From: Scyliorhinus canicula
Lineage: Eukaryota
Length of the DNA: 64,000 bases
Direction of reading: 5' to 3'
Assembly (NCBI RefSeq): GCF_902713615.1
Contig: NC_052159.1
Coordinates: 9,560,018 to 9,624,017 of the forward strand
Position numbers and translations under genes: made by a program. Below are positions 1 to 64,000 of this stretch, piece after piece; within the stretch, counting starts at the first letter, position 1; each line of letters starts with the position of its first letter. Below the pieces are notes generated by a model, which was given only the letters and a program-made list of their open reading frames with translations, did not search any database and was not told the origin of the DNA.

Positions 1-541
1 TACAACTAAAGCTGTTGATTCTACAAACCATTAGCATTAGATCAACACAAGAGCCAGATACTCATTTGACAATTGACATGATTGTCCCTGGTCAGGAAAT
101 ACATTTTTTTTTAAAAAATGTACACAGAATTCCACTTTTTAAGTCATTCACAGGATTTGGGCATCGCTGGCTGGGCCAGCATTTATTGCCCATCCCATTG
201 CCCATTTAAGAGTCAACCACTGCTGTGGATCTCGAGACATATGTAGGCCAGAGAGCAGATTTCCTTTCCTAAAGGACTTCAGTGAACCAGATGGGCTTTT
301 ACAACAATCAACAATGGTTTCAGTTACTCACCATCATATGGTGCTTTTTTTTGAAAAGTATTTTGGAAAACTTCACAAATGTTTCCAATGTTGAACTAAC
401 TTCATTTCAAATCAAACTTTATATCTGGTTAATTAATTTGCCACAAAAATACAAGCACCGAAACAATATGTTTGAAAACATATGATCTATACACACAATT
501 TACTGGGTCACATGCTTTCATTGTGTGATGAAGCTACTTAC

Positions 542-578
542 TTCTTGGTGCTTTCACGGTCAACAAATCTTCCTCAGT
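542..578 (-). CDS. THAP12: THAP12-like coding exon 4 (TEEDLLTVKAPR+1 nt, 37 nt); gene continues left of the window
   Basis: Minus strand reads ttgttatag|ACT GAG GAA GAT TTG TTG ACC GTG AAA GCA CCA AGA A|gtaagt. Splice sites are canonical and the phase continues exon 3. It resembles the short SEDEIRTLKQKK exon recalled for vertebrate THAP12. Confidence 0.85.
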
Positions 579-676
579 CTATAACAAGAAGGGAGGAAAA
601 GAAGATTAACATATCCAATGCTTCACAAAATGTTATACCACTCATTGTTGTGAATTGTACAGAGGCAATATCTTAC

Positions 677-790
677 CAGCTCTTTTATCCTCTTGTGCTT
701 TTTGCGTTTGCCTTCAGGTTTATTGAGATGACTTGTTAAGTCAAACAAGGTGGGCACAGCATCTTCCTTGAGGACTGTTCTGTAAGGGCT
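677..790 (-). CDS. THAP12: THAP12-like coding exon 3 (SPYRTVLKEDAVPTLFDLTSHLNKPEGKRKKHKRIKEL), containing the THAP AVPTIF-type box
   Basis: Splice sites ttgtttccag|AGC...CTG|gtaaga, 114 nt, phase 0/0. The peptide matches recalled THAP12 SPYRTVLRDNAIPTIFDLTSHLNNPHSRHRKRIKEL. Confidence 0.93.
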
Positions 791-2527
791 CTGGAAACAA
801 GTTTATGAATTTAAATAATGCAAGATGCTTTTTGTTGCTTAATTTTCCCATCTACAGTTTCGCCAGTGCTCTCTCGTAAGCTGTGGCAGCCCTCTAATGC
901 TTCATGTCGGAACCAGTTAGCGAGCATTGTACAGTTAGCGAGTATTCAACAGTTACAGGCATCACAGTCCAATAATTAAGTGATTAGGGTGTTGGGATGT
1001 ACTAAAAGAACTAACATTCGGACAAGATGAAGTAGTAATCCTACTACTTCATAACATTTTGAGACATAGACATAGAACATACAGTGCAGGAGGCCATTTG
1101 GCCCATCGAGTCTGCACCAACCCACTTACGCCCTCACCTCCACCCTAACCCCGTAACCCAATAACCCCATCTAACCTTTTTGGACACTACGGGCAATTTA
1201 TCATGGCCAATCCACCTAACCTGCACATCTTTGGAATGTGGGAGGAAACAGGAGCACCCGGGGGGAACCCACACAGACACGGAGAGAACGTGCAGACTCC
1301 GCAGACAGTGACTCAGCAGGGAAATTGAACCCTGGATCCTGTGAAGCCACAGTGCTATCCATTTGTGCTACCGTGCTGCATGTCGAGAGGGCTAGCATAC
1401 AAGAGCAGGGATGTACTTCTGAGGCAGTATAAGGCACTGGTCAGACCCCATTTGGAGTATTGTGTGTAGTTTTGGGCCCCATATCCAAGGAAGGATGTGC
1501 TGGCCTTGGAAAGGGTCCGGAGGAGGTTCACAAGAATGACAATCTCACCTGGGATATGCTGTGCGAATCTAGCCAGTTTAGTAAGAATAGTGCACCTCTC
1601 CAGAGAGCAATGAGATTAATTAAGGAGTTGAGAAATCAGACTGCGAAGCGATCATGCAAACTGATCATGTTCTCACTGGAAAAAGGAAGCCTAAGAGGTA
1701 TTACAATTGATGTTTTTAAGATTTTATAGGAAATAGACAATGGAGTCCAGGCCAGGCTGTTTTAATTTGACCAGGGCAGTAAAAGCAAAAAGCAGAGCAT
1801 GTAAAACACATCCATGGATACAGTATTTCAGTCAGTGGTCAATCTACTGAACTGGCTCGTGTAGGAGACAAGTGAGGCAGAAAATGTCAATTCATTAAAA
1901 TATAAACTGGATTGATAGCTTTCAGAATAATATTTCCGGATGTTGTACATGAGTAATTTGAGACATTATATTCTCAGGCTTGAGAGAAAACGATGACTTT
2001 GCTCCTACAATATCCAAAGCGCCACATCACTGGAAATCCTCCCCGATTCATGTCACGACCTGTCATAACCTAAGTGGGGGTAGAGTTTGATTGCCCCATG
2101 ATTGAATCAGTAACTCAACTGTCATGATCATGTGACTACCAGGATGGTGGAAGGCAAATAAGACTGACTTCAGTCTTTCATCATCCAGCACTCTGGGCGG
2201 CACAGTGGTTAGCACTGCTGTCTCAGTGTCAGGGACCCTGGTTCAATTCTGTCTGTGTGGAGTTTGTAAATTCTCCCCTTGTCTGTGTGGGTTTCCTCCG
2301 GGTGCTCCGGTTTCCTCCGATAAGTCCCGAAAGATGTGCTTGTTAAGTGAATTGGACATTCTGAATTATCCCTGTGCACCTGAACAGGTGCCGGAGTGTG
2401 GTGACTAGGGGATTTTCACAGTAACTTCATTGCACTGTAAATGTAAGCCGACTTGTGACACTAATGAAGATTATTATTATTTTATTATTTCAAACAACTT
2501 GTCTAAGCTTGGAGAATTATAACTTAC

Positions 2528-2648
2528 GTTTGTGCATATCAGGGATTGTTCAAAGTGTCTCGCACATAGTCTGTATTGTTTGTGAAGCTGTTCGGCAGTC
2601 CGGTTTTCCAGGTCTGCTCTCCGACAGTTCTCCACCCACTTCTGACAC
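2528..2648 (-). CDS. THAP12: THAP12-like coding exon 2 (R-CQKWVENCRRADLENRTAEQLHKQYRLCARHFEQSLICTN), C-terminal half of the THAP C2CH zinc finger
   Basis: Splice sites aatacag|G TGT...AAC|gtaagt, 121 nt. It carries the conserved THAP Trp and the LCxxHF motif. It accepts a phase-2 donor (AG|G = Arg) from either first exon. Confidence 0.95.
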
Positions 2649-2904
2649 CTGTATTAATTGACAAAAAGAAAACTAATGACTTTTGTGACCCAGAATTTGA
2701 TAAACAACTTTGCATTTCATTTTATTTTCCATCAACAGAAGATGAATATAAATGTAATTTTTTCCAAAGGAGTGTTCCAAACAAAACCAGAGCGCAAGAC
2801 TTCAGCACTGTGTGAATTTAATCTAGGTCTTACTTTTAAAGACTGGGAAATTTGCTGTTGGTTGTGACATTGCCACATTTTTCCTTCAGTCTCTTTCCAC
2901 AAGA

Positions 2905-3200
2905 TATAACAGTGGTTAGCACTGTGGCTTCACAGCGCCAGGGTCCCAGGTTCGATTCCCGGCTTGGGTCACTGTCTGAGCGGAGTCTGTATGGTCTCCT
3001 AGTGTCTGCGTGGGTTTCCTCCGGGTGCTCCGGTTTCCTCCCACAAGTCCCGAAAGACGTGCTGTTAGGTAATTTGGACATTCTGAATTCTCCCTCTGCG
3101 TAGCCGAACAGGTGTTGGAACGTGGCGACGAGGAGCTTTTCACAGTAACTTCATTGCAGTGTTAATGTAAGCATACTTGTGAAATAAAGATTATTATTAT
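2905..3200 (+). mobile_element. V-domain SINE with a third tail type (second copy about 2194-2485)
   Basis: Same core, with tail ttttcacagtaacttcattgcagtgttaatgtaagc..cttgtga..aataaagattattatt. Confidence 0.85.
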
Positions 3201-4914
3201 AGAATTAGGCCATTCCGTCCATCAGATCTTTTCTACCATTCGATCATGCTGATATCCTCATCCCCAGTCTCCTGCCTTCTTCCCATAACCCCAGATCCCA
3301 TATCAATCACAAAATCCCCTTATTAAGAACACCAGATTTGTGCTTGAGGTGCTGTTACCCACATGGCTACAGACCAGAATAGTTATTTCTTAGAATATAA
3401 GAAATAGGAGGCGGCAATTTAGCCTCTTGAGCCTGCTCCACTGTTCAATTCCCTTCCCATTGTGGGAGACAGCAACATTTCCCATAAGAAATATATGCTT
3501 AAATTACCTTCAGGATACATACAATCCAGAAACTACGTAAGAAGTACTTGATCAATTTAAGCTTTTGTTGTTGGCTTCTACCTGAACTGAGAATATTAAG
3601 CAATCCATAGCCACCTGCTCTGTGAAGAGACTTGATACTCTTTCCCTTCTTCTCTCCTCCACATCCTCCTGTATGGACGACTTCTGAAGAGTTAACAGTG
3701 GAGCACAGGAGGGGAAACAAGCTACAAAGTATGATTCGCCTTGAGAGGCGACATCAACCCCTGGCAGGCAAAGCACATTTACTGCCAACAGGATTGTGTT
3801 TCCACTGGCCTAACTGAATCCAATTCTTACCTCACAATAAGCGTAGTAAGAGCTTTCAATCATTCAGAGATTTGGGGCAGATGGTGGCATAGTGGTAATG
3901 TCACAGGATGAGTAATCCAGAGACCCAGGCTAATGCTCAAGGGACATGGCAGCGGGTGGAATTTAAATACAAATTTTTAAAAATCTGTCATTGAAAGCTT
4001 AGGGCGGCAGTGGTTAGCACTGCTGCCTCACCGCACCAGGGACCCAGGTTCGATTCCGAGCTAGGGTGACTGCGTGGAGTTTGCACTTCCTACCCGTGTC
4101 TGCGTGGGTTTCCTCCCACAAGCCAACGATGTGCAGGCTAGGTGAAGTGGACATCCTAACATTACCAAAGGTTAGGTGGGTTACGGGGATAGGAGCTGGG
4201 GTTTGGTCCCAGGTCAGGGGCTCTATTGGAGAAAGGGCCGATGCAGACTCAATGGGCCGAATGGCCTCCCTCTGCACTGCAGGGATTCTATGAATCTAGT
4301 CATCAGTGACAACTATCATCAATTGTTGCAAAACCCCACCTGGTTCACTGATATCTCTGGGGAGGAAAATCTTCCAACCATATCCAGTCTGGCCTCCATA
4401 TGTGACTCCAGATCCACAGCAATGTCAAGCAAACCACTTAGTTCAAGGGAAATTAAGGATGGGGCAATAAACGCCAGACTTGCCGGCGATGCCCACAATT
4501 CTTTTTTTTCCATAAAGATGATGTTTTTATGTAATAGAGCAAATGGAGGAAGATCTGGTCCCCCTTGCTTGACCGCACTTCACAGTGTAAACAAGCCTCT
4601 TCTAATTGAGTTGCTGGGATGATCTTAGTAAACAGATAATCAGCTCATCAGTCATCCAGCCATAGGACTTGGCATTACAAGGATGTGTTCACCGTGCCAA
4701 CTCAATGCTGAAATAGGAGCGCATCAAAGGTATCCTGCAGGATAATGACTACCCTAATCAGATCATATCTTGCTGTTATTGCTAAACTCATGAACAGGCC
4801 TATGGCTGTCAATTCCAGTCCTGAAAACTTCAGATTGTACCTCAGATTACCCCGGAAGAAAGCAACAGGTGAAGCTAGCCATTGTTTAGAAGGATTTGGG
4901 GGGGGGGGGGGATC

Positions 4915-5290
4915 CCTTTCAAACTTATAGACTACTGAGAGGCCTACATAGAGTGAATGTGGAGAAGATGTTTCCACTAATAGGAGAGACCTAGAACCCA
5001 AGGGCACAGCCTCAGATTGAAGGGACGATCCTTTAAAACTGAGATGATGAGGAATCTCTTCAGCCAGAGGGTGGTGAATCTGTGGAACTTATTCCCGCAG
5101 AAGGCTGTGGAGGCCAAATCACTGAGTGTCTTTAAGACAGAGATAGATAGGTTATTGATTGATAAGGGGATGAGGATTACGGGGAGAAGGCAGGAGGATG
5201 GGGATGAGAAACATATTGGCCACGATTGAATGGAGTGCAGACGCAATGGGCTGAATGGCCTAATTCTGCTGCTATATCTTATGGTTACTC
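4915..5290 (+). mobile_element. CR1 3' fragment
   Basis: FKTEMMRNLFSQRVVNLWN and a CR1-type 3' UTR. Confidence 0.85.
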
Positions 5291-5511
5291 TGCTGTAGCA
5301 ACACAAGTGGTATTCTCCATTAACAGGAAGCAGCTGTCAAGCCACGAAGACACATGCCTATCACACAAAGGAGCAATGTGGTAGAGGAAGTATGTAGGCC
5401 GTACGTCCTAACGGCTTGTGGGTCCTTTCAAACAGCACATTACTTCAGCTTTTTGCAACAGGCATGCACTGACTGTACTGAACCAGCCCACGTTTGCAAA
5501 TCTCAAAACAA

Positions 5512-5702
5512 AGGGAGGGATTTTCTGCATGCCCCCACATCATGGTTTACGGCGGCAGTGGCAGCCTGCCATTGGCTGGTGGTGGGATCTTCTGGTCCTG
5601 CCACTGTCAATGGGGTTTCCCATTGTATGCATCCCGCCGCAGGCGATTACCGTTGGCAGGACTGAATATCCAGTCGGTGGGAACGGCCAGAAAATTCTGG
5701 CC
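5512..5702. mobile_element. Short Harbinger-type MITE, degenerate
   Basis: Termini GGGAGGGATTTTCT...AGAAAATTCTGGCC; GC-rich island in an AT-rich intron. Confidence 0.55.
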
Positions 5703-7519
5703 ATAGCGTCCAACATTAGATGTGATTCCACAATTGCACATGTGCTAGACATTCCTGGTTGTGCTAAGAATTAACTGAAAAGCAATTTACGATCAGTCGG
5801 GCTTGTAGTGAGGCTCACATTTGTATGGTAGCAACCATATATATCACCCACAGGGCCTTGACCTTTACAAACAAAAGGAACATTTTCATGCACTATGCCT
5901 TTTCCAAGTAAACAAGCTTGGGGGAATGGCCATTCCCAGTTTCATTTTTTTCTTTTTATAAATTTAGAGTACCCAATTATTTTTTTCCTAATTAAGGGGC
6001 AATTTAGCGTGGCCAATCCACCTAACCTGCACATCTTTGGGTTGTGGGGGTGAAACCCATGCAGACAAAGGGAGAATGTGCAAACTCCACACAGACAGTG
6101 ACCCAGGGCCGGGATTCAAACCCGGGTCCTCAGCGCCGCAGTCCCAGTGCTAACCACATGCCGCCTTCACCCCAGTTTCCTTAACCAGAGTCGATCTGCC
6201 AGGTTTGAATTTGAAACAATTGCTTGGCAGTTAACTGTTCTCTGCTGCATTCTCCATGTCAACACTTCTGCCAGAGTCCAATTGCCAAACAATCAGCACT
6301 CTCTTCTCATGCAGTATAAATGTCATTCCCTTTATTGTTGGTTTGTCTTGTGAACTGTCCTGATAAGTGAAAGACAATAGTGTGTCTCTTTTCATAGCAG
6401 TAAAATTATTCTGTGCAGAAAGCATGGTCTATAGGGAAACAGCGGGCGAGTGGTTGTTCGGACAGGGGACAGCTGTGCACTACCAGAAAGTAGTTGGAAT
6501 GTGTATGGAGTAATTGAGGCACATTGGATTTAAGAGGAATCAAACAGAAAACGCTGAAAAAACTCAAGACGTTTGGCAGGATCTAGAGAGAGAAATATGA
6601 ATTAACATCTCATGGTGATTCACCTTTTGTTCATGAAAACAGGAAAACATTAAGAGATATAACAGGTTTTAAGTGCAGACAGGGAAAGAGGGAGAAAGAG
6701 ACCAAAAAGAAAGATATGTGATAGGATGGAAGGAAAGATTAAATGACAAAAGAGACAATGTTGTTGTCGAGGCAAAAGGTCATAATGGGACAAGTAAACA
6801 GAAAGATCCATTTAGAGGAGGTGAAAATGGGAAAAGCAGAATCATTACAGCCATTAATCAAAACAAAAACATTGAGACAAAGGTTTGAATTTGAAATTGA
6901 ATTAAATGTTGAGTTCAGAAGGCTGTAAATGAGGTGCGATTCCTCAAGATTATCTTGCGTTTCACTGAAAGGGGGGGGGGGGGGTGGAAAATTAAAACAT
7001 GCAGTGGATGGAAGCTTTGGGCCACAATCGTAGTCTGAATGGAAGTGGTCCGCAAAGTCGTGGGGAAGATATGTTTAGTGGTGGAAAATGGTACATTGAA
7101 TGTGGAGGCTTGCATAGTGGAAGGACAGGACAATGGGAAACCTATTTTGGTTCTGTAATGAGGTGCTGTTCTTTGAGCCTACGTTGAGCTTCACTGGAAG
7201 TATAGGAGTGACAGAAGGTGTGGGAGGTCAAACGAACCAGATCAAGAGCTCCCCATCCATGGTGGGGGACAACATACACGCCCACAGCAGGGGAGAAAGG
7301 TCACAGCAGAACCACTGGTACGGAAAATTGTAGTCAGAACAGATGCGACAAGTGGCAAGAGAAACCAGCTTTGACAAAGGGTCACATGGACTCAAAACAT
7401 TAGCTATTTTTTCTCCCCCTACCATGCTGCCATACCTGCTGAGATTTTCCAGCATTTTCTCTTTTGGTTTCAGATTCCAGCATCCGCAGTAATTTGCTTT
7501 TAACCAGGAAAATGGAAGA

Positions 7520-8260
7520 GGGTCCCAAAGAAAGCAGCGAGGCGCAGACGAAGGGGCTGCACGGACGCTGGTAGGAAAGGGGAAGGCTGGAGGGAGGAAC
7601 AGTAGGGTATGAGGTTAGGGCGAGGTGAAGAGAGACAGGAGCTCAGTCTAGACTCAGGATAAACCAGAGGGACCAGTTTGATGTACATGGTGTGTGAGAT
7701 GCTGTGGAAGGGGGCACAGGATATGCGCATGCGCCCCTCCTCCCGCCCACCCTGGGTGGCGAGGCCTAGCGACGGAAAGTGGGAACACAAGCCCGAGTAA
7801 AGATTTGGGAGCAACATGCTCGCTCGACTAAACACCCAGAACAGGGCGCCACGGCAATCCCTGAATTAACGAATGTGCGTGCTATCTGAACCCCGACAGT
7901 GGGATGCTTTTATTTAAAAACTGGGCATTTATAAATCTGCAGTCCTCACCTCTTGGGGTCTCTGGGGAACCTGAAGAAAGGTAGGTCCGGGTAGTTGGTG
8001 CTCCCCCGGCTACAGTTCGGAGCCGCGCAAAAATTCGGCATTTTTCTTTTCGAGTTTTATTTATTATTCCTTTCCCTTTTTTAATGAGAGAAGGCGGAAT
8101 TTTGCCCTCCCTCCCCCTCGTTCCCTGAAGCAACGACGCCTTTTCCCTTCGTCCAGGGTTGCTCTGCTGCGGCTTCGGAGGTCAAGCTGCTCCTCCGCTA
8201 GACCACAATGCGCCGCGCCAACGCGCCAAAATGCATGCAGAAGCTGTCAGTGCTTCACAC
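7520..8260 (-). promoter_or_regulatory. CpG-rich promoter/first-exon region of THAP12-like exon 1A
   Basis: Local CpG enrichment in non-repetitive sequence. NRF1-type palindrome TGCGCATGCGC at 7724-7734. Boundaries are approximate. Confidence 0.7.
7950..8041 (-). CDS. THAP12: THAP12-like coding exon 1A, proximal (MPNFCAAPNCSRGSTNYPDLPFFRFPRDPK+AG)
   Basis: ATG at 8041, 92 nt, donor AG|gtgagg. MPNFCAAPNC...FFRFPRDP is the THAP12 N-terminus. Orthologue versus tandem paralogue cannot be resolved from this window. Confidence 0.93.
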
Positions 8261-8826
8261 ACTCCTGCAGCTAATGGCAGCTGTGAGGCCACCAGCTTCT
8301 GCATCACTCAACTGGAGTTTGCCGTGGACAAGAAATTTTCAATTGCACTCTTAAAGTGTATTAATTGGGAAGCATGTTCGTTTAATCACACAATTACACT
8401 TTAGAAAGCTATCAGACCTGGCATCTTTCTCTTGCTGTCAACAGTGTAGGCACTTAAACTACTTTGGGATGTTCAGAGGTTGTGAAAAGCACTATATAAA
8501 TTCAAGTTTTTTTTTTACACAACACAAAATCAAGACAGGATGAGACCATGTCGCCCACTGAGGATGCTCCGTCATTCAGTACTATATCCCGGCTGATCTA
8601 CTGCCCGATCACCAATACTCCTTGATTCCAAAAGATCAAACATCTGTCTACCCCAGCCTTGAATGTATAATGGATGCAGCATTCACAGCTCTCTGGGAAA
8701 GGGAATTCACAACCCTTTTGAGTGAGGCAATTTTTCCTCATCTTAGTTTTAAACAATCAGCTCCTTATCCCGAGACTGTGCCCCGTGTTTTAAATTCCCT
8801 GTTAGATCAAACCCATGAAAATCTAT

Positions 8827-9037
8827 GTAAGAAGTCTTACAACACCAGGTTAAAGTCCAACAGGTTTGTTTCGAATCAGAGTGCAGCTCCATTCTCAGGT
8901 GAATCTCCTGCATTCACCTGAGAAAGGAGCTGGGCTCCGAAAGCTAGTGATTCGAAACAAACCTGTTGGACTTTAACCTGGTGTTGCAAGACTTCTTACT
9001 GTGCCCACCCCAGTTAACGCCGGCATCTCCATATCAT
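8827..9037. mobile_element. Penelope-like fold-back (inverted terminal fragments) with a degenerate hammerhead core
   Basis: gtaagaagtcttacaacaccaggttaaagtccaacaggtttgtttcgaatc is inverted at about 8949-8999. CTGAGAA-GGAGC..GCTCC-GAAA near 8918-8942. Confidence 0.75.
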
Positions 9038-9664
9038 CAAAATCTAAATACTTGTCAGCTGGTTCATTAATGTTATTCAAACATTACCCGACACATGACT
9101 AGTGTAATACTAAAAGTCCTCTGAAAGTAGCACATTCTCCTCAGTCATAATAGCAGGTCATGCCAGTTTGCCTGAAGGGGCTCTACATTTTAAAAATCAT
9201 AATATCTCATTCAAATAATGGTGCAACAGTACTGCCATTGGAAGGTTGTCTTGAGTAAGGTGATTGAAAAAAAGTGTTCATGTCTAACCAGTAAACTAAA
9301 AAAAATCCAAATAAATTGTTCAATATGGCTAAAGGTTAGGAGCATAAAAGAATAATCATGGGAGCTTCCCAAGGGCAAATTAATTGTGGAATTAATTAAT
9401 AGGAGCAATGAAGTAAACAATATAAATGGGTTCATAAGAAAACTGTTGCCATTTATGGAGAGAAGAGGATTGAAGGGCTATGGTGAAAAGGCTTGATCTA
9501 TGAAAAAGGTATCAATATTTTAAAAATAACTTGCTTTTATAGAGCTTTTCGAAACAGAACAATCCAAAGTGCTTTATAGTCAATTAAGTACATTTGCGAC
9601 ACTTCCGGTTGCGGTGATGCGGAGCTAAGCCGCACGTTCGGTAGCTCCCGCTATTTTCGGTCTT

Positions 9665-10114
9665 TTGGGCTCTTTAAAGGGCTTGGGGGCCTATGTGACC
9701 GTGGTGTTGAACTCGTTAATGGGCGCTGGGTCGTTCCAGGGGTCCTTGGAGCTGGAGGATGCCCATCGAGTGCTGTTGAGGAAGCCCAAGCCGAACAAGC
9801 CGCCTAGAGCTAGGGCGGTGCTGGTCCATTTTCACCGCTTCGTTGACAGTGTGTGTGTGCTGAGATGGGCGAAGGAGAGGAGCAGCAAGTGGGAGAATGC
9901 AGAGATCCGGATTTATCAGAATTGGAGCGCGGAGGTGGCGAAGGGAAGGGCTGGTTTTAATCGGACGAAGGCGGTGCTTCACAAGAAGGGGGTGAAGTTT
10001 GGCCTGTTACAGCTGGCTCGCCTCTGGGTCACTTATAAAGATCGCCAGCTTTACTTCGATTCCCCGGAGGATGCCTGGGCCTTCGTCCAGGCAGAGAAGT
10101 TGGACTCGAACTGA
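9665..10114 (+). pseudogene. L1 ORF1p C-terminal remnant (RRM/CTD-like); N-terminal half missing
   Basis: AHRVL...PRARAVLVHFHRF...IRIYQNWSAEVAKGRAGFN...GVKFGLLQLARLWVT resembles fish-type L1 ORF1p. Confidence 0.85.
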
Positions 10115-10672
10115 GGGGCTGGGGACTGATGTACATAGTCCATAGGCCTTGTCCTCCTGGGTATCCTTTCGTTTTTCTGGTTGTGTTTGTTGATGCCTTT
10201 TTGCTTATTCGCTTTTTGGGGCTGTTATTTATGTATTTTGGTGCTTTCTTGTTTTTCACTGGTGGAGGGCTGGGGAGCTGTTCGGAGGCCTGCTGGGTCA
10301 CACGCCCTTCTTTTTCCCACGTGTTGGGTCCGGGGGGGTCTGAGATGGAGATGGGCTTTCTTCCCGCACTGGAGGCGCAGTGGGCGGGACCGGCACTGGG
10401 TTGGGGGGGGGGGGGGGGGGGGGGGAGTGGTGGTTATATTACACCGGGGGGGGGGGGGGGGGGGGGGGTCGTTGGGGTGGTGGGATCAGCAGGAGTCGAC
10501 TGACTTACGGAAGTACGATGGGAGGGATTACGCAGCTTGGGGGGGGGTACCGGGTTGCTGCTGGAGGGGCCGAAGGGGAACTACTGGTGATTTGGGGGTT
10601 GGGGGGGGGGTCTGCCACCATGGGGAACGGGCCTGGGGGGTTCTGCGGGCACGTGGTGAGCGAGGGAGAGTT

Positions 10673-12805
10673 ATGGCTAACCGGCACAGAGGGAGGGGGA
10701 AGACCCCCCAGATTCGGCTGGTCACATGGAACGTGAGGGGGCTGAATGGACTGGTGAAGCGGTCCCGGGTCTTGGCGCATTTGAAGGGGCTGGGAGCGGA
10801 CGTGCCTATGCTCCAGGAGACGCACCTTAAGGTGGCGGATCAGGTGAGGCTGAGAAGAGGCTGGGTTGGACAGGTGTTTCACTCGGGGTTAGACGAGAAG
10901 AATCGAGGGGTGGCGATTTTAATTGGTAAGAGCTTGTCGTTCGTGGCGTCAAGTGTGGTGGCGGATAGCTGTGGCAGATACGTAATGGTGAGTGGTAGGC
11001 TTCAAGGGGAGCGGGTGGTTCTGGTTAATGTGTACACCCCCAACTGGGACGATGCAGGTTTCATGCAGCGAATGTTGAGCCGGATTCCGGACCTGGAGAC
11101 GGGGGGCTTGATCTTGGGAGGGGATTTTAACACTGTGTTGGACCCAGCTCTGGATTGTTCGAGGTCTAAGACGGGCAAGAGGCCGGCGGCGGCCACAGTG
11201 CTGAGGGAGTTTATGGATCAGATGGGAGGGGTAGACCCGTGGAGGTTTTTGAGGCTGGGAGGTAGGGAGTTTTCCTTTTTCTCCCATGTCCACAAGGCTT
11301 ATTCCCTGATTGATTTTTTTTTGTCCTCAGCAGGGTGCTAATCCCGAGAGTGGTGGGGACGGAGTATTCGTCGATAGTGATATCTGACCACGCTCCGCAT
11401 TCGGTGGACCTGGAGCTGGGGGAGGGGAAGAATCAGCGCCCGCTGTGGAGGTTAGATGTGGGGCTTCTGTCAGAGGAGGAAGTATGTAGGTGCATAGAGG
11501 GGTATTTGGAAGCTAATGACAATGGGGAGGTGCAAGTTAGGGTGGTCTGGGAAGCGCTGAAGGCGGTGGTTAGAGGGGAGCTGATATCTATTCGTGCACA
11601 CAGGGAGAGAGTTGAGAGGGAGAGGTTGGTGGAAGATATGGTAAGGGTGGACAGGAGGTATGCGGATGTCCCGGAGGAAGGGCTTTTGAGGAAGCGTCGC
11701 AGTCTCCAAGCGGAGTTCAATATACTGACCACCCGGAAGGCAGAGGCGCAGTGGAGGAGGGCGCAGGGAGCGGTATATGAGTACGGGGAGAAGGCAAGTC
11801 AGATGCTGGCCCACCAGTTCCGGAAGCGGGAGGCAGTGCGAGAGATAGGGGGAGTCACAGATACAGGAGGGAACCTGGTGCGGAGTGGTAGGGACATTAA
11901 TGACGTGTTCAGGTCCTTCTACGAGGAGCTGTACCGGTCGGTGCCCCCTAGGGAGGTGGGCAGGATTGACCACTTTCTGGATAAGCTGGAGTTCCCTAGA
12001 GTGGAGGAGGAGCGGGTGGAGGGTCTGGGGACCCCAATCGAGTTGGAGGAGCTGATGGGAGGCGCTGGGGAGCATGCAGACAGGGAAAGCACAGGGTCCT
12101 GACGGGTTCCCGGTGGAGTTTTATAAGAAGTTCTCAGACCTGCTGGGCCCGTTGTTAGTGAGGACACTGAATGAGGCGAGGGAGGGGGGGCCTTGCCCCC
12201 GACGATGTCTAGAGCAATAATTTCACTGATTCTGAAGCAGGATAAGGACCCCCTCCAGTGTGGGTCTTACAGGCCGATCTCGCTCCTCAACGTGGACGCA
12301 AAGTTGTTGGCTAAGATACTGTCCAGGAGGGTGGAAGATGTGGTCTCGCTGGTTATCCATGAGGAGCAAACGGGGTTTGTGAAGGGGAGGCAGCAGAATG
12401 TCAATGTGCGGCGGCTTCTTAATGTTATGATGATGTCATCGGCGGATGGGGAGGCGGAAATAGCAGCATCGATTTGATGCGGAGAAAGACTTCGATAGGG
12501 TGGAGTGGAGCTACCTGTGAGAGGTGTTGAGGAGATTTGGGTTTGGTGAGGGATTCATTAGCTGGGTGAGGCTCCTGTATAGTGCCCCGGTAGCGAGCGT
12601 GGTGACGAATGGGAGGAAGTTGGAGGACTTTCGGCTGTCCGGGGGACGAGGCAGGGGTGCCCCTTGTCTCCCCAGCTCTTCGCGTTAGCGATTGAACCCC
12701 TGGCCATGGCGCTGAGGGATTCGAAGAACTGGAGGGGGATTGTGCGGGGGGAGCATCGGTTGTTGCTGTACGCGGATGATTTACTGTTGTACATCGCGGA
12801 TCCGG

Positions 12806-12846
<41 letters not shown>

Positions 12847-14499
12847 TGCCAGAGGTGTTGAGGATACTTGGGGACTTTTCGGGCTATAAGCTCAACGTGG
12901 GGAAGAGTGAGCGGTTTGTGCTGCACTTGGGGGACCAGGAGAGGGAGACAGGGGAGCTCCCGTTGAAGAGGGCGGAGAGGAGCTTTAGATGTCTTGGCGT
13001 CCAGATAGCTAGGAGCTGGGGGGCCCTACATAGGCTGAACTTTTCCAGGCTGGTGGAACAGATGGAGGAGGAGTTTAGGAGGTGGGATGCGCTGCCACTC
13101 TCCTTGGCGGGCAGGGTCCAGTTGGTTAAGATGACGGTGCTCCCGAGGTTTTTGTTTCTCTTCCAGTGTCTCCCCATCTTGATTCCAAAGGCTTTCTTTA
13201 GGAGGGTTAATAAGAGTATTCTGGGGTTCCTGTGGGCGCGGAAGACCCCGAGAGTGAGGAGGATATTCCTGGAGCGAGGCAGAGAGGTAGGTGGTTCGGC
13301 GTTGCCCAACCTGTGTGGGTACTACTGGGCTGCGAATGTGGCAATGATTCGTAGGTGGGTGATGGAGGGGGAGGGTGCCACATGGAAGAGGTTGGAGGTG
13401 GCGTCCTGTGTGGGCACGAGTTTGGAGGCGTTGGTGATGGCCCCACTCCCACCGGCAAGGTACTTTACGAGTCCAGTAGTGGTGGCTTCCCTCAAAATTT
13501 AGGGGGCAGTGGAGGCGGCATAGGGGGGATGTGAAGGCCTCAGTTTGGACCCCGATACAGGGCAACCACCGGTTTGCACCAGGGAGAATATATGGTGGGT
13601 TTTTGAGTTGGCATAGGGCAGGCATCAGGCGGATGGGGGACCTGTTCCTCAAGGGGAAATTTGCGACCTTAGAGGAGTTGGAGGGGAAGTGGGATCTCCC
13701 CGCTGGGAATATTTTCAGGTATATGCAGATTAGGGCGTTTGTTAAGCGGCAGGTGGCGGAGTTTCCGCTATTGCCGCCAAGGGGGGGTGCAGGATAGGGT
13801 GCTCTCGGGGACCTGGGTCGGTGAGGGTAGGATCTCAGCAATTTATCAGGTGATGCAGGAGGGGGAGGAGGCCTTGGTGGAGGAGCTGAAAGCGAAGTGG
13901 GAGGAGGAGTTAGGGGAGGAGATTGAAAGCGAAGTGGGAGGAGGAGTTAGGGGAGGAGATTGACGAGGGGAAGTGGGCGGACGCCCTGGGGAGGGTGAAC
14001 TCGTCCTCTTCTTGCGCACGGCTCAGCTTAATTCAGCTGAAGGTGCTACATAGGGCACACATAACTGGGGCCAGGCTGAGCTGGTTCTTTGGGGGGTGAG
14101 GGCAGGTGTGGGAGGTTTTGGGGAGGCCCGGCGAATCACACCCACATGTTCTGGGCGTGTTCGGCGTTGGAGGGGTTCTGGAAGGGTGTGGCGGGGACCT
14201 TGCCCAAGGTGGTCGGTTCCAGGGTGGAACCGGGCTGGGGGCTCGCTATCTTTGGGGTAGCATCGGAGTCGGGAGTGCAGGAGGCGAGAGAGGCCGGTAT
14301 TCTGGCCTTTGCGTCTCTAGTAGCCCGGCGTAGGATTCTTTTACAGTGGAGGGATGCAAAGCCTCCGAGCCCGGAATCCTGGATTAACGACATGGCCGGG
14401 TTCATCAAAATGGAGAAGGTCAAGTTTGCCCTGAGGGGGTCGGTGCAAGGGTTCTTCCGGCGGTGGCAGCCTTTTCTTGATTTCCTGGCAGAGTGTTAG
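10673..14499 (+). pseudogene. L1 ORF2p (APE endonuclease, reverse transcriptase, C-terminal Cys/His knuckle), frameshifted
   Basis: Motifs TWNVRGLN, LQETHL, GGDFN, SDHAP, YRPISLLNVDAK, QGCPLSP, YADD and CxxxxxxANHTHMFWAC are spread over several frames with stops. Confidence 0.93.
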
Positions 14500-16680
14500 G
14501 GGGGTGGTCAATCTCAGCAGCAACCGGGGGGGGGGAATTATGAGTCTGTGAAGGGGGTTTGTTTTTGCAACTATATGTTTGTTACTTTCTTTTTTGTTAT
14601 TAATTTATTGCTTTGTATTGGGGGAGGGGCTTTTCTTTCTGTTTTTTCTATGCCTTGTTTATTTTATTGTTGGGAGAAAATTTGAATAAAAATTATTTTA
14701 AAAATAAAATTAAGTACATTTGCAGTGTAGTCACTGTTGCAATGTAGAGAAATGGCCACCAGTTTGCACGCAAACAAACAGCAACCTGATGCAAAGTGTG
14801 GAGTTCTCTTCTGTAAATGGCAAGTGATGTTAGATCAATAGTAAATTTTAAATCTGAAATCAATATATTTTTGTTATCAAAAGGTATCAAGGATTATGGT
14901 GACACAGCGGTTAGCACCGCTGCCTTGGGTGACGAGTGACTGCCTGTAAAGTTTGCACGTTCTCCCAGTGTCTGTTTCGAGTTCCTTCCGGGTGCTCCAG
15001 TTTCCTCTCAGAGTTCAACGGTGGATTGGGCATGCTGAACTGCCCCTTAAGTGTCCAAATGTTAGATGAGGTTTCAGGGATGGGGCATGGAAGTGGGCCG
15101 AAGGAAGGTGTTCTTTTGGAGGGTCAATACAGACTCAATGGGCTGAATGGCCTCCTTCAGCACTGTAGGGATTCTATGATTCTTTGATTATTGGACAACG
15201 GCCATGGAATTAGGCACATATCTGCCAGAATCTCATTGAATAGTGGAATAGAATTTAAGGGGCTAAATGGCCTAATCCTGTTCCTACAAAGTGGCCACAT
15301 TATTTTTTTATGTCATAGAAAGTTCTAAGATCAATTTTAGTTCAGATAATATCTTTGCTCTTGCTGGATTTGCACTAAAATACAAATATCTTGGCATCAG
15401 CTTTGCAAAATACAGGTAAAATAGAAGTATTTTGAGTCATGTTTTGCAAGACCTTGGATTCTTCATCAAGCCAGACAGAGTAGTTACCTGTCAAGGACCT
15501 GGTAGAACTTAGTATCTGTGCAGCTCTTGAAACAAAGGTCAGGGTCGGCACAGTGGTGCAGTGGGTTAGCACTGCTGTCTCATGGCGCCGAGGACCCAGG
15601 TTCAATCCCAGCCCCGGGTCACTATCTGTGTGGAGTTTGCACATACTCCCCGTGTCTGCGTGGGTCTCACCCCCCCCAACCCAAAGATGTGCAGGGTAGG
15701 TAGATTGGCCTTGCTAAAATTGCCCCTTAATAAAAAAAATAGAAACGAGGATCAAGAATTGCATGAGGTTCAAGAATTGGTGTTAGAAAATTCCATTTTT
15801 ACAATGGGAAATGCTTAGGAACTTGATTAAGTACTGTAATCTAATTAGAAGAATCAGAAGCTAAAAACATACAGTCCAAACTGGACTTTTAAATATGTGA
15901 ATTTCCACTTTACTATAAGGGCATTCCCTCCATGATGGCAAAGTTGACTTCTGTTGTACATTTTGAGAAGATTTTTGCGTATCTTCCATGCATTTGTCAA
16001 ATTTCCAGATAGCACAGTCCCCAACTTGACTTATGACGGCTGTATCAAATTCTTCCTGCTTATTGGATTCTATGTATTCTAATCTTTACATTTAAAAAAT
16101 GACAAATGACATCCAAGGGCTGCCGTCCAGCCAACCTCTTCTCTGAGGGTAATCAATTTGGCTACAGCAGAGAAAAGCCCAGAAAAATTGTACCAGATGG
16201 TTTAGCCAAACCAAGTCATGGGGGTGGCTTAAAGGCACACTGGAATAGTGGTCAGGAAATTGAAATTTCACTCAAAAGATGCTCATCATTGATATTTTGC
16301 CCCTCTAGAACCTAAAAACAGAAATTTTAAAAAATGCTACAAGAACATTTGCAGAGGATGGAAACTAAGCACCCAATTTAATATCTTCAAGACAAAGGGA
16401 ATTGCCTCTCTATTTATTCTCAAGTTTTAACAGTTAGACCTAGTTTTCAGAGGTTGGGTAGAACAAGCATAGCAGTTAACAATAAAGATTTTCACAAGGT
16501 AAAAAGAAGAATGGAAAATGCACAAGTTAATGAAACAAACTCAGATGAAGTATAGCTTTTTAATAATAGCATGGATAGGACTGATTTTTTTTGTAAGGGG
16601 TAGCAGATTTTTGAGGAATAATACGCATTTGGGATAAGCAGAGAATAACAAGCCAAAATAAACATGTTAATAAATAAGAG

Positions 16681-16920
16681 GGGGCAGCACGGTGGCGCAG
16701 TGGGTTAGCCCTGCAGCCTCACGGCGCCGGGGTCCCAGGTTCGATCCCGGCTCTGGGTCACTGTCCGTGTGGAGTTTGCACATTCTCTCCGTGTTTGCGT
16801 GGGTTTCGCCCCCACAACCCAAAGATGTGCAGGGTAGGTGGATTGGCCATGCTAAATTGCCCCTTAATTGGAAAAAAATAATTGTGGACTCTAAATTTAA
16901 AAAATAAATAAATAAATAAG
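16681..16920 (+). mobile_element. HE1/V-SINE-like tRNA-derived SINE, short poly(A)-tailed form (representative; others about 5945-6166 -, 15542-15740 +, 36228-36645 -, 39870-40085 -, 40480-40702 -, 42584-42819 +, 48616-48835 +, 48885-49124 -, 56972-57200 +, 62053-62282 +, 63408-63585 +)
   Basis: A box TGGCGCAGTGG, B box GGTTCGATCCC, central GTGGAGTTTGCACATTCTCCCCGTG domain, A-rich tail and 9-18 bp TSDs. Confidence 0.9.
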
Positions 16921-17805
16921 AGATAGCATAGTGGGAGAGGAAAGAAAACATGGTGGAAATTTTGTCGAACATCAGTTTGCTACTTTTTAGTCTGTCTCTT
17001 TCTCTTACCAAAAACAGTGGCAGAAAGGGGAGGGATGCAACTGAACCCACGCAACATCCAGATTAGTAAATGGTATTCAAAACAAAACGGACATGATGGT
17101 CCTCAAAATGGCTCAATGGGTAAAGCATCTCAGGACGTGCTCTTCAGCTTCACAGGTCAGGTCTGAGCCAAGTTAACTGATCTCAGCTAAGATGCCAGTG
17201 GGGTATAGTCTCCAACTCTTCCCTTAGCCAAATTCCAAATACAATCAGTGTTCCCTCTAATGTCCGGTTTTAAGGCTGGAAGGTGTCTGTATATATGTTA
17301 GTCGAGATAGTGTTGGGTTTTGCTGTAATCCCTTCCTTTAAAAATACCTACTCTCTGATAATTTGCTCTCGAGACTGAAAAATAAAGACTAGCTACTTGG
17401 ACAATGTGTTAAAAGGCTGTCAACATGATACCTCACATGATTATAAGTAGCAGGCATTATCTAGACGTTTAAATTTATGAGCACAAACCTGTATCCAAAA
17501 TATACTTTTTTTTGCCAATTGTTCTTCTCTTGCTGGAACGTAGCTACATTGGCACTGGGTTCCTTCCATCAACTCACCGGAATGAAAGAGCCCGAGTATC
17601 TGCTAGCCAGCTACTGGCCATGAATATACTGCTGCCAAGTCTAATCCAATTTTCACCAGGTACTCACACACAAACTTTCCAACAATTAACTGGATAACTA
17701 TCAGGAACATGAATCATTAACAAATTCCCTTCCCAAGACCAATAGTGCGGAAGTAAATTGTACTGTTGCTCCCAAGCCAGCTACATTCAGTCAACTCAGC
17801 GGAGA

Positions 17806-18330
17806 CGTTGGCGCAGCGGTGTTTTCACTGGATTCGTAATCCAGATACTCAGGGTAATGCTCTGGGGTCCCAGGTTCGAACCCCACCACGGCAGATGGTG
17901 AAATTAAATAAAAATCTGGAATCAAAAGTCTAATGATGACCATGAAACCTTTGTCGATTGTTGTAGTAAAAACCCAACTGGTTCACTAATGTCCTTCAGG
18001 GAAGAAAATCTGCCGTCCTTACCCAGGCTGGCCTACATGGGCTTCCAGACCAGTTGACTCTTAACTGCCACCCCCACCCGACCAAAATGGCCTAGCAACT
18101 GTCTGTGTGGAGTTTGGACATTCTCCATGTGTCTGCGTGGGTTTTACCCCCACAACCCAAAAATGTGCAAGTTAGGTGGATTGGCCTAGCTAAATTGCCC
18201 CTTAATTGGAAAAAACTAATTGGGTACTCTAATTATATAAACAAAAATGGCCCAGCACAGCACTCGGGCCAAGGGCAATTAGGGATGGGCTCAACCAGCG
18301 ATGCCCACATCCCAAGAACAAATTTTAAAA
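17806..18330 (+). mobile_element. Older tRNA-headed SINE family, about 400 bp (others about 150-340 -, 3875-4500 +, 21560-21750 +, 28790-29115 +, 40230-40480 +, 48510-49221/53382-53470 +)
   Basis: Recurrent gtaatccagag...aaaacccaactggttcactaatgtccttcagggaagaaaatctgcc...gcccacatccca. Confidence 0.75.
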
Positions 18331-18574
18331 AAGACAAGTAATCAAATCTCAAAAAATATTACTTTAACTTTAAAGATCAGATTGTCTTTTATCAAGCAGT
18401 GATAGTTGCTGTATCTTGGGTATTTTAAAGCTCACCAGTTAAGTAAAGTCCCCTTTTCTGACCATAGGCTGCTTTGTCCTCGAGAGGGAGAGCTGACTGG
18501 TGGTGATTTAACTGAGGATCACCACACCTCAGACAAAGGGCAAGGTTGAGAAGGCGGGGCCTTCATGAAGTCAA

Positions 18575-20500
18575 GGAAAATCGACGCCATTCACTAGCGA
18601 GGTGTTCCAATTATTTATGCATGCCAACGGGGTACAGCACATCTGGACTGCCCCGTACCATCCATCTTCAAATGGGTTTGTGGAGCGGGTGCTTCAAACA
18701 AGGCTTGTGGAAACAGACTGCGGACTCACTTGATACGAGGCTGGCAAGGTTCTTGTTCTATTATCAACCATGCCTCATGTCACAACAGCGGTAGTATCAG
18801 CAGAGCTATTAACGGGCTGGTGCCTCGGAACCTGATGTTTCCAAGTCCTGGCGGAAAGGTAGAGTCAAAACAGGATGTTCAAAAGAAATACCACAACCAC
18901 AAGACGCTTGAGAGAAGCTTTAATCCGGGATCTGGGCCATATATATCCGGAATTTTGGTGACGACGCCCATTAGTTCCCTGGTGTCATAGAACATTACAG
19001 CGCAGTACAGGCCCTTCGGCCCTCGATGTTGCGCCGACCTGTGAAACCCCTCTAAAGCCCATCTACACTATTCCCTTATCGTCCATATGTCCAATGACCA
19101 TTTGAATGCGTTTAGTGTTGGCGAGTCCACTACTGTTGCAGGCAGGGCATTCCACGCCCGTACTACTCTCGGAGTAAAGAACCTACCTCTGACATCTGTC
19201 CTATATCTATCTCCCCTCAATTTAAAGCTATGTCCCCTCGTGCTAGACATCACCATCCGAGGAAAAAGGCTCTCACTGTCCACCCTATCTAATCCTCTGA
19301 TCATCTTGTATGCCTCAATTAAGTCACCTCTTAACCTCCTTCTCTCTAACGAAAACAGCCTCAAGTCCTTCAGCCTTTCCTCATATGATCTTCCCTCCAT
19401 ACCAGGCAACATCCTGGTAAATCTCCTCTGCACCCTTTCCAATGCTTCCACATCCTTCCTATAATGTGGCGACCAGAACTGCACGCAATACTCCAAATGC
19501 GGCCGCACCAGAGTTTTGTACAACTGCAACATGACCTCATGGCTCCGAAACTCAATCCCTGTACCAACAAAAGCTAACACACCGTACGCCTTCTTAACAA
19601 CCCTCTCAACCTGGGTGGCAACTTTCAGGGATCTATGTACATGGACACCGAGATATCTCTGCTCATCCACACTACCAAGAATCTTACCATTAGCCCAGTA
19701 CTCTGTCATGTTGGAGAAAACAGGGCCCCGTGCCGTATAAGGTCAGAACCGGAGAGAAGACCATGTGGAAACATGTGGACCACCTCAAGTGCAGAAAGCC
19801 CACCTCGGAGGAAGCCATGCCAGGCACATCGGTACCTCCACTACATCTGGCACCACTACGTAGCCAAGAGGCACAACCCATCGTGGACCAACATCTGGCC
19901 ATCAGGACGATGACAACTCTGATATGGACACGGAAGCATCCGCCTTTACGGACGCCGCTGCGATCGGAGCCAAAACCCTGACATTGTCCCGCCAGTGTTT
20001 TTCGCAGCAAAGGCAATCAATGAGTCGGCACCGGCCCTCCAATCCAGCCCACTGCTGGCAAAGTGGCGAAGGCCCCCTCAACTGGCTATTGGAGGGGAAC
20101 TTTTGGACTGGAAAGTGGAGGGGGTAATAACCCTCACAATGCCCATGGGTAGACCCTAATTATCTTCCCGTGGGACTCGCCGAACACGAGCTTCCCTGCT
20201 AGTGGGCAAAGGCCTGCCCAGCTGGGGCTCGTAATTTGACTGTATAAAAGCCAGCCGGGACAGGGGCCAACATCCTGGTAGTCCCAATTGGGGCTTTTAC
20301 TGAGTGTGTTTGGGAGAAGGCAGGAGAATGGGGATGAGAAAAATATCAGCCATGATTGAATGGCGGAGCAGACTCGATGGGCCGAGAGGCCTAATTCTGC
20401 TCCTATGTCTTATGTTGTCTATGCCCCAGTAATGGCCGTTTCCTTTGACTTGAATAAACCATCGTTTACTCAACCCCCTGGACCTTCATTTGAACTACTC
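18575..20500 (+). mobile_element. Gypsy 3' fragment (integrase C-terminus plus 3' LTR about 20125-20500), interrupted by CR1 insertions
   Basis: PFTSEVFQLFMHANGVQHIWTAPYHPSSNGFVERVLQT and GPVPYKV...KHVDHLK. The LTR resembles those at 49222 and 53107. Confidence 0.8.
18986..19703 (-). mobile_element. Young 5'-truncated CR1 LINE (ORF2 C-terminus open for 213 aa)
   Basis: LYKTLVRPHLEYCVQFWSPHYRKDVEALERVQRRFTRMLPG...RRRLRGDLIEAYK. tgtcat is repeated at both junctions (18983, 19704). Confidence 0.93.
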
Positions 20501-21744
20501 GCTGGCATAGAGAGTAAAATGCCAGCAGGCAAGTTGAGAATCATACAGGAAAGGAGGCCACCAATTGGCCCATCATGCCTGTGCCAGCTCATTGAAAGAG
20601 CTATCCAATTTGTCTACTCTCCTGCCCTTTCCTCATAGCCCTGCAAATTTCACCTTTTTACATATATATTCAATTTCCTTTTGAAAGTTACGATTCAATC
20701 TGCTTCCACCACCTTTTCAATCAGTGCATTCAAGATCTTACCTCATTGCATAAAAATTGCTGGAACTGGGTGTGCATTTTGGCTTGTTTAGTATGCAGGG
20801 GTATACCATGAATTTCACTTCTTTTGCTCCACGTTTTAATTACCTTAAAAAGTTCATAAGTCGTGGAAGAAAAATCTGCATTTCACTTCACAAATTCAGT
20901 AAAGACACATGTTTTTTCTTGCCAACTGTTCCAAGTCAGAAATGGGGAGAAACCAATCCTTGAGATCAATGTTCCCAACATCAGTTCCATCTCTGCCAGT
21001 TAAAATTCACTATAATATTGCTGAAATTGCTTTTAAGTAAAGAAACCATAAAGGCCCAGAATGCAAGATGGGCAGGGGTAGGAAAACACTCCCAGGTGGT
21101 CACTTTATTTACCCCGAGAGCAGTCAGATTGGAGATGAGGTCAATAGTGATTAGGTTGCAACCAAATTGAGTTTTAAGGGTTGGCGGATCTAGACCCACT
21201 CCAAAGACCTCAGGGCCAGTCAACTATATAACTTTCACTTAAGGACTGAGTCAAAGTCAAAGATGTCACCTTTCAGTGAGATGTTAGGCTGAGGCCCCCC
21301 TCGTAGATGGAAGCAACAGTTCCTGCACTGCTATTACAAGTAGCAGAGGAGATACCGTTCAATGAAACAGACAATCTAGCCATTATTTCATTGCCATTTG
21401 TTAAACCTTGTCGAGATTCCATTCAAAACAGCAAACACATGTCAAATCTTTCCATGCTAAAACCCTTTGGGACCTTGTTGCACGCACAGTTGGTGGCCAC
21501 AATTCCCTTCTACAACAACAGGCAGGCTTCAGATCATGCCCTGTGAACACATTATGGGGCAAAGCGGGTAATGTCACTGGACTGGTAATCCAGAGGCTCA
21601 GGCTAATACTCTGGGGACACAAGATCAAATTCCACCATGGCAGCTGGTGGAATTTAAACTCAACTGATATCCCTGGAATATAAAGCTAATCTCAGTGATG
21701 GTGGCCGTGACTACTTTCATCGACTGTCGCAGAAACCCATCTTG

Positions 21745-23825
21745 TTCACTGACGCCACCCCTGTTTAAGAAGGGAGGGAGGCAGAAGATGGGAAATTATA
21801 GGCTGGTTAGCCTGACTTCGGTCAATGGTAAGATTTTAGAGTCCATTATTAAAGATGAGAGTTCATAGAATTTACAGTGCAGGAGGCCATTCGGCCCATC
21901 GAATCTACACTGGCTCTTGGAAAGAGCACCCTATCCAAGTCCACACCGCCACCCTATCCCCATAACCCAGTAAATATACAATTTTGGACACTAAGGGCAA
22001 TTTAGCACAGCCAATCCACCTAACCTGCACATCTTTGAACTGTGGGAGGAAACCGGAGCACCTGGAGGAAACCCACGCAGACATGGGGAGAATGTGCAGA
22101 CACCACACAGAGTGACCCAGCGCGGAATCGAACCTGGGACCCTGGAGCTGTGAAGCAATTGTGCTAACCACTATGCTACCGTGCTCCGAGATTGCTGAGA
22201 ACTTGGAAGTGCATGATAAAATAGGACTGAGTCAGCACGGCTTCGTCAAGGAGGATCATGCCTGGCAAATCTGTTGGAATTCTTTGGGCAGGTAATGAAG
22301 AAGTTAGACAAAGGAGAACCTGAGGACGTGATCTATTTAGATTTCCAGAAGGTCTTTACAAGGTGTCGAAAAGGGGGCTATTAAATAGGTTAAGAGCCCA
22401 TCGTGTTATCAGTAAGATGCTGGCATAGATAGAGGATTGGCTGATTGGCAGAAAGTAGGGATAATGGGGTTTTTCTTCAGGATGGCAGCCGGTGACTAGT
22501 GGTGTGTGTCAGGGGTCAATGTTGACACAATATTGATTAACGATCTGGAAGAAGGAACTGAGGGCATTGTTGCTAAGTTTGCAGATGATACAAAACAATG
22601 TAGAGGGATGGGTATTATTGAGGAGACAGGGGGACTGCAGAAGGACTTGAACAGGCTAGGAGTGTGGGCAATGAAGTGGCAGATGGAATACAATGTGGAT
22701 AAGTTTGAGGTTAAATAAGTGTGAATGGACCTACCTACAACTTGCTATAACATTATATTCTGCAGTCTCTCCTTCCTTCCCTATGTACGGTATGTATTGT
22801 TTATACGGTATGTATTGTTTGTACAGCATGCAAGGAAGAATACTTTTCACTGTATACTAATACATGTGACAATAATAAATCAAATTAAAGTTATGCACTT
22901 TGGAAGGAAGAATGGAGGCATAGGCTATTTTCGAAATGGGGAAATGCTGAGGAAATTTAAAGCACTTGGGAGCCCTAGTTCAGGATTTTCTTAAGGTTAA
23001 CGTGCAGGTTCAGTCGGCAGTTAAGAAGGCAAATACAATGACAGCATTCATAGACATAGAACATACAGTGCAGAAGGAGGTCATTTGGCCCATCGAGTCT
23101 GCACCGACCCACTTAAGCTCTCACTTCCACCCTATCCCCGTAACCACTCCTCACCTTTTTGCCCACCAAGGACAATTTAGCATGGCCAATCCATCTAACC
23201 TGCACGTCTTTGGACTGTGGGAGGAAACCGGAGCACCCCACACAGACACGGGGAGAACATGCAGACTCCGCAGACAGTGACCCAGCGTGGAATCGTACCC
23301 TGGACCCTGTGAAGCCACAGTGCTATCCACTTGTGCTACCGTTCTGCATGTCGAGAGGGTTAGAATACAAGAGCTGGGATGTACTTCTGAGGTAGTATAA
23401 GGCACTTGTCAGACCCCATTTGGAGTATTGTGTATAGTTTTGGGCCCCATATCTAGGGATGTGCTGGCCTTGAAAAGGGTCCAGAGGAGGTTCACAAGAA
23501 TGATCCCTGGAATGAAGAGCTTGTCATATGAGGAGCGTTTGAGACTCTACTCATTGGAGTTTAGAAGGATGAGGTTTGGGATGACCCAGAGGGCACAGCC
23601 TCAGGCTGATGGGTCGATCCTTTAAAACAGAGATGAGGATTTGGAACTCTTTTCCGCAGAAGGTTGTGAAGGCCAAATCACTGAGTGTCTTTAAGACAGT
23701 GATAGATAGGTTCTTGACTAAGAAGGGGAATGGGGATGAGAAAAACATCAGCTATGATTGAATGGTAGAGTAGACTCGATGGGCCAAGTGGCCTAATTCT
23801 GCTCATATGTCTTATGGTCTTATTA
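21745..23825 (+). mobile_element. Decayed CR1 LINE (RT and C-terminus) with nested antisense SINEs (about 21863-22187 and 23049-23347) and a Rex-type 3' tail insert (about 22715-22888)
   Basis: NYRLVSLTS, QHGFVK, YLDFQK, KFADDTK, RVQRRFTRMIPG, and a CR1-type 3' end. Confidence 0.88.
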
Positions 23826-24469
23826 TTTCCTTGAGGGAAGCAAATCTGCCGTCAGTATGGCCTGCCCATGATTCCACCCACAGTGGTTGTCTCTGAAAAT
23901 ACCGAATTTTCCACTCCGTTCACTGGATGGGCAGCCGTGCTGCTGGGGTTTACAGACACACCCACATCCCAGGAAAAAATAACGAAAAAATACAGGAGGG
24001 AGGTGGGGAACAAGATGATCGGCAGCTGAATAAAATGAAAGTATCGTACACTCATATCACCACCACACAGCTGAATCGGCATGGGGATGGGCAGATTAAA
24101 TTGACACAAAATGGGAAAGCTCAGGCAGCACGGTACAAGTGGATAGCACTGTGGCTTCACAGCGCCAGGGTCGATTCCCCACTGGGTCACTGTCTGTGCG
24201 GAGTCTGCACGTTCTCCCATGTCTGTGTGGGTTTCCTCCAGGTGTTCCGGTTTCCACCCACAGTCCAAATATGTGCAGGTTAGGTGGATTGGCCATGCTA
24301 AATTGCCCTTCGTGTCCAAAATTGCCCTTAGTGTTGGGTGGGGTTACTGGGTTATGGGGATGGGGTGGAGGTGTGGGCTTGGGTAGGGTGCTCTTTCCAA
24401 GGGTCGGTTCAGACTCGATGGGCCAAATAGCCACCTCCTGCACCATATGTTATAGGTTGGAAAAGCAAA

Positions 24470-24668
24470 ACATAAAGTTGCCATAGTCCCAGGTGACTCT
24501 TTGAGAAGGGGGGCTGACTGGTGGCTGTTTAACCAGGGGGTCACCATACCTCAGCCAAGGGACAAGGTTGAGAAGGTGGTACCTCAGCTGGTACGGGAAT
24601 TGAACCCGCGCTGCTGGCCTCGCTCTGCATCACGAACCAGCTGTCCAGCCAACTGAGCTAAACCGGTT
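24470..24668 (-). mobile_element. tRNA-derived SINE with a GTGGTGATCCTCAGGTTAAA core (possibly MetaSINE-type); copies about 18440-18570, 26200-26420 and 60820-60980
   Basis: Four related dispersed copies with a CCGGTTTAGCTCAGTTGG head and GGTTCAATTCCC B box. The family name is tentative. Confidence 0.7.
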
Positions 24669-24679
24669 TTTGGGGAGGG

Positions 24680-25330
24680 GGGAGAGTGGTGGTTGTGGAG
24701 TGGGATATGTGGGTGTCCCTTTAAGAGATGGGGCCGCGCATGCGCGCTTCACGCCACCCGCCATGTTTGTGGATATGGGGGGGGGGGGGGGGGGGGGAGG
24801 TGGGATGGAGGAAACAAACACGGATTTCAGATTAAATACAAAGAGCGGGGACGATCCCACTCCGTCTGCCCCCCCACCCCAAATGTGTTAGCGGCGGCAG
24901 AACATTCCAGCAACAGTCACGAACCCGCCTCACCTCTCGGGGTCTTTGGGGAACCTGAAGAAAGGGATGTCGGGGCAGCTGGTGCTCTTCCTGCTGCAGT
25001 TGGGCGCCGCGCAGAAGTTCGGCATCGTCCCTTGATGACCTTTCTTTCAAATTGTTGTTGTTTTTCCTGCTCCCCCACCCACTCGCGCGCGCAAACGCAC
25101 GCTCTTTCCCAGGCTCGCCGAGACTGACACGCCGCCGCCGCCGCCGCCGCACGATTGCAAATGGCCAGAGCGCTGCGGCTGGGCCGCTACGTTACGTCCT
25201 ACGTGGGCACGCAGGAGGAGTGCCCCTCCGGTCCTCCTGCATCCCACAGTGCCACGCGATTGGGGGGGGGGGGGCGTGGCTGTGCACGGCCGTTATGCTG
25301 TCCGCAGGGAGAGTGGTCCTCCTCTATCCC
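24680..25330 (-). promoter_or_regulatory. CpG island promoter of THAP12-like exon 1B
   Basis: CpG dense, with a (GCC)n run near 25130-25150. NRF1-type CGCGCATGCGCG at 24735-24746 and YY1-type CCGCCATGTT near 24759. Confidence 0.75.
24934..25025 (-). CDS. THAP12: Second THAP12-like coding exon 1B, distal (MPNFCAAPNCSRKSTSCPDIPFFRFPKDPE+AG)
   Basis: ATG at 25025, 92 nt, donor AG|gtgagg, no stops. It is 24/30 aa identical to exon 1A and lies in its own CpG-rich region. Confidence 0.9.
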
Positions 25331-25825
25331 ACAGTGCCAAGCGGCTCACACAGTTCATTGTCCCATTTCTCTTCCCACATAATTCCCATCCACTCCACAC
25401 TTGCATTGCCAACCCACCAGGAATCCCCAGGACACGGCCGTTGTCCAATCCTGGAGAAAAATAATAATGATCAGGACATTGAAAAAATAGTTTAGAGAAC
25501 GATACTTTCTTTGACCATTTCCTCTTGCTGTATATGAGGGTATATATTGAAAATTATTGGGGGCGGAGCAGTGGAGAAAGGCTGTTTGGCTGACAGTTGA
25601 GCATTATCCATGAATCTTTCTGCTTTACAGTTGGCATGGGGGGAGGGGAGGGGGGGGTGCAGCACGTCACAAGGATGAATGGAGTGGGGGCAAGACGTGC
25701 GGTGTAACCTCCGGGACTTCATTGACAAGGAGTTGGCAATCCAGCTGAGGGATGCACCAAAGCTTGGGGGCAGCCAACACAGGGATGCAATGAGGAAAAG
25801 GTTGCCATCTAAGTTCAGCCACAGT

Positions 25826-26137
25826 TCATAGAACATACAGTGCAGAAGGAGGCCAATCGGCCCATCGAGTCTGCACCAACCCACTTAAACCTTCACTTCC
25901 ACGCTATCCCCGTCACCCAATAACCCCTCCTAACCTTTTTGGACACTAAGGGCAATTTAGCATTCCATCTAACCTGCACATCTTTAGACTGTGGGAGGAA
26001 ACCGGAGCACCCGGAGAAAACCCACACAGACACGGGGAGAACGTGCAGACTCCGCACAGACAGTGACCCAACGGGGAATCGAACCTGGAACCCTGGCTGT
26101 GAAGCCACAGTGCTGTCCACTTGTGCTACCGTGTTGC
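25826..26137 (-). mobile_element. HE1-like SINE with CR1-type tail (representative; others about 1064-1379 -, 4002-4295 +, 14900-15183 +, 21863-22187 -, 23049-23347 -, 24123-24450 +, 28130-28350 +)
   Basis: Same head and core as the poly(A) form, but ends in gactcgatgggccgaatggcctccttctgcactgtatgttctatg, like the CR1 3' ends in this window. Confidence 0.88.
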
Positions 26138-26679
26138 AGTACTTGAGGGTGAGCAACACCTGGTGAAAAATTTAAGGGACATTTTGTTACTGGTGAGTAT
26201 AAATAAGTCGCCATCATCCCAGATGACAATAGGCTGTTTTATCCTTCTGAGGGTGAGAACTGACGTGGTGATTTAACCTGAGGATCACCACACTTCAGGT
26301 GAGGGGCAAAGTTGAGAGGGCAGGGCCTTCATGACCTCAGTCAGCACCAGAATTGAACCCCACCTGTTGGCCTCACCCTGCATCACAAACCAGCCGTCCA
26401 GCCAACTGAGCTAAACATTTTTGGGTATTTTGCTGGAGCCCAAACCCCACTTGTTGGCCTCGCCCTGCATCACAAACCAGCTATCCAGCCAACAGAGCTG
26501 AACATTTTTGGATATTCTGCTGGAGCGAATGATTCAGGCTAACTAATATTCTAGTGCAATATTGAGGGAGTGCTGCACTATCTGTCTCGGATGACATGTT
26601 AACCTGGGGTCCCTCAATACTGTCCTGCAGTGTCAGGTAGCCTGGAGTCCAGCCTGGTATCTTACATATATACATGTGT

Positions 26680-27195
26680 ACGAACATACAAATTAAGAGC
26701 AGGAGTAGGCTACTCAGCTCCTTGAGCATGCTCCACCATTCAATAAAATCATGGTTGATCTGATTGCAGACTCGACTCCACATTCTCTCCTACCCCTGAT
26801 AACCTATAAACTCCTTGCTTATCTGGAATCTATCTAGCTCTGCCTTAAAAATATTCAAAGACTCACCTTCCATCACCTATTGCAGAAGAGAGTTCCAAAG
26901 ACTCACAACCTTCTGAGAGATTTTTCCCCCCTCATCTCTGCCTTAAATGGGTGGCGCTTTATTTTTAAACAGTGACCCCCGGTTCTAAATTCTTCCACAA
27001 GAGGAAACATCCTCTCCACATCCACCCTGTCAATACCCCTCAGCAAGTCACCTGTTATTCTTCTGAATTCCAATGGATACAAGCCTAGCCTGTCCACCCT
27101 TTCCTTATAAGACAACTTTTCTATTCCAGAGATTAGTAAAAGTTCTCTGAACTGCTTCCACCACAGTTACATCCTTCCTTAAATGTGAAACCAAT
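26680..27195 (-). mobile_element. CR1 3' fragment
   Basis: SYKERVDRLGLYPLEFRR...RTGGHCLKI on the minus strand. Confidence 0.8.
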
Positions 27196-30100
27196 AGTTG
27201 TTAGGAAATATAGTTTTAGTTAATTTTTATTTGTTTTTGTGAGTGTTAGGAATAAGATATAGCTTTGAATAAGCTTAATTTGTGTTTCTGTATTTGTTTG
27301 TTAATAAAGGATTAAGAACTTCAGTTTAGTTTCACTTCATTGTGATGAGGTTTTACAGCCCTAAAGCAAACTGGACTGTTGCCTAGTGACAGATGGGCTA
27401 CAAGGGGGTCAGGAAGCAGTTTGAGTTGAGCTGGAACAAAGTACTCCAGAATCAAGGAGTTTTTCCACAGAAACCGCTGGAACAGGGATGAAGAAAGCTT
27501 GCAGAGAGGGGGCCTCAAACTGAAGAACAGAAAAGTCCCAGAAACCAGCGAATGGAACAGAAGAAAGTTCTAGGAAAACTGAAGTCAAGGAGCAAAGAAC
27601 AGGAATCAAGCAAAAAGGTTCTGCCCAGTAAAGTTGAGAGTGAGGACCGGAGCGAAACTCCCAAGTTAAAGACAAAGCTGCCAGCTGCAGAGCTAGGAAG
27701 TCAGCTAATGTAAGCCTACTTGTGACACTAATAATAAGGAAGATTTTCACAGTAACTTAATTGCAGTGTTAATGTCAGCCGATTTGTGACACTAATAATA
27801 AAGATGAAGAAGAATCAGTTATATTAAAATTCATTTCTTTCAATCGATATGACTTATTATTACAAAATATGCAAAATGCTACACTCTTCCACTTTATTGT
27901 GGCACCTTGAAACGAAAATGCTTATTGCCCCAAGTAGGCTTCAAATGAAGTTACTGTGAAAAGCCCCTAGTCGCCACATTCCGGTGCCTGTTCAGGGAGG
28001 TTGGTACAGGAATTGAACCCATGCTGCTGCCCTGCCTTGGTCTGCTTTCAAAGCCAGCGATTTAGCCCTGTGTTAAATCTAGCCTCCAGCAGAGCTTGGG
28101 TTGTGAGAGCTCTTTCTGTCATTCTCTAATCTGAGTCTGCGTGGGTTTCCTCCGGGTGCTCTGGTTTCCTCCCACAGTCCAAAGACATGCAGGTTAGGTG
28201 GATTGGCTATGATAAATTGCCCTTAGTGACCAAAAGGTTAGGAAGGGTTATTGGGTTACAGGGATAAGGTGGAAGTGAGGGTTTAAGTGGGTCGGTGCAG
28301 ACGCGATGGGCCGAATGGCCTCCTTCTGCCCTGTATGTTCTATGTTCTAATTAGAGTGACACTTATTTTTGCATTAATATCTTGCTGCTGTTTATCACTT
28401 GTGTATGTGGTAGAGTATTTTTTCTTCCAAACATTGTCATTGTTCACATGTGTTACATATTATATTTTCTATATCCCAGTTCGATCCCCTTCTGGGTCAA
28501 TGTCCGTGTGGATTTGCACATTCTCCCGTGTCCCTGCGTGGGTTTCGCCCCCACAACCCAAAAATGTGCAGAGTAGGTGGATTGGCCGCAAATTTGCCCC
28601 TTAATTGGCAAAATAATTGGTAATCTAAATTTATAAAAAAAACTTAAAGAAAAATCTTTCTATAATGGAAGAGCCGCCTTAAGAGTGGTGTAAACAGATT
28701 GAATACCTTAGTAACTTTCAAAATAAATTCCTATATATATCTATGGGGGAGGGTGGTTGGGGGTGTGGGTGTTGGGGGGGAGGAGGGATAGGATTAATGC
28801 CACGGTCTGGTAATTCAGAAACCCAGACTAATGTTCTGAGGGCACAGGTTCACGTAATTCCATCAAATTCAATTAATAGCCCAGCATCAAAAAGATACCG
28901 CTGCCATTTGTCATAAAAACCCAACTGGTTCGCCAATGTCCTTTCGGGAAGGAAATCTGCCATCCTCACCTGATCTGGCCTTATACGTAACTCCAGACTC
29001 GCAGCAATGTGGTTGTCTCTTAACCGCCCTTGTGAAATGGTGTGGTAGGCTGCACAGTTCCACGGGCAATTCGAGATGCTGCCCTTGCCCTGCCACATCC
29101 CATCAAAGAATTTTTAAAAAATAGACTTGAAAAGATGAAAGTTAAATGGCTGTAGGGTGGAACAGAGGCGTGGAACTAATTGGATAGATCTTTCAAAGGG
29201 CTAGCAGAAGGTCAGTGGACTGAATGGGCTCCTTTGTTGTAAGTTTCTATAACTTCATAATCCTTCGCTCTGCTCTATGTTCTACCACTGCAGGCTCCTG
29301 TTCATTACACAGCTTCTTGTTACTTTTGTCAAAATAGACCAACTACCATACAGGAAGTTGTGGTGCCTGTAGATAGGCTTGTGTGGGCTGTTCACTTGCA
29401 TTTTTTAAAAAAACTTTGCACGTTCTACTAGAAACCGACAAACAATGAATTAGTAATGAGCTGCATCTGACTCTCTGAATGGAAGACATCTTAAAGAAGA
29501 CAAGTTTTGTAATCAGTGACCTTTTGAAAAACAAACACTGGTTACAATAATGAAATTCAAATTGATAGAATCCTAGAGAATAAAATCACACAGCATAGAG
29601 AGAGGCCATTCGGCCCATTGTACCCTGTGTTGACTCTCCGAAAGAACTATCTAATTAGTTGCAGTTTCCTGCTTGATCCCAATACCCTGTAAAAAAAAAA
29701 ATTGGAATAGATCCTTTTTTATTGCTGCTCATGGTTTTCATTTTCCCAATTTACCTGAAAGTGGATGCCAGAAGCTGCTGCTAGCTCGTACAAGTGGCCC
29801 CTCTGTGTGTGAGTCTGAATAGTAAATGCCTGCGCGCATTTCAACTACAGAGACCACATGGTTAAGCTGATCCATTGAACATCTGGCATCCACCAACATT
29901 TCCCCTTCTAGCCTGGTTCACTAGAAAGAATGGGAAGGGGAAACCCTGTTGTGTTTTTCTCTACAAAGTTACAGAGTCCTATTGTGCCCTCACAATTACC
30001 TTACGTTGTCAGGTAGTCCAAATGCACGCAAATGGTGACGTGCAAAGCCGGGGGGGGGGGGGGGGGGACGTGTCTAACATGGCCCTCATCGTGCTGGTTA

Positions 30101-30304
30101 CCTTTGTGTGTGGCTGTAATAAGCCAGGTGTAAACCCTCGGTGCATAAACACTAAGTATAACTATGTGGCGAGGTTCTGCCTATCCCCGGTATTGCGAAG
30201 GATGGCTCTACTCATGCTGCCATAATGTTCGTTTCATTATACTGAAGTGCAACGTGATCTATGTCGAAAACTTGCATATTTGTTTTTGAATTTTTCCAAT
30301 TAAG

Positions 30305-33300
30305 GGGCTACAAAGCGAAGTCAAGTAGAATCTCTGGCAGCGCACCCCTTCCCGATTAACCCAATGCATTCTGTGCTCGGTTCGAGCAGGAAACTATCAA
30401 ACCGCTGTCAACTGCCCTAGCAGCCTCGGGCAAACCCACACCCACCGTTACAGCAGCCTCGGGCAAACCCACACCCACCGTTACAGCAGCCTCGGGTACA
30501 CCCATACCCACCGTTACAGCAGCCTCGGGCACACCCATACCCACCGTTACAGCAGCCTCGGGTACACCCATACCCACCGTTACAGCAGCCTCGGGTACAC
30601 CCATACCCACCGTCACAGCAGCCTCGGGTACACCCATACCCACTGTTACAGCAGCCTCGGGTACACCCATACGCACCGTCACAGCAGCCTCGGGTACACC
30701 CATACACACCGTTACAGCAGCCTCGGGTACACCCATACCCACTGTTACAGCAGCCTCGGGTACACCCATACCCACCGTCACAGCAGCCTCAGACACACCC
30801 ATACCCACCGTCACAGCAGCCTCGGGTACACCCATACCCACCGTCACAGCAGCCTCAGACACACCCATACCCACCGTCACAGCAGCCTCGGGTACACCCA
30901 TACCCACTGTTACAGCAGCCTCGGGTACACCCATACCCACCGTCACAGCAGCCTCGGGTACACCCATACACACCGTTACAGCAGCCTCGGGTACACCCAT
31001 ACCCACTGTTACAGCAGCCTCGGGTACACCCATACCCACCGTTACAGCAGCCTCGGGCACACCCATACCCACCGTCACAGCAGCCTCGGGTACACCCATA
31101 CCCACCGTCACAGCAGCCTCGGGCACACCCATACCCACCGTTACAGCAGCCTCGGGCAAACCCATACCCACTGTTACAGCAGCCTCGGGCACACCCATAC
31201 CCACCGTTACAGCAGCCTCGGGCACACCCATACCCACCGTCACAGCAGCCTCGGGCACACCCATACCCACCGTTACAGCAGCCTCGAGTACACCCATACC
31301 CACCATCACAGCAGCCTCGGGTACACCCATACCCACCGTTACAGCAGCCTCGGGCACACCCATACCCACCGTCACAGCAGCCTCGGGCACACCCATACCC
31401 ACCGTCACAGCAGCCTCGGGCACACCCATACCCACCGTCACAGCAGCCTCGGGCACACCCATACCCACCGTTACAGCAGCCTCGGGCACACCCATACCCA
31501 CCGTTACAGCAGCCTGGGGTACACCCATACCCACCGTCACAGCAGCCTCGGGCACACCCATACCCACCGTTACAGCAGCCTCGGGCACACCCATACCCAC
31601 CGTTACAGCAGCCTCGGGCACACCCATACCCACCATTACAGCAGCCTCAGGTACACCCATACCCACCGTTACAGCAGCCTCAGGTACACCCATACCCACC
31701 GTTACAGCAGCCTCGGGCACACCCATACCCACCGTTACAGCAGCCTCGGGCACACCCATACCCACCGTTACAGCAGCCTCGGGCACACCCATACCCACCA
31801 TTACAGCAGCCTCGGGCACACCCATACCCACCGTTACAGCAGCCTCGGGCACACCCATACCCACCGTCACAGCAGCCTCAGGCACACCCATACCCACCGT
31901 TACAGCAGCCTCGGGTACACCCATACCCACCGTCACAGCAGCCTCGGGTACACCCATACCCACCATTACAGCAGCTTCGGGTACACCCATACCCACCGTC
32001 ACAGCAGCCTCGGGTACACCCATACCCACCGTTACAGCAGCCTCGGGTACACCCATACCCACTGTTACAGCAGCCTCGGGTACACCCATACCCACCGTCA
32101 CAGCAGCCTCGGGTACACCCATACCCACCGTCACAGCAGCCTCGGGTACACCCATACCCACCATTACAGCAGCCTCGGGTACACTCATACCCACCGTCAC
32201 AGCCGCCTCGGGCACACCCATACCCACCGTCACAGCAGCCTCGGGCACACCCATACCCACCGTTACAGCAGCCTCGGGTACACCCATACCCACCGTCACA
32301 GCAGCCTCGGGTACACCCATACCCACCGTTACAGCAGCCTCGGGTACACCCATACCCACCGTCACAGCAGCCTCGGGTACACCCATACCCACCATCACAG
32401 CAGCCTCGGGTACACCCATACCCACCGTCACAGCAGCCTCGGGTACACCCATACCCACCGTTACAGCAGCCTCGGGTACACCCATACCCACCGTCACAGC
32501 AGCCTCGGGCTCACCCATACCCACCGTCACAGCAGCCTCGGGCTCACCCATACCCACTGTTACAGCAGCCTCGGGTACACCCATACCCACTGTTACAGCA
32601 GCCTCGGGTACACCCATACCCACCGTTACAGCAGCCTCGGGTACACCCATACCCACCGTCACAGCAGCCTCGGGCACACCCATACCCACCGTCACAGCAG
32701 CCTCGGGTACACTCATACCCACCGTCACAGCAGCCTCGGGCACACCCATACCCACCGTTACAGCAGCCTCGGGTACACCCTACCCACCGTCACAGCAGCC
32801 TCGGGTACACCCATACCCACCGTCACAGCAGCCTCGGGTACACCCTACCCACCGTCACAGCAGCCTCGGGTACACCCATACCCACCGTCACAGCAGCCTC
32901 GGGCACACCCATACCCACCGTCACAGCAGCCTCGGGTACACCCATACCCACCGTCACAGCAGCCTCGGGTACACCCATACCCACCGTTACAGCAGCCTCG
33001 GACACACTCATACCCACCGTCACAGCAGCCTCGGACACACCCATACCCACCGTTACAGCAGCCTCAGGTACACCCATACCCATCGTCACAGCAGCCTCAG
33101 GTACACCCATACCCACCGTCACAGCAGCCTCGGGCACACCCATACCCACCGTTACAGCAGCCTCAGACACACCCATACCCACCATCACAGCAGCCTCAGA
33201 CACACCCATACCCACCGTTACAGCAGCCTCGGGTACACCCATACCCACCGTTACAGCAGCCTCGGGCACACCCATACCCACTGTTACAGCAGCCTCGGAT

Positions 33301-35673
33301 ACACCCATACCCACCGTCACAGCAGCCTCGGATACACCCATACCCACCGTCACAGCAGCCTCGGATACACCCATACCCACCGTCACAGCAGCCTCGGGTA
33401 CACCCATACCCACCATCACAGCAGCCTCGGGTACACCCATACCCACCGTCACAGCAGCCTCGGGTACACCCATACCCACCGTTACAGCAGCCTCGGGTAC
33501 ACCCATACCCACCGTTACAGCAGCCTCGGGTACACCCATACCCACTGTTACAGCAGCCTCGGGCACACCCATACCCACTGTTACAGCAGCCTCAGGCACA
33601 CCCATACCCACCGTCACAGCCGCCTCGGGTACACCCATACCCACCGTCACAGCCGCCTCGGGTACACCCATACCCACCGTCACAGCCGCCTCGGGCACAC
33701 CCATACCCACCGTCACAGCAGCCTCGGGTACACCCATACCCACCGTTACAGCAGCCTGGGGTACACCCATACCCACCGTTACAGCAGCTTCGGACACACC
33801 CATACCCACCGTCACAGCAGCCTCGGGTACACCCATACCCACCGTCACAGCAGCCTCGGGCACACCCATACCCACCGTCACAGCAGCCTCGGGCACACCC
33901 ATACCCACCGTTACAGCAGCCTCAGGCACACCCATACCCACCGTCACAGCAGCCTCAGACACACCCATACCCACCGTTACAGCAGCCTCGGGCACACCCA
34001 TACCCACTGTCACAGCAGCCTCGGGCACACCCATACCCACCATTACAGCAGCCTCGGGTACACCCATACCCACCGTTACAGCAGCCTCGGGTACACCCAT
34101 ACCCACCGTTACAGCAGCCTCGGGTACACCCATACCCACCGTCACAGCAGCCTCGGGCACACCCATACCCACCGTTACAGCAGCCTCGGGTACACTCATA
34201 CCCACCATTACAGCAGCCTCGGGTACACCCATACCCACCGTCACAGCAGCCTCGGGTACACCCATACCCACCGTTACAGCAGCCTGGGGTACACCCTACC
34301 CACCGTTGCAGCAGCCTCAGACACACCCATACCCACCGTTACAGCAGCCTCGGGCACACCCTACCCACCGTCACAGCAGCCTCGGGTACACCCATACCCA
34401 CCGTCACAGCAGCCTCGGGTACACCCATACCCACCATTACAGCAGCCTCGGGCACACCCATACCCACCGTTACAGCAGCCTCGGGCACACCCTACCCACC
34501 GTTGCAGCAGCCTCGGGCACACCCATACCCACCGTTGCAGCAGCCTCGGGTACACCCATACCCACCGTTACAGCTTCTGAAGTCAGATCGGCTTTCCTGA
34601 AAGTGAATCCTCGGAACGCAACGGGTCCTGACGGGGTCCCTGGCCTTGCACTCAAATCCTGCGCGGACCAGCTGGCAGGTGTGTTCGTGGACATCATCAA
34701 TCTCACCCTACTCCGTTCTGAGTCCCCACCTGCTTCAAGAAGACCACTATCATACCGGTATCAAAAAAAGAACCAGGCAACGTGCCTCAACGACTATTGT
34801 CCAGTGGCCTTGATATCTATCATTATGAAGTGCTTTGCGAGGTTGGTAACAAGGGGGGAGTGAGATATAGAGTCTAGTGGAGTGGTGTAACGACAACAAT
34901 CTCTCCCTCAATGTCATCAAACCAAAGAGCTGGTCATTGACTTCAGGAAGCAAAGTATTGTACACACCCTTGTCTGCATCAAGGGGGCTGAGGTGGAGAT
35001 GGTTGACAGCTCAAATTCCTAGGTGTGCATGTCACCAACAATCTGTTCTGGTCCACCCATGTCGACATGACCAAGAAAGCACAACAGCACCTATACGTCC
35101 TCAGGAAACTAAGGAAATTTGGGATGTCCGCAGTGACTCTTACCAACTTTTACAGATGCACCGTGGAAAGCATCCTATCGGGCTGCATCAGAGCCTGGTA
35201 TGGCAACTGCTTGGCCCAAGACCGTACGAAACTACAGAGTCGTGATCACTGCCCAGTCTGTCACACAAACCCGCCTTCCATCCATTGACTCCATCAACAC
35301 CTCCCGCTGCCTGGGGAAAGCGGGCAGCATAATCAAAGACCCCTCCCACCCGGCTTATTCACACTTCCAACCTTTTCCCTCAGGCAGGAGATACAAAAGT
35401 CTGAGAACACGCACTAACAGGTTCAAAAACAACTTCTTCCCCACTGTTACCAGACTCCTAAATGACTGTCTTATGGACCAAACTGATCTCTTAACACATC
35501 TTTTGAATGACCAATAATACACTCCTGTATGCTTCACCTGTGTCTATGTATTTATATTGTGTATTCACGTTTGTCCTATGTATTTCTCTCATGTATGGAA
35601 TGATCTGTCTGAACTTATGCAGAACAATAATTTTCACTGTGCCTCGGTGTGCGTGACAATAAACAAATCCAAT
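30305..35673 (+). mobile_element. 5'-truncated, internally deleted Rex1/Babar-type LINE carrying an expanded minisatellite
   Basis: PD*PNAFCARFEQ precedes the repeat. VTASEVRSAFLKVNPRNATGPDGVPG...ADQLAGVF...CLNDYCPVAL...MKCFARLV follows it, then WCNDNNLSLNV, KKAQQHLYVLRKL, FYRCTVESILSGCI. The 3' end is gtgacaataaacaaatccaat. Confidence 0.88.
30418..34575. repeat. 33-bp minisatellite (ACAGCAGCCTCGGGYACACCCATACCCACCGTY), about 126 copies
   Basis: Directly visible, highly homogeneous tandem array with a few 32-bp units (about 32780, 32845, 34296, 34361, 34492). Confidence 0.98.
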
Positions 35674-36204
35674 TTAGCGTGGCCCATCCACTTGCCCTGC
35701 ACATCTTTGGATTGTGGGGGTGAGACCCATGCAGACACGGGAAGAAAGTGCAAACTCATCAGGAACAGTGACGTGGGGCTGGGATCGAACCCGGGACCTT
35801 GGTGCCCTGAGGCAGCAGTGCCAACCACTGTGCCACCATGCCACATCAAAAACCTGAATATTGTTGCACTCTCTGTGATGGCCATTTTGAAATGTTTTTA
35901 ATGTTCTTTCAGGTATTTTATGAATAAAGTCTACTTTTACCCAAGAATAGCTGGCTCAAATGTGCAGTGGAGAGAGGTTGCCATCTAAAGCCTTTCAGCC
36001 ATAGTGCAACAATGGGCTGGAAACTGTAGAACCCCTACTCCTGTATGCTGGACATAGAATGTATATAGTAAGTATCACATATAGTGCAATTGTATCCAGG
36101 CACTTCAGAATGCAACAAGCAAGAGAAAAGTTGGTTATTGCACTTTCTGCAGTGACCATTTCGAAATGCTTTGGTTGTTCTTTTAGATATTTCATGAATA
36201 AAGA

Positions 36205-37020
36205 GCTGTGAAAGATCAAGTATTGCATTAAAAAAAATAAATTTAGAGTACCCAATTACTTTTTTCCAATAAGGAGCAATTTAGCATGGCCAGTCCACCT
36301 ACCCTGCACATCTTTGGGTTGTGGGGGGGCAGCGTGGTGGTGCAGTGGTTTGCACTGCTGTGTCACGGCGCCGAGGTCCCAGGTTCGATCCCGGCTCTGG
36401 GTCACTGTCCGTGTGGAGTTTGCACATTCTCCCCGTGTTTGCGTGGGTTTCGCCCCTTAATTGGAAAAAAATAATTGGGTGCTCTAAATTATCTTTTTTA
36501 AATCTTTGGGTTGTGGGGGTGGGGCCCACGCAGACACAGGGAGAATGTGCAAACTCCACACGGACAGTGACCCGGGGCCAGGATCGAACCCAGGACCCCG
36601 GCGCCATGAGGCAGCAGTGCTAACCACTGCACCATCATGCCGCCTAAGACCAAGTATTGCAGACTGGTATATTCCAAAGTCCATGTTGAGGGGCGCACAA
36701 AAGCTTTGGGCAACTACCCCAATGGGGAAAGGCCACCCTCCTGCCATCATTTACTGAACGGCTGGAACCTATATAAAATCTCTCAGTCTGTATACACCAG
36801 AGAATGCTTGACATGAAATTAATATTGTAAATATATCCTGTCGTTTTTTAAAAATGAAAATCACCCATATATCCTGTAATTTTAAGTAACCTGTAATTGC
36901 ATCTGAGTACCACATACAGCACTGAAATAAATTGAACTGTATTGCACTTTATGCACTGTCAAAAATGAACTATTTGTAATATACATTTAATATTTTATGA
37001 ATAAAATGATTTTTGGAAAA
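36205..37020 (+). mobile_element. Probable Tx1-clade LINE 3' remnant, preceded by two similar tails (about 35850-35940 and 36130-36205)
   Basis: Decayed CRL.YSKV...LRGAQKL...QWGKAT-like coding end; three related ...tatttyatgaataaa tails. Confidence 0.45.
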
Positions 37021-37452
37021 GGAATCAGCTAGCACAACATTGTCTCGGAATAATGCCTCTCAATAGCTCAATGGGAGAGCACTAGCTAATTTCACAAGGT
37101 TTCAAGTTTTCAGACTTTTACTGTAACAAAAACTAAAACCAACAATGACTAAACACTATTTCATATCCAACTTACACTCAACTACAGAAAAAGTAACATA
37201 ACTGAAAATCTCACTTCATGGTTCTACTTAATTCTATCCCTTAAGTAACCACCCTCTTCTCCTGGAAGCATTCAAGGTGATTCGTAGCACCCGAGGGGTT
37301 GCTTCTTTTCCGTTTCCATCCAAGTAACTCCGAATACCTGAACTGACTTTGATCATTAGGATACCCTGGAGATTCCTCCCTCTATCCATAGCTAGGTGAA
37401 TCTTCCAGTCTTGCTTTAATCCTCATGAACTGAGTCTCAATTCAAACATGGT

Positions 37453-38022
37453 GGGCTGGATTTTCTGCAGCCCCGCGCCAAAATCACGTTCGGCGTTGGG
37501 GTGAAGAATCCCCGTTTACGTGGAAATCGTAGCCAGTCCCCGGAAAATCGCTCACGCACGATCTACGCAGCTAGGGGGCCATTGACAGAGCTCCCCCCCC
37601 CCCCTGCGATTCTCCGGGCAAAACTGGCCAAGTTCCCGACGGCGTGGTTCTAACCACGTATTGGCTGTCAGGAACCTCGGGTGGTGGCTGCGGACTCAGT
37701 CTGCGGCCACCTTGGTGGGGGGCGGGGGGATTGAACACCAGGAAGGCCTCATGGACAGCTTGGATCTGTGGGCACACTTAATCTCGGGGGGCCTACATTA
37801 TTGATGTCGGTCTGCGGTCCGTGTCTGCCATCGCGCCTGGCGCGGCCGGAAGTGTGGGAGCCCGTGTCCGCAGCTGAAGCTGCGAGAAGCATTCCGGGGC
37901 CCTGCCAGCCCCCCGCAAGGTTAGAGAATAGCTGTAGATTTTTCTGAGGAAAGTCAAGAGTGAAACACCAGCGTTTTTACACTGGGGTGGGGACATAGCC
38001 CCATTTTTGGAGAATCCAGCCC
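37453..38022. mobile_element. Harbinger-type MITE, older
   Basis: TIRs GGGCTGGATTTTCT...GGAGAATCCAGCCC; the TSD is not intact. Confidence 0.75.
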
Positions 38023-39029
38023 GAGGTTTCACCCTCATTCTTGCACTGTGAACAATTGAGACTTTCTGTTTTGATCTCTTGAGCTACCTTTCAAACTCTT
38101 ATGGGCTGAGACAGCCTGTGAGGTTCAATTATATTTTAAGAATACACCCTGTAATCTGATCCTACAATGGACTGTAGCACACATTTCCACGGCATGAATC
38201 ACATGGACCTTGTATCCAGGTAGAAGTGCTAATTAGCTATTTGTAGACTTGCAAATTGATTCTCTCTTGAAACCAATAGATAGTTTAAAGTATAACCATT
38301 TATAACACCTGACGTTCCTAAAAACATGCTCGGTCTTTAGAGACTATCAGTCTGTCCACCAATTAAGGAGCAATTTAGCATGGCCAGTCCACCTACCCTG
38401 CACACCTTTGGGTTGTGGGGGGCAGCGTGGTGGTGCAGTGGTTTGCACTGCTGTGTCACGGCGCCGAGGTCCCAGGTTCGATCCCGGCTCTGGGTCACTG
38501 TCCGTCACAGATGCTGTTGTCATTGTTTACAGGCATGAACACCTTACACATTCATCCAATAAAACAACACAGTGTCCATCTTTAAGCTTGAATTCCCAAG
38601 CCATCTAGGCTTGCTGTGTGTGAAACCTGAAAATCCTATAAGATTGTAACTTGTAACTGTTGTAATGTACCACAGGTAATAATCAACTTCCATCAGCCTA
38701 TCACCAACTCCAGTAATTCTGGTACTGATTCAGCTCTAATATGACATTTCAAATTGTGGGAAAGGGTATGAGTTGCCAATGCTATGTGGGAGAGAGGATT
38801 TGACGCACAAATGATGCAGAAATAATGTGTGGACCGTTGCAGCTTGTTTTCTGCTGCAGAATGTTTTGGAATCTCAAGAGGCAACTTCAGCAACCCTTTT
38901 GTCTTTGGTTTAGATGTGTGGCTTAAGTTCTAGCATTACTTATGATGCTGTTCCACTCATTGTCTTGGACTACATAAAAGGAATGGAACCCAGCATGCAG
39001 AAAATCCTCCTCATAAAATCACAAACATA

Positions 39030-39830
39030 AAAACATAAGAACTAGGAGCAGGAGTAGGCCATCTGGCCCCTCGAGCCTGCTCCACCATTCAATGAGATCA
39101 TGGTTGATCTTTTGTGGACTCAGCTCCACTTTCCAGCCCGAACACCATAACCCTTAATCCCTCTATTCTTCAAAAAACTATCTATCTTTACCTTAAAAAC
39201 ATTTCTTAGGTTACTTCAATGACGGAGATTGATTGGAGAAGTTGGGACTCATTTCCTTGGAGAAGAGAAAGTTGAGGGCAGGTTTGACAGAGGTATTCAA
39301 AACCATGAGGGGCCTGGATAGAGAGGATAGGGAAAACTGTTCCCACTCATGCAAGATCGAGAATGGGAAGGCACCAGTTTAAGGTAATGGGCAAAAGAAG
39401 AAGTAGAGACATTAGGAGAAACTTTTCCACACTGAAAATTGTTAAGAGCCAAGTGTGTGGTGGAGGCAGGTAGAATGTCGCCTGGCCTGGAGAGTTTCAG
39501 CTCTCAGGAGGCTGGTTACGCTGGGGTTGGTTTCCTTGGAGCAGAGAAGGCTGAAGGAGGCCTGGTTGAGGTGTATAACATCATGAGGGATGTAGATAGG
39601 GTGGACAGGACGGAACATCTCCTTTCGCAGAGGGGTCAATAACCAGGAGCATAGATTTAAGGTAAGGGACAGGTGGTTTAGAGGGTATGTGAGGCATTTG
39701 AAATGCCATTGCATACGAGGCTACGGACCAAGTGCTGGAAAATGGGATTGGAGTAGAGAGGTGCTTGATGGCCGGCGCATGCATGATGGGCTGAAGGGCC
39801 TCTTTTCATGTTATAAAAACTCTATGACTC
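39030..39830. mobile_element. Cluster of CR1 3' fragments in both orientations
   Basis: cataagaactaggagcaggagtaggcc tail on the minus strand, and decayed LERRKLRAGLTEVFK-type coding on the plus strand. Confidence 0.7.
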
Positions 39831-40809
39831 GTTAAGTTCAATCAAGGCGATACGAGGAATCGGATTACTTTTATAAATTAAAAAAAAATAAGTTTAGAGT
39901 ACCCAATTATTTTTTTCCAATTAAGGGGCATTTTATCCCCTTACCCTGCACATCTTCGGTTGCAGGGGTGAGACCCACGCAGAAACGGGGAGAATCCACA
40001 CGGACAACGACCCAGGGCCGGGATTGAACCCAAGTCCTCAGCGCTGCAGGCAGCAGTGCTAACCACTGTGCCATCCTGCTGCCCTAGAGGAATTGGATTA
40101 CTTATCTGAAAAGGAAAAATGTGCAGGGTTACAGGGATAAATTGGGAGCATTGTAGTAGGCGCAGAGACGATGGGCCAATTGGCCTTCTTCTGTGCTGTA
40201 ATTCTGATTTGGTGAACAATGGAGTATGATGGTGCATTGGTTAAGTTACTGGATTGGTCATCTAAAGATAGGGGATCATGTTACTGGCCTGGTCATCTAA
40301 AGATAGGGGATCAAATTCCATTTTGGTAGTTTGAGAATTTAATTTCAATTTTCAAAAATCAGTAAAAGAGGTTCTGAAGCTGTTGGGTCTTTATAAAAAT
40401 GAACTAATGTTGTTCAGTGGAAGGAAAAACCCCAGCCTTATCCAGTCTGACCTGAGTGTGATTTCAATCCTACACCAATTTTAAATTTTAAATTTAGAGT
40501 ACCCAATTAATTTTTTCCAATTAAGGGGCAATTTAGCGTGTTCAATCCACCTACCTTGCACATCTTTGGGTTGTGGGGGCGAAACCCACGCAAACACGGG
40601 GAGAATGTGCAAACTCCACACGGACAGTGACCCAGAGCCGGGATCGAACCTGGGACCTCAGCGCCGTGAGACTGCAGTGCTAACCTACTGAGCCACCGTG
40701 CTATAGAATTCACTGTTAACTGCCCTCATAAGTGGTCAGTGGGATTAAAATATAATAGGAGCAGGAATATGCTATTCTGCTCATCGAGACAATAAGATCA
40801 TGGCTGAAA

Positions 40810-41760
40810 TTACAACCAGGTGAGAAGGGGTCGAATGGATACCCTCTTTGCCCTCTTCTTGTTTGACCACAACAACCTTTTTTGGTTTGAAAGGGGAATA
40901 CTTTGCAATTAGTGAATGCTTCAGTATTTACACACTGTGATCATAAAGTAGCCAATAGGATAGGCTTTCTTGAGTTCAACAAAGAAAACTTTATGATACT
41001 TAAAGTGGCCTAAGTAAAATAATAAAATACGCTCTGTCTCTCACACAGTCACATGCACACATGAAATTCATACGTACAAATACAGATTACAAAGTGGGGA
41101 AGAAATAGGTTGTCCAAATTAGAGTCCATAAATTATTTTGTAGTTTGGTGACTTGGCTGGCTTCAGACTCAATTCGATGCAGCCGATTTTAAAAATGTAG
41201 ATGATCCCAGTCGGTTGTTCTGCGGGAGATGGTAGTGCTGGGTTGGATTCTTGTAAAAAATCCTTGTCTACAGCAGGACGCCATGGATGATGACAGTCGA
41301 CGAACAGTGGTTCAAAGATAACCAGGCGGGTTTGAGGAAAAAGGCGGCAGGAGGTGCCACATTTAGGTCTTCTCCCTACTTGTCCTCAACTCTGCTGAGA
41401 AAACATGTGCTTAAAACATGTAGAGAGTTGGCTTGACATGTGACCTTTCATTTCCAAGTACCGTGGAGATTCAAAAAAAGTCATTGTCCACGTATTCCAA
41501 AGGTGCCTTGATTAGCTCATATCTTTTCAATAAGATTCTGACTAATGTTACAACCAGGTGAGGAGGGGTCAATGACACCCCTCTTTGTCATCTCCTTGTT
41601 TCACCACAGCAGGTTTTTGCGTGGGAAGGATATTCTTACCAAATTAGTGATGGCCAGGGTTCCATTGTCCCTTCAACTAGTCTTAATGGCTAGTCTCCAA
41701 CAGTTGAATATTTCAGGTGATTGACATGGACGCCTTCCTAATGAGACAGGAGATTATGAG
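40810..41760. repeat. LTR-like remnant with a duplicated terminus (about 40810-40885 and 41546-41620)
   Basis: ttacaaccaggtgagraggggtc...ccctctttg...ttgttt.accaca occurs twice. Confidence 0.45.
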
Positions 41761-41794
41761 TCCTTCATAGAGATGGTCCACGGAGATCTGATAT

Positions 41795-43795
41795 GGGACC
41801 ATAATTATTTACAATACATATTAAGGACTTAAACAACAGAAGTGAATGCACTGTTGCCAAGTTTGCTGTTGACACAAATGTGGCCAAACGGAAACCTGAG
41901 ATGGCGTCCTGCAAAGGACGTTGGGAAATTTAGCCAAGTACAGAACAAGCAGGTTGCAGTTTAAATAAATATTGATGAGCAAGCTGCAGCCTAGACATCA
42001 CAATACACAGGAAAAAGGCCATCTCCAGGCCATCCCAGGCACAATAGAACTATCCAGTCAATTACGCTTGTTCACCAAACACAGCAGCACCTATACTCCT
42101 TATTTGGAAACCAATGCCCCTAACACCTGCAGACATGGCCGGTGAGTGCACACCCCAAAAATCGATGTGGCAGCCCCTGATTGGACTTGATCGATGAGGG
42201 TGATCGAACACTGATCAGTTGATTAGAAATGACCCAGGGACCGCCCAAAAGGGCGCAAAATCTTTGAAGGTAAAAGGTGCCGCACCACCTTGGAATCTCT
42301 TTCTGCAGCAGCCAGCAACAGGAACAGAACAACGGTAATCTTCACCGGCCACTACAAGAAGGACCATCACACCACCAATGGAAGGACGACCAGAGCCAGA
42401 GTATCAGACCAAGCCAAGGACCAAACATCGAGGACGACAGAAACCAACTCACGGATAAAGGCCAATATCTGTTTGGGTACATGTCGGTCACTCAAAATTA
42501 AGTCAAAGTCTAGTATTGCACTTTAGCATTCTGTAGTATAACTTACACTGATAGTGTGATTGACGTTAACATTGTGTATGTGAGGGCAGCACGGTGGCAC
42601 AGTGGTTAGCATTGCTGCCTACGGCGCTGAGGACCTGGGTTCGAATCCCGGCCCTGGGTCACTGTCGGTGTGGAGTTTGCACATTCTCCCCGTGTCTGCG
42701 TGGGTTTCGCCTTCACAACCCAAAGATGTGCAGGTTAGGTGGATTGGCCACATTAAATTGCCCCTTAATTGGAAAAAATAATTGGGAACTCTAAATTTAT
42801 AAAACAAAAGAAAAAAAAACATTGTGTGTGTGTGAATAAAGACTATTTATTTAAAACAAAGTCAACTCGCAGTCCACAGCATACGGGTTAAAGACACACT
42901 GGTAGCAACACAAAAATAGGTGGAAAGGTAAGTATTGAAGATGACACAAAGAGTCGACAGAGGCATTTAGGTGAGTGGGCAAAACTTGGCAGATGAAATA
43001 TAGTGGAGGAAAATGTGAAATTATGCACTTTGGTTGAAAGAATAAAGGAGCTGAATACATTTAAATGGCGAAAATGTCTGCAACACAGAGGGATTTGGAT
43101 ATCCTCCTACGTAAATCGCGAAAAGCTAGCATGCAAGTTCAGCAGATAATAGGGGTGGCAAATGGAATGTTGGCCTTTATTTCAAAGGGAATTGAGTATA
43201 AAACAAAGGAAGTCATGCTAAAACTATACAAGGCACTAGTTAGACCGTACCTGGAATATTGTGAACAGTTTTGGTTCCCTTATCTAAGCAAAGGTTTACT
43301 GGTATTGGAGGCCATCCAGAGAAGGTTCACCAGGCTGATCCCGGGTAAGGAGGGATTTTCTTATGAGGCGAGGTTGAGTAGGTTGGGATTGTACTTATTG
43401 GCGTTTCAAAGAATGAGAGGCAACCTTATTGAGACATATAGGATTCTCAGGAGGCTTGACAGGATAGATGGAGCAAAGTTGTTTCCCCCTGTGGGGCAGT
43501 CTAGGACCAGAGGGCATAATCTCAGAGTAAGGGGTTCCCCATTTAAGACGGGGATGATGAGGAATTTCTTCTCAGAGGGTTATGAATCTGTGGAATTTTT
43601 TTACCGCAGAGGGCTGTGGAAGCTGGGTCATTCGATATGTTCAAGGCTGAGTTAGACAGATTATTAATCAGTAAAGGATTCAAGGATTATAGGGATAAGG
43701 TGGGAAAGTGGAGTTGAAGATTATCATATTAGATCAGTCATGATCTCAATGAATGGCGGATCAGACCTCTGCTCCTACATGTTATGGTCTTATGG
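41795..43795 (+). mobile_element. Decayed CR1 LINE interrupted by a solo LTR
   Basis: AKFAVDT|KIGG is split at 41878/42911. The ORF at 43065-43655 has LYKALVRPYLEYCEQFW; CR1-type 3' UTR. Confidence 0.88.
41879..42910 (+). mobile_element. Solo LTR (TG...CA) with nested poly(A)-tailed SINE (42584-42819)
   Basis: Termini TGTGG...CAACA, 4-bp TSD CAAA on both sides, AATAAA at 42835. It precisely interrupts the CR1 RT. Confidence 0.8.
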
Positions 43796-43863
43796 ACAAT
43801 AATATAGCCAGCAATGCCCACATCCTCTAAATTAATTAAATAAAATACACCCCTGAAGTCATT

Positions 43864-45312
43864 GGGCGGAATTCTCCGCTTGCGGGAAAAATCGGGAGGG
43901 CCGTCGTGAACTCGGCTGAGTTTCACGACGGCCTCGGAGGCCGCTCCTCGCTCCCTATTCTCCCCTCCTGGCGGGGCTAGGAGCGGTGCTCCGTAAGTCT
44001 CTCGGCCGCGGAGGCGTCGCGCCAAGAATGACGCGGCCGGCGCGCCTAATGACGTCAGCCGCGCATGCGCAGGTTGGCCGGGTCCAACCCGTGCATGCGC
44101 GGCTGACGTCATGACGCTGACGGCACGAACCCGCGCATGCGCGGTGGCCGTCTTTCCCCTCAGCTGCCCTGCAAGACGTGGCGGCTTGATCTTGCGGGGC
44201 GGCGAAGGGGAAATAGTGGGCGCGATTCTCCCAAAACGGGAGAAATCGTAAGGCTGGCGTCAAACCCGGGCGGGTTTGACACCAGCGCGCCCCTTCCCGA
44301 CCGGGAACCGATTCTGGTCCCCGGTCGGGGCTAGCAGCCCGACGCCGCAAGCTCCGGCATCACGGGCTTAACGAATTTCTTGCCAGAGTTAGCGCCGGCT
44401 GACGCGTCATATGACGTCAGCCGCGCATGCGCGGATTGGAAGACTCCAACCCGCGCATGCGCGGATGACGTCATCGCGTATTTGCGCGAAACCCGCGCAT
44501 GCGCGGGCCGGGATGCCCCTCAGCCGCCCCGCGAATGGATACTGCGGGGCGGCGGAAGGACAAATAGTGCGCGGGCATCGGGCCCGCTGCCCGCGATCGG
44601 TGCCCACCGATCGCGGGCCCATGGCACCCTTGGCACGGCCGTGGTACTGCCGTGCCAATCGGTGCCATGGTTATAAAAAGCGAGTTAATCACGCCGTTTT
44701 TACGAACGGCCAGACCAGGTGTGTTTGCCGTTCGTAAAAACAGCGTAAAGGGCTGGGACTTCGGCCCATCGAACAGCTGTGAATCGCTGCCGGCCGTAAA
44801 AAAACGGCGGCAGCGATTCATGTCGGGAGTTGGGCGGGGGGGGGGAGAATAGCGGGAGGGCGGGAAAAATGTCGGGAAGGCCCTCCCGCTATTCTCCGAC
44901 CCGTCGTGGGGGTCGGAGAATTTCGCCCAGTGCGTCCGATTTGGACGCCGGCCCGATGATCGGTGGGCACCGATCGCGGGCCTGTCGCCTCCCGAGCACA
45001 GTCGTGGTGCTCTTTCCTTGCTAGGCCACCTGCAAGCCCCAAACGGGCTTCTCACTCCCGTTTCACGACGGCAGCAACCAGGTGTGTTTGCTGCCATCGT
45101 GAAACGGCCGCGAACGGCAGGCCGCTCGGCCCATCCGGGTGGGAGAATCGCCGTTCGCCGTGAAAAACGGTGAGCGGCGATTCTTCCGAGCTGGGGCGGG
45201 GGGGGGGGGGGGGGGGGGGGAGAATCGTGGGGGGCGCCAGAGGGGCGTGAAATTTGTTGGGGGGGCCTCCAGCGATTCTCCCACCCGGCGTGGGGAGCGG
45301 AGAATCGCGCCC
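43864..45312. mobile_element. PIF/Harbinger-type MITE (outer), GC/CpG-rich
   Basis: TIRs GGGCGGAATTCTCC...GGAGAATCGCGCCC and 3-bp TSD ATT (43861-43863, 45313-45315). Confidence 0.85.
44218..44928. mobile_element. PIF/Harbinger-type MITE (inner, nested)
   Basis: TIRs GGGCGCGATTCTCC...GGAGAATTTCGCCC and 3-bp TSD AGT (44215-44217, 44929-44931). Confidence 0.85.
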
Positions 45313-46296
45313 ATTATCTTTGACAATGTTTTGCAGACAGATATCTTTTGACTGTAGGAGGAAACCGAAGCACCCGGAGGAAACCCACGCAAACACGGGG
45401 AGAAAGTGCAAACTCCACACAGTCACCCAAGGCCAGAATTGAATCTGGATCCCTGGCGCTTTGAGGCAGCAGTGCTAACTACTGTGCCGTTCAGGTAAGG
45501 TTGGCAGATTTCCTTCCCTAAAGGGATATTAGTGAATCAGTCTTGTTCTTCTTTGGCGATCACTCGATAACAAATACGGTTGTCTCCCTAAGAAGTTCCA
45601 TGTTACTGGTCACGGGTTCTGTGGATTTCTGCATGACCCATGAACCCAATCCTAGAGCTGCATCTTTGGCTGCACACTTGGCAGATATTTCCGGGAGGTG
45701 GGATCGGTCCTTGGTATCTAGATTGCTGGTATTCCTTTCTCAGGCTCTTTTTCCGGCCTCCTCTTGCTGTCGGGGGGCCTCGAAGAATTCTCTCCCTTCA
45801 ATCAGGAAGTTTCTCCAAGTCTTCTTCTTGGGCAGTCTCTCAGCTTTTACGTGGTTGAAGAGTTCAATTCTGGATCCACAGACTCTGCCACAGGATGCTT
45901 CTTCTCCAGTTTGTGCGTTCTAAAGCAAGCGATTCCCACGTGTCGATGGGAATGTTGCAATTATTTACAGAAGCTTTCAGAGTGTTCTTGTAGCGTTTCC
46001 TCTGCCCTCCTAGTGATCACTTGCTATTGTGGAGCTTGGAACACCTGTTTCTGGGTCCTGTGTTGGGCATGTGGACAATGTAGTCTGCCCATTGCAGCTG
46101 GCCGAGCGTGACCAGTGCCTCGATTCTGGGGATATTGGCCTGGGAGATGACGCTCACGTTGGTATACCTACCAATGGATTTGCAGGATTTTGTGGCAGCA
46201 GCGGTGGTGATAAAACCCCAGGGTTTTAAGGTGTTGCTGTACATTGTCCACGTTTCTGATGCATATAGGAGGGCAGGGACCACGGCTGCTCTGTAG

Positions 46297-47184
46297 TGTT
46301 GCCAATCGGCACCGGAGACGCCAATAATGTTGCTCTTTTTAACTGGATACTGATATGACAGTTATTAATGATGATATTGCTTTTCAGAGTCGCCAAGTAT
46401 CAAATGATACCACCACAAGGCTTTACCGGATATCAATCAAAGACCAAACAACCAGTTAGTCATTTCAAGTTCAATGATAGTTTATTTACACACAAGAATT
46501 ACTTTGACATGCAACATAAAACACTGCAACCTAAATTACACCTAACAGTACAACAACCTGTACTTAACTTCAGGCACCTGGCTTTATGCAGAGGAACAAG
46601 GCCTTTGTTCGGATTTTGCGTAGCTGGGTAAGGAGAAGTGACTTCATTTCTGCTGGGCTCATCCGTCTGGTAGTGATCGTTGGTCTTGAACTTGTCTTCT
46701 GGTCGTGATGCTGCACTTGGTTTTAGGCGTAGGTCGGGGCCAAGAGAGACTGAACACATGGTAGCGTCTCTCTTTATCCTTCTGGGGTTTTGCGCTCTTT
46801 TGGGCGGTCCTTAGCTTTGGACCCAATAATTCGTCAGGCTTCGATTACTGCCTTCGATTTTGGCCAATAAAGGGGCGGGTGCCTTGATGGCAGGGCGTGT
46901 CCTGAGCGGTCATTGACCGTGGCTTTTTGGGCTCCCTGAACAAGGGAGTGGCGCCGATGAGTCTGTTTCTGTATCTGTTACCTGAGTACAGGTCTTTTGT
47001 TCTGGGAAATGGCCCATTAGAATGCAAAGCAGCTGGGGGTTTCAATTGCATCTAGTTATCTGAGTTGCCAATATACATAAGCTCTGAGCGTCTTGAGTCC
47101 TAGGTTGACCATATTTCCCATGGTCCTTTGCAGGTGGCCATATTTCCCTGGATCATTTGTAAGTGGCCAGCCCAGGTGGATACA
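46297..47184 (-). mobile_element. Probable solo LTR
   Basis: TGTT...TACA termini interrupt the RTE frame. Minus-strand AATAAA near 46481; imperfect GTAG/TTAG flanks. Confidence 0.65.
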
Positions 47185-47189
47185 TTAGC

Positions 47190-48011
47190 TTGGGGTCTTG
47201 GGGGAGCTTAGTGTCTGATTGGTTGAAGCTGCCCCCACCCTAATTGCTGAGAGGCAGTTATCTGTCAATCACCTGAGGCCTGTTTAGGGGCACATTGTAT
47301 TCTTCTCTTTGAAGTTAAGGTATTTTTTGAGTCATCGGTTAGCTGAGGTCTGTATAAAAGACAGACAGACAGCGCACACAGTAAGCGAGCACTTTTCCAG
47401 GAGACTCATCCGGAGTGAGACTCATACAGAGTGGGAGATTGAAACTTGGTAATTTGGTGCAAAAAAAAAGTACTTGAGAAAGGACGTACTGGCGCTGGAG
47501 GGTGTGCAGAGGAGATTCACTAGGTTAATCCCAGAGCTGAAGGGGCTGGATTATGAGGAGAGGTTGAGTAGACTGGGACTGTACTCGTTGGAATTTAGAA
47601 GGATGAGGGGGGATCTTATAGAAACATTTAAAATTATGAAGGGAATAGATAGGATAGATGCGGGCAGGTTGTTTCCACTGGCGGGTGACAGCAGAACTAG
47701 GGGACATAGCCTCAAAATAAGGGGAAGTAGATTTAGGACTGAGTTTAGGAGGAACTTCTTCACCCAAAGGGTTGTGAATCTATGGAATTCCTTGCCCAGT
47801 GAAGCAGTTGAGGCTCCTTCATTACATGTTTTTAAGGTAAAGATAGATAGTTTTTTGAAGAATAAAGGGATTAAGGGTTATGGTGTTCGGGCTGGAAAGT
47901 GGAGCTGAGTCCACAAAAGATCAGCCATGATCTCATTGAATGGTGGAGCAGGCTCGAGGGCCAGATGGCCTACTCCTGCTCCTAGTTCTTATGTTCTTAT
48001 GTTCTTATGTT
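47190..48011 (+). mobile_element. CR1 3' end (47470-48011, young) preceded by a possible CR1 5' UTR segment
   Basis: ORF 47474-47908 RKDVLALEGVQRRFTRLIP... and a (TTCTTATG)n tail. cttgg is duplicated at the flanks. The identity of 47190-47460 is uncertain. Confidence 0.8.
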
Positions 48012-48340
48012 CTTGGTGCTGGATTTGAGGTCTCGGTCTTCGAACACTCTGTTCCTCAGGCGTCGAAGATGGCACTTGCACATTGGAGTCGATGCTGGAT
48101 TTCATTGTCGATGTCTGCTCGCGCCGAGAGGAGGCTCCTGCGATATGGGAAATGATCCACATTGTCCAGGGGTTCACCGTGGATCTTGATTGTTATTGTC
48201 TCATTGCTGATGGTGGGAAATTGCTGTGTAGCAGGGGATCCGCCCAACAAACAAAACTTCCTTGGCTGTAAAAACGCCGTGGGAGTTCGGAATGCCACTG
48301 GAGAAGTTCTCCGTAGGTCCAGGCTAATGGTCTGGGGACA

Positions 48341-48510
48341 TAAACAGAAAACCCTGGAAAATCTCAGCAGGTCTGACAGCTTTGACGAAGAGTTATTCAG
48401 GTTCGAAACGTTTGCTCTGTTCTCTCTCTCCACAGATGTTGTCAGACCTGCTGAGATTTTCCAGCATTTTCGTTTTCAGATTCCAACACCTGCAGTAATT
48501 TGCTTTTATC
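48341..48510. mobile_element. Second Penelope-like fold-back family; related arms at about 6540-6630/7365-7500 and about 57200-57555
   Basis: ctggaaaatctcagcaggtctgaca is inverted as tgtcagacctgctgagattttccag. Degenerate TGACGA...GAAACGTT core. Confidence 0.65.
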
Positions 48511-49221
48511 CTAATGCTCCGGGGTCAGGGATTCAAATGACAGTGGCTGGTGGGATTTAAATGCAATTGAAAAAAAATATGAGGCCAGCAGTTCTGCACT
48601 GTGAATTCTATGAACAGCACCGTGGTGCAGTGGTTAGCACTGGGACTACGGCGCTGAGGATCCGGGTTCAATCCCGGCCCCGTGTCACTGTCCGTGTGGA
48701 GTTTGCACATTCTCTCCGTGTCTGCGTGGGTTTCATCCCCACAACCCAATGATGTGCAGGTTAGGTGGTTTGGCCACGCTAAATTGCCCCTTGATTGGAA
48801 AAAACTAATTAAAAAAAAAATTAAATTAAAAAAAATCTGAGATTGAAAAATAGTCTCAGGTAGTCTCATGGTGGCCATGAAATGTTTTCTTTTATTTTTT
48901 TTTCTAAATTTAGTGTACCCAATTAATTATTTTTCCAATTAAGGGGCAATTTAGCGTGGCCAATCCACCTACGCTGCACATCTTTGGGTTGTGGGGGCGA
49001 AAGCCACGCAGACACAGGGAGAATGTGCAAACTCCACACGGACAGTGACCCAGAGCTGGGATTGAACCTGGGACCTCGGCGCCGTGAGGCAGCAGGGCTA
49101 ACCCACTGTGCCACCGCGCTGCCCTTGGTGGCCATGAAATGATCATCGATTGTTGGATGAACCCATCTAGTTCACTAATGTCCCTTACCTAATCACAGTA
49201 ATGTGGTTAACTCTTAACTGC

Positions 49222-52200
49222 TGTTGTAACCCTAATGAGACCCACGGAGATGGCACGATCGATCTCCAGTGGGGCTGGTGTAATACGAGCTTCCCCACTG
49301 AGGAGTAGAGGCTCAACAGCGGGGCTTGTTAATTCGCCAAGATAGAAACCGATCCATAGAGAGCTGGCACCTTATGATAGTCCTGGCTGGGACTTGGGGT
49401 GATCGTTGCTGCTGTATTTTGAAAATCGCTTATTGTCACAAGTAGGCTTCAAATGAAGTTACTGTGAAAAGCCCCTAGTCGCCACATTCCGGCGCCTGTT
49501 CGGGGAGGCTGGTACGGGAAATGAACCGTGCTGCTGGCCTGCCGTGGTCTGCTTTCAAAGCCAGTGATCTAGCCCTGTGCTAAACCAGCCCCTACTTCTT
49601 ACTGTGAGTAGGAAATAACTTACTTATCTTTTCGGGACACTGTGATGAGGACAAAATGGAGCTACTAGTAGCACTCAGACCACGGCTGCATCTCAACTGA
49701 GATGCAAAGTTAGCACTGCCTCAAAAATGCCACTCAATGCGTTTGACGCGAGTATAGAAGACTAGTCTCAGTACGTGGGGAGTGTGTGCTATTTTTTTCA
49801 AGGTCAACACCATTACTGGAGAGGTCCACTGTAAGATGATTCTCTTGACGTCCTGCTTCCAGAGTCTCCACTTCCAGAGTCTTGAAGAGCTTAACATACC
49901 CTGCGGCTCCAGACTTCAAGACATTTGATGAATTGGTGGCGCTTGTGACGGACCACTATGACCCCAAACTTTGGGTCATTGTCCAAAGATACCATTTCAA
50001 TACGGCTGAGAGACCCCTGGGGGAGGCCGTTACTGGGTTTCTGGCACACAAACCGGGAGAGCTCTGCGATCACGGGGCCGTGATTGGCTGCAGAGGCTCC
50101 ATTTGGACTGACAGCGGATTTTCAGGATGGGCACTGGGGAATTATATAAGGTCCTGGGACGTACCTGAAGTTTTCCATGTGGGCCTAGGTAGGAATCACA
50201 TAGACCCTGAGGCCCAACTGGAGTACTTGAGGGTCCGTCCAATCCCTGTGCATTGCTGACAAAGGTAGAGGATGAGCTCAGCCGGTCGGTACAATTTGCA
50301 GAGTGGGCAGCACCTGGAGTTCAGGTACTAAAACCAGATCCACCCACCCGCCTGTGTGGGGATTACAAACAGTGAACAAGGCCTCTCCTTTGGACGGATA
50401 CCTGATGCTGCAAATAGAGGACCTCTACACAAAGCTGGCTGGAGGACACTCTTTCTCTAAACTCAATGTGAGTCACGCCTACCTCCAATTGGAGCTAGAT
50501 GCGACTTCCAGAAGGTTTGTGACCATTAATACCCATAAGGCCCTCAACGAATACACAAGGTTACCATTCGGGGTGCCACCAGCTTGTGCTATTTTTCAGA
50601 GAGTCATGGAAAGCATCCTCCAAGGGCTTCTGTGAGTGGCTGTCTACTTGGATAACGTCCTGGTCACTGGCACCAATGAAAAGGAGCACCTTAGCAACTT
50701 AGAGAAAGTCCTCCACCTGTTTTCCAAGAGAGGCGTCCACCTAAAGAGAGGGAAATGCATTTTTCATGCAAAAGAGGCCACATAATTAGGGTACAGTATC
50801 GATCGATGGATGGATGGATTTGGATGAATTTGTTTATTGTCATGTGTACCGAGGTACAGTGAAATGTATTTTTCTGCGAGCAGCTCCACAGATCATTAAG
50901 TACATGAAAAGAAAAGGAAATAAAAGAAAATACTTAATAGGACAACACAAGGTACGGCTTGTGACGACTTGTAGAGGAGAGGTTGCGGCCAATCAAACAA
51001 GCCCCACGCCTGAGAACGCGACCGAATTGTGGTCATTCTCAGGACTCGTGAATGATTATGGGAAATTCACCCCTAACTTGGCGTCCGTCCTCGCACCGCT
51101 GCACGCGCTCCTGAAAACGCACCAGGAGTGGGTGGAGGGCGCCACAAGTAGAAGCGTTCGCCAAGGTGAAGCAGCGCCTGCCGTCTTCAGGTTTGTTGAC
51201 CCATTATGAACCCTCAAAGCCTCTTTTGATCACTTATGATGCCTCCCCATATGGAATCGGGGCGGTGTTATACCACCGTATGGACGACGGAACGGAGCGG
51301 CTGATAGCCTACGCATCGTGTACTATGGCTGATGTCGGACGCAGTTACGACATATTGAAAAAGAAGGACTGGCGGTCGTTTTTGCGCTGAAGAGATTCCA
51401 CCAATGTGTGTATGGGTTCTGTTTCACAATCATAACAGACCACAAGCCATTGCTCAGGTTGTTTAAAGAGGACAAAGCAATTCTGCTGATAGCATCTGCC
51501 CGGATACAACGTTGGTCCCTCCTGCTAGTGGCGCACGAATACCCGTTGGAGTATCGCCTGGGCACACAGATTGCAAACACGGACAGTTTGAGCCGACACC
51601 TGTTGCCGACACCCCCCCATCTCCACCAGTGACTGGCAAGGTCGTAACAGTCTTAAATTTTATGGATTCCTTGCCGGTCACTGCTGCACAAATTCGCGAC
51701 TGGACGCAGAAGGACCCGGTCTTGGCTAAGTTATGTCATGTCATCTTATAAAGGGGTCGGCAAGGGAAACTGCGGGTTATCGAGGCGAAGCATCAAGATC
51801 TCAGCGTGGAGGATGGCATTCTCCTGTGGGGAACTCGCTTTCTGATTCTGAGTCAGAGTCAAGACCTACACAATGGACACCTGGGGGTGTCGAAGATGAA
51901 AATGCTAGCCAGGAGGTGGATATGTTGGCCAGACCTGGATGGCGACATCGGGCGGCTGGCCCAGCAATGCACCATGTGCCAGGAACATCAGAAGCTACTA
52001 CCAATCACGTCCCTCCACCCATAGGAGTGGCAAGACTGGCCTGCTTGCTGATTTCGCTGGACCTCTTCACGGGTCAATGTTCGTGCTGATAGTGAATGTC
52101 CATTCCAAATGGTTAGACATCCATCGAATGCCGCTCATCACTTTGAAGATTACCATCGAGAAGCTATGCCTTTCATTCAGTACCCATGGCACCCCTGAGG

Positions 52201-53381
52201 TATTGGTCACAGACAATGGTACCCTGTTTACTAGAGAGGAGTTTGCATGCTTCATGAAGTCAAACAGGGTGAAGCACATCTGGACCGCCCCAAACCACCC
52301 TTGGCTGAATAAGCAGTGCAGACCTTCAAGAAGGGCATGAGGAGACAGGCCACAGGATCCTTGGAGATGAGATCGGCGCGTTTTCTGTTCAGCAACTGTA
52401 TCAGGCCACACGTTACGACGGGAGTGGCACCGGTGGAACTACTGATGGGCTGGAGGCTGAGAACCCACCTTAGCTGAATGTTCGAAGCTGGGAACAGAGA
52501 GAAGATCTCCAGAAGCGATACCGAAGCAGATGGAGGCAGGACCGAGGTTTTCAACGGGGGGGGGGGGGGGGGGCGGCGGTGTGTGTGTGGGGGGCATGGT
52601 ATACGTCCGGAGCCTTGGGACGGTGTCCAGTGGATACCAGGGATCGCAGTGGAAAGGACTGGAATGGTATCTTACACAGTACAAATACGGCAGCGGATGG
52701 TGCAAAAGCATGTGGAACACTTCCAAAGCAGGAAGTCAGCACCAGGATCAATCCCACCTGAAGAGCCGTTTTCAGCCACATGTGCCCAGCACAAAGGTGC
52801 CTGGAGATATCACCCTCAAGGGGCCCTGACATGGGGGACCTGACTGGAGGTTGGAATGAGGTGGAAGATTCCAGGTGAGACATGGAGATTCAGGCATCTG
52901 TAGTTTCGGAAGACAACCTTGCCAGGGAACGGTTGCCGATGGTGTCCCCCAGCCAATCGGTGCAAAAGTGGCATTCCCCAACATGTTACACGCCTCCCCT
53001 GACCCAGCACCTCAACAGCCGGAGGCGCAACCATGGGCAAAGTGGAGACAGCAGCCTCCTTCACCCTCTATGATGGAGGGACTTGCAGACTCTTTTTGGG
53101 GGGGAATGTTGTAACCCCCCACGAGGACAACCCGTTTGATCTCCCCATGGGACCGGCGGAACAAGCTCCCTCGCTGAGGGGCAGAGGACCAGCAGTAGGG
53201 CTTGTTAATTCCTCAAGATGAAAGCCGGCCCAGAGGGGAACCGGCATCTTCGGCTGGTCTGGCTAGGACCGGGGTTGGGGGGGGGGGAGGGGGGGGGGGG
53301 GGCGTGCTAGTTGCTGCTGTATTTCCTTACTGTGAGCGGGAAATAAACTTATCTTCCTGGGATTCCTCACTGGTAACAATA
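49222..53381 (+). mobile_element. Decayed Ty3/Gypsy LTR retrotransposon (5' LTR about 49222-49640, 3' LTR 53107-53381)
   Basis: Both LTRs start TGTTGTAACCC and share internal motifs. A purine tract precedes 53107, and the probable TSD is ACTGC/ACTGT. Remnants include gag (KTFDELVALVTDHYDPK), RT (HAYLQLEL...YTRLPFGV...FQRVMESIL, YLDN), RNase H (DASPYGIGAVL, TDHKPL) and integrase (HNGHLG, DFAGP, VTDNGT). Confidence 0.92.
49418..49593 (-). mobile_element. Short tRNA-derived SINE (about 175 bp); copies about 27910-28085, 54268-54455 and 57300-57416
   Basis: Four near-identical dispersed copies with a GGGGCTGGTTTAGC head, a B-box-like motif and a (TTTCA)n tail. Confidence 0.85.
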
Positions 53382-53499
53382 ACTGTCCTCTGAAATGGCC
53401 CAGGAGGCATTGTTCGTGGACAATTAGGAACAAGCGATAAACCCTGGCCTTTCCCACATCCCATGAAGTAAGATCCTCGGCAAACTGCTCTGCCCTCCA

Positions 53500-55850
53500 G
53501 CGCATGCGTGTTGGATGTTGCTCTGCCCTGGTGCACCTGCATGTTGGATGTTGCTCTACCATTGAGCGCATGCGTGTTGGATGGTGCTCAGCCCCTGTGC
53601 ACATGCGTGTTGGATGTTGCTCTGCCCTGGTGCACATGCATGTTGGATGTTGCTCTTCCATTGAGCGCATGCGTGTTGGATGTTGCTCTGCCATTGAGTG
53701 CATGCGTATTGGATGTTGCTCTGCCCTCGTGCACATGCGTGTTGGATGTTGTTCTGCCCTCGTGCACATGCGTGTTGGATGTTGCTCTTCCATTGAGTGC
53801 ATGCATATTGGATGTTGCTCTGCCCTCGTGCATATGCGTGTTGGAAGTTGTTCTGCCCTCGTGCACATGCGTGTTGGATGTTGCTCTACCATTGAGCACA
53901 TGCATGTCGGATGGTGCTCTGCCCTGGTGCACATGCGTGTTGGATGGTGCTCTTCCATTGAGTGCATGTGTATTGGACGTTGCTCTTCCATTGTGCGCGT
54001 GCGTGTTGGATGTTGCTCTGCCATTGAGTGCATGCGTATAGGATGTTGCTCTGCCCTCGTGCACATGTATGCGTGTTGGATGTTGTTCTGCCCTCATGCA
54101 CATGTGTGTTGGATGTTGCTCTGCCATTGAGTGTATGCGTATTGGATGTTGCTCTGCCCTCGTGCACATGCGTGTTGGATGTTGTTCTGCCCTCGTGCAC
54201 ATGCGTGTTGGATGTTGCTCTGCCATTGAGTGCATGCGTATTGGATGTTGTTCTGCCCTCGTGCACATGAAAATGAAAAATGAAATGAAAATCGCTTATT
54301 GTCACGAGTAGGCTTCAATGAAGTTACTGTGAAAAGCCCCTAGTCGCCACATTCCGGCTCTGTCCGGGGAGTCTGGTACGGGAATCGAACCGTGCTGCTG
54401 GCCTGTTGGTCTGCTTTAAAAGCCAGCGATTAGCCCTGTGAGCTAAACCAGCCCTCCAACCAGCATGTTGCATGTTGCTCTGCCATTGAGTGCATGCGTA
54501 TTGGATGTTGCTCTGCCCTTGTGCACATGCGTGTTGGATGTTGTTCTGCCCTCGTGCACATGCGTGTTAGATGTTGCTCTACCATTGAGCACATGCATGT
54601 TGGATGGTGTCCTGCCCTGGTGCACACGTGTGTTGGATGATGCTCTTCCATTGAGTGCATGTGTATTGGATTTTGCTCTGCCCTCGTGCACATACATGTT
54701 GGATGTTGCTCTGCCATTGAGCGCATGCGTGTTGGATGTTGCTCTGTCCTGGTGCACATGCGTGTTGGGTGTGGCTCTGCCCTTGGGTACATGCGCGTTT
54801 GATGTTGCTCTGCCATTCGGTACATGCGTGTTGGATGGTACTCTGCCCTGGTGCACATGTGTGTTGGGTGTTGCTCTGCCCTGGTAGACATGCATGTTGG
54901 ATGTTGATCAGCCATTGAGCGCATGCGTGTTGGATGTTGCTCTGCCATTGAGTGCATGCGTATTGGATGTATCTCTGCCCTCGTGCACATGAGTGTTGGA
55001 TGTTGTTTTGCCCTCGTGCACATGCGTGTTGGATGTTGCTCTACCATTGAGCACATGCGTGTTGGATGGTGCTCTGCCCTGGTGCATATGCGTGTTGGAT
55101 GGTGCTCTTCCATTGAGTATATGTGTATTGTAAGTTGCTCTGCCCTTGTGCACATGCGTGTTGGATGTTGCTCTGCCATTGAGCACATGCGTGTTGGATG
55201 TTGCTCTGTTCTGGTGCACATATGTGTTGGGTGTTGCTCTGCCATTGAGTGCATGCGTGTTGGATGTTGCTCTGCCCTGGTGCACATGCGTATTGGGTGT
55301 TGCTCTGCCCTGGTACACATGCAAGTAGGATGTTGATCTGCCATTGAGCACATGCGTGTTGGATGTTGCTCTGCCATTGAGTGCATGCGTATTGGATTTG
55401 CTCTGCCCTCGTGCTCATGCGTGTTGGATGTTGTTCTGCCCTGGTGCACATGCGTGTTAGATGTTGCTCTATTAGTGAGCACATGTATGTGGGATGGTGC
55501 TCTGCCCTGGTGCACATGCGTATTGGATGGTGCTCTTCCATTGAGTGCATGTGTATTGGATGTTATTCTGCCCTCGTGCACATGCATGTTGGATGTTGCT
55601 CTCCCATTGAGTGCATGCGTCTTGGATGTTGCTCTGTCCTGGTGCACATGCATGTTGCTCTGCCATTGGGTACATGCGCGTTGGATGGTGCTCTGCCCTG
55701 GTGCACATTCGTGTTGGATGTTGCTCTGTCCTGGTGCACATGTGTGTTGGATGTTGCTCTGCCATTGGGCGCATGCGTGTTGGATGGTGCTCTGCCATTG
55801 AGCGTATGCGTGGCGGATGCCCCGGTGCCCATGCGTGTTGGATGGGTACG
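53500..55850. repeat. 33-bp minisatellite (CATGCGTGTTGGATGTTGCTCTGCC + ATTGAGYG or CTSGTGCA), about 65 copies, interrupted by a SINE at about 54268-54455
   Basis: Directly visible tandem array with two unit types; 11-aa periodicity in the ORF track. Confidence 0.97.
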
Positions 55851-55859
55851 GGAAAGTTG

Positions 55860-56190
55860 ATTGTCCATGCAGGCCCCGCCCCTTTGGGAGTTAGCGCTGT
55901 GCACGGTGGGATATTGGAAGACCTGACCGGATGTTGGCGGTCGCTGTTCGGAATGGCGGCCGTTGTTGGCAATGTTGGCGGCTAGCTGCAGCGCCGTTAC
56001 TGTGGGGAGCGCGTGGGCCGCTTTGTAATTAGTTTAAAAAAAATAAATATATAAAATAGTATCTGCGCACTTTGTGCTTTCTCCTGGGGAAAATAAAGAA
56101 AGGAACGCAGTGAAGGATGCCGAGTCTCCACAGGAGCCCTGAACCGCAGCAGGATCATCGCCGAGCTCCGTTGCCCAGAGACGCCGAGAG
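55860..56190 (+). promoter_or_regulatory. EMSY: EMSY CpG-rich promoter and probable non-coding exon 1
   Basis: GC box (gccccgcccc) near 55873 and YY1-like gaatggcggc near 55951. Strong donor GAG|gtgagg after 56190. It lies upstream of the ATG-containing exon. The TSS cannot be determined from sequence. Confidence 0.7.
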
Positions 56191-56545
56191 GTGAGGCGGC
56201 TCTTGTGTGGCCTTTTTTTCCGTCCTCTTACTCGAAGCTTGGGACCCTCAGAGAATGTTCTGGAAAAGGGGGAATGTCACCGGTGACCGATTGAAGCTGC
56301 TTCGATGTTTAACCGTCGCCTGGTACTCTCCCCGCCCCCCCCCCGTGAGGGAGGTAAACATTGACCACTGCGCATGCGCGTGTCCCTAAGCCAACCCATT
56401 GAATGAACAATGTAGAAGTTATTGGGTTGGACTCTGATGTTATCCCTAGCTCCTTGTCTCCACAGCTGCTGACAGACAGGCTGATTCTTTTCCCAGCATC
56501 TTCTCCCTTTACTATGAATGAGGAAGCCACTCTTTTTTTTTGGCA

Positions 56546-56730
56546 GCACCAGGTTAAAGTCCAACAGGTTTGTTTCAAACACTAGCTTTCGGAGCACTGC
56601 TCCTTCCTCAGGTGAATGTGCGGAGCAGTGTTCCGAAAGCTAGTGTTTGAAACAAACCTGTTGGACTTTAACCTGGTGTTGTAAGACTTTTACTGCACTC
56701 ACCCCAGTCCAATGCCGGCATCTCCACATC
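56546..56730. mobile_element. Penelope-like fold-back of the same family, in EMSY intron 1
   Basis: Inverted arms about 56546-56600 and 56622-56678. Minus strand 56617-56580 reads attcac-CTGAGGA-aGGAGC-agt-GCTCC-GAAA-GC-TA-gtg. Confidence 0.78.
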
Positions 56731-58859
56731 TTTTAAAAAAACTTTCAATTCATTGATCTGGCAAGGTCAGCATTTATCATCTGTCGCCCAACCCTCACTG
56801 CTCTTGAGATGGTGGCGGTGAGCCCCGCTGTCTTGAATACGGCTGGGTGACTTGTCGGGCCATATCGGAGTGCGGTGAAGTCTTGCAGTGGGTCTGGAGC
56901 CAGCTGTAGGCCAGCCCGGAATAAATACAGCGCTGGACAAAACTTCAGGTCTGCCAGTATTTGTGGAGAGAGGGCAAGCACGGTGCTGCAGTGGTTAACA
57001 CTGCAGTCTCACTGCGCCGAGGTCCAAGTTTCGATCCCGGCTCTGAGTCACTGTCCGTGTGGAGTTTGCACATTCTCCCTCTGTTTGCGTGGGTTTTGCT
57101 CCTACAACACAAAGATGTGCAGGGTAGGTGGATTGGACATGCTAAATTGCCCATCATTTGGAAAAAATGAATTGGGCACTCTTAAATTTATTTAAAAAAA
57201 ATATCTGTGGAGAGGGAGAGAAAAGGAGTTAATGCTTTGAGTCCAGAATGACTTTCATGGAACTGAAGAGAGCTAGAAATGTGATGAGTTCTATGCTGTT
57301 GAAATGAAAAATGAAATGAAAATCGCTTATTGTCACGAGTAGGCTTCAAATGAAGTTACTGTGAAAAGCCCCTAGTCGCCACATTCCGGCGCCTGTTCGG
57401 GAAGGCTGTTACGGGAAAGGGGGAGGTAGAACAAAAAGGAATGGACGCAAAACTTTAACTCTATTCTCTGTTGATGGATGCTGCCAGACCTGTTGAGTTG
57501 TTGCAGCATTTTGTTATTTCAGATTTCCAGCATATATAGTATTTTGTTTTTATCACCTTGACCAGTGAGCCACATGTATTTTTATGACAATTTGATAGTT
57601 TCATGTTCACCATTACTGACACTAGCCTTATATTCTTGATTTGTTTAATTAATTTTTTTAAATTTCCACTTGCTGTGATGGAATTTGAACTCGTATCCCT
57701 GGATCATTTATTCAACCCTCTGGGTTACTAGTACCGTTAAATAATCCCTTAAATAATCTTACTCTTCTGTGTTGTGTGTGTGTGTGCCATTTTAAGCTCA
57801 AATTTTGGCAACCAGTTAAGTGAGCTGCCTCTGTGCCTTTCACAGGCTCTGGCTATGCAAAGCAAGGATGTATGATCCAAAGTCTGTCCTAAAACCGCCC
57901 CTGGAGCTGACTGTAAGACAGTTTCTGAATAGGATGGGTTGAATGGCTATCTTGTGATCTCAGTGTGGGCAGCAGTTTGAAGTTGGTCGTTGTTAACCTA
58001 TCTACTGGAATATGTGTACATTTTCGGTGAGGACAGGAGCAGGTTTGAATTTGATTTCCGTGATTAATTGTTTGTATTCATTTGTTTTTGAGAAGTGTGC
58101 ATCATTTGTTTCCCATCCGTAATTGCCCTTGAGTAGATGGTGGTGAGTTGCCTTTTTTGTACCCATTCAGTCCGTTTGGTGTAGGTATACCCATGGTACA
58201 AAATATCTGAGTTCCAGGATTTTGTCCCAGTGACTGTAGGAATGACAATATAGTTCCAAATCATGATGGTGAATGACTTGGGGGAAACTTGCAACTCGTC
58301 TTTAGTGGTCGAGTTCATGGGTTTGGAAGATGCTGTCGAAGACACCTTTGACAAGCTGCTGCAGTGCATTTTATAGATGATGCACACTGCTGCCACTGTG
58401 TGCTGGTGCTGGAGAGACTTATCTGCTGACTCTCATCAAAGTGTATAAAGCAACTTGTGTGTAGTCCTGGAGAGTTGATGGCGTCGGTACTGTGTTGAGC
58501 AGAGTCTAAACCTTCAGAAATAAAATTAACCGTACAGATTTGTAACTATCCAATTTTCATTTACCACCATTATAGATTTTGAACTTTGTTTTCCTGTTTT
58601 GTGCAATCACTCCTACAAAGGGTCTGTATTTTGACAAAAATATCTTTAAAGGAAGGAATTGAGAATGAATTCTGGAAGTGCATGAATATTTGACATTATT
58701 TCTAATTATTATGAACAGCTAATTAAAATACATGAATGGTTTGCATTTTGTATCATTTGAGGGGTAGAAATATATGCTTTTGTAATTGTTGGTGATAGTT
58801 CCCCTCCAGTGATTTACACCGTCCAAAGCTTTTAAATGGAAGAGCTAATTGTAAACAAA

Positions 58860-59740
58860 GAAAATAGGTGCGCGAGCGTGTAAGCCATTCGGCCCTTCGA
58901 GCCTGCTACATCATTCATTATGATTGTGGCATCCAACTCAGTAACCTGTTCCTACTGTCTTCTCCCCCCCCTCCCCGCCAAATCTTTTGATCCCTTTAGC
59001 CCCAAGAGCTATATTTAATTCCTTGAAACATGCAATGTCTCTGTATGAATGAATTCCACAGGCTCACCACTCTCTGGGTGAAGAAATTTCTCCTAATCTC
59101 ATTTCTAAATGATTTACCCCATATCCTTTGACTATGACCCCTGGTTTTGGAGTCCACCACTATCGGAAACATCCAGCCTGCATCTACCCTGTCTAAATCT
59201 TGTTCAAATTTTATATAATTCTATGAGATTCACCCCTCATTCTTCTAAATTCAATTATTATGATCCTAACTGACTCGATCTCTCCCCATACATCAGTCCT
59301 GCCAAGCCAGGAATCAGTCTGGTAAACCTTCGCTGCACTTCCCCTTCAGCAATATTCCAGGTGTGGTCTCACCAAGGTTCTGTATAATTGCAGCAGGACA
59401 TCCCTGCATCTGTACTCAAATCCTATGAAGGCCAACATACCATTTGTCTTCACCGCCTACTGCACCTCCATGCTTACTTTCAGCAACTGGTGTACAAGCA
59501 CACCCAGGTCTCATTGCATAGTCCACTCTCCTAATTTATGGCCATTCAGATAATAATCCTGTTTTTGCGCCCAAAGTGGGTGACCTCACATCGTACTGCA
59601 TCTGCCATGCATTTGCCCACTCACTCAACTTGTCCAAATCAAATTAAAGCATCTCTGCATCCTCCTTACAGCTCACTCTCCCACCCAGCTTTAGTCATCT
59701 GCAAATTTGGAGATATTACATTTAGTTCCCTCACCTAAAT
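58860..59740 (-). mobile_element. Decayed CR1 fragment in EMSY intron 1
   Basis: Reverse complement of CR1 RT-to-3' UTR sequence (gtcatctgcaaattt = KFADD on the minus strand). Confidence 0.8.
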
Positions 59741-62402
59741 CTGTCCAACGCGTTGAGAGGAAAAGATGGATCTAAATGAAAAACACCACATTTTTCATGA
59801 AGCTTTTTTCCAAATGTAAACATTTTAAAAATATTGAATATTTTAGGGGGAAGTCAATCATTTTTCCCTTAGCATTTCTTCCCTGCCTTTAAGGCAATGA
59901 AACATTTCTGGAATACAGTCCCACATATTCTGGATGCCCTCTAATAGTCATCTAAGAATCTTAATTGTAAGTGATGACAAAGTATTCAACATGGAGAGCA
60001 TCAAGGCTAAGGATGATTCTGACCATAATCTGGTGGCTGCTTCATGTATGCATTCAGTCAATAGTAATAGGTGATTGTAATTAGGAGTGGGGATCCAGGC
60101 TGTCCTGCCTGGAATCCATGAACTGAATACCGTAGAAGTATCAAGAAATTCCTTATAAAGGTGTGTTTATTTTCTCCCCTTTCTGTGGACACCATGTACT
60201 TATGAGGGTGGTTGATCTTTCAGTGGTCTGCACGTGCTCTGGGAAAAATGGTTGCTGTTGATGTTTGGATTGGATTTTGTTTTGTCCTTTCCACTTATCA
60301 AACTACTTTCCATCAGCAAATGAGGAATTGTTGGAATGCACTGTGGTCCCATCACTGTGAATCATGTTGTGCAGTCCATTTGACACAAGCCTTTGGTTGT
60401 GATTACAATGCTTTTATATTTTAACTTTTAGTTGGTATGTAGACACACCTGGTTGATTGACAGTGGTGTAACATCGGCTTGGTATTTGTATTCCTCACCA
60501 TCCCTTGCCATAATACAAATTGAATAACAAATTTTTAAAATGCGTTCTTAAAATGTGTATGTTATTAGAAAAGCTATAATTATCCCCATTCTTAGTTTCT
60601 CTGAGAAAGTAGTGATGGGCCTTCTGGAACTTGTACTGATAGTGTTAGGTTGGAAATTCCAGAATTATGATCTAGAGATATTAAAGAAATGGTGCCATTA
60701 GGTCAGAATAAAGTGTGAGGTTTGAAGATGATATCATGATTTTGCTGTGGTTTTCAATGAATGTCACTTGGGCAGATACGTTTTTTGAATGGAAAACCTT
60801 GAGGTAAAATGCAAGGTAAGTAAGTAAATAATGGCACCATAGTCCTAGATGACCATTGGCTGCTTTCTCCTTTGAGGGGAGAGCTGACTGGTGGTGATTC
60901 AACCTGAGGATCACCACACCTCAGGCGAGGGGCAAGGTTGGGAAGGCGGGGTCTTCATGATTAACCTCAGCCTGTACAGCACACAATTGTCAGGACCCAT
61001 GGTGCAAGATACAAACAGGCATGAAAGGTTGAATAAAGGAATAGGGTTCACATGATGTCTAGCTTAGGTTTAGAAGTTCCCTTCAGATGTCCGTGAGAGA
61101 GTAAGTACGACAATGTATGCTGAGCCTTAATTGTTGAGTGTGCAGATCCATCCGGGATGGTGTTTTTGCAGCATAGGGACAATTTAAGACATTTCGGAGC
61201 AGCAATGGCTATAGTATTGATAAAATGAAGCTAAAGGTTGTGACAGAATGGAAGTTGAAGGCCAGAGGTGGAGGGTGAGACTATCCGATGGAAGTGGAGT
61301 TGAGAATTAAAGTTATGAGAGAAAACCCAAGGGTTCAAATGATGGAATGGAGACAAACTTAAAAGGAGAAAGGATAGCAACGTTATTTAAACTAGGCAAA
61401 AGTATGAAAGACTGACAAACGTGTCCATCACCATGTACTGCATTGTTGATTACAATGAGTAGTAGCTGCTGACCTATATGTTTGAAAGAAGCTTCAGGAA
61501 TGGCACTACAGTATAGAAATAAGGCATTTAATTTTGTAACCTTTGCCCTGCAACAGGATCTAAGATATCTAGATGATCTTTGCCAATTTTAAAAAATCCA
61601 AACTTTCTGAAAGCTAATATTTTTGAGCAACTTCCTTCAAAAGTAATTTTATCTGTTCTGGTAAATAAACTTTGCACTTTATGTTTATGAACTCAGAGTT
61701 TTGAGTGGCATTCTTTATTTTTACCAATTGCAGTCCATGACCGCTAACGCTTCATCCTCCTTCACACTTTTAGTTAGCTGCAGTCCACATTGGATAAGAT
61801 AAAATCTGTAATTGTTCTGCTGGTTATTTTTCATAATTCTCTCAGGACTTTGGAAATTATACACGCAAGCATACACCAACTATCCCCCATTCATTTTTCC
61901 TGAAATCTTAATGGATGTAAAGGGGTTGATTTTGTTGCATTTGTACAATGAATTGCAGTTTCCACTTAATTTGGAAAAAATTCCCAAATAAACATGGGGC
62001 CTTGCCGTTCCAGTGTTCCAAAATCATGTGGTCACTTATATTTCAAAAATAAAGGGCAGCACGGTGGCCAAGTGGTTAGCACAACCGCCTCACAGCGCTG
62101 AGGTCCCAGGTTCGATCCCGGCTCTGGGTCACTGTCTGTGTGGAGTTTGCACATTCTCCCCGTGTCTGCGTGGGTTTCACCCCCACAACCCAAAAATGTG
62201 CATAGTAGGTGGATTGGCCACGCTAAATTGTCCCTTAATTGGAAAAAATAATTGGGTAATCTAAATTTATATTAAAAAAAAATATTTCAAAAATGCATGC
62301 ATTTAATTTTTAAAACGTTGCTGTGTTGGTCAGGAATTAAATCTCACTCTTTTCAATTAAATTGCAGAATTAGGTTGAACCTGTAGGACACTGCCCACCA
62401 CT

Positions 62403-62472
62403 ATGCCTGCTGTTTGGCCGAGTCTTCTGGATCTCAGCAGGGATGAATGCAAGAGGATACTTCGAAAACTTG
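62403..62472 (+). CDS. EMSY: EMSY first coding exon (MPAVWPSLLDLSRDECKRILRKL+G), start of the ENT domain
   Basis: Matches the recalled EMSY N-terminus MPVVWPTLLDLSRDECKRILRKL. 70 coding nt, donor G|gtaaaa, probable acceptor ttgcag| at 62367. Confidence 0.96.
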
Positions 62473-62801
62473 GTAAAACATTGTGGATTATTTTCTTTTC
62501 CTTTTCTGCTACAATCAGATTCTGTGTAGTGAATGACTGAGTTTTTTCTCATGATTTCTCTCTGAATTTACAGTAATATGTTCCAGAGGCATATGTTGAG
62601 TGAAACATTCAAATAAAATCAAAAATCTTAATTTGCAAATAAATTGGTAAATGCTGTAAAGCAGACTATTATACAAAATAATCGCAGGAGACGCAGGTAC
62701 CGAACGATCGTTTATGAAGAGAAATGTTAACCTTTCCTTGGAACAAATAGGAAGTGTGTAGATTAGAGATGTGTTTTGCTATTTTCTCTCTCGCTTTTTA
62801 G

Positions 62802-62901
62802 AACTTGAAGCTTACGCTGGCGCTATCAGTGCGCTTCGAGCACAAGGCGACCTTACGAAAGAAAAGAAGGACCTCCTTGGAGAATTGGCCAAGGTTCTTA
62901 G
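62802..62901 (+). CDS. EMSY: EMSY second coding exon (E-LEAYAGAISALRAQGDLTKEKKDLLGELAKVL-S), ENT domain; gene continues right of the window
   Basis: Polypyrimidine tract plus ag|AA...AG|gtaaat, 100 nt, phase-compatible with the previous exon. Near-identical to the recalled EMSY ENT domain. Confidence 0.96.
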
Positions 62902-64000
62902 GTAAATCTTATAAGGAGGTTAAAATCTGTTTTCCTGAGTTTTGTTTTGGGTTCATGATTCTAATTTTTTATTTTCTGCATATTATCCCACCTACCTCAT
63001 CTGAAATGGAGTAGAAATGTATTTCTTCCTTCATGCCTTTCCAAAAGCAGATTATTGCATTGAGGTAGTTTACAGTGATCCTGCAGTGGCTTTGCATTAA
63101 CTTAAATTGTGCTTGTTTCTTTTTCCTGCGGTGAAATTCCTTGGTTGTGACACTTAATACTTGTATTTATGTAGCACATTATCATAGTAATAGGGCAGGG
63201 GGGAGTGGGCCCAGGTAGGGTGTTCTAGGTTTGGTGCACACTCGGTGGGCCGAATGGACTCCTGCACTGTAGGAATTCTAAAATGCCTCAAAGGGCTTCA
63301 CTAAGTCACCACACAACATAAAAAATAAATTATGTAAGGAAATCATGTTGTATGTAAAATTAATCAAGGACTAGTTTTGCTACTTCTGTCAAAAGGAAAA
63401 ACCTTGAGGGTGGCACGGTGGCGCAGTGGTTAGCATTACTGCCTCACGGCACCGAGGACCCGGGTTCAATCCCAGCCCTGGGTCACTGTCCGTGTCTACG
63501 TGGGTCTCACCTCCACCACCCAAAGATGTGCAGGGTAGGTGGGTTGGCCATGCTAAAGTGCCCCTTAATTGGGAAAAAGAAATAAACAAATGGAAGAACC
63601 TCAGTTGCACTGAAAAGGATCCACTCCTTGCTATCTGGTAAATTGAAGAAGGTATCGTTATATATGCCCCATCTCCTGTTCAGTTAGCAAGGCTGCTCAG
63701 AAGCAAGTGGCAGTCTGAAGTACAGAAACAGAAGCAACATTTACCATTTATTTATACAGCTTTTAACAAAGCACAACACGCAAGATACATCACAGAAGTG
63801 TCATATATTCAACATTTCGCACTGAGGCACAAAAGGTGTTATCAGGACAGCTAGAAAGCTAGATCGAAGAGGTGAATTTTCAGTCCTGGTTTAAAGCACA
63901 AGAGAAATTTAGAAAGGTTTACAGAGGAAATTTCAGGTAGTGCCAGGAGAGGAATGATCAAAACTAAGGATGTGCAAAGTGCCAGAATTGGAGGAGTGCA

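What the first reader, a model, noticed from the sequence alone, without database searches (positions are those of the whole stretch)
7950..25025. Two paralogous first coding exons, each with its own promoter, appear to feed one THAP12-like gene body
Seen: two 92-nt exons 17 kb apart on the minus strand encode MPNFCAAPNCSRGSTNYPDLPFFRFPRDPK (1A) and MPNFCAAPNCSRKSTSCPDIPFFRFPKDPE (1B). Both have an ATG, both zinc-ligand Cys, no stops and an identical phase-2 AG|gtgagg donor. They differ at 7 purely synonymous codons and 6 amino acids (13, 16, 17, 20, 27, 30), and their flanks do not align by eye. I found no second exon 2/3/4 between them, and the ORF track shows no long non-retroelement ORF that could be the large terminal exon. 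Known: the THAP C2CH finger is split here between exon 1 (two Cys) and exon 2 (Cys, His), and THAP domains bind DNA sequence-specifically. Inference: this is an old exon-plus-promoter duplication kept by purifying selection. Promoter choice would swap the N-terminal half of the DNA-binding finger on a constant body, a variable-first-exon design I do not know of for THAP genes.
Basis: partly seen in the sequence, partly recalled or inferred. Interest (0 to 1): 0.8.

Follow-up and report, generated by a model that had tools for sequence, protein, structure and literature searches.

The report
Two alternative first exons of shark THAP12
A catshark THAP12 gene has two duplicated first coding exons with their own promoter regions that join one shared gene body, an arrangement kept in every shark and ray examined and already present, uncommented, in public gene models.

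Summary

- **The exons.** Exon 1A (8041-7950, minus strand) and exon 1B (25025-24934, minus strand) are 92 nt each and 77/92 identical. Both have an ATG and an AG|GTGAGG donor. The window holds only one exon 2, 3 and 4.
- **Match to public models.** 1B-2-3-4 and 1A-2-3-4 reproduce the first 121 residues of two RefSeq isoforms of one Scyliorhinus gene.
- **Other species.** In 17 elasmobranch species, sharks and batoids, paired isoforms are identical after residue 31. They differ at four fixed positions: 13 K/G, 17 C/Y, 20 I/L, 27 K/R.
- **Gene order.** Skate and sawfish loci show the same order, B, then A, then a single exon 2. A skate mRNA contig joins B directly to exon 2 and skips A.
- **Evolution.** The exons group by type, not by species, and orthologous dN/dS is low.
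- **Promoter co-duplication.** Each exon carries the same flanking landmarks: GCAYTGTGGN6GGAGG 142-227 nt upstream, and GCGCATGCGC about 170-216 nt into the intron. The promoter region was therefore duplicated with the exon.
- **Outgroup.** Callorhinchus has a single intact, B-like exon.

Read-level junction evidence for this species could not be obtained. Functional divergence of the two isoforms is inferred, not shown.

The parts
24934..25025 (-). Exon 1B: distal first coding exon. Encodes residues 1-30 plus 2 nt, type B (K13, C17, I20, K27). Donor AG|GTGAGG.
   Evidence: Equals the N-terminus of RefSeq isoform X1. Type B is present in 17+ elasmobranch species.
7950..8041 (-). Exon 1A: proximal first coding exon, type A (G13, Y17, L20, R27). 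Same length, phase and donor as 1B.
   Evidence: Equals the N-terminus of RefSeq isoform X2. Type A is invariant at residues 1-28 across sharks and batoids.
2528..2648 (-). Exon 2, the shared acceptor for both first exons. Holds the second half of the C2CH finger (C59, H62).
   Evidence: It is the only copy in the window. Single copy also in the Amblyraja, Pristis, Chiloscyllium and Callorhinchus loci.
677..790 (-). Exon 3: end of the THAP domain (AVPTLFD) and a basic stretch.
542..578 (-). Exon 4 (TEEDLLTVKAPR). The large terminal exon lies left of the window.
   Evidence: By analogy with the skate mRNA mapping, which has 5 exons.
25233..25252 (-). Promoter motif GCACTGTGGGATGCAGGAGG, 208-227 nt upstream of the 1B ATG. 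A second copy lies at 25318-25337.
   Evidence: 3 matches to GCAYTGTGGN6GGAGG in 64 kb, all upstream of the two exons, with 0.00 expected. Orthologous matches upstream of B in Amblyraja and Pristis, and 7 copies in Callorhinchus.
25318..25337 (-). Second copy of the same motif upstream of 1B.
8176..8232 (-). Conserved block upstream of 1A. It holds TTTGGCGCG/TTGGCGCGG (E2F-like, from my own knowledge) followed by the shared motif GCATTGTGGTCTAGCGGAGG (8211-8192), 151-170 nt upstream of the ATG.
   Evidence: conserved between catshark, bamboo shark, skate and sawfish..
7724..7796 (-). Conserved intronic block 154-226 nt after the 1A donor. It ends in the palindrome GCGCATGCGC (7725-7734).
24736..24745 (.). 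GCGCATGCGC palindrome starting 189 nt after the 1B donor. It is the counterpart of the one after 1A.
   Evidence: One occurrence per 3-kb region against 0.05-0.1 expected. Also at +170 in Pristis B and at +202 to +216 in all four A modules.
24751..25400 (.). CpG island around 1B (GC 0.62, CpG o/e 0.77). The island at 1A is weaker.
9665..14550 (+). LINE-type retroelement filling part of the 17-kb interval between 1B and 1A. It is not part of the gene.
   Evidence: Exo_endo_phos hit at 10181-11338.

Best explanation
**What it is.** This is the 5' part of the elasmobranch THAP12 gene (52 kDa repressor of the inhibitor of the protein kinase). It has a two-member 'variable first exon' design.

**Origin.** A module of about 0.5 kb was duplicated in tandem. 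The module comprised an upstream promoter motif, the 92-nt first coding exon with its donor, and a GCGCATGCGC element about 200 nt into the intron. The duplication predates the shark-batoid split.

**How it works.** Transcription starts either at the distal module (1B) or at the proximal module (1A, 17 kb downstream, inside the intron of B transcripts). Either donor is spliced to the single exon 2. The two proteins are identical except for residues 13, 17, 20 and 27, plus lineage-specific 16, 19, 29 and 30. These positions lie in the first half of the THAP C2CH finger.

**Shown.** The exon pair, the single gene body, conservation of both exons and of their flanking motifs, orthology by type, and B-to-exon-2 splicing in a skate mRNA.

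**Inferred.**
- Each module fires as an independent promoter with different regulation.
- The four fixed residues tune the finger. By alignment they fall in loop L1 and strand beta1 of THAP1, and position 13 corresponds to the phosphate-contacting R13. The likely effect is on DNA-backbone affinity or on an N-terminal protein contact, not on base specificity, because the equivalents of the THAP1 base-contacting residues Q3 and K24 are N3 and R24 in both types.
For: - **Exons and homology limits:**
- **Single exon 2 and 3 in the window:**
- **Window products equal RefSeq X1 and X2 over 121 residues:**
- **Both N-terminal types exist as isoforms of one gene in 17 species.** The isoforms are identical after residue 31, with four fixed differences.
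- **Same genomic order.** In Amblyraja, B is at 10001, A at 22693 and exon 2 at 25456. In Pristis, they are at 10001, 24053 and 26662.
- **mRNA evidence.** A skate mRNA contig maps B, exon 2, 3, 4 and the terminal exon, skipping A. It begins 117 nt upstream of the B ATG.
- **Selection.** Orthologous A has dN 0.014 and dS 0.52. Orthologous B has dN 0.03-0.06 and dS 0.16-0.24. A versus B has dS 0.7-1.2.
- **Tree.** The A and B groups each appear in 100% of bootstrap trees.
- **Shared promoter motif.** It occurs only upstream of the two exons, with 0 expected, and at the orthologous places in other species.
- **Shared intronic palindrome** at similar spacing.
- **Conserved non-coding blocks around A**.
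- **RNA contigs.** Probable RNA contigs from 7 studies (1B) and 9 studies (1A) hold about 0.3-0.48 of each 601-nt region. That is the size of the exon plus a 5' UTR.
- **Residue mapping to THAP1** and THAP1 contact residues (PMC2879526).
Against:
- **A-to-exon-2 joining rests on gene models, not on a transcript I could inspect.** The sources are RefSeq and one independent C. punctatum model.
- **1A may sometimes be an internal exon.** A possible acceptor (gcttcag) lies about 80 nt upstream of the 1A ATG and is kept in 3 of 4 species.
- **B may be the major form.** All 10 full-length skate transcript proteins listed are type B, so A may be minor.
- **THAP12 has not been shown to bind DNA directly** (PMC13631171). 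Any effect on DNA binding is extrapolated from THAP1.
Confidence: 0.88

Rival explanations
1. The architecture is as above, but only the promoters matter. The duplication was kept because the two promoters divided expression domains between them (subfunctionalisation). The four amino-acid differences have no functional consequence.
For: - The differences are few. Two of them (I/L, K/R) are conservative.
- The equivalents of the THAP1 base-contacting residues are unchanged.
- The two upstream regions differ in motif content and CpG density.
- One run holds the 1A region at 0.48 of its words but the 1B region at only 0.03.
Against: - All four positions are invariant within each type across 17 species, sharks and batoids. 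Positions 16, 19, 29 and 30 do drift.
- Callorhinchus shows V20 and R27, so these sites can change.
- K13G removes a charge at the position of THAP1 R13, which contacts DNA phosphate.
Confidence: 0.35
2. Exon 1B, or exon 1A, is the first exon of a separate or interleaved paralogue with its own downstream exons.
For: Callorhinchus has tandem THAP12-like copies near its locus, so gene-level duplication does occur in chondrichthyans.
Against: - There is no second exon 2 or 3 in the 64-kb window, nor in the Amblyraja and Pristis loci.
- A skate mRNA joins B to the only exon 2.
- Isoform pairs are identical after residue 31 in 17 species.
Confidence: 0.02
3. One of the two exons is a dead relic of a partial duplication, and gene predictors picked it up only because it looks coding.
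For: A decayed copy of the first exon, with a stop and a frameshift, does exist near the Callorhinchus gene. So such relics occur.
Against: - Both exons keep the ATG, frame, zinc ligands and donor in every species seen.
- Orthologous dN/dS is about 0.03 for A and 0.14-0.39 for B, while neutral flanks no longer align.
- Both regions are partly held by probable RNA contigs from many studies.
- Conserved promoter motifs flank both exons.
Confidence: 0.03

Closest known systems
[quoted passage not shown]
   Same: Paralogous first exons lie in tandem, each preceded by its own promoter. Each is spliced in a mutually exclusive way to one set of constant exons. The variable exon encodes part of the recognition domain.
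   Different: There are only two members here. The variable exon is very short (30 codons) and encodes half of a zinc finger rather than a whole domain. The pair has stayed frozen at two since before the shark-batoid split, instead of expanding and turning over.
THAP12 / PRKRIR / P52rIPK of tetrapods and teleosts
   Same: It is the orthologue. The first 110 residues are 70-75% identical. The THAP domain and the DUF4371 body are shared, and the exon 1 / exon 2 split of the finger is the same.
   Different: The tetrapod, teleost and Callorhinchus proteins seen here have one N-terminal type (K13, R27). Elasmobranch proteins also carry a C-terminal repeat extension that brings the protein to about 1200-1440 residues.
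Tandemly duplicated, mutually exclusive exons that swap part of a binding domain (for example FGFR2 IIIb/IIIc; from my own knowledge)
   Same: Duplicated exons of equal length and phase give isoforms that differ in part of a binding domain on a constant body.
   Different: In those cases the choice is made by splicing of internal exons. Here the choice is made by which promoter fires.
THAP1 zinc finger bound to DNA (PDB 2KO0; PMC2879526)
   Same: The fold family is the same. Residues 3-26 align without gaps, so the variable positions map to loop L1 (13, 17) and the start of beta1 (20).
   Different: THAP12 has no demonstrated DNA target (PMC13631171). THAP1 has no alternative first exons that I know of.

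Membership tests
THAP12 orthologue (THAP domain plus hAT-derived DUF4371 body) | N-terminal C2CH THAP finger (C-X2-4-C-X35-53-C-X2-H) with the conserved P, W, F and AVPT positions | tested here: met
   C5 and C10 are in exon 1. C59, H62, W35 and F63 are in exon 2. AVPTLF is in exon 3. phmmer hits THAP2, THAP11 and THAP1 structures. PF05485 is recorded on the full-length models.
THAP12 orthologue (THAP domain plus hAT-derived DUF4371 body) | DUF4371 / hAT-like body downstream | tested here: met
   The body is not in the window, because the terminal exon lies to its left. The RefSeq proteins whose first 121 residues equal the window's products carry PF14291.
THAP12 orthologue (THAP domain plus hAT-derived DUF4371 body) | Best matches outside elasmobranchs are THAP12 rather than other THAP genes | tested here: met
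   after elasmobranchs and Callorhinchus, all hits are THAP12 or thap12b, at 70-75% identity over residues 1-110.
Variable-first-exon gene architecture | Two or more paralogous first exons in tandem, in the same orientation, upstream of one set of constant exons | tested here: met
Variable-first-exon gene architecture | Each variable exon is spliced directly to the same constant exon, in a mutually exclusive way | tested here: met
   B to exon 2 is seen in a skate mRNA contig. A to exon 2 and B to exon 2 appear in the gene models of 17 species. This was not confirmed with reads in the window's species (one search failed).
Variable-first-exon gene architecture | Each variable exon has its own promoter and transcription start | tested here: inconclusive
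   Conserved, shared motifs lie upstream of and just inside the intron after both exons. There is a CpG island at B. The skate mRNA starts 117 nt upstream of the B ATG. The share of RNA contig words fits an exon plus a contiguous 5' UTR. No CAGE or read-start data are available.
Variable-first-exon gene architecture | Variable exons lack a used acceptor, so they are never joined to each other | not tested
   A possible gcttcag acceptor lies upstream of the 1A ATG. No model or transcript joining B to A was seen.

The most novel reading that the evidence does not exclude
The two first exons give THAP12 two functionally distinct fingers. Type B keeps the ancestral K13 and C17, which Callorhinchus also has. 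Type A (G13, Y17, L20) has altered DNA-backbone anchoring through loop L1, or an altered N-terminal protein contact. The two promoters deploy the two forms in different cell states: 1A has E2F-like sites, and 1B has a ZNF143-like site in a CpG island. Elasmobranchs would then have kept a promoter-selected switch of a transcription-factor finger for roughly 300 million years or more. That would be a natural isoform pair for finding out what THAP12's finger binds.
Probability: 0.3. Interest if true: 0.6.

Novelty: new member of a known kind. Interest (0 to 1): 0.45.

Why it matters
THAP12 is essential in mouse and is linked to B-cell proliferation and to an epileptic encephalopathy. Even so, its finger has no known DNA target (PMC13631171).

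Elasmobranchs offer a natural pair of isoforms under strong selection. They differ at only four fixed residues in the first half of that finger, and each is driven by its own copy of the ancestral promoter. This gives a ready-made contrast for binding assays.

It is also a clean, datable example of how duplicating an exon with its promoter creates a variable-first-exon gene. The fact itself is already in RefSeq isoform lists. What this report adds is the evolutionary reading:
- The pair is present in all 17 elasmobranch species with paired models, and the exons are orthologous by type.
- The promoter was duplicated with the exon.
- Four positions are fixed between the types.

Tried and rejected
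- **Read laying on window:2500-8100.** I used four runs at min_likeness 80, hoping to see 1A-to-exon-2 joints and 1B letters lying on 1A.
- **The search for homologous proteins with the first 120 residues.** I was looking for short transcript-derived fragments from catshark. It returned only tetrapod and teleost fragments and nothing from elasmobranchs.
- **The look-up of encoding contigs for Heterodontus and S. torazame.** It gave gene ranges but no DNA, because the files were too large.
- **Exon B in Chiloscyllium punctatum.** It was not found within 10 kb upstream of A. That stretch has 1185 N, and B is 12.7-17 kb upstream of A in the other species. This is no evidence of absence.
- **Literature searches.** Searches for THAP12 with 'alternative first exon' and with 'shark' found nothing relevant.
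- **The search of earlier findings.** It returned only this same finding.
- **Rejected readings.** A separate paralogue, a retrocopy and recent gene conversion are all rejected. The retrocopy is excluded because homology runs 6 nt into the intron and the flanking motifs are shared. Gene conversion is excluded because the exons group by type.
Full report
**The observation**

On the minus strand, 8041-7950 (exon 1A) and 25025-24934 (exon 1B) are 92-nt open segments. Each starts with ATG and ends in AG|GTGAGG.

They differ at 15 of 92 nt. There are seven synonymous codons and six replacements, at positions 13, 16, 17, 20, 27 and 30. NG86 gives dN 0.10 and dS 0.68.

blastn of 3 kb on each side finds collinear homology only from the ATG to six bases past the donor (98 nt, 84.7%). 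All other hits are dispersed repeats.

Exon 2 (2648-2528) completes the split codon and carries the second Cys and the His of the finger. Exon 3 is 790-677 and exon 4 is 578-542. A permissive tblastn of the exon 2 and exon 3 peptides over the whole window finds no second copy. The 17 kb between the two first exons is largely retroelement sequence.

**One gene, two N-termini, in many species**

A search with the exon 2 peptide led to a 1384-residue Heterodontus protein. From there I reached the THAP12-like proteins of elasmobranchs. Listing the members of their clusters and tabulating N-termini gave a clear pattern.

One gene carries both types as isoforms in 17 species with paired models:
- **Sharks:** Scyliorhinus (two species), Heterodontus, Heptranchias, Cetorhinus, Carcharodon, Stegostoma, Hemiscyllium and Chiloscyllium.
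- **Batoids:** Rhinoraja, Amblyraja, Narcine, Hemitrygon, Hypanus, two Mobula species and Pristis.
- **Type A** reads ...SRGSTNYPDLPFFRFPRDP...
- **Type B** reads ...SRKSTNCP[D/E]IPFFRFPKDP...

In all 17 pairs the two proteins have equal length and are identical after residue 31. Positions 13 (K/G), 17 (C/Y), 20 (I/L) and 27 (K/R) always differ in the same way. Positions 16, 19, 29 and 30 vary by lineage.

The window's 1B-2-3-4 and 1A-2-3-4 products equal the first 121 residues of RefSeq isoforms X1 and X2 of a Scyliorhinus gene. They also match the corresponding S. torazame isoforms. The isoform pair is therefore already in public annotation. Two literature searches and a 2026 review of THAP proteins do not discuss it.

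**Genome and transcript evidence from other species**

| Species (locus) | Exon B | Exon A | Exon 2 | Exon 3 |
|---|---|---|---|---|
| Amblyraja radiata (L004) | 10001 | 22693 | 25456 | 28317 |
| Pristis pectinata (L005) | 10001 | 24053 | 26662 | 31364 |

Each locus has a single exon 2 and a single exon 3. In Chiloscyllium punctatum, A lies 3.1 kb upstream of exon 2.

A 5-kb mRNA contig assembled from a public skate run maps to the Amblyraja locus in five pieces: 5' UTR plus B (9884-10092), exon 2, exon 3, exon 4 and a 4.5-kb terminal exon. It skips A. This is direct transcript evidence for the B-to-exon-2 junction across an intron that contains A.

Callorhinchus has one intact first exon, of B-like sequence (K13, C17, V20, R27). 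It has no A-type exon in its 8.4-kb intron 1 or in 10 kb upstream.

**Evolution**

| Comparison | dN | dS |
|---|---|---|
| Orthologous A exons, shark versus batoid | 0.014 | 0.52 |
| Orthologous B exons, shark versus batoid | 0.03-0.06 | 0.16-0.24 |
| A versus B within a species | 0.10-0.14 | 0.7-1.2 |

In a maximum-likelihood tree of the 92-nt exons, the A exons and the B exons each form one group in 100% of bootstrap trees. Callorhinchus falls between them.

The duplication therefore predates the shark-batoid split, and there has been no later homogenisation. Tetrapods and Callorhinchus have K13 and R27. So type A is derived at 13, and also at 17 and 20 relative to Callorhinchus, while type B is derived at 27 and 20. 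After that early divergence both types stayed fixed.

**The promoter was duplicated too**

The pattern GCAYTGTGGN6GGAGG occurs three times in the 64-kb window, all on the minus strand. The matches lie 151-170 nt upstream of the 1A ATG, and 208-227 and 293-312 nt upstream of the 1B ATG. None is expected by chance.

In Amblyraja and Pristis the pattern occurs exactly twice, upstream of B and upstream of A. In C. punctatum it occurs once, upstream of A. In Callorhinchus it occurs seven times in tandem upstream of the single exon.

A GCGCATGCGC palindrome lies 170-216 nt after the donor of both catshark exons, of Pristis A and B, and of C. punctatum A. In Amblyraja A it carries one mismatch at +202. 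These are single occurrences per 3-kb region, against 0.05-0.1 expected.

The duplicated unit was therefore a module of about 0.5 kb: motif, exon, then intronic palindrome.

Exon A has its own additional conserved features. An E2F-like TTTGGCGCG pair lies directly upstream of the shared motif. A 70-nt intronic block is also conserved across sharks and batoids.

The reverse complement of the shared motif (for example ATCCCACAGTGC) resembles the TCCCA...TGC core of the ZNF143 SBS1 site quoted in PMC3627581. That comparison, like the E2F and NRF1 labels, is a resemblance only and was not tested.

**Expression in the window's species**

Contigs that are probably RNA hold about 0.29-0.35 of the sampled words of 24700-25300. 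These come from 7 studies. Nine studies hold 0.23-0.48 of 7750-8350. That is the size expected for a 92-nt exon plus a contiguous 5' UTR, and not for genomic DNA.

One run holds the 1A region (0.48) but almost none of the 1B region (0.03).

Junctions and start sites in this species therefore remain unverified at read level.

**What the difference may do**

THAP12 residues 3-26 align without gaps to THAP1. In the THAP1-DNA complex:
- Q3 and K24 make base contacts.
- K11, R13 and Y14 of loop L1 anchor the loop to phosphates.
- V20-K24 form the strand that enters the major groove (PMC2879526).

Both THAP12 types have N3 and R24. The fixed differences fall at position 13 (charge lost in type A), at 17 in loop L1, at 20 at the start of the strand, and at 27 just after it.

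The most likely effect is on affinity or backbone docking, or on an N-terminal protein contact. It is less likely to be a change in the bases read. THAP12 is reported to oligomerise through its N-terminal region and has no demonstrated DNA target (PMC13631171).

These four sites are invariant within each type across 17 species, while neighbouring sites drift. That argues the differences are not neutral, but it is an inference.

**Verdict**

This is a two-member variable-first-exon gene of the UGT1, GCNT2 and protocadherin kind (PMC1885805). It was created by an ancient duplication of exon plus promoter, and it is conserved across the sampled elasmobranch species.

It is a new, undiscussed member of a known kind rather than a new kind, and the isoforms themselves already sit in RefSeq.

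Noticed in passing
window 7724-7796 (-): About 70 nt of intron, 154-226 nt after the 1A donor, is conserved between catshark, bamboo shark, skate and sawfish. It reads TCRGGCTTGTGYTYCCACTTYCCG...GCGCATGCGC and has ETS-like and NRF1-like motifs. It could be a downstream promoter element, or the start of a further non-coding first exon.
   Followed up: partly
L003 27460-27550 (-), Callorhinchus milii: A decayed copy of the THAP12 first exon lies about 2.6 kb beyond the 3' end of the gene, in inverted orientation. It reads MPNFCTAPNCS*, has a frameshift, and keeps its donor. The 3' end of a second THAP12-like gene (1492 residues) lies upstream, at L003 1-2767. Holocephalans therefore have their own duplications at this locus.
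   Followed up: partly
proteins P0001, P0152-P0162 (outside the window): Elasmobranch THAP12 is 1200-1440 residues long, against about 760 in tetrapods and 785 in Callorhinchus. The extra length is a C-terminal array of His/Gln/Glu-rich repeats (...VELQHH...EIQHH...).
   Followed up: no
window 43751-45450: This is the strongest CpG island of the window (GC 0.62, o/e 1.12). It is made of repeated blocks that hold TGACGTCA and GCGCATGCGC palindromes, four of the latter. The flanks are G-runs and 'gagaatcgc' repeats. It may be a repeat family or the promoter of a neighbouring gene.
   Followed up: no
proteins P0263, P0259, P0261 (S. torazame isoforms X1, X4, X5): Further isoform models begin with a peptide (…EETHADTWRTCRLHSESDP…) that looks like translated shark SINE sequence joined to exon 2. 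Similar SINE-derived ORFs lie in the window between 1A and 1B, for example 16667-17050 (-). They probably reflect repeat exonisation or model artefacts.
   Followed up: no
window 10000-14500 (+) and 30300-34800 (-): Two GC-rich (about 0.6), strongly GC-skewed LINE copies lie in opposite orientation. The first has an endonuclease-domain ORF.
   Followed up: partly
exons 1A and 1B, all species: Type A exons use A/T-ending codons (AAT, TTT, TGT, GCT) where type B exons use G/C-ending ones. Synonymous divergence between sharks and batoids is two to three times lower in B than in A. This may reflect the stronger CpG island at B.
   Followed up: no
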